A stretch of 63,959 nt of DNA, filler included, from Conidiobolus incongruus B7586 (lineage: Eukaryota), in assembly GCA_000697335.1 (NCBI GenBank). It is 9 parts of 9 records of this genome, joined end to end, with 100 filler letters (N's around TTAATTAATTAA, not from the genome) between each part and the next. Parts side by side here need not be neighbours in the genome. Positions count along the whole stretch, not along the records: positions 53,099 to 55,442 come from JNEM01007063.1; 8 more parts are not named here. One strand, written 5' to 3'. The notes under the pieces are model-generated. The model was given only the letters and a program-made list of their open reading frames with translations. It did no database searches and had not been told where the DNA came from. Position 1 is the stretch's first letter. Each line of letters starts with the position of its first letter. The translations under genes were made by a program, and so were the position numbers. This document shows, piece after piece, positions 1-63,959 of this stretch.

Positions 1-3000
1 TAAAATTTATCAAAAATATAATTAAAAATTATGAATATTAAAAAAGAATTTTAATTTTTTATTATTTTTCCATTTTTGTAAATTAAATCTTAAAAAATTT
101 ATAAAAATTTGAATTTTTAAAAAATATCATAATAATTTAAAATTAAAAGAAATATTAAATATTTAGTTATTTCTATAAATTCAACATATTATTATTCAAT
201 TTTTTAATGAATTCTATTAATACAATTAAACTGGGGTCAAATAAAAATATTTTAATTATAATTTAATATTATTTCCAACTTAATAAAATTAAAAATTTTG
301 AATATGAATAAATAATTATTGGTATAATAAGTGAGTATTGAATGGTTTTTTAATAAATACTAGTTCTATTTTAGGACATTTGGAGATCTTAAGTCAAAAA
401 TTTTAAATAATCAATTTGAAGAATATTTTGATATTTTAAAAAAAATTCTTTCATTTATTATGATCATATACCATGTTCTTTCTAAAAATATAATTATTAT
501 ATCAAGGGAATATGATGCACCAAATATTTTTTTTTAATTTTTCCTATTTTATTATTAGGATTTATAATTCCGAAATTTCTCAAATGATATTTCCAATTAT
601 TTTAAACAAATATATAAATTAAATATATTACCTAATATTTATATAATTTTTATGCGGTAATTAATGTAATATTATTTGATTTAATTGATTTGTAACTAAT
701 TAATTTAAATAAGAAAATTTAAAACAATATCACAGAAAGTTATTTAATAGCAGTGATAATAAAATCTATTACAATATTTAATATATTGAAATCTAAGCAT
801 AATATTGAATAATGCAAAAATGAAAGCTTTAAAGAATATAATTTTTGATCGCTGTATTAATTTTTAAGATAATAAACATGTCGTCGAATTCAAGATAGTT
901 AATAAACAATTTTCACCACGTTCAATAATATTTCAACCTAAATTCTTTAATTAATTATTAAAATAGTAATATAAATTAACAAAATAATATTGTGTATAAT
1001 TAATTTAGAAAAAAATTAATCAAAATTAATTTGTACAAATATGATTCAGAATTTTTGAATTATTAAAACATTTACATCTTTATTAGTTTTAATTGATATT
1101 AGTTATAAACCAGTAGCGTGACATATAACATAATGAAAATACAATCAACTGCAATATTTATCAAAGTCAACAATATTAATGTATATTACTTAAAAACGAT
1201 AATATTATATAATCAAAATACTATATACTAATTACTAAGATATATATTTCGTCATTTGTAATTTCCAAGCTTCAATTTTTTTGTATATAGGTGAAATAAA
1301 TTAAAATCAAATTTATATAATAATTTGTTTCTTAATTTTTAGAATATGATCATATAATAAAATAGTTTTAAAAAGCTCAATTTGGTTGAGTATTGATATA
1401 CATAAATTTTTGATTGATATGATTTGAATACTGTTACTTATTTTTGAATATTTGAACTAATTCTACTACGCCTTTAAAACTATTAAATACTCGTTATATA
1501 TGTCAACAAAATATTAAAATTTTTATTCACCCACTATAAATTTGAATCATTCTATTTCAATTTAATCAATCATACCATTAAAAAATCAACTATTAACTCA
1601 ACAATTTAATTTATCAATAATATAAGGATGTTAAACCCTAAATACAATGATATCATCACTAATCGAACAATATGATAATAATTGGATGAATGGCTATGGG
1701 TGATAATTAAATATGAATGAAATGAGAATTATTTGAGAATACTTCGTCATTATTTCAACCTTTAAACATAATAAAATTTCATTGTATTATAAACGATAAT
1801 TTATATAATATTTTTAAATGAAAGTTATGATATAATTAATTCTATATTTGGTTTACTTTCGGAATATTTATATAAATTGGTAGATTTTGTTTTGTTTCTA
1901 GATTTATTATTAATGGGGAATTGAAATTAATGAAGATACCACTATAGTTTAATTTTGAAAAGTACATTTTATTAGTTTGTCCCCTCAAGTATTACTTACA
2001 CTGCCGTATGTACCTCTATATAAATCAATAAGGACTCCATCAAGATCTAAAATAAGCGATATTAATCAAAATTTAAAGTTTTACATCCAAGCAAGATTAA
2101 TACAAGCAATCCCAGGTTGGCTAGATATTCGGATGATGCAAAGAATTTCTAGATAATTGCCAATTGGATAATTTTCAAGTAAAAATCTGATTAAATTTCC
2201 AGTTAAATACTGGTTAAAATTATGTAAATTGGCACAAAATTTAGCTTAAAATTGGTTTTCATATTGCATTAGTACTGTTGTACAATAACCTTAATTTATT
2301 ATATTAAAAATTTAATTGTCGAAAGGTTATCAGTTGATAATAATTATAGTTTTAGAATTGGAATGTTATGTAAATTAAATTGAAATCAAAGAAACCAATT
2401 TTAAGAAAAATACAAGTCAAACAATACATCACCAGAGTGTGGTCACAGATGCGTGGCCAAATAGACACTATAAGAATATTCTAAATCAATGTATAGCTAA
2501 TCTAAATATATTCAATGATAAATTAAAATGCAACTAATAAACTTCAAGGTATCGTAAACTATACTATATATAAGATGGTCATTTTTAAGTTGATTAAGAA
2601 AACAGATTTTTTGAAAAGATTGGGAATTAAATGGATCTAAGTTATGAATGTTAGGATTAAGGATATAGAAAAAAAATAATATTTAATATAGTTAATTAAT
2701 TTCAAATTTAACCTATTAGATTATATTGTATACAAATCAAACAAAAAAATTAATTTATTAAATTCCGATAGATAAATTGAATTTTTTTTCAAAAATATGT
2801 GTGTTATGATAGATCTACAGATAATACAGATTTACAAAGTGATTAAAATCTATTTCATATTAACCTAAAGAATAATGAATAATTTTCAATTGAATATATT
2901 TACAAAGACTATCAAACTAACATGAATTCATATTAATTTCCCTTTAACTTAAGGAATTATCTTAATAATCAAAGATCTAAGATTATTATTAATTTCCTAA

Positions 3001-5447
3001 ATTATAAATTATATTAAAAATCTTTGTTTATATTTGAATATCGGTAAATTTAAGAAAATCTACCACAATTTTTAGAGTAGAATTCTTATCTAATAAAGTG
3101 AATAGCCTTTCGATAATATTTATATAAATTATCACAACAGCTATCATCATATTAGATAATATTTGATGAAATTTTGAAAATTATGAAATTTTACTTGGTT
3201 TAGTAAATTTGATAAATTTTTTGGTTTGTTTACAAGTTTATTGTTTAGAAGTTAAACATTTGCAGAAATTGAAACTGATTGAAATAATTACTAGCGAAAT
3301 TGGTGACATTGGATCGGAAGTGTATTTAGGTGAATTAATTTCTTTTTAGCTTTGTATGAAATACTTAATACTTGATTATAAGAAGAATAAAATGATTGAT
3401 AACAGTATATTAAATTATTAATAGCTTGTAAAATAAAGATGCAAAGTGAAAAAATACAAAAAGATCCTAATTTGGATTTCATATATTTACAGCCCCATAA
3501 CAACTCCCAAACTTTTATAAAACTAGAATTTTACCATACAAATCATCATCAAAATATTTTGATTTTCGCCGCATAATCGATACTACTAGATTTTTTTTAA
3601 TTCAAAACAATATTGTTTTACTTTGGATAAATATTTTCGGAGTAAATTATTTACATAAATTCAATATAACCCTGAAATATTTTTTAAACGTGGTTTACCT
3701 CTTTTAATTCTTATTATATATTATCATAAGTGATGATTAATATTACTAAAGTTTAAAAAACATTTCTTAACTTAATATTATCTTATAATTAATATATATA
3801 TACTTAAAAATAATCCTTTAACTATATCATGCATATTAATAATAAAACCATTGAATAATAACTCAAATATCAACAATTATACGTTCTAGAAAATTTCCTA
3901 AAGGCCCCCGCTTTAATATTTATTCAAATTTCAACTCAAATTAACTGAATTGAGTAAAGGGTACAATTTATGATGTTTTGATGGGTGGATACCTGAGTAA
4001 TAGTCATCAGAAATTTTTTAACATGTTAGGGAATTTGTTGCAATATTCATCACCATCCTTGAAATATTTTTGTAATTTAATTGCATAGTGTAAATAAACT
4101 GGAATAATTTCTTTAGTTTTTCACTTGGATTGAATTTTAAAGAATTCAACTCGGTTCTTGGATAAAGCTTTTACCACGTTTTTTGTTATTATTTTAGTTT
4201 TAAATTAATATTAAGCGTCTTTTTAATTAATACCATTAAAATATTATTAAAAAATCTTAGATTCACGTGGTAAAATTTTTAACAGAGCTTTTATAATATA
4301 AGAATATCAACAAAAATCAATATAATCAATATTCATACATCATGTTATTTTCCTATCAATTGAGATATTTATATTATTTTTTTTTTATAATTTAATATTA
4401 AATACAAAATAGTTAAAAATTAACATTCTTAAAATTTAGTTAAAAGATAAAATCGATAATCCATTATTATCAATATATCCTTAATTTAAGTATTATTAGC
4501 GATCAGATTAATATTAAAAAAAATATTATTTAGTGACATAAGACCTCAAAGGGAAATAATATTAGAATTATCACATATTTAATAAAAATTGAATTCTATT
4601 TAATTTTGAAGTATGACAGAATGGAATGTACTGGTTATGAGCACAAGGTTGAATTTGCCATAATTAGATTCTGGGTAGATTCATATCTTTGTAACGGGTA
4701 TGGGAGATTTGAGTTTAACTTGGATGATTTTATAAAGATGAATTAGTAGATGGTTTAGTACTATTAATTTTAAATGAATAGGGGTACTAGGAGCTCGTCA
4801 TGGACTAGAATACTGGGATGTTACTAGTTTAATGATATGAAGGGTCGTGGTATGATTTAGTGCGAGTGGATAGCATAAGATTGTACTATGATTTTATGCT
4901 GTTGTGTACATTAGCCAATTGATGCGGTGTAAATTAGTAATTGGAATGGGTGTAATGAAATCAGAGTAATGGCCGTAATAGATTAATGAAAATAATTAGT
5001 ATGATGTTAAAGGGATCGGATTCAGGATATCATAAATCCTATCTATGAATCATTTTTTGTTTAGCAATGAAATACAGATTCCTAGTATGAACTAAGAATA
5101 CGTCTGTATCCATTAGCCCAAACCAATATCAATCAACTAGATTGGATAAATGGGCCAATCACACGCAGTCTCAAAATCAATACCCCTTATTGAACGATTG
5201 TTTGGCAAAACCCCTCAAAACTTTTAATTTGCAATTAAACAACTGGAATCCTATAAATTAAGCTAGTTGTCCGCACTGTGAAATTATCTTCCTTAATTAC
5301 CAATTTGATTAATCGAGAGTTAGGGTGATCTTTACTAATTATTATTCGGCAAATTTTAATTAATTCATTTCTTTAACTCTTTCTTTTCACTTCTCCTGAT
5401 CATATAAAATACACATTAATATTTATTTAATTTAATATTTTAAAATA

Positions 5448-8400
5448 ATGAAGCCCTATAAACTGTCAGGTGCTTTTTTCATATCCGACTGGATCTATTT
5501 CTGGGTGTTCCGTCTCGTGTACCAGATCCGAAATACTGATCTCAAGAATATCAACCTCAAACTTGCCAACTCCGAAACTGCTAAAATCAACGGAGACGCC
5601 CTTGAAGAAGTATGGAAGCAAGAGTTAGCCAACAAGAATCGTCCCCCCAGCATTCTTAGAGCCCTCTTCAAGATCTACGGTGTAACTTACTCCTTAGTAG
5701 GTCTTTGGAAGTTACTTTGGGCTGTATTCACCTGGTTAGGCGCTTACTACTTCTTAATGAAGAGTTTAGATTTCTTATCCGACCCCACCAGACCTGCATC
5801 CGCCGGTCATTTATGGGCAATCGCTCTTCTCCTATCTTCATTATTCAGTTCCGTATCCATTCATCAACTTTATGGTCAATGTGCTCGTATCAGTATCCAG
5901 ATCAAATCCTCTTTAACTGTTTTAGTATATCGTAAATCACTCATGTTATTCCGCATTAAAGGTGGTGCTGGTGAAGTCATCAATATTCTCACTACTGATG
6001 TTTCAAGAGTTACTGATGCTGTTACCAACTTCCACTACCTCTGGTCCGCTTTTGTTGAAGCTACACTGATCATTGTATTATCATTCGTGTTAATTGGATA
6101 CTCTGCTTTTATTGCATTGGGTATCGTGCTTCTATTATTACCACTTCAAATGTATTTGGGCAGTTTAACATCCAAATTACAGGTTGATAATACCGAAGTA
6201 ACCACCCATCGTGTCCACTTAATGAGTGAAATCCTAACAGCCATCAAATTGATCAAATTCTACGCTTGGGAACAACCTTTCTCCAAGAAGATCAATGAAA
6301 TTCGTAAGAGAGAAGTCGAATTGGTCAAGAAGACCATGAAACTTAAGGCAATTAATTTTGCTGTCGTATTCGCCGTTCCTGTCGTTGTTGCCTTGTTATG
6401 TCTCGCTTGCTACCGCTACACCGGAAACCCATTGACTTCTAGTATTTCATTCACTGTGCTTTCAGTTTTCAACACTCTCCGTTATCCATTCTTGATGTTG
6501 CCCCTCTCTGTCAAGAGTTACGCCGGGTCCAAATTGGCTTTCGTGCGTTTAAATGATTTTTTCACTAGATTAGAAGTTGAAGGATTGAAGCCCTTGAACA
6601 AGGACGATGATCCTGACAATGCCATTGTGATTGAAAACTCCAGTTTCTCCTGGGAAGAATCCGATGACTATCCTTCATTCTTGAATGATTTATCTTTAAC
6701 TGTCAAGAAGGGTGAACTCGTTGCTGTCGTTGGCGATGTCGGTTCCGGTAAATCCACCCTTCTTGCTGCCCTTCTCGGTCAAATGCGTCAAACAAAAGGA
6801 TCTCCCACCAAAGTCTATGGTCAAATCTCTTATGTGCCTCAAGAAGCTTGGATTTTGAACATGTTACTCAAAGATAACATTGTGTTCGGAAAGGAATTCG
6901 ATCAAAAGCTCTATGATAAAACTATTTATGTTTCTGCTTTAACTAGAGATTTGGAACTTTTGGTTGCTGGTGATCAAACTGAAATTGCTGAACGTGGTTC
7001 CAATCTTTCCGGTGGCCAAAGACAACGTGTTTCCTTAGCTCGTGCTGTTTACAATGATGGTGATATTATTCTTTTGGATGATCCCCTCAGTGCTGTTGAT
7101 CAGAATGTCGGTCGTCACATTTTTGAAAAGTGTATCAAGGAACACTTCCATGATAAGACTGTTATCTTCGTTACCCATCAATTGCAATATCTTCCTCAGT
7201 GTGACCGTGTTATTGTGATGAAAGATGGTGTTATCTCCAAGATGGGCACTTTCGACCACTTGATGGCCACTGATTCCGAATTTGCTACTTTAATCACTTC
7301 TCATGTCGCTTCCGGTGAAGAAGGTGACGAAATTGAAATCGAACACCCTCCTGCCAATTCTACTGAAAAGTCTCAACCTGCTGCCGCTGTCATGAATCAA
7401 TTGACTGTCCAAGATCGTGCTCAACTCACTGTCCGCTCCGATGTCCGCGATATTAACGAATTGACTGTTTCTTCCCTCATTGAACGTAATCAACTCTCTG
7501 TTATTAGCAATGGTGGTAGATCACATGACGTTGCATCCACCATTCAACGTAACGAAGGAGCCATCCACTCCATGGTTGATGAAGCCTTGGTAAAGATTGC
7601 CGAAGAAAAGGCTGCTCCTGCTAAGGTTGAAGAAAAGGCCGCGGATTCCGACGGGCCTAAGAGCGGTGCTTTGGTTGAAGAAGATCGTTCTGCCACCAAG
7701 ATGGGTTTCAGAGATGTTGTCCTTTACATGACTGCTGGTTCTGGTATTCTCTTCTCTGCTTTCATTGGTATCTATTTCTTCTTTGTTCACTGCATTCGTA
7801 TCGCTTCCGATTTCTGGTTGAGATTATGGATTCCTAACACAATCAAGACCACTGATGCTGTCTATTTGGGTGTTTATGCTATTTTTGTTGTTTGCTTTAC
7901 ACTTGGTGTCCTTACTCGTGGTCTCCTCTTCGCTTATGAAGGTGCTAAGAAGGCTCACGTCCTCCACGATGATATGTTCCGCTCCGTTATGCGCGCTCCT
8001 ATGGGTTTCTTCGACACTACTCCCATTGGTCGTATCTTGTCCGCTTTTTCTAAGCATCAATTCTGTGTTGATGATACTATGCCCGATGCTCTTATGCAAT
8101 CTCTTCAATATGCTCCTCTTGCCCTTGGTGCTCTTGTTTTGATTTCAGCTGTCGTCATATGGTACAATTTTGTCTACATTGTTGGCTGGTTGATTCTCTC
8201 TGCTATCTTCGTATGGTACTCTAGCCCTGCTGAAACCAAATTGAAGCAACTTGATGCTATCACAAGACCTCCAATTTATGCTCACTTGACTGCTACCCTT
8301 GAAGGTCTTTTCAGTATCCGTGCCTACCACTGCCAAAAGCGATTTGACTCTTTGAACTTGAACTTGTTAGATGTCAATCACCAAAATCTCTATGCTTTGC

Positions 8401-9569
8401 AAACTACCAAGACCTGGGTTGCATTCTATCTCGACGTTGTATCATCATTCATTGTGTATGGTACTGCATTATTCATTGTCATCACAAGACCTGTAGGTAA
8501 TAGTCGTGCTGCCATTGTTGAAGCTAATGCCTTCTCTGCCAACGCTGGTCTCGCCCTCTCTAACGCCTTACAGATGCTTGTGTTCCTTCAGTGGACTATT
8601 AGAATGATTGGTGACGTTCAAGCTCAAATGAGTTCCGTTGGTCAGCTGGTGTACTACGGTAATGAAATCCCTGAGGAAGCTCCCGAAGAAATCCCTGAAA
8701 CTCGTCCCCCTGCCTCTTGGCCACCTCATGGTGTCATTGAATTCAAGAATATTGTCCTCAGATACCACAAACTCGGCGTTAATGTTCTCAAGAATGTCTC
8801 TTTCACCATCAATCCCAAGGAAAAGATTGGTATTGTCGGTCGTACTGGTTCAGGTAAATCCACCCTTTTGATTTCTCTTCTTCGTATTGTCGAAGCTGCT
8901 GAAGGTCAAATTTTGATTGATGGTGTTGATATCTCCAAGATTGGTCTCAGAGATCTCAGAACCAAGGTTGCCATCATTCCTCAAGAACCTGTTCTCTTCG
9001 TCGGTACCATCCGTTCCAATCTCGATCCTTTCAACAATTGTACCGATGAACAGATCTGGAAGGCTTTGAATTCTGTGCATCTTGGTGAGAAGATCAAGTC
9101 CATGCCCTCCCAATTGGATTCCGAAGTCATTGAAAACGGCAAGAACTTCTCTCTTGGTCAAAGACAATTGTTCTGTATTGCTCGTGCCATTTTGTCCAAC
9201 ACTAAGATTCTCGTCCTTGACGAAGCTACTGCTGCTATTGATATGGCCACCGATTTGTTGATCCAAAACGCCATCAAGGAGAACTTCTCCGAAATGACCG
9301 TTTTGACTATTGCCCACAGATTGAACACCATTATTGAAAGTGACAAAGTACTTGTCATGGACGGTGGTAAGGTTATGGAATTCGACGAACCCATCCGCCT
9401 CTTAGACAAACCTGACGGTGTGTTCGCCTCATTGGTTGCTCAAACGGGAGAAGCTACCAGTGCCAAATTGAGAGAAATTGCCCAAGAAGCTTCCAACGCT
9501 CGCAAGGCCGCCGGTAAAGCAGTCGATGGCAATCCTCTCAACCAAGTGTTCCAAAATCCCAACGAATAA
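5448..9569 (+). CDS. ABCC/MRP-type ABC transporter (TMD1-NBD1-TMD2-NBD2, no TMD0), apparently single exon
   Basis: 1373-aa ORF. NBD1 has Walker A GDVGSGKS, signature LSGGQRQR and Walker B ILLDD followed by PLSAVD. NBD2 has GRTGSGKS, FSLGQRQL and LVLDEATAAID. The ABCC motif FFDTTPIGRIL is present. Confidence 0.96.
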   Translation: MKPYKLSGAFFISDWIYFWVFRLVYQIRNTDLKNINLKLANSETAKINGDALEEVWKQELANKNRPPSILRALFKIYGVTYSLVGLWKLLWAVFTWLGAYYFLMKSLDFLSDPTRPASAGHLWAIALLLSSLFSSVSIHQLYGQCARISIQIKSSLTVLVYRKSLMLFRIKGGAGEVINILTTDVSRVTDAVTNFHYLWSAFVEATLIIVLSFVLIGYSAFIALGIVLLLLPLQMYLGSLTSKLQVDNTEVTTHRVHLMSEILTAIKLIKFYAWEQPFSKKINEIRKREVELVKKTMKLKAINFAVVFAVPVVVALLCLACYRYTGNPLTSSISFTVLSVFNTLRYPFLMLPLSVKSYAGSKLAFVRLNDFFTRLEVEGLKPLNKDDDPDNAIVIENSSFSWEESDDYPSFLNDLSLTVKKGELVAVVGDVGSGKSTLLAALLGQMRQTKGSPTKVYGQISYVPQEAWILNMLLKDNIVFGKEFDQKLYDKTIYVSALTRDLELLVAGDQTEIAERGSNLSGGQRQRVSLARAVYNDGDIILLDDPLSAVDQNVGRHIFEKCIKEHFHDKTVIFVTHQLQYLPQCDRVIVMKDGVISKMGTFDHLMATDSEFATLITSHVASGEEGDEIEIEHPPANSTEKSQPAAAVMNQLTVQDRAQLTVRSDVRDINELTVSSLIERNQLSVISNGGRSHDVASTIQRNEGAIHSMVDEALVKIAEEKAAPAKVEEKAADSDGPKSGALVEEDRSATKMGFRDVVLYMTAGSGILFSAFIGIYFFFVHCIRIASDFWLRLWIPNTIKTTDAVYLGVYAIFVVCFTLGVLTRGLLFAYEGAKKAHVLHDDMFRSVMRAPMGFFDTTPIGRILSAFSKHQFCVDDTMPDALMQSLQYAPLALGALVLISAVVIWYNFVYIVGWLILSAIFVWYSSPAETKLKQLDAITRPPIYAHLTATLEGLFSIRAYHCQKRFDSLNLNLLDVNHQNLYALQTTKTWVAFYLDVVSSFIVYGTALFIVITRPVGNSRAAIVEANAFSANAGLALSNALQMLVFLQWTIRMIGDVQAQMSSVGQLVYYGNEIPEEAPEEIPETRPPASWPPHGVIEFKNIVLRYHKLGVNVLKNVSFTINPKEKIGIVGRTGSGKSTLLISLLRIVEAAEGQILIDGVDISKIGLRDLRTKVAIIPQEPVLFVGTIRSNLDPFNNCTDEQIWKALNSVHLGEKIKSMPSQLDSEVIENGKNFSLGQRQLFCIARAILSNTKILVLDEATAAIDMATDLLIQNAIKENFSEMTVLTIAHRLNTIIESDKVLVMDGGKVMEFDEPIRLLDKPDGVFASLVAQTGEATSAKLREIAQEASNARKAAGKAVDGNPLNQVFQNPNE

Positions 9570-11886
9570 GTCTCAGCATCAATACTAATCCCTTTTTCGG
9601 TCATTTTGTAATATTATAACTATTTAATATTATTATTTTAATTTTAATCTTTCCATATATAATACAGTGTTTTAAAAATTATTAAAATTTTGATTTATTA
9701 ATAATTATTCCAAAGTTTTTTATTAATAAATAATTTTTTAATTATTTAAATTATACCTCGCTTTATAATATTTCACTTACATAGTTAATAGTAATACATA
9801 ATATTCTTCCACTTTTTATTATCATAATTTTGATTGAATAATACTATCAATATTGATAATCTTATAAATATACTATATTCACTACAATAATATTATTACA
9901 GACACAGTGACTTTTCCTTAATTTCAAATAAATACACATCACACAAAATACTAATTTAATGAGGGATTAACAATTTTTTTAGTGAGATTCCACCTTTTGT
10001 AACCTTACAATTCCTGCGTATTATATCCAAGGGAAATTTGGATTTTCACATAGTTGATTCTTTTTTGGATTATTTTTTGATTGATTATCTTTAATGTTTT
10101 TGTAGTGTTCTATCTGTGAATAATTAGTATTTTGATTTTGAAAATTATCTAATATACTTTTTACAATAAGAATTCAATAATATATCTCTCTTATATTATA
10201 GTTATGTTTCAATATAAATTAAATACTAACTTAAATCATTATTCAATATTCAAAAAAACAAATTTGATAAAAAAATTATCCAAATTCAATTGATTTACGC
10301 CAAATTAAATGATAATTAATTTTAGATATGCGAGAATTATTTTAATTGTTTTAATATTATCATGAAATAAAAACATCCAGATTTTCTGGTATATTGTGGT
10401 GGTTTATTAATGATTAATAATAGGTATGAATAATAGGCTATAGTACAATATTTTTTCAATTGACAATGATATCAATTACATGAATCACTAATACTAAATA
10501 CTAATTTAAATAAAAGAATTTTTATTTAAAGTGGAAATCATTATACCTACAATTTTTATAGAATTTGATACATCAAACTCTGCGAATGATATTGATCATA
10601 TTTCAAAAAGTTACAAAAGTTGATATTAGCTCCAAAATCTAATAAATTTCCCTTTATTAATATATATTATCATCATCAATTATAAACAAATTATCAAAAA
10701 TTAAATCCTGCCAATTGGCAATCTATTCATAATTTCCTTGTAATCAAATTTCATCCTGTTTTGAAACTTAAATTGCCATTGCATTTTAAAATATTATAAT
10801 GGCAAAAATAGCAATTAAAAAATTAAAATGATTTTTCATATACTTCATTAGTTAAATCATAACATTCATGATGTATACACATCTATATATCTTTGAAATT
10901 ATATCAAATCTAAGTCAATTCCTTATAATATCACTATCACCCAATTAGTTTGGAATTTGAAATTCTATGCCATCAAATATTGTGTTACAAGTGTTATTGA
11001 AATAATTCCTGAGATTATTAATTTATAAATTTTTATTAGATTAAATTAAGAACTAGGTCAATTGAATAATTAAACCTATTTCCAGCAATTAAGTTTGAGA
11101 GTATTAATTTTAATGAAATGATAAAATTGGATTAAATAATAAGATTGATAGATATGTTGAGAAATACTATTTATAATATAATTGAAAAAAAAACTATTTA
11201 AAATTTGAATTAAATTGATGAATAAATTGTAGAGAATTAAAAAAAAGTAAAAATATAAAAAAATAATTTTTAATTAATTATTATTAAAATTATGTTAAAT
11301 AATAAATTATGAAATATAATTGTTTGGAATAAAGAAAAAAATATTCAATATTATCAAATGTTTTGAAAATTTGATCTATATAGCTCTTGAAGTGTCATCG
11401 AGGACACCGACACAGCCATTCTTTAAGCCAAATTGTGAAGCATGGTACCTACTAACTGGGAATCACTTGTAAATGGGGCGTTGCAAAGAGCGATTTGACC
11501 AGTAGCAACAGTGACAATGTGGGGATTCGGCATGCTAAGAGGATGGAATCACAAAATATCAATAGGAACGAGTGTAAAATGAATAATGAAAGATGACACA
11601 AGCGGAACTATAGGCAGCTACTTGAGTATACCAAAAGCATGGTTTTTAGAAGTAGGATAAAGATTGATTTGTGTAAAAATGAGAGGAGAAAGAGTAAGAA
11701 GGAGAAGTCGTTCCTATAATTAAATAAAATATATAAATATAAGTATGCAACAACTGAGTAATAGTGAAGCGACTTAGACGTGGATTGGTAGAATGCAGAT
11801 AAGGCCCAATTTGGTTAATGAGGGACTTGGTAGGTAATTTGAGTTTGAAAAGATATGATCAGGTAACGATTGTTAAACTTACACAT

Positions 11887-11968
11887 GGACAGATGGCCGA
11901 GTGGTCTAAGGCGCCACGTTAAGGCCGTGGTCTCTTCGGAGGCGAGAGTTCGAACCTCTCTCTGTTCA
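11887..11968 (+). tRNA. tRNA-Leu(AAG)
   Basis: Folds fully: acceptor GGACAGA/TCTGTTC, D arm GCC-GAGTGGTCTAA-GGC, anticodon arm CCACG-TTAAGGC-CGTGG, long variable arm TCTC-TTCG-GAGG, T arm GAGAG-TTCGAAC-CTCTC. An oligo-T terminator follows. Confidence 0.97.
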
Positions 11969-12347
11969 TCCCAACTTTTTTCAATTCAGTACCTTTATAT
12001 TAATTTTGTTATTCAATCTTTTTAATTGTTTAAATAGCTAATTTATTATATTTATATCTAATCAATTAATTATTCTTCTGTCATAATTTATAATTAAATT
12101 TTTTTATCATTCATATTGATTTAATTAATTATTAATTATATTATTTAAAATTTAATTCTAATAATAATTCAAAAATAATTAGGATAAATATAAAATTAAA
12201 CTGAATATCATTGATTAATTAAAAACATAAAAACTAAATTTTTTTATTAAATATGATATAAAATTAATTTGTAGAATATATCATAGCTATAAAGTTATTA
12301 AATGTTTTGAAATGTAGGAGATGAGTGAAATAAATGATAATAAAAAA

Positions 12348-13822
12348 TCAATGGGTGGGACTCCTTGCTTGCATTGAAATACTCTCTTCTAGGGAATGTC
12401 TCGATTTGGGAGGGACAAAGGGTGCCATATTGATGCCTGGAGCTGTGTTAGGAGCCAAGTGTTCGTACTCTTCAAAGTGCTGATCGTCTTCGATTTGGAG
12501 AGGATCGAATTTGTCATGGCCATGGTGGTGATCAGTGTGACCAGATTTCAATTTGGTGAGATTGTAGAGTGTAATACCGAAAAGTGCAATGATTAGGCCT
12601 GTAATATTCACAATGGTAAACTTGTCGCCAAAAATAGCACCTGATAGGATTAGAGTGAGAACTTCTTTGAAAATACCCGCTACGGATAATGTAATGACGG
12701 AGGTTTTGGAAATGAGAGCAAATTCACTCATAATCATGAAGAATGCGGCAATACCTCCAATTGACATGTAGCCCAAAGTACGTAAACCTAACCAAAAAGT
12801 TCCAAAGAACTCGGGCTTTTGGAACAATTCCCAAGGATGTTCAATGGGTGCTGATAGGATAACAAGTGTGAAAAACATAACAGGAGTTAAAAATACGAGT
12901 GAAGCAACTGGATTCGTCATTCCCAGCGACTCCTTGTGCAATAGAATTTGAGTGAGCGACCAGCGCAAACCGCCAAACATTGTAGCAGTCATCACTAGTA
13001 AGAATCCTACCAAGTCGAATTTGCTTTCGTCTAGCACCATTAATAAAACACCAACACTGATAATTGCTATAATGCCAATCAGACGCCACGTGGGTTTCTC
13101 TAATTTGAATAGGAAGGCAAATAATAAAACAAATGCAAGGGAAGAAGATTTACACATGGCTAATTTAATGAATTAATATCTAATACTAATATAAAATAGA
13201 GTCAATATTACTATAAAATGAGAGACTAATAGTTTTGAAACTGAAATTAGATAAACCAATATCTAAAGATGTAGTAACACCACAGGGTAAGACTCTAGTA
13301 CTAAATATAGTGTTAATAATTATTCAAAGTATATTATTCTAGTAATTACCTGTAATCCTTCATTTTTGGTATTTTAGGCCTTAAACTAGGAACCAAGGTG
13401 ATAGTTGTCAGAGATAGAATGAACTGCATAATCATATGCGTTGAAGTCACCAACAGAGGGTAGTTAAGGTTAAAATGTTCTTTACCAAACATCCACTTAT
13501 TATACAAACTCAGTCCAAATGAGAATACATACCTATCTCTTATAAATACCACTTAATATTATGTATATAATTTATATTACCATGAAGCAATCAATAATCC
13601 CACAATACAAGTATCTCTAGACAGAATGAATTTGGATTTAATAATAGATTTGAGTCTATGTTTCCAACTTGGTTTCTGATAAGTTTGGTGGTGAAAATCG
13701 AATTCGGTATCAGACATTTCGTCTAATAAATCAAACTCTTCTTCCTCTGGATCTTGAATATAATAATTATTATTACTATTATTCATAATTGGTGTACTAC
13801 TATTTATCGTTTTATTATTCAT
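12348..13822 (-). CDS. Triose-phosphate/nucleotide-sugar transporter family (SLC35C2-like), 4 exons
   Basis: ORFs 13577-13822, 13346-13552 and 12348-13157 plus a short exon near 13212-13300 join via GT-AG introns. Motifs: SLYNKWMF, YPLLVTSTHMIMQF, MCKSSSLAFVLLFAFLFKLEK, GLRWSLTQILL, TLSVAGIFKE. Confidence 0.9.
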
Positions 13823-15266
13823 TATTATTTCTATAATTATTTAAGTATCAATCAAAGTCAAAATTTAATATTAATACTACTTATAATAATATAATTATGA
13901 TATATATATATATATGTATGTATGTATTATTATTATTATTATGAAAGTTAATTAAAAAGAATTAAGTGACCGAAAATTCAGCTAAAATTTATTTTTTTTA
14001 ATTATTTTAAAATAATTTTTTGTGGTATTTATAGTTTAAATTAAAAGATTTTTTTTAACATTTCAATAATCTACCAATATATAAATAGATTTTAAATATG
14101 GAATAATTATGTGAATATATTAATATGATATTTTTTTTCACACTGAATTTTTCTATTATTTTAGTATATAAATATTTTAATATTAAATAATAATAATAAT
14201 AATAATAATAATAACTTCAATTAAATATACTTGATTATATCAATTTTACTTAAATCAATAGTGTAATTTACCTGATAAAATTCTGATTAAGGTGTTGATT
14301 CTAAAGATCCAATCTAAACAATACACATATTGCGATAATTAATCTTGCAAAAGGAAATTACGGATAATACTTAATTGATTGGAGAATATATGGTATTATT
14401 TATATAAGATTATCCTTTGATCATGTCTAATAATTATGGATTTAGAAACTTCTAATATCTCTTTCATACTTTAATTTATCAGTTGAAATGATATATGAGT
14501 AATCTCATTGAGAAAATTAGGTACCTTTTTGATGGTTTATAATCTATTAATTATAACCTTCATTATGGCATTATTCACGAAAAACATGGGATAAATTAAG
14601 CATATTATTTGTAGAAAATATTTTTTGAAAATATGTAGGATATTTTTAATTCATTTCAATTCATATAAACTAAAAATATCAGCAATACTTTATAATAATC
14701 GCATTTTTGAAACTAAATTTGGTTAAGATTATTAGTTGTTTGAAATTATTTAATTAATAATAAGTGAATATCCTTGACTTGGTTAATTATTGGCAGGTGA
14801 TTTTGTATTATTCACATAAAATTCCCAAATTTATTTTTTTTAGCTGATAAATAACTTTTAATAAAAGTTAAATTATCAACGAATATACTTTAATTATAAT
14901 ACTATTATTTATTCAATATTAGATAATGGTTAAGATTTTTCTAACTTGAAAAATATTTATTTTTTTGTAGAATTTTAGCTAGTTAAAATGAAAACATATG
15001 AAATTGACTGTCATTCAAGCTTGAGATTAGTTAATAATAATATAATATTATCAATTTAAATAATACTGAAATTTTAAAAATATAAATCTAATCTATTTAT
15101 CAAATTAAGATATATTTGGTAGTAATAATAGATAAAATGATTATTAAGAATAAAAAATGATTTAACAATTTTCTTATTCCCATAAATTTTGAATTACTTG
15201 AAAACTAGTCAATTAATATTAAATAAATGAATAATTAAATGATGTATAATAATCAAAACTTTTAAA

Positions 15267-15753
15267 ATGGCATTTCCACGTATTAGATTTAGTTTAAAAA
15301 CTAAAAGAAGAGCAATTAAAGCAATTTGGATAGCTATTGCTTTCTATATATTTAAAACTTATCAAGTTTGGGATGCTTTTATCCATGAGCCTTTGGTTAC
15401 TGAAAGGTACTTAATTCATATTAAGTATGATATTTTTTTACTTAAATTATTTTAGTATTTTTTATATTCCAGCTATATTAACTTCAGTAACTGTTGTAAT
15501 TGTTTATGCTTATGTTTCACTTATTAAAAAGGTCAGTCTAAGATTAAAAGCTGAAAATGCTCACGCAGAGGGTAAATTCGACAATCAAAGTTGGGAAACT
15601 ACTGCAAAGAGGGAAATTCAAATAGCATCAATTTGTAGTATATTATCATTCTTTTTCTGGAACTTTTGTTGCTGGAATATATGGGGTGCTTTAACTCCAA
15701 TTATTTTAATACTATTAACTATTGGTGGTTCATCATTAGTTAGTTTCATTTAA
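15267..15753 (+). CDS. Small multi-pass membrane protein, TMEM128-like, 2 exons (intron 15407-15455)
   Basis: The intron gtactt...tttag joins the two ORFs in frame. Four hydrophobic segments. The C-terminal W-x-I-W-G-x-L-T-P-I-I-L pattern resembles TMEM128 (recognised by eye). Confidence 0.6.
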
Positions 15754-15995
15754 GTTTATTTCAATTAAATAGGTTGTTCATATTTATTCAAATAAAATGT
15801 AAAAATAGCGGCAACAGTATAATAAACATAAAGGCGTGCAAATATTTTATTTCAATGTAAAAGGTTTGAAATTGAAATTGGTTAAATAGTTATGGGTTTA
15901 AGTTTTACATGCATAATTTATTCAAGTGATAAAATAAAACATACTTCTTATAATATTGTTCAATATAAGTAATTTAGAAGTCTGAATGATAGAAT

Positions 15996-17943
15996 CTATT
16001 TCTTTTGCTTTTTTGCGGGAACTTCATCATCATCATCATCATCTACGTCATCATCATCGGTCATTTCAGACTCGGAAGATGAGCTACCAGCAATGAAATC
16101 TTCGTCCTCGCTTTCGTCTTCTTCTTCGCCTCCGCTAGCAGCTATTTCTTTGGCAACAATATCTGAATCATCTGAGTCTTCACCCAATTCTTTATAGAGA
16201 AGAGACTAAAATTGAAACGAGTTAGAAAAATTAATATAGAAAAGAGAGAATTTGATTACCTCTTCCTGAGCTTCATCAATGAGTTTAATTTTCTTGGTTT
16301 TTAGATAAGTTTCAATGTAGGGGTATTCCTCACTAAAAATAAGTTAATAACTTGGTATTTAAATTATTGTAAAATAATAATTATTACCGATTGACACTAG
16401 CGAATTGGTGATTGACACCAGACTTCAAATTGATCTTCATATCAAAAGTACGAGATCCAGCACTTGAAGAACCACCCACACGAGAAAACATAACAGATGC
16501 AATTTCAGACAAAGGTATAAGGACAACGGGTTTAGGTGCAAAGATAATACATTTTTCCAAGGGATACATAAGACCTTCATTAGCTTTGAAGGAGGCCTTA
16601 AAAGCATAAGCTCCGTGATGACTGCGGTAGGTTCCTGGAAGAGCAATCTTACGCTTGGTGATGGCACGGAAAACGTTGCTGACTACTTCATGCTTGGGAG
16701 CATCATAGTGTTTTTCAAGTTTACCGTTGAAATTCTTTTCATTAAGTTCACTAAATTTCAATAATTAGAAAATTTCAAGAAACAGTATTCAGATAGTGAT
16801 TACTCATCAAAAGTTAAGTCCATCTCGAGTTCTTCATCCTTGTTAAACTGAAGGACCAAGAATGGGTATCTGGTTTGACCTTGACGCAAAGGAGGATCAA
16901 TTTCCAAAATGAACATTACGAGAGTATCATCGGGTTTAGGTAATAAAAATAAGTTCAATACTTGATTATATAAAAGTTTATAATCGTAAGTCTTTCCTCG
17001 AAGTCTTAAGAATGTAGCAAACATATCGATGTCGTAACGACCACGAGGCAAAAGGAGAAGAGTGTCAGGGAACATACAAATAGTCTCACCAGAAGTTGTG
17101 AGATCAGCACGGGATTTGATTGATTGATAAAAGACCTAACGAAGTTGATTAATATAAAAAAAGCAAAATTAATAAATGATATTTACTTCAGCGGGAGTTT
17201 GAGTTGGCTCTTCTTCTTCCTCTTCTTCTTCTTCTTCAGACTGTTCTTCATCAGTGCCTCTGTCGCTCTCATCATCTTTCTTATCTTTGGACTTGGAAGT
17301 GGTAGGGATGTAGAAACGGATCTCAACAAGCTCATCCATATCATTACCTCTAGACTTGGAAGTCTCAGGATCTTCAGGTTGAGAGAATTCAATACTAACT
17401 TCATTCTTTCCAACAAGATTGGTGTTAGCTACTTGGTTGAGGGGAATTTCAAACATAGGTTTTTCTTCAACGTTAAATACAAGATCTGTGCCTATATTCA
17501 TGACAATTCAATATTGAAAATAAATATAGTATTTCATTTTAAATATACCTTCAAATTCAGCTTTACCCCAATTCCAACCCTTTAAGCTCATTTCCTTGTA
17601 TTCAATATTCTGTTTATAAAAGCTTTTTACAATATCTTTGAGGGTTTCATAATCCTAAATAATTTCATAAATAAATATATAAATTTTTTAAAATATTAAT
17701 TACATCTCTCTGGAAATTTAAGAATCTCACAACATTTCCATCCTTAGTTACAATAGAAAGTTCGTATTGTTTTATACAGCGCATCCAATAAAAGCGGACC
17801 ATATCATCGGATTTAATGGTGTGTAATTTGTTGATTTGAGCAGCTTTCCAACCAATACCGCTCACAGCCATTCTGAGCTTACCGATATGATTAGAGACAC
17901 CCAAGTAGATATTATCAAATTGGCTGACTTTAGTTTCTGACAT
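15996..17943 (-). CDS. POB3: FACT complex subunit Pob3/SSRP1, 7 exons, no HMG box
   Basis: Motifs FDNIYL, LKGWNWG, ELVEIRFYIP, PRGRYDIDMF, LRLRGKTYDYK, DPPLRQGQTRYPFLVLQF, KANEGLMYPLEK and SRTFD. Acidic tail ends PAKKQKK. Six GT-AG introns of ~45-60 nt restore the frame. Confidence 0.96.
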
Positions 17944-19059
17944 GTTCTATTATATAATAAAACTAGCTATATTAGAATAAGAATTAAATTTTTAACAGGC
18001 TTCAATTATGCTTACTAATAGTAATTTATAAAATTGATCTTATTATTGTTTAATGAATGCAATAGATTATTTAAATTCATGTTATTCATTTTATAATTAT
18101 GGGTTTAATATTTCATTATTTTCGTGTTTTTATGTCTCACTAAATATGATTGACTCATTTGGTTGTATTTTATAATGTTTAATATTTTGATAGTATAATA
18201 TATAAATCAAACGCTTAATGACATGCTCAACGTATAAAATAATGAAATTATTTTTTAATAATATAATAAACAAATATTTTTTGATTATAGAATTAGTGTA
18301 TATTTTATATATTATATCATCAAAGTTTTCAATTTAAAGGACATTATATTTCCTTTTTGATGATTTTAGATAACTATTTTAAATTTTTGAAGTATATTTT
18401 ATTTTTTAAACTATTATAATTTACAAATAGTGATAAAAAAGAATATGAGTTAATTGTAAATTATTAGCATGACTTAAATTCTTTATAACATATAAATTAT
18501 GGAATATAAATTTTAAGGAAAACAAAAAATTATTAAAAATGGAATGAAATATAATTTATCCAAAGCTAAAATTAAAATTGACAATATTCATATTTTTTAA
18601 CTTTATCATTTTTAAATATTATTGAATATTTTTATAAACATTGAGATCACATAAGGCGTTTATTTTTTATTGAATTATAGATTTGATTGATTAATTGATT
18701 AAATAGTATTGATATCCAAATTTAAGAAAACTGCTTTATATTTTGAGTATATGTATCATATAATTATATTTTAGAACTAAATAGTGTATAAATTATAGTA
18801 TATATCAATGTGCAATTTTTATCAAAACACTGATAAATTAAATGCTAATGGATATGAAACTTTGATTAATTAATTAGTATAATCAAATTTTAAAATTGAA
18901 TTACATCACTACTTTCTTCATTTATCATTTTTTCAATAATTCGTCTTGAAAACATATTAATAAAATAATTTTAATTTATTAGTCTAATAATTAGAATATT
19001 ATTCAAATATTGATATAAAATATAGCCTAAATATAAAATCATATTAAATTTATAATTTA

Positions 19060-22000
19060 ATGGAATTGGCAAAACCTTTAAAACGGTATAATTGTATACT
19101 TTGATTTTTAATTATTATTAATCTCTGTTTAGGACTCTTTCCAATGGATCAGACTCTACTATTACCAATCCTTCTCCTTTACCGGTTGTAACACCAAGTC
19201 GAGACGCTCCAGAATCAGAATGGCTAGGATGGTGGTTTGAGGTAATTATTATGATTATAATTGCTTTTTATATTCTTATAACATCAATTTTAATTCAAAT
19301 TAATTTTTATAATTATTTGAAAAATATACATATATATATTCATAACTTTTTTATTGGCCACTAAGGAATGAATATTTAAAATATTTAAAATATTCGCATT
19401 TTTGTCATTTACATGCCTATAAAATGAAAGATTATATTTATTATTGTAAATTCAAAATAATGTCCTTCTATTACCTCTGAAATGAATTTTTACAAAAAAT
19501 CCAAGTTTAGAAATTTTGAATCAATTTTTTATTCTACTTTTTTCATTACCTTAAATATTTAATTGAAGATGAGTAATATAAGTATATTAACAAGTAATAA
19601 TTTTTAGACTAAGTGGAATGAAATTAACCATGTCGATGTCGATACGATAAATGATAATAATATAACTCGTGTTATAGAAGTAAGATGCATTTAAATTCAA
19701 CGTATATTATTTCTAATTCCTGAATTTAGACAATAACTCAACTTAGTCCCTTGTTTCCATTTTTGCCTCATACCTACCCAACTCCGAATTTCACTTTTTT
19801 CTTAACTCACATATTGCCCAAGTTAATGATTCAAAAAATTTATCACAAACAGATTTTCAGCTTAGTCGAGATCTTGTTGCTGAGATTAGATACACCCCGT
19901 TCACCACTAAGTCATTCTAATTATCAGCCACTACTAAATCTTCTGCCAACTTTTAATCATCCACATCCACCATTAAACTATCCTAATTATCTTCTAAGAG
20001 CAATGGAAAGTTTTTTGTTAACAAAATTACACTCAATTTCTAATTCATTCCCTAATTTCCATCCTATCATCACACACTATATTATTCAATATATAAAATC
20101 ACCAACATCCCTGGCTAGGCCACCTCCACATCACCTATTTTTTTCGATTAGTAGTTTACCTGCTTCGAATTTGGAATTGTTAATTAAAAATGCGTTGGAT
20201 TGTGATAATATCCATGTTCAAAAGGTATTATTTTATTATAAACATAAGTTTATATATTAAATATTTTAAAGTTTATTCTAGATTGTCTGATATCTGGGTG
20301 CCTACAGGGAATTTCACTTCCACTTGATCTTTTTCCATATTTACTATTTCTCCTCCATCGAAATACAATCAATCCTCCACCACATCCTAACACATCTTTA
20401 TTAATTAATATACTATTTCTTTTGTACTATTTTGGTACAACCTATCCGATTTTGCTTTCAGAAAGCAGTATAAATTACAAATTATCTGAGTTTCAAATCC
20501 CTCCGTTAGACCAAGCACCACCAACGTTTGGAATTGAAATTTTTAAAAGGATCACATATTATTTACCAAGATGCTGGGATAGTAAAGTACGTCAATTTGG
20601 GTTTTTAATATTGGGTAGTCTTGGAAAGATTGTATTCAATTTTCCTGACGGTGCCTATCATGGGGATCAGCAAATTATTCAAAGTTATAATTATCCACCA
20701 TGGATGAGTTCTCTTCAAAAATCAAACAACAGTCCCTTGACAAATACCTTTCCTTCATATGATTTCTCAAATTTTCAGTCAGAGCATTTAGAATTTTTAA
20801 CTAGTGAGTTAAATCGAGAATTCATTGATCATAGAATCCAAAATCCTAATCAAAAAGAAGAACCAACTAATAAAGATAATATCGATCAAAAAGATGTTAA
20901 CAACCAAGGAATTAAATATGCAACTTCTGGAATTTCCAACCTTGACGAGGAGAATGGAGATTACCAACCGACACAGGGTGATTATGTAATTTCTGATACC
21001 AAATATAAAGTTCTTTCCTCCAAAGTAACAGGTGGATTAAGTTTTGGTATCGAGGATTTAGATCCCCAAGCCCGCATTGGTAGTCTATCAAGTTTGAGCA
21101 TTTTATCTATTCATAATCCCACAATGGTCCCTAAAGCAGTTAGTTTTGCCCTTGAGCGATTACTAGATCCTATCGATACTGTGAGAACCGCAGCATTAGA
21201 TTGTTTGATTGAGATTGCATCCGAGGGTGTCATCAAAGATCATATGTTTTCTCGAGAACAATTAGTTGAATTACTTCGCCCACTTGGAGCTCCTAATCAA
21301 GCACTTCGACAAAAAATTTACCAATTATTGAGTCTTATACCTTTTAGTAGTTACGAATCCCTTATACAGTTCTTAGGATTGTTTCAACGTCAACTCAAAC
21401 CATCCAATTACCAAGAAGATCATGATCTAATTGTGAACTGTTTTGAAGGAATTGGCTCTCACCTCAATTCTATGATCAGTATTCAATCGATTTTTGACAA
21501 GTCTTTAATTCCAAGTAAAGAGGGGCTCAACTTTCCTATTGATTGGGAGTTTGGCATTTATTCCCTTTGTCTAAAATATTTAATCAAATTGGACAATCAA
21601 TTCAGCATTAATGAATGGAATTCATTAAGTGACTATCATCAGAGAGGTATCAAATATGTATTTAATTATAGTTCTCACTCGATTAATTCAGTTCATGAAT
21701 CAGATTCATATGAATCTAAGCACAAATACGAAAGCAAATTAATCGAATTTATAGCATCTTATTTAGAGGGCAACCTTCAAGACCATGAAAGTTTCGATAT
21801 TCTATCAAACTATATCTCTCGATTCTATGATGAAAAGTCAGATTGTTTAAGGTGTTTTTATCTCGTTGTAGACTTTATAAAACTCCAACATTCTTTGGCT
21901 CATAAAGTTAAACCGGATATCTTTATAAATGGAAATGAAGACTTATCTAAATCCATCATTCAAATCGGAAACGAGTTAGAAATCTCGTTGATGGGTCCAA

Positions 22001-22860
22001 AATCTCCAAGTTTTAACTTTCTGATTCAATTAATTCAAACTATTGGGTGGTGGGGTTTGATTGCAAACTATGGATCTAAAAATCTTGAAGTTATTCAAAT
22101 TTGGAGTAAACGTTTAATTGCTTTAATCAATTATATCCAGTTTAATAGCAATCAGCTTCATTCAGAGATGGATCAATTTATATCTAGTTTCACTAAAGAT
22201 TTTATTATTCCATTACAATCTTGGCTGGATACTCCCAATCATTCATTTGCCGATATTCAACAAACTATCTTAAAAGGTCATAATCTTTGGAACAGTTTTG
22301 GTTCAATTAGTAATTGGCTCAAGCTGGTGTATCATAGTTCAATAGACTTTGTCAAAAGTTTGAATTTGACAGATTTTTGTCAAGCTCGAATCCAAGTCAA
22401 CTCTCCATTACCAAACCAAAAAAAGCAGCCTGTCCCAGTAGAGTATAGTGTTGGTGCTTCAGTTCCATTTAATTTCACTTTTCATAATATTCAATTAAAT
22501 CAACTTCAAAATATCGTGATCTGTATCCAATTATCAGATAATCAGGCTAAGTATCATCGATTATTTAGATTAGGAAATTGGACTAATTTGGGTAACCATT
22601 CTTGGTGCTTTGATGGTGACTTACAGTTGGGTATCCCTAGTATCGATGGAACCTTTTTAATTAGATTAAAATTGGGTATTGTTGATAAGAACTGGGTTGA
22701 CAATACATTTTTAGAATTCTACCAATTTACGCCATTGAGATATATTCAATTTGATAAAAGTATTACTATCAACAACCATTTCGAGAATGACTGGTCCAGT
22801 GATTACCAAGGGGATTGGAGAATATGGTTTAAATTTAAAGAGCTTAAAGTTGTTTCGTAA
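19060..22860 (+). CDS. Integrator complex subunit 4 (INTS4)-like HEAT-repeat protein, 5 exons
   Basis: Introns 19086-19132, 19242-19607, 19680-19729 and 20225-20271 give one frame. The block GGLSFGIEDLDPQARIGSLSSL...AVSFALERLLDPIDTVRTAALDCL...REQLVELL matches the INTS4 core GAFVHGLEDE..EVR...LDFLVDMFNDEIEEVR. The beta-rich C-terminus resembles the INTS4 CTD. Confidence 0.72.
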
Positions 22861-24559
22861 TTTATTATATCAATTATATTTACAAAAATTATTAATAAAT
22901 GAATTAAATACAATTAAATATATACCAAAATATATGCTTTTGGATTTTTAAATGTAAATCATCCTTGTATATATTTAGAATCATGTCTGTTCAATCCATG
23001 CTTTTTTAAATTGAAACAACCAAATTTAAATTGTTTTGGAATATTTGCTCAATCAAACTTTCAAGATGTTGGTAAGTTTTTAAATCATATTGAGTTGTTT
23101 ATTAAAAATTGTTATAACCGATTAGAAGATTATGATACAACTATAGAAATAACAAATTTAATTAAAGACAAGATATCAATATTGAATATAATTTTTTTAT
23201 CTATTATAATTTTATGGCTGAACAAACTATAAGGATGAACAAAAAAAGGATAATTGTGATTTGAAATTACGGAAAAGATTAATATTTTACAAAAGTTTTA
23301 TTATAAATGAAATCTATTTGAAAACCAGAATATAGTCAAAGCTATCAGATTTCTGATATTAATTTCATTTTCAATATATGTATACTTGACCCTATAATCA
23401 ATTAATTTGGGAATCATGCTGGTCCAAGATCAATATCATTTAATTTTAATAATAATTAATATATTACTAATATATGTTATTGAATTAATTGTCTAAATTT
23501 TCACACATTATAATTCTAGAATTAATCTCTGGAATTATTAAATTAGTAATTATAAATATAGATATATCAAAATAAGCTATTTTTATATTTTTATTTTAAT
23601 TAATTGCTATTAATTTTGTAAATTTCATATTAACTGAGAATAGTATTATAATTAAAATGTATCTTTTCGAATTTTAATTATATTATCAATATTTTAAATA
23701 AAAAATATTAAATCACAATACCAAAATCTTATTCATTCACAATATGCTAGTAAAATATCTATGTTTTAACTTTTAACATTTTTTAATTATTTGGATAAAA
23801 AAAATTCATATTTATTTTAACTGATATGGTTTGAAAATTGAGAAGCAGTTTGAAAATATACAATAATTAATATAAAATATTGGTAAATAAATACATCGTA
23901 TTCAAAAGACTGAATAAATAAGTATAAGGTTAATTTTTGTAGTTACATTGAAATATACCAAGATTTTGATATGATGAGTGTATTCTCCAGCATCAGTTCT
24001 TCCCACAATTTAATTTAAAACAATTTTGAAATTATAAACCAGCTTGATCCCTGAATTAATTCTCATGTTTTAATTCTATGCCACTCCCATCTAGAATGTT
24101 ATTTATTCTTTCTAGTTAAATAACGTTCAATTCAAGTAGGCTAGAATATGCTCTTGTATCTCGGCTGGGCACTGTTTCGTAGTTGACAATTGTTGACCGT
24201 GATCAAAGAGAATCAGCATGAGATACATTTCTTTCAATAATGATAAATGAAACATTTGTATATATAGTAATAATGTAAATTGATAGTTATTCTATATCAA
24301 AACCCCTAAAATCGTATATTTTTAATTAATTCTACAGCTGGTTTTGTTAATATGTTAAAAATTTACTTTTAAGTATGTAAATAAATTAATTAAATGAATA
24401 TAACAAGTTGTTTGAAATCCTTCAATATTATTCAAATTTGATCCCACAATTTGAAATATTTCTTTCTTAATATAAATTCTTCGAATTCATAGTAATACTT
24501 AATCTTTTACTGATCTGAAGTGAAAATAATTTAAATTTAAATACTTAATCTAAATAACG

Positions 24560-26078
24560 CCATGCACCAATCCTACAATGTTGAGGGCATCGAGATGATC
24601 CCCAAAATCACATAAGATCCACAACATCCCGTCATAAACATCCGCCTACTTCATGTCCCGGCAATTGATGAAATTGGTGTTGGCGAAGTCCTTGAGGCTA
24701 AACTGAAAGCCACTTTCAGTAAATATGGATACGTCATCCTAGCTAAACATCTCTTACTTGACGCTGATCTCCCTGGCATTTATTCTCATAATGCCCTCGT
24801 GAAAATTATCCCCTTTCCCAACATCATTGACAACCCCGAACTGATCCCCAGAGAGATAATGTTTGGAGAACATGAGGTACTCGTTGATCCTGATAGATGT
24901 CCACCTCAATGCGGACACTGCAAGAAAATTGGACATATCAAACACAATTGTCCAAGAAGCCTTACAGTCAAACTTGAAAAATCTCACACTGAAGCAAAAT
25001 ATACCGGATCCGCCGATCAATACAACAAGACTAACTTAAAAGAGGAAGATTAAATCCGTATAATCCAACGGAAAACAATCCTCAGCAAAACAACATAAAT
25101 ATCCCACAACAACTACAACTTGATAATACTATCATCACTAACAAAGATAACGAAAAAAAATATAAACCCTCAAGACTCCATCAACAAAGCTTCTGCCCAA
25201 GCAAACATCACAAACCCCGACTTCCCAATCCAAGACCGCCAACAAATCCACCAATCCCAACATGCCAACAGCCAAAGCCAACCAAGCCCCAACTCTCCAA
25301 ACCCAAATCATCAAAACACGTCAAATCAGCATATATTGCAATCCAACCAAGAATTGCTCAGCCATTATGAAAGTTTAAACCCGGATGAAATACACATCTA
25401 ACCCAACTTGCCTTGCTTACTCTAACACTGGGATCTCTAAACACTAGAGGTTTGAAATCTTTAGAGAAAAGAACTAAGTTAAGCCACTTATTATCCAAAA
25501 TTCCAGATAAGTTAGATATTCTGGCTGTTCAGGAATGCAATATAACTGACACCGAAATCCTAAAATCCGAATTCCCCTACCCTAATACTTGGTTTGGCAA
25601 AACCAGCTGGCTCATCCTCAATCCCAACATCAACATCACCTCATCCCAAATGATTGACGACAAGGGCAGACTGTCTAATATCATAATCTCCTACGAAGGT
25701 CACAAACTATCCCTCTTGAACTGCTACTTACCCTCAAAAAGAAATGAACGCATTAAGTTCACTGAAAAATTTCTCTACAATATAGAATTTGAGATCGACT
25801 TTCTCTTAGGAGATCTCAATACCATAATGAACCCTATTACGGATAAATTCCCATCTCTTGACCAACGAAAACCAGAAACTTATCCATTGGAAAACTGGCT
25901 ATCCACTTTACACCTGATAGACTATTCCCTCCAAATCTCTAACAAAATTCAACAGATTCACTCAACCTAACCTGAGAAACAGATCCTTTTCAAGAATTGA
26001 TTATATTTTCACACATGACAATAACATCTGTAATATCACAAGTTATTATACCTAGCCAATCCCAATAACAGTTCATAA
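24560..26078 (+). mobile_element. Non-LTR retrotransposon (L1/Tx1-like) fragment: ORF1 plus APE endonuclease, pseudogenised
   Basis: ORF1 has an RRM-like segment (IRLLHVP...LKATFSKYG) and a CCHC knuckle CGHCKKIGHIKHNC. ORF2 has APE motifs LGSLNTRGL, DILAVQE, LNCYLP, LGDLNT and, after a 1-nt frameshift near 25968, SRIDYIF. In-frame stops are present. It is cut by a mariner relic at TA 26079-80. Confidence 0.9.
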
Positions 26079-26080
26079 TA

Positions 26081-26860
26081 CTCTGTATTTTAAACAATGT
26101 GATTTTTTTGTGATTAAAAATAAATAAATGTTTTGATATATAATAAATAAAAATGATAATATAATATAAATTTAATAGTTTCTTTTATTATCAATAATTT
26201 TTTACCATTTTTTTAACAAATTTCTAACACTTAAAAAACAATTTTTTTTATTAAGGATTAAAATTTGATATTTTACAAACTAATTAAATTTTCCTGTAGA
26301 AATTTTTTTTCTTATAGGTTAGTTTTTTAATTACCTAAAGTAATTATAATTATATAAGTTATAATTAAATGAATATATTAAATTTAATATTTTTTTCTAG
26401 CTATTTTTAATTAAAATTTTTTTTATAATTTTAAATTTATATATTTTATAATTATCATGTAAAATAATATATATCTTTAATTTATATTAAGAACATTATT
26501 TAAAAATTATTTTACTGAAATAATATATGATTTATTATTAATTCATTTTCCTTAACATATTAAATAAAAAAACTATATATTATTATAATTTTTTATAATA
26601 ATTAACACTTATTTATATTTAAAATGTTTATTTATTAAAATTTATAAAAGGGATTAATTTAATTTAACATTTTATTTTATTTTTAAGTAAAAAATTATAT
26701 AAAAAAATTTAAGATATATTAATTATAAGTATTTATTATAAAACCTTAGTTTTTAATTATATTTTAATAAGTTTAATTTAATTATAATTATTTTAATTTT
26801 TTTAAACTTTTGTTAAATTATAAAGTATATATTTTATATTTTTATTAATTAATTTAAGCT
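26081..26860 (-). mobile_element. Mariner transposon relic, 3' part, hypermutated
   Basis: The reverse complement aligns with ~35860-36652. It begins at TA followed by a TIR (CTCTGTATTTTAAACAATGTGA) and runs into a gap. Confidence 0.8.
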
Positions 26861-26960
26861 NNNNNNNNNNNNNNNNNNNNNNNNNNNNNNNNNNNNNNNN
26901 NNNNTTAATTAATTAANNNNNNNNNNNNNNNNNNNNNNNNNNNNNNNNNNNNNNNNNNNN

Positions 26961-27378
26961 TCATCGTCGATAAAATCCTCGGCCATAGACGCTATTATAA
27001 CCAAGATCTATACCTCGTCCAATGGAAAGGATACCCTAAAAATGAAGCTACTTGGGAACGCTATAATAGCGTTAAAAAGACCAATGCCTATCATGCCTAC
27101 GCTGAGAAGCATTCAAAGATTAGAGCGTCTCCTAATAAGGACACCTCAATCTGAGGGGAGTGTCATAGATCAGATCACTTTGTCATCATCGTGACACTGT
27201 CAATCATATCTGCTTACCTTATCTTATCTCTTTTATCTACTTGATCTTATCTTGTCTAATTTTACCTCTGAACCCTCACCAACTTTTACATATAAAAATG
27301 GGAACCATTGCCAAATAAACAAGGACTTTTTCCCACACTGTTCACATTGAAACAACTTGTATACATTGCCCTGTTATA
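26961..27378 (+). mobile_element. 3' end of Ty3/Gypsy chromovirus (LTR family 2): chromodomain, PPT, 218-bp LTR
   Basis: 26963-27154 encodes IVDKILGHRRYYNQDLYLVQWKGYPKNEATWE...* (intact chromodomain). PPT GAGGGGAG at 27153-27160. LTR 27161-27378 (TGTCATA...TGTTATA) appears identical to 53308-53525 and 55604-55821. Confidence 0.93.
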
Positions 27379-28323
27379 ATATATGTTTTATACTATAATA
27401 AATACTATTTACACCTCAAAAAAATACCTTTAACTAAATAAGTTTTATTATAAAGTCAAGTGGGAGTTTAAATATCACTATTAAAGTTAAATTAAAATAA
27501 ATTAGAATAAGGTTATTTAATCTAATAAAGCAAAAATATATAATAATATTTTTAATAAAAAAGCTAGATATTTCAAAAAAAAAACAAAGAACTACTTTGT
27601 AACTATTATATTATTTTAACTTAAAAATATAATAGTAAGTTAATTATAGTTTAAGAATATATATTATCTTTCAATATAAAGTAATTTTATAAAGTTAATA
27701 GGTGAATTAATATTAAAATATATTAAAATATTCGAGATAATAAATTAAAAAAATTATTTAATAATAAAAGTCAAATAAATTGAATATTTTTTAACAAGAT
27801 AATAACTTTTGTTATATTATTATTTTTATTACCAAATAACTTAAAAATAATAAATTAATAACTATAAAGTAGTTTTTTTAATTTTTTAATTTTAATCTAA
27901 TAAAATATCTTTGAAATTAGTTAAAAAAAGTAATCAAAGCTTTCCCACCAGCAAAAAATTTAAATAAGCTTGAAAAATATATTTAAGAAATTTAAAACAA
28001 AATTAATCTTTTTTAATATAAAAAATTAGTTAACTATATACCTTATAAACTTAAGGAAGTTAAAAATCAAAAAATAAATATATTAAGTTTTAATTTTCTT
28101 TTTATAACTAAATTATATAAATATATGACTTATTTTAAATAAAGTTTAAATTTTTATATATTAATTAAAAATTAATATAATTTGATCAAAAATATTAAAT
28201 TATAAATAAATAATATACATTTATTATATATTTTGATTTAAATTGATTTAATCAAAATTTAACAAAGTAATTGATAAAAATATGTATGATTATAATTTTA
28301 TAACTTATTTTTGTAAGCTAGTG
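27379..28323 (+). mobile_element. Tc1-family transposon relic, 3' part with right TIR, hypermutated
   Basis: Aligns with ~62830-63540 and with the reverse complement of 33979-34930. The WPPQSPDLNPIEHLW region has decayed to *FF*FFNFNLIKYL*. The TIR ends ...TTGTAAGCTAGTG. Confidence 0.8.
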
Positions 28324-28758
28324 TTTAATAAACTAATTAATACTAATAATTCAAATAATCTTATAAGTTGATTTATCTTTATTATAAATTTAATTAATAT
28401 ATAAATAGATCTTTTTAAAGAGGGATTTAAGTATAATAATATTAATAAAAAGAATTTAATATATTTATAAACTATTTTATAAAATAATAACAAAGAGAGA
28501 AAAAAGATATGATTTATATTATTAAATATATCCTTTTATCTTAAAAACTTACAGATTTATAACTTATCTTAATTAAATATTTAAGGTCAATATATTTGTT
28601 AATAACTTATTAAATATATTAAAATATATTTATTTATTATCAAATATTATATTTTAATTTTATATTATAATTTTAGATATTTAATATATATAATTATTTT
28701 TGTTATTAATAAAAAAATATATATTTTTAATTTGTTAACCTATTTTTATAAGTTAGTA
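28324..28758 (-). mobile_element. Second Tc1 relic (5' part plus left TIR), opposite orientation
   Basis: 28330-28465 matches 35120-35253 (GAGGGATTTAAGTATAATAAT). It ends in a decayed TIR ...TATAAGTTAGTA followed by TA. Confidence 0.7.
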
Positions 28759-28913
28759 TATTAAAATTTATATTAAATAATATTAATATATTATAATATT
28801 GATAAATTATAATATAAAATTAAAATAATAAAAATAATAGAAATTAAAAGAAAAAAATATAATTAATCAGAAATTTAATTTAATTTTAAAAATTAAACTA
28901 TTAATAATTATAT

Positions 28914-29270
28914 TGTAAGCGTTGTGGTAGTTAAACTAATATAGTGCAGAGGAAGACTTAATATAAAAGTAGTGTGGCGCAGAACGTGGTAATATAATGT
29001 GGCTGTAGCGTGCAAGTGTAAACAAAGTTTAATTAAGCTTCGAACTAGGATGAGTCACTGATATATTAAGATTTATATTAGGTAGTGCCAATATCCTACA
29101 ATATCGACAGAATATAGTCTCAATCTTAGAAATAGTGTGAAAGTAAAAAATAGTAAGAATTGAGAGGAAAAAAGAGGAACCTAGTTTATTAGATAATTTA
29201 ATACTATTTATACAATTAATTTAACTATATAAGTATAAATTAATCATATAATTTATAGTTAATTGGATTA
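28914..29270 (-). mobile_element. LTR, family 1 (copy A), truncated by gap
   Basis: Near-identical to 63541-63939 and to the reverse complement of 32149-32546. Terminal TGTAAG on + corresponds to the CTTACA LTR end. Confidence 0.92.
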
Positions 29271-30494
29271 NNNNNNNNNNNNNNNNNNNNNNNNNNNNNN
29301 NNNNNNNNNNNNNNTTAATTAATTAANNNNNNNNNNNNNNNNNNNNNNNNNNNNNNNNNNNNNNNNNNNNTATAAAAATATCATAATATTATTCAATTAA
29401 GACTTTTATGAAAATTTATTATTATGAATATAATAGACTAATTAATATATTATATAAATATATAATTTATAATTCTAATCAAGAATTTAATTAATAAATA
29501 GAGAATATAATTACTATAATAACTTGGTATATATATATTAATATATTATTTATTATAATTTATTATTATATATTAAGTACTAAATTATTTAAATTAATAA
29601 TAAAATTTAAGAGAGTATAAGATCAATTATGTATTCAGTTGGTAGTATTTAGGAATAATTATAAATATAGCATTTTGATAAAATCATAAATTTTAAATAA
29701 TTAAATATATGATATTAAGTTGGCTGGAAATTTTGAATAAAATGATTGATTATTTGCATATTTAATTAATTTTATTATCGGGATAAATCGGCAGATTTGT
29801 ACCAACTTTCATTTTATATTTACAATATACTCAAGATTAATAAAACTAATATAATCACAGTCATTTTTATCAAGAGAAATGACTTTGTAATATTACATAT
29901 ATAATTATATTTTATATATTTATATATATTTTGGTGGTACAATATAATTTTTAAAAAGAAAACATATTCAGGAACTACCATCCTATTTTATCCTTTATGC
30001 TGGTCTTTAATATTGTATGTAAAGTTTTGAGCTTTTAAAAATATTATCGTTAGAATTAAAATCAATATATACAACATTTAGCTGATATCTATAATATTCA
30101 AAAGGCGGTTCATTAATATAAACCACTACTGCCACCAATATCTAACATATATAAAGGATTGAATGAGCTTCAGTTTAATATTAATATAACCAAGGAATTA
30201 ATTCAGAAACCCATTACACCCATTGATTATGGAATCATATGAATTTGATGCTTTATCAAATGAAAACATAATTTTACACAAATGTTGGCAATTTTCGAAA
30301 TTCAACAACTGTTTATCCAACAAAATTAATCATAGTTACTATATGTGCTACTGATTGGTTCAAATATTTTGTGCAATAATGAATGGAGATGGAGTTCATA
30401 TAAATAGGAGCACATTCAAAGTTGAGCCTCTTTACTCAATAGAAACAGACTTTTGTTCCATTAGATCATATATATCATATAATCATTAATTATA

Positions 30495-31551
30495 ATGGCT
30501 TCTCAATTATTTGGTAAAACTACCCTTCGCAATCCCACCGAACAAAAGCCTACCGGTATTGATTTGTACTTGCGTTTCGCTTTTGCTGGTGCTGTCTGCT
30601 GTTCCATTACCCATGGTGCTCTTACTCCCGTTGATGTTGTAAGTAAATCTATTTTTAATTTATTTCGCCATCATCATTACTGATATTGTTGATCTTATTT
30701 AATCTCCTTCATCTTTACTAATAATGCTTTGATCACAGGTCAAGACCCGCATTCAACTTGAACCTACTGTTTACAAGGATGGTATGTTGGCTTCCTTCCG
30801 TCAAGTTGTTAAGAACGAAGGTGCCGGTGCTCTCTTAACTGGTCTTGGACCCACTGTTGGTGGTTACTTCGCCCAAGGTGCTTTCAAATTCGGAGGTTAC
30901 GAATTCTTCAAGAAGACTTTCATTGATTACTTGGGTGTTGAAACTGCTACTCAAAACCGCACTGCTGTTTACCTTGTTTCTTCTGCTTTTGCTGAATTCA
31001 TTGCCGATATTTTCTTGTGTCCTTTGGAAGCTACTCGTATTAGATTGGTTTCCCAACCCACTTTCGCCTCTGGTTTGGTTGGTGGTTTCACCCGTCTTTT
31101 GAAGGAAGAAGGTGTCATCCGCGGTTTCTACTCTGGTTTCGGACCTATCTTGCTCAAGCAAGTTCCCTACACCATGGCTAAGTTTGTCGTCTATGAACGT
31201 GCTGCCGAAGCCATCTACGGCTCTATCTCCACTCCCAAGGATCAACTCTCCAACAGCACTACCACTGCCATTAACTTGGGTTCTGGTTTAATTGCTGGTG
31301 TTGCTGCTGCCATCATCTCTCAACCTGCTGATACCCTCTTATCTAAGATCAACAAGCAAAAGGGTGCCGAAGGTTCCATCATGTCTCGTTTAGTCGGTTT
31401 GGCTAAGGAACTTGGACCTCGTGGTCTCTTCTTAGGTTTGGGCGCTCGTATTGTCATGGTCGGTACTTTAACCGCTGGTCAATTCGCTATCTATGGTGAT
31501 ATCAAGCGTATCTTGGGTGCTACTAACGGTATTGAATTGGCCAAGGCTTAA
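30495..31551 (+). CDS. MIR1: Mitochondrial phosphate carrier (Mir1/PiC, SLC25A3), 2 exons (intron 30639-30738)
   Basis: [70 protein letters not shown]. Confidence 0.96.
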
Positions 31552-32110
31552 TTTGGTCATAATCTCTCCAATCAATTTAATTATAATTCAATTAATATCA
31601 AAAGCTTTTAAATCAATATAAAATATTTTTCTTTACCTAATCAATTATTGCTGATTTATATCTATTAGATATTTTCTCATTAAGTGTTACTAAATCATAT
31701 TTAAATACTGCCTAATTATCTTATATCTTTATTATATTGCTTTTATTATTTTATTTAATTTTAACTTATATACTTCCAAGTTATTTTTATTTTAAATCTG
31801 CTATTTTTATCTTTCCTAATAATATTTTAATATTTTTTAAGTTAATTACAAATTTGTTTATTTTAGTTTTTGACAATAAACTTATATAATATATCAATTT
31901 GAGTTATAATTATATTAATATTTTAATATAATATACTTTAAATTATTATTCTATCTATATAAAAATTCCAAACCATATAAAAAGCTATATATTGATTTTG
32001 TTTTATTTATNNNNNNNNNNNNNNNNNNNNNNNNNNNNNNNNNNNNNNNNNNNNTTAATTAATTAANNNNNNNNNNNNNNNNNNNNNNNNNNNNNNNNNN
32101 NNNNNNNNNN

Positions 32111-32546
32111 TAGGGAGTGTGTCTCCTCTAAGAGACCCACTGGGGGAGTGTTAAGAGACTAGTTCTCTAAATTCTTATATACACTTTATATAATCTAATT
32201 AACTATAAATTATATGATTAATTTATACTTATATAGTTAAATTAATTGTATAAATAGTATTAAATTATCTAATAAACTAGGTTCCTCTTTTTCCTCTCAA
32301 TTCTTACTATTTTTTACTTTTACACTATTTCTAAGATTGAGACTATATTCTGTCAATATTGTAGGATATTGGCACTACCTAATATAAATCTTAATATATC
32401 AGTGACTCATCCTAGTTTGAAGCTTAATTAAACTTTGTTTACACTTGCACACTACAGCCACATTATATTACCACATTCTGCACCACACTACTTTTATATT
32501 AAGTCTTCCTCTGCACTATATTAGTTTAACTACCACTACACTTACA
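32111..32546 (+). mobile_element. 3' LTR, family 1 (copy B) with PPT
   Basis: PPT GGGGGAG at 32142-32148, then a 398-bp LTR 32149-32546 (TGTTAAG...CTTACA). All CpG sites seen in copies A/C are TG or CA here. Confidence 0.92.
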
Positions 32547-33230
32547 ATTTTATACTCACTATTTTTAAAATTAAAGATGATGTAATTTCATATTAAATTT
32601 ATTATACTTGTAAAGAATAAAGAAAGTAAATTAATATATACTCAAAGTCTGTAGAATATATTCAAGAATAGAGTCTGAGTTTCAGAATAATTATAATCAG
32701 AGTAGCCAAGCAACACTAATGAAATCACTACAGATATAAAGATCAATGACTAGAAAATATACAGCTGTAATTTAAAGTACATTTGACCAAATATGAAAAT
32801 GTTACAATTGATCAAAATTGAGAGAAATTGATGTTAACCTAAATAATTATCAACGAGAGTCTAATATAAATAACTATCAAGCAAGGAAGATTATTATGTT
32901 CATATCAAATATCTCTGAACATTGAGAATCTATTTCAGCTATGGAAAGAGTGATAAATATATAAGGATATAATAACATCATTCAATATTTTATAGTATAA
33001 AATTTACAGTCATACCTCATTCATAATATACATATGATTTTATGATTGCTACCGGTTCATTTATTATCTTATAGTTGGCATAGAATTGATATATTATATG
33101 GACATAATGATTTTGCTCATATATTACTGATAGTATGCAATATTAACCACTCAGAAACAGTTGAACCAATTATTATTGAATTGATTTAGTGAAAAATAAT
33201 AACAAAGTTTTGAATTTAATAACTTTGCAA

Positions 33231-33254
<24 letters not shown>
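33231..33254. repeat. (AT)n microsatellite
   Basis: About 12 AT units. Similar short tracts lie near 52595 and 56455, and an (AAT)n tract near 14186-14214. Confidence 0.85.
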
Positions 33255-33261
<7 letters not shown>

Positions 33262-33978
33262 CACTTAACAATAAGTAAATATCTGTAATAAGGTTACTAA
33301 CATAATATAGCTCAATATTTATTAAAAAATTGATCATTAAATATTTATATTTATTTTTAATATTAGTAAATATTCTTAAGAGAAGATTTATTTTATTTTT
33401 GATATTAAAATCTATATTAAATCTCTTTGATTTATCACCTGTTTAATAAATGACAAAAACAAAATTTATTTTTAATAAAATTAATTTATCAATATAACTA
33501 ATTATTCAAGAAGTTAAATTTTATTAGGTTATAAAATTATTAATTCAATGTATATCAATTTATATACTATAAAAATCAAATTATCAGTATATATAATAAT
33601 GTTTGCAAATATTTTATCAAATTCTTAATTTGATTTAAAGTGATAGTTTCAAAAAATAAAAGTAATTTATAAGGTTATAACATTAATCATGCTTATGAAT
33701 TAAATTAGTTTAACTATAATTTGTCAACTATATGAAATATTAAGAAATACTAACAAATTTTGATATTTTGATTTTATAATTTAAGCTTATATCATTAACC
33801 AAAATTTGGTGTTTATAATCTAATTATTAAAAAAATTATTCTAGCTATTTTATTATTAATTTAATATACTCTTTTTATTAGATTAATGAAATAAATTTGT
33901 TATTAATATTATATTCCCATTTATTATCCTTATGTTATCAAGTATTTGAAAGATATCCCTTATACTAAATATTTATTA

Positions 33979-35253
33979 CACTAACCTACAAAAGTAAGTT
34001 ATAAAATCAAAAACACCTATATTTTTACTAATAACTTAATTAATATTTAATAAAATAAACTTAAATTAAATAATTAAAATCTATTATATTTATTAGTTAT
34101 ATATATTATTAAATAATGATATTTAGTTATTAATTGGTTAAAATATAAACCTTTAAATTTTACCTAAGGTAAGTTATAAATTGGTAGGTTTTTGGTGATA
34201 AAAAAAAATTAAAACCTAGTGTATCTACCTTTAACTTTTTTAACTTCTTTAAGTTTATAGGGTATAGAATTAATTAACTTCTTACACTAAAAAAGGTTAA
34301 TCTTGTTTTATACTTCTTGAATATATTTTTAAAGTTGATTTAAATTTTTTACTAGGGGGAAAACTTTAATAACTTTTTTTAACTAATCTTAAAAGTATTT
34401 AATTAGATTAAAGTTAAAAAATTAAAAAAGTTACTTTATAACTATTATCTTGTTATTTTTAAACTATTTGGTAGTAAAAGTTATAATATAATAAAAAACA
34501 TTATCTTACTAGAAAATAACATTAGAATTATTTAACTTATATTATTTAATGGTTTTTTTTAATTTATTATTTAGAATATTTTAGTATATTTTAGTATTAA
34601 TTCCTTTATTAACTTTATAAAAATACTTTACACCTAAAGATAACATATATCTTTAAATAATAATTAACCTACCACTATACTTTTAAGTAAAATTAACATA
34701 ATAGTTATAAAATAATTATATATTTTTTTTAAAGTATTTAGCTTTTTTATTAAATCTACTAAAGTATATTTTTGTTTCATTAAATTAAATAACTTTACTT
34801 TAATTAGTTTTAGTTTAATATTAGTAATAACATTTAAACTTTTACCTAGCTTTATAATAAAATTTCTTTAGTTAAAAGTGTTTTTTTTAAAGTATAAATG
34901 GTATCTATGTTAATATAAAGTATATATAATAGTATTAATGCTAACTGATATTCTTATATAGTTTTATAGTTCTTGTTATATTTCTACAATAGTACTATAT
35001 TTACCTACATTAACTAACTTACAAATATACTTTTTATTATATTTATCTATAATTTTAACACATTTAAGTTTAAGTTTAAATGTTTTTTTATTGTTTTTTT
35101 TAACAACTTTAACTATAGTAGATTAACTAACACTAGTAATCTTAACAATATCATAAGTTAATTTACTTTCTTTATAAAGTTAATTAATATATAAGTAGAT
35201 TTTTTTAGAGAGGGATTTAAGTATAATAATACTAATAAAAAAAATTTAGTATA
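33979..35253 (-). mobile_element. Tc1 relic with long TIR, hypermutated, runs into gap
   Basis: TA followed by CACTAACCTACAAAAGTAAGTTATAAAA matches the TIR at 62216. The minus strand reads the transposase C-terminus KLINSIPYKLKEVKKVKGRYTRF*. Confidence 0.82.
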
Positions 35254-35353
35254 NNNNNNNNNNNNNNNNNNNNNNNNNNNNNNNNNNNNNNNNNNNNTTA
35301 ATTAATTAANNNNNNNNNNNNNNNNNNNNNNNNNNNNNNNNNNNNNNNNNNNN

Positions 35354-36652
35354 AAATTTAAAATAATGGGACATTTTTTAATTTCTGATTTTTCAAACAT
35401 ATTATTAGTTTGAAATAAATAAATATATACAAAGTTAATAGGAAATTATATATTTCTAATATATATATATATATTAGTTTTTTTGATTAAAAAATTAACT
35501 TTTTAATATTGGTTATTTAATTTAATTATGTTTAAACTAAATAGTGATCATTAAAAGTTTTTTATTTTAGTATTAGTAAAACTTAACTATAAAATCTTTA
35601 AAATTATCTAAAATTTACAAGCAACTTTTAGTAATGAAACATTATCTAAATTAATAATTTATTGCTAGGTAAATTACTTTAAAGCTAAGAGAAAAACTAT
35701 TCAAAACCTATTAAAATCTAGAAAACTAACTTCAACTATTACTCTTTTAATTATAAATAGAGTGAAAAAATATATTGAAAAGTATTTTTTTATTTTAGTT
35801 AGAGAATTATCTAAGTACTTTAATATTAGTTTTATAAGTATTTTATATATTTTAAAGTTTAAACTAAAATTAATAAATAAAAATGTAAAATAAATACCTT
35901 ATAATTTAACTAAAGCTTAAAAAAAGCTAGAGTAGCTATTGTTAAACAAAACCTATTAAAATATTACTAGAAGCTTAAACTTTTACAATGAATAATTATA
36001 ATTAATGAATCTTAAATCCCTATTTATAATCTTTTATTAAAACACAAATCAAAATGCTAGATTAAGTTAAATTAACCCCCTCTACAAATCCCTTTAAATA
36101 AGCATTTTGTTAATAAGTGAATATTAATTATTGTAATATATTATAATAATATATGCTATTTTTATTTAGTTCCTGAAGGAAAATTAATTAATAGTAAATT
36201 ATATATTGTTTTTTTAAATAAAAGTATTTCTAATTGGTGTTTTCAATATAATTTGAGAAAACCTATTATTTTACATGATAATTGTAAAATACATAAATTT
36301 AAAGCTGTAAAAAACTTTCTAATTAAAAATAACTAGAAAAAACTACCACATCTAGTATATTCTTTTTATTATAACCTATGTAATTATAATTACTTTAGGT
36401 AATTAAAAAACTAATTTACAAGAAAGAAAATTTCTACAGGAAAATTTAATTGGTTTGTGAAATATTAAATTTTAGTTTTTAATAAAAAGAATTGTTTTTT
36501 AGGTGTTAGAAGTTTGTTAAAAGTATAACAAAAAGTTATTAATAATAAAAGAAACTATTAAATTTATATTATATATTTATTTTTATATATTATATATTCA
36601 AATGTTTATTTATTTTTAATTGCAAAAAATTCCCATTATTAAAAATATAAAG
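35354..36652 (+). mobile_element. Near full-length mariner relic, hypermutated
   Basis: Decayed mariner motifs appear in order: K*IPYNL (WVPHEL, ~35890), IIIINES* (IVTGDEKW, ~36000), IILHDNCKIH (~36270), LPHLVYSFYYNLCNYNYF (YSPDLAPSDY, ~36345), GVRSLLKV*QKVI. TIRs contain TAATGGGA/TCCCATTA and a terminal TA follows. Confidence 0.85.
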
Positions 36653-36659
36653 TAATAAT

Positions 36660-37246
36660 AACTATTTTAACTATTTTAACTTTTTTAAACATTAGATTAT
36701 AAGGTAATTATTATATATTTTTATTAATTAATTTTAATTTAAACTTTAATATATATAAAATACTTATGTAATTAATATTAAAGTACTTTAATAATTCTTT
36801 AATTGAAATAAAAAAGTGTTTTTTAATATAATTTCTCACTTTATTAATAATTAAAAAAATAATAATTAAAATTAATCTTTTAAATTTTAACAAATTTTAA
36901 GTAGTTTTTTTTAACTTTAAAGTAATTTACTTAGTAATAAATGATTAATTTAAATAATCCTTATTATTAAAAGCTACTTATAAATTTTAAATGATTTTAA
37001 AGGGTTTGTGGTTAAATTTTATTAATACTAAAATCAAAGACTTTTGGTGATTATTATTTAATTTAAGCATATTTAAATTAAACAACCAATTTTAAAAAAT
37101 TAATTTTTTAATCAAAAAAATTATTATATATATAATTCAAAACTATTTATTTTCTTATTTGTTTTGTATATATTTTTTTATTTGAAATTAATAATATGTT
37201 TAAAAAATCAAAAATTAAAAAATTTCCCATTTTTTTAATTCTATAG
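36660..37246 (-). mobile_element. Mariner relic, 5' fragment, opposite orientation
   Basis: The reverse complement aligns with ~35360-35890. It ends in TIR TTTCCCATTTTTTTAATTCTATAG followed by TA. The left boundary is approximate. Confidence 0.72.
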
Positions 37247-37630
37247 TAATATTTACCTCACTATTTGCTTATCAACAAGTTGAAAACCTCTGGGATTAAC
37301 CCAATGAATATAATCACACATGTTAGTTGAATTAAGATTAAGTTGAGTTGAGGGCTAAACTAAAGTTTTTTCACAAAAACCATATAGTTGTTTTGTTTAT
37401 TCTTGGCTAAAAATGTTTTTGTTGTTAGTAATTTTATTCCAAAAATATAAAATGGAATTGAGTTTAGGTTAAACACTTAAGAAAAGATTTGAAGTTTGTT
37501 TCTTGATGAAGCCTGCTAGTTATTCATTACAGGTTAAGGTGACTCCAAGAAACTCTGAGTCATTGATTGGTTAAATAGTATAATTATGACAAATATAAAT
37601 AAAGTTTATAGCTATATTAAATAGAATATT

Positions 37631-38797
37631 TTATTTATAAACAAATTTAATACCAGGCTCTAAGGATAATAGATCATTCATTTCTTTATAGCTATAGCCA
37701 TATTCACAGCAGATTTCGTCCATACATTTGGATCCATCTAGATATTTCTTTAATCCAAGAGGAATTACACCTTTGATTTCTTCAATTAGGATTGGATATT
37801 GGTGGACACGATAAAGCACGTTCCTCATAATCCCAAATAAAAAGAATCGTCTAACATCAACATTTAAAGAAGTTATCTGATTATCTTCAACCCATTGAGC
37901 AACTGTCACTCCGCTTTGTAGAGAACAGTATAAAGAAAAGAGCTTGGGAAAAGAAGGGCCAGGTTTTCCAGGTGGAATAACGAAATGAATACATTCGGAT
38001 TGAAGGTTTGGATTTGTTATCAACTGATTGACACTCGGTTTGACTGCATATATGTTTGAATACTGAAAGGTGTCTACAGTTTGTATTCCTCCATAATAAG
38101 CAAGGTTATCAATGCATTTCTGAGTTAGATTAATTTCAACGCCACTTAGTTGACTGATCTTTTTAACATGATTGATTCCATTGATATGAGGGATGATTTG
38201 CCGCGTCGTCAAGTCCCAACCAGGTTCACTCAGTGCCATTAAATCTACGAGTGGAAGAGGAGTCTGATGTGGTTGAATAGGAATGGGCTGCTTATATAGA
38301 GGAAACAGTTTAAGGTTCAAAATATCTGATTTACCTAGCATAATTCTAGTCTCACACATATTATTTAAATCTTCTAGCATATGTTCAAAAGTTGGTAGTA
38401 AGAACTGTTTACGCTCTGGGTTGCTTAAAAACTCTCTATCTTCCTCTATGGTCTTCAAAAAATTAGCCATCTTTTTGACCAGAGGCTCATAGCTAAAAGT
38501 GTTACTATTGATGTCAAAAACAAAGCATAAATTAAACATGAGAGCATTTCTTTCGTATTTATCATGTTCTATGGTAATTGGACATCCGACAACTTTATAA
38601 TTTCTGGTACAGAACGTAATGAGTCGATGACAAAGTGGTGTTTTTGGAATTACTAAGTCTGAGTATTGGTCGAAATCAAACAATCTGCTATCTTTAGAAG
38701 TTAAACTGCCTTCAGGAACTTCATAGATCACCTTGGGACCTTGAATCGGATGAAATTCACTATAAAATAAACAGTGAAGTTTCGGAAAACCAAACAT
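37631..38797 (-). CDS. NPR2: GATOR1/SEACIT subunit Npr2/NPRL2
   Basis: 388-aa ORF with FYSEFHPIQGPKVIYEVP, YERNALMFNLCFVF, LNLKLFP, WDLTTRQIIPHINGINHV, DTFQYSNIY and DVRRFFLFG. Confidence 0.95.
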   Translation of the reverse strand: MFGFPKLHCLFYSEFHPIQGPKVIYEVPEGSLTSKDSRLFDFDQYSDLVIPKTPLCHRLITFCTRNYKVVGCPITIEHDKYERNALMFNLCFVFDINSNTFSYEPLVKKMANFLKTIEEDREFLSNPERKQFLLPTFEHMLEDLNNMCETRIMLGKSDILNLKLFPLYKQPIPIQPHQTPLPLVDLMALSEPGWDLTTRQIIPHINGINHVKKISQLSGVEINLTQKCIDNLAYYGGIQTVDTFQYSNIYAVKPSVNQLITNPNLQSECIHFVIPPGKPGPSFPKLFSLYCSLQSGVTVAQWVEDNQITSLNVDVRRFFLFGIMRNVLYRVHQYPILIEEIKGVIPLGLKKYLDGSKCMDEICCEYGYSYKEMNDLLSLEPGIKFVYK

Positions 38798-39942
38798 TGT
38801 ATATAAATTGTACTATTAAATCTTGAAATTCAACTAATTTATTTTAATAATAATAATTTACCATTTAATTAAAATGAGTTTAGTAATTACTAAAATGTAT
38901 ATAATATTCTAATGACTGATCAATTTAAAATTTATAGATTCATGAAGAAATAAATAATTATGGGACAGAATTATCATTTTTCAATAATTTTTAATATCCT
39001 AGAATATTTAAGTATTAAAAAATAAATTGATTTGATTTTTTTTAGATATTTCAAAGACAAACCTATGTTGCTTTCTATAAATTAGTTAATAAAAACATAT
39101 ATTTCTATATTCTGACTCAGTTCACTAAGAATTCGCAAATCATATTATGAAATTTTGAAACCACGATTTTTTACGGCATTATTAATTTTTGTATAATTTG
39201 AGAAAAAAATTATATCATAATAATATAAAATTTTGAAAGTTAATTGTATACAAACAAATAAACAAAAAATAAATAACATTAATTTCAAACTTGGTAATAT
39301 ATATTAACTTTAAAGTTTCAAGAATTTTTAACTAAATTGGGTAAGTTTCATAAGAGATGGATTGTCGAAATTAATTTAGGATTCAAAAAATTTGCATGAT
39401 TTAGAAATATAAAATTATATTTAATAATGTTGAGTACACTTTAATTTGTGAGACACAAATATAAATATAAATTAGTGATATATTTCTAGTAAAAATCCAT
39501 TATTATATATTATGTATATTGTACTTTTAACAATTAAATATAAATATATACTGGAATATTTATTATTATTATATTTTATTTATCTTCAATAATTTATTTA
39601 GATTATTATTTTATTTTAATTATATAACTGTATTTTCAATATATTTTATAATTAAATAAATGAAATTGTTGTTATTAACTATCAATTATTAATATATCTG
39701 TATATTGAATTATTGATCAATATATGTAATAATTTTTATTGGAACTAATTAACATTTGTTGAAAATAATTATTAAAACTTGAAATAAAAATCAAATGAGC
39801 AAAAAATTGCATAATATAATAATTGAATTAATAAAGATGAAAAGATTAAATAAATATAATATATCAAGTGATAAGATTAGAGAATATTCAATTAAACTAT
39901 AAAATGAGATATTTTAATTATTGAAAGAAATATTCGATTGAA

Positions 39943-40536
39943 TTAAACTAAACGTCTATTATCGAAAAATTTCTTAATTTGAGTGATTTGCCAAATACAA
40001 ACAGCACCCAATAAAACAGATTGGAAGACTGCCCACCAGAAAATTCTCTTGGAAATGGACTTGTTGGATCTATCAATTTTGAAGCTTCGAACAGCTAAAG
40101 TCTCTCTAATATTATACAACTGATCGACTAAACCTTCTAATTTATAGAATTCTTCATCAAACTTAGTAGCATCGACCGATGTATCAGCTGACCAAGCATT
40201 GGAGTTGTCGGTATAAGAGTGGGGATAGAGAGAAATGAGCTTAGTATCGGGTCCGTTGGTAAAGCAATATTTATGGACACCAGCCTCAGTAGCATTATAA
40301 TGGTAATAACCTTCAGTTTTTCCATTGTCTCTCTGTAACACATTGTTGTAGGAATCTTTCATTTCAAAATCAACCTTCTGATCACCACCTTCAATAATTG
40401 AAAAAGATATCAAAAACACTTCATGCTTTTGTAATTTGTGGGAATAGCAATCGGTAGTATAAGGTTTAATGTAGACTTTAAAAGCTTCGATTAAAAATAT
40501 TTGAGCTAAAAGAGCTAAAAATAAATTAATTCTCAT
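39943..40536 (-). CDS. p24/EMP24/gp25L family cargo receptor (GOLD domain)
   Basis: Likely ATG at 40536 (MRINLF..., signal peptide). GOLD cysteines DCY and YCFTN, a coiled coil, a TM segment, and tail IKKFFDNRRLV (Emp24-like). Confidence 0.9.
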   Translation of the reverse strand: MRINLFLALLAQIFLIEAFKVYIKPYTTDCYSHKLQKHEVFLISFSIIEGGDQKVDFEMKDSYNNVLQRDNGKTEGYYHYNATEAGVHKYCFTNGPDTKLISLYPHSYTDNSNAWSADTSVDATKFDEEFYKLEGLVDQLYNIRETLAVRSFKIDRSNKSISKRIFWWAVFQSVLLGAVCIWQITQIKKFFDNRRLV

Positions 40537-40766
40537 ATCGTGAATTGATTCAATGAATAAACTTATTAACAGTCTATTCAATGATTCATTTGGTGATATT
40601 TAAATAGATCAAATAATATTAATTATGGGTTAACGTATTGTTGAAATATAATTTGTCCAAGTAAAATATATTACGAAAATAGAATTGATTGGATGATTGA
40701 AATGGATATTAGATTTAGAGAGAAAAAAGAGAAATAGTTAAGTGTCTGTGTAATGTAGAATAAAAA

Positions 40767-40839
40767 CGATTTAATCAGGAATCGAACATAGGATCTCTTG
40801 ATCTGTAGTCAATCGCCTCAACCATTTGTCTATTATATT
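40767..40839 (-). pseudogene. tRNA-Cys-like pseudogene (anticodon now ACA)
   Basis: Minus strand: AATATAA-TA-GACAAATGGTTGAGGC-G-ATTGA-CTACAGA-TCAAG-AGATC-CTATG-TTCGATT-CCTGA-TTAAATC-G, then TTTTT. The anticodon arm resembles eukaryotic tRNA-Cys (TTGACTGCAGATCAAGAGGTC). The stems are mispaired. Confidence 0.7.
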
Positions 40840-41903
40840 TTAAAAATATTCTTCGAAACATATATTAGACAATTAAAATCAAGGAGGATAAAAAGTTAAT
40901 CAATATATACTATCAAATACAAATTATTAAAATTCATATCTTCACCATTTTATTCAATGCAATGTTCTAATTTATAGGTCTTAATCATTCAATAGATAAT
41001 GATTCAATTCAAATAGACTAAAAAAATAAAAAAATGAAAAATATATAACAGAAATTAAAGTTGATTTATAAACTTTATTTTGTTTTTTTTTCAGTTCACT
41101 TCAGGTTTATAGCTTATAATCATTTAAGATCATTTTCGCCTTTAACTCATCACAAGTGTACTGAATAATGATAATCTATAAAATATCTAAAAGATTATTA
41201 GTATGAAAATATATGTAACGATTTTAATATATATTTACATATATTCACATATCATATCTCTGCTCATCTATTCATCATTTTTCATATGTTTAAAATTAAA
41301 CTTGATCATTCAAAATAAAAAAATATTTTAATCAATCAAGTTAAATTTCAATAATTAGATCTATGAAATCAGAATTATGTTCCTCAATAGTGCAAATTGT
41401 ATAATCATTGTAAATATTTTATATATAACTTCTCTAAATAATATTATATACTCAATTATTTTGTATAATTTTTATGGGATAACAATTTTTCATTCTTTGT
41501 GACTTACGAAAAAATCAATTAAATAATATTCAATATATGTTAATATAATAAAAATAATAGAATCAGATAGTCTTATTTTATATCCTTTTGTTATATTAAA
41601 TATAATTTATTAATCTGTAAATGTCATTTAATTATAAATTATAAATTATATTATAAATTCTTATTTTTCATGTTTCTATATTGAAAAAAATATGTGACTT
41701 TTGAATAATCCCATTAAATTTTAAAAACGTAATAATTTTTTTAAATATTACATTGCTTTAAAATTTAATCGAGCAACATCCATAATTTACTATTTGAAAT
41801 CTTTAATATATAAAATTGAACAAATCAATATATCTAACATATAAAAATCTATTGAATAATTATAAAATTCTATTACATTATTGATTAATAAATTTCATCG
41901 ATA

Positions 41904-44900
41904 ATGTTTCAAAAAAATTTAACAGATTTAATTAGAGGCATTCGTTCTCATAAAAATAATCCTGAAAAGTATATTTTACAACAGTTAGAAGACCTGAGAA
42001 ATGAATTGAAGAGTACTGATCTTAATGTCAAGACTATTGCCCTATCAAAATTGAATTATGTAAGTTACATTCATAGACTGCTTGAGAGATTATTTTTATT
42101 ACAAATTTACCCTTTTAACACACGGAATTTACTTTATTAGCTCTTTCTTTAACATTATTTGTATATTTATATACCTTAATTTTCATCTTCTCTATATCGA
42201 CGTTTTATAAAACTTTATTCCAAATAAATAATTTCATCCATATCTGCTGAGATAATTGATTTCTATTCTTCATCTACAATATTATTACAATTTAAAACCT
42301 ATTACTAATCTTTAATTTATAGTTACAAATGTTTGGACACCAAACTCATTGGGCGAGTTTTCACATTGTAGAAGTAATGGCCTCTCCTAATTTATCTCAA
42401 AAGCGCATAGGATACCTTACTGCATCTTGTACTTTTAGACAAGACACCGAAGTATTGATGCTCACTATGAATTTGGTCAAAAAGGTAAATTCAAAGGGAA
42501 TTTTGGAACATTTTAATATTAATTTGTTTAATAATAGGATTTATTAGCACCTAATCCATTTGAAGTGGGTATTGCTTTAGGAGGTTTAGCTCAATTTATG
42601 ACCCCTGATCTTGCTCAATTTTTGGTCCAAGATCTGCTCACTTTACTCAATCACAGTCGGCCCTACGTAAGAAAGCGAGCAGTCCTTACTCTCTATCCAT
42701 TGTTTTTAAAATTTCCTCAAGGTTTAAGACTAGGATTTCCCAGACTCAAGGAAAAACTAGAAGATAGCGATCATTCAGTTGTATCCAGCGCTGTCAATGT
42801 TATATGTGAACTAGCTAGGAAGAACCCAGAAAACTTTCTTGGTTTAGCTCCTCAATTTTATCACTTATTGACAACCAGTGGCAACAACTGGATGATCATT
42901 AAAGTAGTCAAGCTATTGGGAGCTTTGACTCCTTTAGAGCCTAGGCTTGCTAAGAAACTCATGGTGCCATTAAGAAACTTGATCGAAACTACCCCCGCCA
43001 TGTCCTTGCTCTACGAGTGTATTCACACTGTAATTTCAGGTGGCCTTCTTCATCCTAGTCTTGGTGACGCTGCCAGAGAACTTGCCAATTTATGTTCCGT
43101 CAGGTTGAAGCTCTTCTTAGAAGATCGCGATCAAAATTTGAAATACATCGGGCTAGTCGCACTTGAAGGATTGTTGTCATTATATCCGGAACTTTCAAGA
43201 GATCACCACTCCTTAGTGATTGCATGCTTAGATGATTTTGATTATTCCGTAAGAGTTCGTGCTTTATCTTTAGTTAAAGTAATGGGAAGAAGAGATTATT
43301 TGGTCGAAGTTTTCAAGCGATTGATGAATCAATTGGGCGATGTACAGGTTCATGAGACTACCACAGTTTCCACTCCAAATACCGAAGAACTTGGTTTTGT
43401 TATGACTGACAATTACAGAAAAATGGTTGTAGACTCTATTTTAGCTATGGGTGCCAAAGATACCTATAATAACATTCCGAATTTTGAATGGTATTTGGCT
43501 GTTTTAGTCGATTTGACTTATTTGGCCGGGGTTGATGTAGGAGATCAGCTTAGCTATCAATTCTTAGATGTTTCTGTTCGCGTTAAGTCTGTAAGATCCC
43601 ATGCTGTTAGATTTGCTACTCGACTTCTCCAAGATACTTCGCTTCTTGAAAAAATCGATTCCCCTGCTACCAACATCAAAATTCTATTTGCCGCTGCTTG
43701 GGTTTGTGGTGAATATAATGAGCATCTTATGAACCCTGAAGTCATTTTAACTTATTTATTCCGCCCTCAGACTCCAAGACTTCCATTCGATGTTCAATCT
43801 GCATATCTTCAAGCTTCTCTCAAGATTTACTATAGATTTGCCACTCAGTTAGATTGGTCTTCTTCCGATGCATCTTTCAACGAATTCCAAAAAGTGACTA
43901 ATAATCTTCTGAAGTCGCTTGAGCCATTGACCACCTCAATTGATGTTGAAGTTCAAGAACGTGCCTGTAACTTGGTTGAAATCTTAAAGGTGATTCAATT
44001 CTATATTGCTCAAAACCCCAATATGGCAGATAAATTCTTAGGAGAGCTCGCTTCTCTCTTCCAAACATACGAACTCAATGCTGTTGCTCCTAAGGCTCAG
44101 AGTAAAGTTCCTACCCCTGAGGATTTGGATTTAGACTCCTGGATCCACTCTCCTCCTCCCAAGCCCAAAATTAAATCTACCAATGCATTTGCAAAGCCTG
44201 AGACCGAGAAAGATACCAAAATATATCATTCAGAAACTACGCCCATTGCTAAATCTTCTGAAAACCCAGAAGAAGCGAAAAAACGTCAACTCTTGAGGAA
44301 GAAGAGAATTCAAAACGATCCCTTCTACATTGATGACAGAACCTATTTCGATGACCGCGATGATGACGATAAGCTCTTGCCTGATGTTGATTCTATCCCC
44401 ATTGTTAAGCTTTCTGAGGAAGATATACATGTAACTTCCCATGGAAGAAGACTCGAATCCAGCTTAATCTACCAAACCAATGACACTTCTACTAAATCCA
44501 AAAAGAAGGGTAAGAAGTTTAAGGAGCCCAAAGTCGAAATTGATCAAGGAGAAATGCCCGATGGTGCTCTTGAATCTGATGGAGAAAATAGTAGATCCAA
44601 GCTCAAATTGAAGAAATCAAACGATAAGCCTGTTGTCAAAGATCTTCTCGACATTGATACTAGCTCATTGGGTAAAGTTGATTTAACCACTCCCTTGCAA
44701 GAAGATGAGAAACTTCCGCAAATACAAGCATATTTGACCCCTGACCAGTTGAGACAACAACAGGAAGCTCTATATAGGGAGCAACAAAAGCCTTCTAAAT
44801 CTAAAAAAGAGGACAAAGGTAAAGAAAAGAAAAAGAAAAAGAAGAAAGTCAAAGGGACCGATAAACAGCCATCCGGTTCTGGATCAATTGACTTGAATGA

Positions 44901-46032
44901 CCTTGATCCTATCATGTCTTCCGAAAAGAAAACCAGAAAGAAAAAATCTAAGCGCGTCGAATCAGATATTAGTCCATCTCAAGACAAGCGAGAAGAAATC
45001 AAGGCATTTGCAGACCCTCAATTGATTGAAGTCACTAATGCAGTTGTTGGCACACCCCAATTAGAAGGGACAATGCTTACTCCCCCTACATCTAGCCCCA
45101 TTCTCGATGCCCAATCCAATCGCAAAAAATTAGTACTACCATTCGAAATCAAACACATGCCTTCTACCATGCAAGCAGTTAATACTGATAATATTAAGGT
45201 AGAAGTTCATTTTGAGACTGGACAGAGTGGCTCCAATTACGAGCTTTTCCAATCCTATCCATCTGCTCCTTCTCCCACATTGATTACCAAGTTCAACCTG
45301 AAAAATACCAACCAAGGTGATGATTTGAACGACATTGAACTCGACTTTTTAGAAACTCCAGATATCAAGGTCCAAGGATTGAATACTTGGAACCTTCTCA
45401 AAGTTGATGGTGATATCCCGGTCGGTCATACAAAGCAAGTGGATGTCCAGCTTGTCCCTGTGGATCCTGAGCTAATATCCAATTTCAATCTCAATGGCTC
45501 CATATCTTATACTTGTTACCCCAGTGGTATTCGTAACAATCATCAGTTCAATCTGAACATTCCAATCCGATCTTGGTTTATTTCTCCCAACGATCTTGGC
45601 TCAATCTCTCCTGAGGAATTTGAGCAATTGGTTCAAGAAGGCACATTGAATCAATCAGATGTCCTAGTCTTTGAATTGGGTGAAGCTATTTCACTCAATA
45701 GGGACTATGATTATCAATCATGGTTCAACACATGGCTCCCCAAATTGACCAACGATTGGCTTAAGTTCCAAATCGTCCAGCAGATTGAAGGCCATGCAGC
45801 GACCATATTAGGTGAGACCGTAAGGGGAGACAAAGTCGTAGCGATGGTCAAACAGGTCGTCAATATAGCCGATACAAATTCCCAGAGCCTGTTAGATTCC
45901 CCCACTCCTGGTGACTCGAGTGTTGATGTTAAAATCAAAATCGAATTCAAGGGCCAAAATAGAGAATTGGTCAGAGCTCTTTCCAGAGAAGCTCGTTCAT
46001 TTTTTGAATGGTGGTTCCATCCAATAGAATAA
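41904..46032 (+). CDS. APL5: AP-3 adaptor complex delta subunit, 3 exons (introns 42060-42322, 42485-42537)
   Basis: MFQKNLTDLIRGIR, ASFHIVEVM, KRIGYL, HSRPYVRKRA, NNWMIIK, TTPAMSLLYECI, DQNLKYIGL, NFEWYL, DVEVQERA, ELNAVAPKAQ. A charged hinge and ear domain follow. Confidence 0.96.
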
Positions 46033-46639
46033 GCTCATTTTCTTATTATTACTTTGCTTAAACTTAGTAAATCTTATTTTATCATTATTAATATAATTTT
46101 AATCAGATTTTGTGATTTTCTAAGATATATTAATTTTATTAAAGGATTGTAAAATGATTCTAATATTGTTATTATTATGGATCTATTAGAAATTTTCATT
46201 TAATTAATAAACTATTTAAAAAAAATTTGATATTGGAATTCAAAAATCCTTAAATTTAAATTATTACCTAAACAATTTTATTATTATTTTAAATATATTG
46301 AGCTGATAATTTTAAATTTTACAAGACATCCAAAAATATTTACAATCTAAATTATTATTTAATTATATAAATAAAAGCTTTAGTGGTGTGTCATTAGTTT
46401 AATGAAAACCTGATATTTATAATCAAGCTATTTAAATTCAAAATCATATTTTCGAGTGATTAAAATAAATTTATTCTAGTACTAATTTTTATAATCAGCA
46501 TGAGTATTTTAGTTTTATATAAAATATAATTTGAAAATGGATAGGCTTGAAATTAATTACAATATTTATTATATTGAAATAAATAAACTATAAATTTAGA
46601 ATGCAATGAGGAATGTATTAAATAATACAAAGAGACTAA

Positions 46640-49600
46640 TTAATGGAAAGTTGATTTTTTAAGCTGTCGTCGACGCTTGACGATGTGAAGGAAGGAAGGA
46701 TCTGATTCTGGGTCATCTAAATTATCGATCACCTCGCCTAACTTCTGAGGTTCGTTCTCAAGATGTAGTGGCCTTTTCTCAGTTTGTGGATTAGGAGTTT
46801 TAATATCGGAATTACTGAGGAGTGAATCGCCTTTAGAAATCATCTGGAATAAATCTATATCTTGAACGTTTCTTAAATCAATGTTAAGTTGCTGTAAAAG
46901 CTCAGTCCTACATATTCACAACAATTAAAAGGGATAAAATAATCTAGTTATCATAAGCGACTTACTTGATATCTCCAGATATTTTTGTAGCACTGACATT
47001 ACACTGACCTTTAGGAAAATTTAGAATATGATCAACAGTTAACTTGCTTGTGATTAAAATTTTTTTCGGTTGTTGAATTTTAGTATAATGAGATAATACA
47101 ATGCTAAATTGCAGGAAGAAAATCGGAAATGTGGAAAGGGTAGCATAGTATGATGATGGATAAAATTCCAATTCAACAACAGGACTTAATCTTGGAGATG
47201 AAATAGTCTCTAATATTAAGTGAAACTTTTTCCAGAGTGTACTAATAAAATTCAGAGCCTAAATCAAAGTTAGTGATAATAAATTATATTATAAAATTCA
47301 GTATACCTCTTTTAGCTTCATATCGTTTTGGTGCACTTTTATATAAGATTCAACTCGAGAGAGAAAATGATTCAGCTAGAGGAATAAGGTAAGGAATGTA
47401 TAATATGAAGCAAACATATGGATTTACCATATATTCCTCTTTTTCGGTTTCAAAATCAATTAATTGGAGCTTTAGAGTCTGAAAATTTATGTGACCATTA
47501 GAAGGATTCTGCAAAGTAATTTCTACTTGATTGTCCAACAAGAACACTAATGCATCTTTGGTTATTTCAACTGGTTCAATCAACGTTTCTGAAACCAATT
47601 CCTTAAATTGAGCTAATAAAAATTGTATTAATAAGTTGACTTAAATTATTACATTATCAGATATACCTTTAAGATTCAAATATTCATCATTATAAAATAT
47701 ATAAGGATGAGATACAGGTTGAATATTAGAAATTTCCTAAGAAAAAAAATATTAGAGAATGCTTAATATAAAACATAGAAACCTCACATTTTCAAGTACT
47801 TGTTCTTCTTTTTCGAGTTCTAGCAATTCCTTATTCAAAGCTTCGATAGATTCATTGATTTCATTGTTTTGGTTTAGAAGGGTAGACGCTTGAGAACTAA
47901 TATCAAATGAGAATAAATTGAATAAACTGAATAGATATAATAAATACCTGTAGTTTTGAATAGCATTTTGCGCTTCTTCAATTTTTAATTGGTAAGCTTT
48001 AGCCTCATTAAAATATCTAATATATTGAATTAAGCTCAAGTAATTAAAATTTAATTTAAAATTTACTCTTTCTCTATTCCTTTGAAGTATTGATTCAATT
48101 CATTGAAGTGTGCTCTTAATTTTTCATCTTTTTGAGAAATTATAAAGGAATAATCATCTAAATTTCTTATTTCCTATTCATAATAAATCTTAAATGATTC
48201 ACATATTGATAATATTGGATAAACTTACTTTGTCTAATGTAGGTATTAAACTTAACAGTTTGGACTCGTGCTGCTTTAAGCTATCTTCCATTAACTTAAT
48301 AAACTCACCAAGTTGACTGTTTTGAATTTTTTGATAATTGGCGCGAACTGATCTTTCTAATTTTGGCCTATCCTTCTCAAGCATATCGATATAATCTTGT
48401 ATAATAATTGATCCAGTAGTCTTCACGTTGTCTTCAAACACTTGATTTAAAGATGAAGCATGCTCAACTTGGGATTCCAGAGTTTGGCACATGGATTCAT
48501 AAAATTGAGCTCGACTATTATTCAAGCTTGAGATGATATATTGGGCCAATGAAGTGGTTGGGGTTGGATGATCAGTTGAGTCAGCTTCTTCAATACTATT
48601 TAGTCGAGCATCCTTGTTAACATCAAGACCCACAGACTCAAAAAACTGTTCTAATGTCAGTTGGGGCATATGATTCTTGTCTAATAGTTTCTCTAGCTCA
48701 TCAATAGAATTCCCAGATTCAGCTAGAAAACTCTCAGCCTGTAGATCGTCCAATGGATGCTCTGATGTAAAACGTAAAATCGAGGATATACTTGTATCTT
48801 GGGACATAGTTTCTAGATCTAAATTAAGTTAATTATACAGATGGGCGAATCAATGGTAGTTAATGAATTACTCTCTGAATTAGGAGATTCATGCAAATCG
48901 TCGTATTTAAGTTTTGAAGGCGTGGATTTGGAAGATGCTATGTTTTCAACTTGAAGCTTGGAGCGATTAGGTGAATCAATTTGAAGGGATTTAGAAGACA
49001 GGTCCAATTCATTAGTTGATTTAAGTGCAGTATTTGGTTCATTGCTATTTTGGTTACGATGAGGAGAGATATGGCTTATTCGGAGATCTTTATGGGCTGA
49101 AGACTGGTCCACTTGATTCGATTTACCATAAGGAGACATTGAATTTTGCTTGGCATCTTTATTGGCTAAAGACTGATCACCTTGATTTGGGTTATGATTA
49201 GGAGATACAAAATTTTGCTGTGTAACTCGATGGGTTGAGGGCTGATCTACTTGATTGCTGTGGTTAAACTCATCCTCTGAACTTTTAACATTGGCTCCAA
49301 AGTCAAAGCCCAGTCTCGATATACCTCTCGGAATATTAGCATCACCAATACTCATGTCCTGTGTAATTGGATTAAACATTCCAAAAGAGATTCTGGGGCC
49401 AGTCTGTATATCATTAAAGCTATAAGTAGATGGTGGCTCTGACAAGGTATTTGGCAAAGTCGAAGGTAGATCTTGGCTATTTGTTTGCTTATCATCTTTG
49501 GTTATTGAAATTTCAGAATTAGTATCTAGTATTGCTAAAGAAAGAGAATTTTCGGATTTTGAGCTTTGGGTATCAGCTACAAATCCTTGAGAAAGATCAT

Positions 49601-51742
49601 TGGTGGATTCCAACGACATACTCTGATCATCACCTATATTACTGATACTTACTTGAGATTCGCCAATACGCAAATCATTGATAGTTGAATTTAAAGGTTG
49701 AGAAACATCGTTATTGTAAATAGACACAAAGGGCTGAGATTGGTTGAATGTTATAGACAATCGAGTATTTGGGCGTGGCTGGCCAAATGGGATTGTATTG
49801 TCTAAATTCTCCATGTGATGATCATCAGGTTGAACTATTCCAGAAGGTGCAGTTGACTGAGATTGATCATAGATAGAATTAGAAATCACCATTGAAGACT
49901 CATTTGATTTTTGGCTATTATTTTGGAGATAAAAGCTCGAGAGTTGAGTAAGATCCATTGGAGCAGATATTCTTCTATTAAATGATATACTTTTTTGAGA
50001 TCCCTTGAAGAAACTTGAGTTACCAGTAATATCCATAGGAACCGATCCCCTTCTGTTAATTTCCTCATCTTCAATTTGATTGAATTCATGTTTATCAACT
50101 TGATGAGTAGCGGAGGGGTTTCCATTATAGAAATCGCTGTTTAAAGTCAAATCCTGTGGGAGAGATAGACCATTATCTTCAATCAAGCTGGAATCTGTAG
50201 ATAGCTGCTTATTTGGCTGATGTTGATTTTCAAAGTTTTCGCTATAATCTGCTTCTATTTGAGGTGAGACAAATAACTTATTATCTATAAAATCGAGAGG
50301 AAAAATTCAAAAATTAAAGAATGCCAATAGCCAATAAAGAGTTAGTACTACCTTTTACATTGCTATTAGAGTTGGAAAATGCTGAGAAAGAACATGAGTA
50401 TTTTAGATTCAACATATTAGTTTAGAATTTACCTTGATCTGAATTTTGACTGATGTCCATCATATGTGAGGATGTTTCCATGATGTTAACAATTGTTACA
50501 TTTTCTCCTTGGTATTGAGAATCAGAAGGCTCTATCAAGTGAGTCAACTTTGATGAGTCTATATTTTGACATTAGAAATAATATTCATTGAAGGTGTAAT
50601 AATCAAAATTTGAGTTGTTACACTAACCATTGATTTGATCCTGTGTTACATTATTATCAATAAAAGATTGTGATTCAGATAAGTTATGATTCGAGGTATC
50701 TACATAAAGCAATTAATATATTAAAGATATAACGGGTAACTAAGTATTACCCTTACGAGTCTCAGAAAGATCATTAGTTGGATTGCTGGTTGCTTCAGAA
50801 ACCAAAACATGCATATTTTTAGAATCACTCTCTAATAAATCTGATTGATATAGTTTACACTAAATATTAGATCATGTAATATAATATACCTTGTTGCTCA
50901 CTTGGTTCATGTTTCTCATAGAAATTATCGTAAACAAGATCAAGCTCTTTTTTAAGACTCTTGTCATATAATGGGCGCTGGTCTATTTGATTTGTATCAT
51001 CAATAAGTGCTTCACTTGCAATAGAAAGTTGAGAAATTTCAGATCCAAATAACTCAAAATCCTTCTGTGTGGGACGTCCAGGGTTCTTTAATCTTTTTTC
51101 TAAGTCGCCGTTTGATAAAATACTAAGATTTGGCGGAGTTTTACGTGCCGATATAATCTTTTCCTCATAACCAGTATCGCCAATGTATGAAAATCCTCTA
51201 AAATTATGTAAATAAAATATTAGTATAATAAAAATAACTATTACCTTTTATTTGAGCTAATTCTGTTAAAATCAGGGGATCTAAAAGTATTTGAATTACT
51301 TTGTTGTGATCTAAATTCAAAAATTGTAAATTTCAAGTTAAATTTAAATAATAAAAACAATACTGCTTGGATTCTACTTGTGTGTGAGATTTTCCAATAT
51401 TATTCTTATTAGGTGAGAATAAATCATTCGATAACAAGTTTCTAGTATCTGGTGAAAGAGACCTATATAAATCCAAATTATTAGGCCATATTAAATAATC
51501 GAATCAAATAAATACCCTCTAGTTCTGTCAATTAAGTGACGTGAATCAGCTCTAAATATATAAATTAAATACATAATTTAAACTTAATAAAGTAAAGGCA
51601 TACTCTTCTTCAGATCCGTATTGTGTTGTAGAATAATAGATCTAAATTTGATTATTTTAAAAATGAAATATGAAAAGAATATAAACAATACCTTTGTCTG
51701 ATTATTATTGTTGCTGGTTTGATTATGTGAATTAGATGACAT
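46640..51742 (-). CDS. Kinetochore scaffold Spc7/Spc105/KNL1-like, many exons (boundaries approximate)
   Basis: Long S/N/Q-rich disordered region with MELT-like MDIT and MDLT. The block LTLEQFFESVGL...SLAQYI...QFYESMCQTLESQV...IIQDY resembles the Spc7 domain. A coiled coil and a likely RWD-like C-terminus follow. Probable ATG at 51742. Confidence 0.72.
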
Positions 51743-52609
51743 GATTATATGTTTTGATTTTATAATTTACAAAGTCATTACAAGATTAAGAATAATTATG
51801 ATTGATTTTATAACTCTTTGTTTAATAAGATTTTTAATATTTCCTTTTTTTAGACCAAATGTAGTAAAATCCAAAAATTTTCTCAAATCTTTAAATTATT
51901 AAATTTTTTTGATTCATTGAAAATTCATATTTTACCTGTATTTATTATTAATTTTTCATATTTCATGCTTTTACCATATGTATTTTTTATTACTGAACTT
52001 TAACTAAAATTAATTTTCAACTGAATAATATTTATATATTCATTTATTTTTTACCAATCTTAGATTTTGTTGATTGGCCAATTAAAAGGATTTATTAAGC
52101 GTCATATTTTAAACAGCTTCAATTTTTATTGGTAGGTTGAAATTTGAAATTAAGGAGAATAAAGATTGATAATGAAGCAAGAGATAAATGATAAAAGTAA
52201 TTTCACTTATCTATTTGAAAAAAATTAATGAGTTTTACTTGAAAATACTATATGATTTGGTATCACTAATATGTAAACTTGAAATTCAATTAAAGAATTG
52301 TTATCCTCAAGCCTCAACATTTTTAATTTAAAAATCATGGTTATACAAGAATATCAATACACCCTAAATATTTAAAAATACCCTTTTCAAATGATTAACA
52401 ATAATCATACTTGTAAGATTTACATTTAAATTCATTCAATTCTATATTTTTAAAATTTTGAGGTAAATATACAAATCATCATTTATTTATAATATTTTCT
52501 CATTCAATTCAAATATTTTTAAATCCTCAATGTTATTCAAAAAATGATCAAATAAAACCAAATAATTGATAATATATATTGTAAATATTGCCCTATATAT
52601 ATATATATA

Positions 52610-52998
52610 TATTCTAAATCCATTTTAATAAATTTCTATATTATGAAAGAATATATAACTGGATTAATTAAATAGATTGCCATTATATTAAATACTAATA
52701 AAATAAATATATATAACAAATAATTATGATTATTGAAAAGTTTAAATTATTACCACAGAATTAAAAAAATAGGTAATTTTTTAATTTAATTAGGCTTAAA
52801 TAATAATCACCAAAAGTTTTTTATTTTAGTATTAGTAAATTTTAACCATAAGCTTATTAAAATTTTTGAAAATTTATAAAGAACCTTTAATTATAATGTT
52901 ATATTAAAATTAACTATTTCTTGTAAAATATATTACTTTATAACTATAAAAGAAATTATATCAAACCTATTATACTTTAAATACTAATTTTAACACTT
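52610..52998 (+). mobile_element. Mariner relic, 5' fragment, runs into gap (left edge approximate)
   Basis: 52780-52998 aligns with ~35515-35735 (AAAAGTTTTTTATTTTAGTATTAGTAAA). Confidence 0.65.
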
Positions 52999-53098
52999 NN
53001 NNNNNNNNNNNNNNNNNNNNNNNNNNNNNNNNNNNNNNNNNNTTAATTAATTAANNNNNNNNNNNNNNNNNNNNNNNNNNNNNNNNNNNNNNNNNNNN

Positions 53099-53525
53099 TG
53101 TATTGGGGTTTCGTGTTGACTGCTAGTTGATTGAACGACATTATCGTCGTCAATGTCCATGGCTGATGTATTATGCATATACGCGGGTATCAAGTTGAGG
53201 AAATTGATTTTGGTTAGTTAAAATATTGGCAGGCAATTAGATTCAAGGTGATTCAAGTTCTTGATGTTTTCAGCGTCGGTGTGAGGATCAAGTGTTCGCT
53301 GCTACCATATAACAGGGCAATGTATACAAGTTGTTTCAATGTGAACAGTGTGGGAAAAAGTCCTTGTTTATTTGGCAATGGTTCCCATTTTTATATGTAA
53401 AAGTTGGTGAGGGTTCAGAGGTAAAATTAGACAAGATAAGATCAAGTAGATAAAAGAGATAAGATAAGGTAAGCAGATATGATTGACAGTGTCACGATGA
53501 TGACAAAGTGATCTGATCTATGACA
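53099..53525 (-). mobile_element. 5' end of chromovirus family 2: LTR, PBS and probable gag start
   Basis: LTR 53308-53525. PBS TGGTAGCAGCG (53297-53307) abuts the LTR. A downstream frame MHNTSAMDIDDDNVVQST... runs into the gap. Confidence 0.9.
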
Positions 53526-55250
53526 TATTCTTAAGATTTAATAAGTAATATTTAATAAATATTATAATTTACTTGATAAAAGACATTAAAAGAAGTTAAA
53601 AATTATAAAGAGAATTAAAACAAGATATTATTAACTTTCTTTAATTAAATTAGTTTAGAAATATATTAATACTTATAACATATGCTAAAAAATTAAATAT
53701 AATATTTAACTAAAATATAATAAACTTATTCCTTTATAAATCCTTAATAAAGCTTAATAACAAATATAATTTGATTTAATAGAAATATTTAAATCAACAA
53801 TTAATTATAATAACTTACTAATTGTAATAGATTTATTCTTTAAGTATGTTTATTTTATTGCTTATTCTAAAACTTTTATAATTAAAGATATTGCACAATT
53901 ATTATTTTTTATTATTTTTACTTATCATAAAATTCCACAAACTATTATATTTAATAAAGATATAAATTCAACTTTTAATTTTAGAGGTTACTATCTTTTT
54001 CCTTCAAGATTAATCTAGCTATATTTATTATTAACTATTACTAGACTAATAAACTTATTGAAATAACTATCAAAACCTTAAAGTAAATAATTAAAGCTTA
54101 TATTAATATTAATTAGTTGATTTAAAAACCTATATCTACCAACATTAATATTTATTTGATATCTTTATCAATAAATTAACAAGTTTTAGCTTTTATTTCA
54201 TTAATTATAACAAATATCCTAATTTAATAATTCCTTTAAAACTTTAGATTAATTTATTTTTAAATGTTGTTGAATTTTAATTTAATATCAAATATATTAA
54301 TTCCTTTGTTAAATTTAACTTGGAAGAGAATTAAAAGATTATAAAATAATAATATTTAAAGTTATATATAAATCCTCTTAAATATAAAATTAGTATGTTT
54401 ATATATTTAGAATAATCTGCTTTTAAACTTAACTTACTTAAATCTAGCTTAAATCTAAAATACTTGCTATTATATTATAGTCCTTATAAAATTTAATCTA
54501 TTAATTTAAATTTCAAAAATATTACCTTGGAATTATCTTTAACTTTAGAGATTAACTTTATCTTTTGTATATCTAAAATCAAACCTTATTTTAAAGATTT
54601 TAATATTTTTTTAATTGATTTAAAGCTTTAAAATTAAATGTAGTTATTAATTAAAATGGAGAAAAAAATACTATATTAATTATATAATTAAATCTAAATT
54701 TATTAGGAATAAGCTTTATTTCTATATAAAATAAATAGGTTATTTTATTAAAGAAGCTATATAAGAACCTTAAGAAAATATTAAGAATATTTTAACTTAT
54801 TATACATATTTACAAAAATCTAAAGAGTGTATTTCTTTTAAGAAACTTATTGAAAAAATATTAAGAGATTAGTTCTTTAAATTTTGATATATACTTTTAT
54901 ATAATTCAATTAACTATAAATTATATGATTAATTTATATTTTTATAGCTAAATTAATTCTATAAATAATATTAAATTATCTAATCAACTAGTTTCTTTTT
55001 TTTTAATTTTTATTATTTCTTATTTTTTTCACTATCTTTAAAATTAAAAATATATTCTATCAATACTATAGTATATTAACACTACCTAATATAAAACTCA
55101 ATATATCAGTGACTCTTTCCAGTTTGAAGCTTAATTAAACTTTATTTATATTTATACACTACAGCTATATTATAGTACTATTTTCTATATTATATTATTT
55201 TTATATTAAGTTTTTTCCTTATTATATTAATATTTACCACCATACTTATA
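53526..55250 (+). mobile_element. Hypermutated Ty3/Gypsy chromovirus relic (family 1): integrase, GPY/F, chromodomain, PPT, LTR copy D
   Basis: Decayed motifs: IVIDLFFKY (VVVDRFSK, 53821), HKIPQTIIFNKD (HGIPQTIVSDRD), YSPYKI (GPY), FIFCISKIKPY (PVFHVSKIKP), FYIK*IGYFIKEAI*EP*ENI (chromodomain). 54821-55250 aligns with 32111-32546, giving an LTR at 54859-55250. Confidence 0.85.
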
Positions 55251-55603
55251 AAAAATTTATATATTTTGATTAATTATATTTTATTTTAAATAAATCAAAT
55301 AAATTACTATATTAATCTAATTTGAAAAAATTTAACTAAAAGTTAATAAAATTATTAATAAAGATAAATATGATTGTAATTTTATAATTTATTTTTTAAA
55401 GCTAATATATATTTTGATTTAAATAAATTATTAATATTTTTANNNNNNNNNNNNNNNNNNNNNNNNNNNNNNNNNNNNNNNNNNNNTTAATTAATTAANN
55501 NNNNNNNNNNNNNNNNNNNNNNNNNNNNNNNNNNNNNNNNNNAATAATTTAAATTTAGTTATATAGTTGGGTTTGTTGTTAGCATTATAGGTGTGATGGA
55601 TAT

Positions 55604-55821
55604 TATAACAGGGCAATGTATACAAGTTGTTTCAATGTGAACAGTGTGGGAAAAAGTCCTTGTTTATTTGGCAATGGTTCCCATTTTTATATGTAAAAGT
55701 TGGTGAGGGTTCAGAGGTAAAATTAGACAAGATAAGATCAAGTAGATAAAAGAGATAAGATAAGGTAAGCAGATATGATTGACAGTGTCACGATGATGAC
55801 AAAGTGATCTGATCTATGACA
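55604..55821 (-). mobile_element. Solo LTR, family 2, with 5-bp TSD GATAT
   Basis: Appears identical to the other two family-2 LTRs. GATAT occurs at 55599-55603 and 55822-55826. Confidence 0.95.
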
Positions 55822-57120
55822 GATATACATATTTGACCAAATGTTGATATATTGATAGTGAACATTTGTTCAAAACTAATAATACTAGTCTAATTTATAA
55901 GTTAGAATGTATTAGGGTAGTGATGGTAAACTTATACACTAAATATTAACCATTATCATAATAGTTTTTATAAATGGTCAATTAGTTGATTTGTAAGATA
56001 TCATTTAATATTCTCTTGTAATAAGAATATATTTAGTTAATTAGGAGTAAGAAATTTGATGAAGGAGATGCTTGAGCTAGGAGGGGACTTAGAAAAATCA
56101 AAATATATTTCATATTTACAACAGTTTGGTAATAAATAAACTTGATTTATTTTAAAATGGTGATATAGAATCCAATAAATCAGCCAACGCATTTAATCCC
56201 TTTTTAATTATTATACAGCCGATTACTTAATAAAGAAAATGTAAATATTATATAATTTATGACTGATAAACTGGATAATTAATGGTTCTACAAATTTAAG
56301 GGTTAGTTAAATTTTATATTACCTGGAAAATTTTCAAGAATAAATTGAAATCGATCTTTAACATATATTTTATCATGATCTTATTAAGTGTTTTTTGTAT
56401 AAACTTGCTATATACTATATACTTGTTTATACTGATACTCTGATTTTTTCTACATATATATATATATATATATATATTAAATTCAAATTTTCAAATCTAA
56501 GGACAATTTATCCAAATATTATTCTAATTATAAAAACAATTTCATATTTTATTCAATATCTAATGAATATACTAGTCCCATTGTAAAAGATTTTTCATTT
56601 TTACAAAAAAAAGGAATATAACCAGGATCAAAACTACCTAAATATAAAATTTAGATTTTTTAGATATACACTATTTCATATATTTGAAGATGGATAATTG
56701 GATTAGTTTTATATAAATAATTGAATGTCATGAGTTGTGCCAGACAATATATAAATCTTTATTAAAAACAAAAAACAAACGGTTCTGCTCAAATAGAGTC
56801 ATACCTAACACTACATCTTGGATGTTTGCTCGTGATAATGCTGGATTTTATTTTCTAATTTCATATCAGAAATAATATTTTTAGAAATTCATTGATATCA
56901 GTTGATTAATTTTTATGAAATTGTGAAATTAATCCATTTGTTACAATGCGACTAGCAACCTAAAGATTACACCAAAAATTCAAAGTATATCAATAGTAAA
57001 AATATAAAATATTAACATATTTATTTTATGCCTAATTGAAAGCTTTAAATTTAATTAAAATATTGAAATGATTACAATTTTAAATTTCATTAGGCATTAT
57101 TAAAATTATTAATACTATAT

Positions 57121-57455
57121 TAACACGTCTTGGGAAAGCCGCGTCCGGAATAGTATAAGTAAAAGAGAGAGATCTAGGGATTTCCAGGTAAAGGTTAGGG
57201 AGATAGGGGGTTTATTGATTTAAGCCAAATAGCTGGGAGGACCCAGATCAAACTCCTTCTCTGTAGTATAGCTCTGTTTCTGGGTTCTATATATAGTGCA
57301 TAGAGTAGTAGGTTTCTGGAGTTTTCTGGAGGGTTGTATCATTAGCTGATTAAAGGATAGGGTTGAAGTGGTTGGTCACATGAGGGGGGGAATGACCCTT
57401 ATATTCAGTTGAAGTAAGCATATTACGTGGGAGGAGAGTCACCTGACTCGTGACA
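57121..57455 (-). mobile_element. Probable solo LTR, family 3 (335 bp)
   Basis: Sharp GC-elevated block. The minus strand reads TGTCACG...CGTGTTA (imperfect terminal IR), with TATATATA before AATAAA. ATAT lies on both flanks. Only one copy is in the window. Confidence 0.7.
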
Positions 57456-60400
57456 ATATGAATAATTGAACCAACAGAAATAGCGAATATTAATAATTAC
57501 TTTAGACAGTGAATTATATGAAAACAAGAAAACATTAAGGTTGTAGAATTTAACTTATTATAACTAAATATTACAATCAGTCAAATTTATTAATTTGAAA
57601 TTGATTTTATAATTCAAAAATTCAGACACTGATTTCAAATTATTACTTTTATAAAATTATTTCAACCATTTTATTGGTATTGTGGATAATTTCATCCCTT
57701 AATATTCGGATTTACTTAATTTAGTAAATTCTCGAAATTTTAAATTCTATTTGTTTAAAATATAAAAGATTTTAGTTAAAAATAGTTAGAAATTCAATGG
57801 AAAACACTGTCAGGGTTAAAAAAATACATTAAGAAACTTGTAATAATATGACATAATTCAATATTATAGCAATCAATATTTTATTTTTTATCTGATAAAA
57901 ATATTAATTTGTCAATAAATTTGGATATTTACATTCATTTTTGTTCAAATTTAATTCAATTGAGCTTGCAAAGTTTAAAAATCATAAGCTAAATCAAATA
58001 CAATCAATATTAATTTAATACTATATTAACTATATCACAACCAACAGTATTAAAATATTATGGAATTCCGATAAACATTAAATAAAATATATTCACTGCA
58101 TCATATGTAAACAGTTCAAAAAGGGGTATATATTTTAATTAAATTAAATATTTGAACAATATTACTAGTTTTAAAATAATGATTTTTATTCCTGTTGTTT
58201 AATTTCACACACTACTCCTTTTGTCCTTGATTAATGATGTTATTATGATATTACTCTTGTAAGGATAGCTTAGAGTATTTATTATATAATCGAGATATTT
58301 CCAAATCGATAAAACGTTTGATCAATATCCAGAATACAATCCTTATTATCGATATATCCAATTATTGTAATAAATATGTATTGTATTTGATAATATATAC
58401 TAATTGATTTATGAGATAAAACTTTGACCTATTTACTCTTTATTAAAATTTTTAAATTATACAATTTGTAATCAAGTATATATAATATGAATTATCAAAT
58501 ACAATTATTTTAGAGATAAAACTGTACTCGTTCGCGATTTTCATTTAATCAGACATGAGAGGCTTAAAATAATTTTAATAAAATCATTCAATTCGCTAAA
58601 TTGCAGTATATATATAATTAATTTGATTTGATAACTGTCACTAGATAATATATCTTTTACTAAATGAATTAAGTTTTTTATTAATTTGAGTTAAATTAAA
58701 TAGGATTACATTGATAATCCTGAGTTAAGCTGAATTATATATTAATAATATATATTATGTGTTATTCTGTGAAAAATATTGCCGTTTATTAATCACTCTT
58801 GGATTTAAAATTAGAAAATCAGTTATTGTATAGGTAAATTTATAATCTATATTTATATAACAACATAGCTGATAAAAAAATATAATAAATGTAATAGTGG
58901 TAATTTATCTTCTATTTCTTCGTGCATAATTGTATGTATAGGCTTTCATCCTTTTCAAATGAGTGTTTTAATTAATACCTTCCTAAATAAATTAATCATT
59001 AAGCCTAATATTCTAACTAGGTTTGATTTATGATTATATCACATTATTGTACTTTTATTATAGGTATTAACAACTTGATATTTAAAATATTAATCAGTAA
59101 GCTTACATATTTAACAATAACTCTTGCATCATTGTTGCATAGTAATCAATTTAGTGATGGGAAATAACCTTGTTAATCACTCAAGAAACTGGGATTACCA
59201 AACTGAATCTAGAAGTCACATTAATGAACACCTATTTCCTGAACCGAATGGTTGTGTTCCTTTCCGTCACTAAGCCATTCCTATCAATAAAAATCAACAA
59301 TGAAAGCTAATATAAGATTATCACGAATGAACTAATAAATATATCTCTTGTCTTCATTCCAAAAGTATCCGATATCCAAGTTTTTTTTCGTAACCCTCAC
59401 AGAAATGTTGAGTTGCGACGAGTGTGAGAAATTTACTTTACACGAAGAGTCCAATTTACAGTAAGCCATTTTCACCTTATTTGGTGATTCCCATTAATTT
59501 CCCTTAAATCTGCAGTAACCTATCGTTTACCACTGCCAACTCCTCATTTAAGCTCTAAAGTCTATTTTCTCCCACAATTACAGTTGTCACTAGTAACTTA
59601 TATATATTAAATATTGTTATGACTAAAGAACATAATTTTAGGTATATTAGTATAAATTTAAGATATATAGATTTACTAAATTTAAAAATACTATTTTATT
59701 AGGTGTCACGTATATATATATATTACATATATTCCAAATTGAAAAATTTAATTATTTTATCCTTTATAATTGGGTATAAGGTAATTTTATTTTAATAAAT
59801 GAAACAAATAGAATGTTATTTAAAAACTTCCTCTGTTAAAAAAAAGTAAATTTCTATCATATATAGTGTTATAATTTTTGCTGATTTAAACTTTTATTTA
59901 TTATTACTATTTTTATCATATTTTTTTTCAATCTATAAATTTGTTTTTAAGATTTTTATTAATATAAAAAAAGTTTTGATTAAAATTTTAATATTTCATA
60001 TATTCACCAAATATTTATTATATAATAAATATATATATATATTTTAATTAAAACTAAATATTAGAATATTTTAATAATTCTAAATATAAATTNNNNNNNN
60101 NNNNNNNNNNNNNNNNNNNNNNNNNNNNNNNNNNNNTTAATTAATTAANNNNNNNNNNNNNNNNNNNNNNNNNNNNNNNNNNNNNNNNNNNNAATTATTA
60201 ATAATAAGTAATAAAGGTTCTTTAAAATTTTAGTTAAGAGACTTATCTTTACCATAATAATATAGTTTTAAAAATAAGATATAAAAAACTAAATAATATT
60301 TATAAATTTTTAATAATTTTAATTTAAAATTTCTAGGTTTAGTATTTGTTTTAAAGATATAAAATAGCTTAATCCAATATAATAAAAGCTTTTGTTTTAT

Positions 60401-62215
60401 ATTATTCTTAGATATTTATTAGATAAAAGGTATATCTATTGTATTTAAAGAGACTAATAACTTAAGTTTATATTTAAATAAAGTTTTATAAAACTTTAAA
60501 TAATAGTTTTTATTATATATTTGTTTTAACTTAGTTGATTTTAAAAACTATTTAATAAATCAATTCAAATCTTTCTAATTTATTTATAATAAACTTATTA
60601 ATAATAACATTTAAGTTAAGGTTAATTAATAAGTTAAAATATTATTAATAATTTATAAAATAAAAAGTTAAACCATTAAATTAATTAATTAAGTTATTAT
60701 AAACAGATTATTGATAAAATAAAAAAGATTTTTAATTATTTTAATTAAAATTAATATAATTTAAACCATTTCTTATCAAGTCTTAATAGCTTTTTTAACT
60801 AGTTTATTTAATTAATAATGGTGAGTAATATTGAGCTTTATATGAATATCTATATATTATATAAAAGCTTTTTAGAATTTTAAAGTAAATTTAAAATCTT
60901 TATTAATAATAATAATAATAATTAATTTATATAATAAAATCACCTTTTTAATTAATAAATTAGTTTTTTTAAATATTGTAATTATTTTATAAGAATATAA
61001 TAATAAAATTTATTATATGAATTAATAGCTATAAAAATAATATCAGAGCTTTTTTAAACAAATATTTCTATAAAGTTAAGTTATATTTAATTTTAAGATT
61101 TAAATAAAAAGGAAAAGAATTTAATTCACCAATTATTTTTTTATTTATATTTATTTCTCTAACAATTATCATAAGATTTATAATAACCTTTTACCAACTT
61201 AATTAAATTAGGTATATAATATTTTGTTAGAATTTTATCAATAAATTAAATTTAACTTTAATATTTATTTCATTTATAATTATTATATTATTTTAAAATT
61301 TTTAATTAAAAGGTAAATAATTTGAAAATATAAAAATTATTATGTTTATATAATAAACCATTAAATATTCAGAATCTTTTATATTTAAGTAGTTTCTTCT
61401 TATTATTCTCTTTTATTTTAACTTTAATAATTAAATAAAAATCATCATATTATAGTTTTTATTTTAAAATTTAATAAAAGTCTTTTTTATTTTAGATGAT
61501 AATTGTTATGTTAGTTTTAATTGGTTTTTTACACTTATTATATAATAGTGTATAAATTAAATATTTATTTAACATACCTACTATCCTATTTTATTAACTA
61601 AAAAAATATTTAATTAAAAATAAGTATTTTAGATAATTTTTATTTATTTAATTTATCTTCAAAATAAATACTTTTATAAATTTAAGTAAATTAATAATTT
61701 ATATTTACTTAAGTATAAAAACTCTTTGTGGAATAATTAAAAATTAGATTTTTTTATAATTTTTACTAAAGCAAATATTTTTTTATATATAAGATAATTT
61801 TGTTTATTAAATATTAATTTTCTAAATTAAAATATTAAAGGTTTTAAATTTAAATATTTAAAAACCTTTTGGTAATTAGTTATCTTTTTTAAAATTTTAA
61901 AATAGTTATACTTTTTAAAATCTTTGATAATTTTACTTTATATTATTTAACTTATAATATAAGCAAACACATCTATAATAATAATAATTAATAACTTCAA
62001 ATTAAATTTTGCAAGTATTAGAGTTATAATGATTTTATAAATTAATATATAAAAAGAGAAAATTTCATTAAAGGTTTAATTAAATAANNNNNNNNNNNNN
62101 NNNNNNNNNNNNNNNNNNNNNNNNNNNNNNNTTAATTAATTAANNNNNNNNNNNNNNNNNNNNNNNNNNNNNNNNNNNNNNNNNNNNATTCCTAATAAAC
62201 TTAAATTTAATTATA

Positions 62216-63540
62216 TATTAACCAACAAAAGTGAGTCATAAAATCAAAATTACTTTTATATTTACCTATATCTTAAATATTTCTTAATTAAATAATTTTA
62301 AATTAAAATATATAATTTATCTATAATAATTGACTATAATTAATTTTATTTGATTGTATTTCATTAACTATTGGTTGATATATCAAAACCTAAAATTTAA
62401 CCAAGGTGAGTTATAAATTTGTGGGTTTATATATTAAAGGATATAAATAACAAAATTTATATATATCTTCTTTTTTTTTATTATATTACATATATTATAA
62501 AACTATTAAGCTAATATTTTATAATTAATATTATAATGCTTAAATCTCTTTTTTAAAAAATTCACTTATATATTAATCAACTTTTTAATAAAAATAAATC
62601 AACTTGTGAGATTATTAGAATTACTAGTGTTAGCTAATTTATTATAGCTAAGGTTATTAAAAACAATGCTAAAAAATAATTAAATCAAAACTTAAGTATA
62701 TTGAGATTATAGATAAGCATGAAAAAAAGTATATTTGTAGATTAATTAGTATAGGTAAATATAATATTAGTATAGAAATATAACAAAAATTATAAGACTA
62801 TATAAGAATATTAATTAATATTGATATTATTTTATATATTTTATATTAAAATAAATATCACTCATATCTCAAGAAAAAACATATTTAACTAAAGAAGTCT
62901 CATCATAAAGTTAAGCAAAAGTTTAAATATCAATATTAAAGTTAAATTGAAATTGACTAAAATAAAGTTATTTAGTCTAATAAAACAAATATATATTTTA
63001 ATGGATTTAATAAAAGAGATAAATATTTCAAAAAAGATAAAAAATTATTTTATAACTATTATATTATTATAACCTAAAAATATAATGATGGGTTAATTAT
63101 AGTTTAAAGATATATATTATCTTTAGGTATAAGATATCTTTATAGGATTAATAAGGGAATTAATACTGAGATATATTAAAGTATTCTAAATAATAAATTG
63201 AAAAAAATTTTTAAATAAATATAGTTTAAATAAATTAAATATTATTTTCCAACAAGATAATATCTTTTGTTATATTATAGATTCTATAATTAAATAACTT
63301 AAAAATAAAAAAATAATTATTATGAAATAACCTCCTTAATCTTTTAATCTTAACCCAATTGAATATCTTTAGGATCAATTAAAAAAATCAATTAAAGCTT
63401 TCCTTTTAGCAAAAAATTTAGATTAACTTTGGGAGTATATTCAAGAAGCTTAGAATAATATTAATCTTGCTTAATATAAGAAGCTAGTTGACTTTATACC
63501 CCACAAACTTAAAGAAGTTAAAAAAGCAAAAGATGGATAT
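62216..63540 (+). mobile_element. Tc1 relic with left TIR and nearly whole transposase, interrupted by an LTR element
   Basis: Decayed motifs VI*SNKT (VIWSDET), DGLIIV*RYI (GGSIMVWGCI), IFQQDN (~63245), *PP*SFNLNPIEYL* (WPPQSPDLNPIEHLW, ~63328) and LKEVKKAKDGY at the LTR junction. Confidence 0.88.
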
Positions 63541-63959
63541 TGTAAGCGTTGTGGTAGTTAAACTAATATAGTGCAGAGGAAGACTTAATATAAAAGTAGT
63601 GTGGCGCAGAACGTGGTAATATAATGTGGCTGTAGCGTGCAAGTGTAAACAAAGTTTAATTAAGCTTCGAACTAGGATGAGTCACCGATATATTAAGATT
63701 TATATTAGGTAGTGCCAATATCCTACAATATCAACAGAATATAGTCTCAATCTTAGAAATAGTGTGAAAGTAAAAAATAGTAAGAATTGAGAGGAAAAAG
63801 AGGAACCTAGTTTATTAGATAATTTAATACTATTTATACAATTAATTTAACTATATAAGTATAAATTAATCATATAATTTATAGTTAATTGGATTATATG
63901 AAAGTGTATATAAGAATTTAGAGAACTAGTCTCTTAACACTCCCCAAGTAGGTCTCTTA
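63541..63959 (-). mobile_element. 3' LTR, family 1 (copy C, 399 bp) with PPT; element continues past window end
   Basis: LTR 63541-63939. The PPT complement CTCCCC starts at 63940, and the adjoining sequence resembles 32128-32148. Confidence 0.92.

What the first reader, a model, noticed from the sequence alone, without database searches (positions are those of the whole stretch)
53526..55250. RIP-like two-strand C->T hypermutation of repeats in an apparently early-diverging fungus
Seen: aligning 54821-54875 to 32111-32165 by hand gives 17 differences in 55 nt, all C->T or G->A (PPT GGGGGAG -> GAAAAAA, LTR start TG -> TA). In the pol relic, positions expected to be Trp, Gly, Asp and Pro read TAA, AAA, AAT and TTT/TCT, yet motif order and spacing survive with few indels. 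Nearby single-copy genes keep open frames and many CpG codons. Established: RIP in Pezizomycotina (Neurospora, CpA-biased, RID-dependent) and RIP-like TpCpG mutation in Pucciniomycotina give this kind of signature. Inference: a repeat-targeted mutagenic defence, with broader context here (CpA, CpT and CpC all hit), acts in a zygomycete-grade lineage.
Basis: partly seen in the sequence, partly recalled or inferred. Interest (0 to 1): 0.85.

Follow-up and report, generated by a model that had tools for sequence, protein, structure and literature searches.

The report
Transposon C-to-T hypermutation in Conidiobolus fungus
Dead transposon copies in a close relative of the insect-killing fungus Conidiobolus coronatus have lost half their cytosines to C-to-T changes on both strands while neighbouring genes and young copies are spared, a scar likely left by a DNA-methyltransferase-linked genome defence in a fungal group where such repeat mutation is still disputed.

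Summary
Observation confirmed: 17 of 17 differences are C>T or G>A. Over the whole LTR, 67 of 121 C/G sites are hit, against 7 of 292 reverse changes and 14 transversions in 418 columns. The host is an entomophthoralean sister to Conidiobolus coronatus, not an ascomycete. Ty3 and Tc1 relics (10.6 kb) hold 1 CpG against 48 expected; equally AT-rich non-repeat DNA holds 37 of 56. A general AT bias therefore does not explain it. CpG loss spreads about 0.5-1 kb into flanks, while CpA loss stays inside repeats. Two Tc1 copies differ in 5' context (p=7e-9). Best reading: a methyltransferase-coupled repeat mutator like Zymoseptoria Dim2 (0.5). Passive 5mC decay (0.25) and true RID-type premeiotic RIP (0.15) remain open. 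No enzyme, methylome or second genome region could be examined. Index-based RIP was already suggested for Zoophthora, and a kingdom-wide screen scored C. coronatus no_rip.

The parts
53528..54820 (+). Hypermutated Ty3/Gypsy (chromovirus-type) pol relic: integrase zinc finger, core, chromodomain (54663-54815); GC 0.146, 0 CpG
54852..54858 (+). Mutated polypurine tract of element A4
54859..55250 (+). 3' LTR copy A4, both termini mutated; 67 of 121 C/G sites changed to T/A
32111..32546 (+). LTR copy A1 with PPT (LTR 32149-32546): GC-rich, but 6 of 6 unambiguous CpG lost and only 2 of 117 non-CpG C changed
63541..63959 (-). Young LTR copy A2 with PPT, inserted next to Tc1 relic D2; keeps 6 CpG
28914..29270 (-). 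Young LTR copy A3 (cut by a scaffold gap); keeps 6 CpG
53099..53525 (-). Young family-B element: 5' LTR (53525-53308) followed by a primer-binding-site-like motif and internal sequence; abuts the relic and keeps 10 CpG
   Evidence: the PBS label is recalled, not tested
55604..55821 (-). Family-B solo LTR with 5-bp target-site duplication; 218 of 218 identical to B1
26961..27378 (+). Family-B 3' end: intact chromodomain, PPT and LTR; unmutated internal control (2 of 2 Trp codons TGG)
33972..35253 (-). Tc1/mariner-type relic D1, 0 CpG, spares ApC
62199..63538 (+). Tc1/mariner-type relic D2 (Pfam DDE_3 at E 0.00073, below the curated cut-off), 0 CpG
27383..28463 (+). Tc1/mariner-type relic D3
60193..62087 (-). 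Second hypermutated Ty3/Gypsy pol relic (RNase H to integrase), GC 0.117, 0 CpG, 0 of 9 aligned Trp positions still TGG
35354..37242 (.). Hypermutated element with about 550-bp inverted ends (C1 35354-35910, C2 36691-37242) around core E2; on the same gap-free contig as NPR2
26067..26860 (.). Hypermutated copy E1 of that core; GC falls from about 0.35 to 0.10 at its left edge
24563..26066 (+). Dead LINE 5' part (stop and frameshift) that is not hypermutated: GC 0.40, 28 CpG, 3 of 3 Trp codons TGG; internal control
37634..38797 (-). NPR2 gene used to place the host

Best explanation
Old transposon copies in this Conidiobolus relative carry C-to-T changes on both strands at about half their cytosines, likely because a DNA cytosine methyltransferase system marks repeats and would turn the marked cytosines into thymine faster than chemistry alone. 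Shown: the changes are directional transitions, on both strands, in retrotransposons and DNA transposons alike, and absent from genes, AT-matched intergenic DNA and young copies. Shown: there are two layers. CpG is lost first and completely, and the loss fades over about 0.5-1 kb of flank; CpA > CpT > CpC loss is confined to the repeats. Inferred: the CpG layer reflects CpG methylation of a heterochromatin domain that spreads past the repeat (DNMT1-type), and the non-CpG layer reflects a DIM-2-like enzyme acting as a mutator in episodes, as Zymoseptoria Dim2 does in mitosis. Inferred: the outcome is permanent inactivation (Trp codons become stops; LTR ends and PPT are destroyed), with young copies escaping until they are marked.
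For: Direction and spectrum; pooled over 4 independent pairs, 342 transitions against 30 C:G<>A:T, 65 A<>T and 2 C<>G transversions in 2232 columns. Non-CpG C>T in A4 is 58 of 108, or 0.77 hits per C, against 0.033 transversions per site: ratio 23, conservative bound 10. Repeat restriction: relics 1 CpG of 48.0 expected, CA:CT 413:829; flanks 166 of 231.6, CA:CT 1801:1471; 14 AT-matched windows (GC 0.18) 37 of 56.4, CA:CT 595:450. Distance gradient: CpG o/e 0.16, 0.38, 0.58, 0.66, 0.71 while CA/CT stays 1.13-1.25. Uneven action: A1 lost 6 of 6 unambiguous CpG while A2 lost 1 and A3 0; D1 and D2 differ in 5' context on both strands (5'A 14 of 64 against 41 of 55, p=7e-9); the A1-A3 lineage carries 7 C>T and 0 G>A relative to A4. 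Precedent: Dim2-dependent mitotic C>T in repeats (PMC8016269 passages); 5mC confined to repeats in Phycomyces and Linderina (PMC11258239 passages); PF00145 genes reported in all fungi of the entomophthoralean set (PMC11105155 passages).
Against: No methyltransferase, deaminase or methylome of this species was seen; no genome is held and two metagenome scans found no related DNA. The numbers come from one window and a few copies. A1 also has more non-CpG private changes (4) than A2 (2-3) or A3 (1), so it may simply be older. The 7:0 strand skew is marginal given more C than G. Hits along A4 are not significantly clustered (53 runs against 61.6, p=0.07). The context difference shrinks in the three-copy leave-one-out test (D1 p=0.0085, D2 p=0.036, D3 p=0.19) and is absent in C1/C2 (p=0.54) and E1/E2 (p=1). 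Zymoseptoria Dim2 spares CpG, whereas CpG is hit hardest here. A ratio of 10-23 is of the order that passive CpG decay reaches in mammals (recalled, not from a call). In C. coronatus, AT-rich tetramers are not enriched in annotated repeats over non-coding DNA (0.87-1.03; PMC12543289 supplement).
Confidence: 0.5

Rival explanations
1. Passive decay: repeats are densely methylated in CpG and non-CpG contexts (MIP-like silencing), and spontaneous deamination of 5mC over long times, perhaps in resting spores with few replication errors, gives the pattern with no dedicated mutator.
For: CpG is lost first and spreads into flanks. Young copies beside saturated relics are untouched. CpG signatures in fungal transposons were ascribed to methylation plus deamination (PMC4352252 and PMC3318451 passages). 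Pooled young copies show 7 CpG losses, 3 non-CpG C>T and 2 transversions, too few to exclude it.
Against: It needs non-CpG sites to decay 10-23 times faster than transversions accumulate. It does not predict copy-specific 5' context or 6 of 6 against 1 of 12 CpG losses among near-identical copies.
Confidence: 0.25
2. True RIP: duplications are recognised by pairing in the sexual (zygospore) stage and mutated by a RID/Masc1-class enzyme, with methylation as a consequence.
For: Non-CpG order CpA > CpT > CpC. Sharp edge at E1, where GC drops as similarity to the second copy begins, while the adjoining dead LINE part with no partner in the window is spared. The genus description includes homothallic or heterothallic zygospores (PMC7136305 passages). 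The 218-bp family-B LTRs that escape are short.
Against: CpG, not CpA, is the top target. RID-dependent RIP was found only in Ascomycota (PMC4352252), and the entomophthoralean candidates are 12-14% identical to RID and not claimed as homologues (PMC11105155). The 400-bp copies A2 and A3 stay 97-99% alike. The genome-wide copy number of the LINE part is unknown.
Confidence: 0.15
3. A cytidine deaminase (AID/APOBEC-like) attacks transposon DNA, independent of methylation.
For: D1 lost mostly TpC sites (32 of 64); one-strand set of 7 C>T in the A1-A3 lineage.
Against: Both strands are hit equally, a DNA transposon with no cDNA stage is hit as hard as Ty3, and CpG loss spreads into flanks.
Confidence: 0.05
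4. General AT-biased mutation acting on old neutral DNA, or an assembly or contamination artefact.
For: Intergenic DNA is itself AT-rich (GC 0.18-0.22). The relic lies on a contig bounded by gaps. No single-copy substitution spectrum was measured.
Against: AT-matched non-repeat windows keep CpG and CpA; only 4 of the 14 transversions in A4 are C>A or G>T; relics C1-E2-C2 and C3 share a gap-free contig with NPR2, and E1 with the genes of 1-26860; unmutated controls give null values in the codon test.
Confidence: 0.05

Closest known systems
Dim2-dependent mitotic C>T mutator of Zymoseptoria tritici (PMC8016269)
   Same: Repeat-confined C>T on both strands outside CpG, with CpA favoured among non-CpG contexts; linked to a cytosine methyltransferase there.
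   Different: There >98% of C>T fall at CpA and CpG is spared; here CpG is lost first and CpT is hit heavily. The enzyme and the cell stage are unknown here.
Repeat-induced point mutation (RIP) of Neurospora crassa and other Pezizomycotina (RID, DIM-2)
   Same: Dense directional C:G>T:A in repeats of both transposon classes, Trp codons to stops, AT-rich relics, positive composite RIP index in the relics (0.09-1.13).
   Different: CpG outranks CpA; no RID shown; pairing trigger and premeiotic timing untested; near-identical young copies persist; host is Zoopagomycota.
TpCpG hypermutation of Pucciniomycotina and CpG signatures tied to Masc2/DNMT1 (PMC3318451, PMC4352252)
   Same: CpG is the first and strongest target in repeats.
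   Different: No TpCpG restriction is seen (the CpGs lost in A1 have 5' T, A and G), and more than half of non-CpG cytosines are also lost in old copies.
Index-based RIP signal in Zoophthora radicans and other Entomophthoraceae (PMC11105155)
   Same: Same order of fungi; same inferred outcome.
   Different: That work used the composite dinucleotide index, gave no value for Conidiobolus in the section read, and did not align copies or resolve context; this window gives copy-level spectra in the Conidiobolus branch.

Membership tests
RIP (Neurospora type) | Dense C:G>T:A transitions on both strands of repeats, far above transversions | tested here: met
RIP (Neurospora type) | Confined to repeats, sparing single-copy DNA | tested here: met
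   Non-CpG layer confined, by composition; the CpG layer leaks 0.5-1 kb into flanks; no single-copy substitution spectrum measured
RIP (Neurospora type) | CpA is the preferred target | tested here: not met
   CpG is lost completely first; CpA leads only among non-CpG contexts (22 of 33 against CpT 25 of 55)
RIP (Neurospora type) | Triggered by homology between copies | tested here: inconclusive
   Sharp edge at E1 and spared LINE part, but genome-wide copy numbers are unknown and young identical copies are untouched
RIP (Neurospora type) | Depends on RID/Masc1 | not testable with these tools
   No genome held; PMC11105155 candidates are not claimed as RID homologues
RIP (Neurospora type) | Acts in the premeiotic stage | not testable with these tools
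   Needs crosses or zygospore progeny
Pucciniomycotina TpCpG hypermutation | Target restricted to TpCpG | tested here: not met
   CpGs with 5' A and G are lost too; 58 of 108 non-CpG C lost in A4
Dim2 mitotic mutator (Zymoseptoria) | Non-CpG C>T in repeats, CpA favoured, CpG spared | tested here: not met
   Non-CpG part fits; CpG is not spared
Dim2 mitotic mutator (Zymoseptoria) | Functional DIM-2 and activity in vegetative growth | not testable with these tools
   No proteome or lines available
Ty3/Gypsy chromodomain LTR retrotransposon (the relic itself) | Integrase followed by chromodomain, PPT and TG..CA LTR | tested here: met

The most novel reading that the evidence does not exclude
Conidiobolus has an active repeat-mutating genome defence outside Dikarya that works without RID, with at least two cytosine-targeting activities of different sequence preference (one spreading over CpG, one or more confined to repeats, with copy-specific 5' context). 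This would make mutagenic repeat defence older than Dikarya or independently evolved, and would show that k-mer screens miss it in AT-rich genomes.
Probability: 0.3. Interest if true: 0.85.

Novelty: new variant of a known kind. Interest (0 to 1): 0.58.

Why it matters
Whether RIP-like mutagenesis exists outside Dikarya is open. One paper reports index-based RIP in Zoophthora with major caveats (PMC11105155); a 1,239-genome screen finds it only in Ascomycota and scores C. coronatus no_rip (PMC12543289). Copy-level alignments here show the scar directly in the Conidiobolus branch, whose genomes are small (C. coronatus 40 Mb) while sister Entomophthoraceae exceed 500 Mb through Ty3 expansion. 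The strength of this process could be one reason for that gap (inference). The question becomes testable with a methylome and with vegetative against zygospore lines. My searches found no alignment-level report for Conidiobolus; subscription papers such as Bewick et al. 2019 were not read.

Tried and rejected
No whole genome and no sequencing reads could be examined, so genome-wide spectra, copy numbers and the DNMT complement are open. Metagenome scans with a relative's NPR2 (590 pattern matches, none confirmed) and with an LTR motif (0 matches) gave no related DNA. A search for intact close relatives of the pol gave none above 39% identity to P0171 and none named as Conidiobolus among the 120 listed of 416. 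The idea that E1 is the downstream part of the LINE, which would have shown a homology boundary inside one element, was not supported: 0 of 12 frames scored above shuffles. Clustering of hits along A4 was not significant. GC content alone does not separate relics from intergenic DNA; only context does. Highest-GC polarisation across heavily mutated copies cannot see CpG sites, which are lost in all copies (families C, D, E), so CpG rates rest on family A and on composition. One search counts 7 CpG dinucleotides lost in A1; one of them is CG only in A2 and may be a gain there, so I use 6. The seven CpG-free flanks were chosen for being CpG-free, so only the distance bins are unbiased; those distances run across scaffold gaps of unknown length, and some flanks may be repeats whose partners lie outside the window. 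Segment edges may hold a few misregistered columns, which would inflate transversions. The tree used 25 rows (the window, 22 of the 120 listed hits, 2 cluster members). The eLife supplements (3 files) held no PF00145 counts. Three of four look-ups of earlier scan notes were empty.

Full report
Observation. Against the three GC-rich copies, A4 has 41 of 76 C>T, 26 of 45 G>A, 7 of 292 AT>GC and 14 transversions in 418 columns. The internal part, 53528-54820, is the integrase-chromodomain end of a Ty3/Gypsy pol. At conserved columns, 16 of 27 differences are reachable by C>T/G>A alone (null 4.1+-1.8; 0 of 5000 shuffles) and 0 by the reverse. Across this relic and a second one at 60193-62087, 0 of 17 positions aligned to Trp of P0171 are still TGG (11 TAA, 1 TAG, 5 other). 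Two unmutated controls keep TGG at 2 of 2 and 3 of 3 and score at the null. The Pro claim was not confirmed (1 of 4 columns fits), and the relic has at least three frame shifts.

Host. NPR2 (37634-38797, minus) has its best named hits in Entomophthora and Massospora. Its 91% unnamed hit clusters with a named C. coronatus protein, to which the window protein is 92% identical. A 25-row tree puts the window sister to the C. coronatus group (100/100) within Entomophthorales (98/96). The host is therefore a Conidiobolus close to, but not the same as, the named C. coronatus protein. Mutated families C and E lie on gap-free contigs with host genes, which argues against contamination.

Extent. A purine/pyrimidine-space repeat map shows several more families, including three copies of a Tc1/mariner-type transposon and an element with 550-bp inverted ends. 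Four independent pairs give 342 transitions and 97 transversions in 2232 columns, only 30 of them C:G<>A:T. DNA transposons and retrotransposons are both hit, on both strands, so the process is not tied to reverse transcription.

Control for AT bias. Relics (10,642 bases, GC 0.133) hold 1 CpG against 48.0 expected and CA:CT of 413:829. Non-repeat flanks (19,327 bases, GC 0.218, some exons included) hold 166 of 231.6 and 1801:1471. Fourteen AT-matched 500-bp windows (GC 0.18) at least 1 kb from any repeat hold 37 of 56.4 and 595:450. This control is by composition; a substitution spectrum for single-copy DNA could not be measured.

Context. The top target is CpG. A1 differs from its sisters at only about 10 sites, yet 6 of these remove all 6 unambiguous CpGs, against 2 of 117 non-CpG cytosines. 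In A4 the non-CpG losses are CpA 22 of 33, CpT 25 of 55 and CpC 11 of 20. CC pairs end as TT 8, CT 6, TC 2, CC 2, other 3, so the first C is mostly lost after its neighbour (inference). Corrected for repeat hits, non-CpG C>T is 0.77 per C against 0.033 transversions per site, a ratio of 23, or 10 at conservative bounds.

Two layers. Outside repeats, CpG o/e rises with distance from the nearest relic (0.16 at 0-250 bases, 0.38, 0.58, 0.66, 0.71 beyond 2 kb) while CA/CT stays at 1.13-1.25. CpG loss therefore leaks into flanks and CpA loss does not. Young insertions inside the nests are untouched: three family-B LTRs are identical over 218 bases, and B1, which abuts the relic, keeps 10 CpG. A dead LINE 5' part (24563-26066) next to relic E1 keeps GC 0.40. 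Whether it is spared for being low-copy or young cannot be told.

Signs of uneven action, and their limits. D1 and D2 lost cytosines in different 5' contexts (5'A 14 of 64 against 41 of 55, p=7e-9), on both strands. The three-copy test is weaker (p=0.0085, 0.036, 0.19), and the other pairs show no such difference. A1 lost 6 of 6 CpGs against 1 of 12 in A2 and A3, but it also has more other private changes. Hits along A4 are not significantly clustered (p=0.07).

Mechanism. Shown: directional, two-strand, repeat-centred C>T with a spreading CpG layer and a confined non-CpG layer. Inferred: cytosine methylation underlies both layers, and the non-CpG layer is enzyme-assisted, as with Zymoseptoria Dim2 (0.5). 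Passive decay of dense 5mC (0.25) fits the CpG layer well and the context differences badly. True RIP (0.15) fits the non-CpG order and the sharp E1 edge, but not the CpG priority, and RID and timing are untested. A deaminase (0.05) and general AT bias or artefact (0.05) fit poorly.

What is known, and what I saw of each paper. PMC11105155 (passages; section 6; 3 supplements searched): composite RIP index 24.2% in Zoophthora and 2.4-5.7% in three relatives, with major caveats; RID-like candidates not claimed as homologues. PMC12543289 (abstract; passages; sections 8 and 9; supplement rows): RIP-like signatures only in Ascomycota; C. coronatus no_rip, with 0 repeats of 1 kb at 95-100% identity and 555 at 80-95%, a lack of long near-identical repeats that fits strong repeat decay or a fragmented assembly (my inference). 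PMC8016269 (passages): Dim2 mitotic mutator. PMC4352252 and PMC3318451 (passages): context signatures by DNMT class; TpCpG. PMC11258239, PMC7862722, PMC13297926 and PMC7136305 (passages): background. Bewick et al. 2019 was not read; its DNMT table may bear on the enzyme question. Searches found no alignment-level report for Conidiobolus. Earlier notes of this scan describe similar scars in Dimargaritales and Endogonales; they are unchecked leads, not support.

Verdict. The feature is real and works like RIP in outcome, but it is not filed as RIP: CpA preference was tested and not met, and RID, pairing and timing are untested. New variant of a known kind; interest 0.58. The bolder reading, an active RID-independent repeat mutator outside Dikarya, has probability 0.3 and would merit 0.85.

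Noticed in passing
window 33972-35253 and 62199-63538: Two Tc1 copies lost cytosines in different 5' contexts on both strands: D1 spares ApC and has lost TpC and GpC; D2 does not. Unexplained; it could reflect different enzymes, episodes or origins.
   Followed up: partly
window 32149-32546, 63541-63939, 28914-29270: The three young A copies share 7 C>T and no G>A relative to the old copy A4 and already have a positive RIP index (0.53-0.66), as if an element re-amplified after surviving partial mutation.
   Followed up: partly
window 53308-53525, 55604-55821, 27161-27378: All three family-B LTRs end in TA instead of CA yet are identical and recently inserted (5-bp target-site duplication at the solo LTR).
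   Followed up: no
window 24563-26124: Dead LINE with zinc-knuckle ORF1 and endonuclease, truncated at its 3' side by relic E1; its only longer relative found is P0123 at 49%.
   Followed up: partly
window 26961-29270, 53099-55442, 62188-63959: Nested transposon clusters: chromodomain Ty3 elements sit repeatedly in or beside Tc1 and Ty3 relics.
   Followed up: no
window 26861-26960 and seven other sites: Every scaffold gap reads 44 N, a 12-base TTAA-repeat spacer, 44 N: an assembly linker, not genomic sequence.
   Followed up: no
window 48199-50306: Minus-strand gene with 69-bp internal repeats and MDIT/MDLT motifs; looks like a kinetochore Spc105/KNL1 relative (recalled, not tested).
   Followed up: no
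window 5436-9569, 30733-31551, 42538-46032, 11886-11971: Intact ABCC-type transporter, mitochondrial phosphate carrier and AP-3 delta subunit (names from reading the translations, not tested) and a tRNA-Leu(AAG).
   Followed up: no
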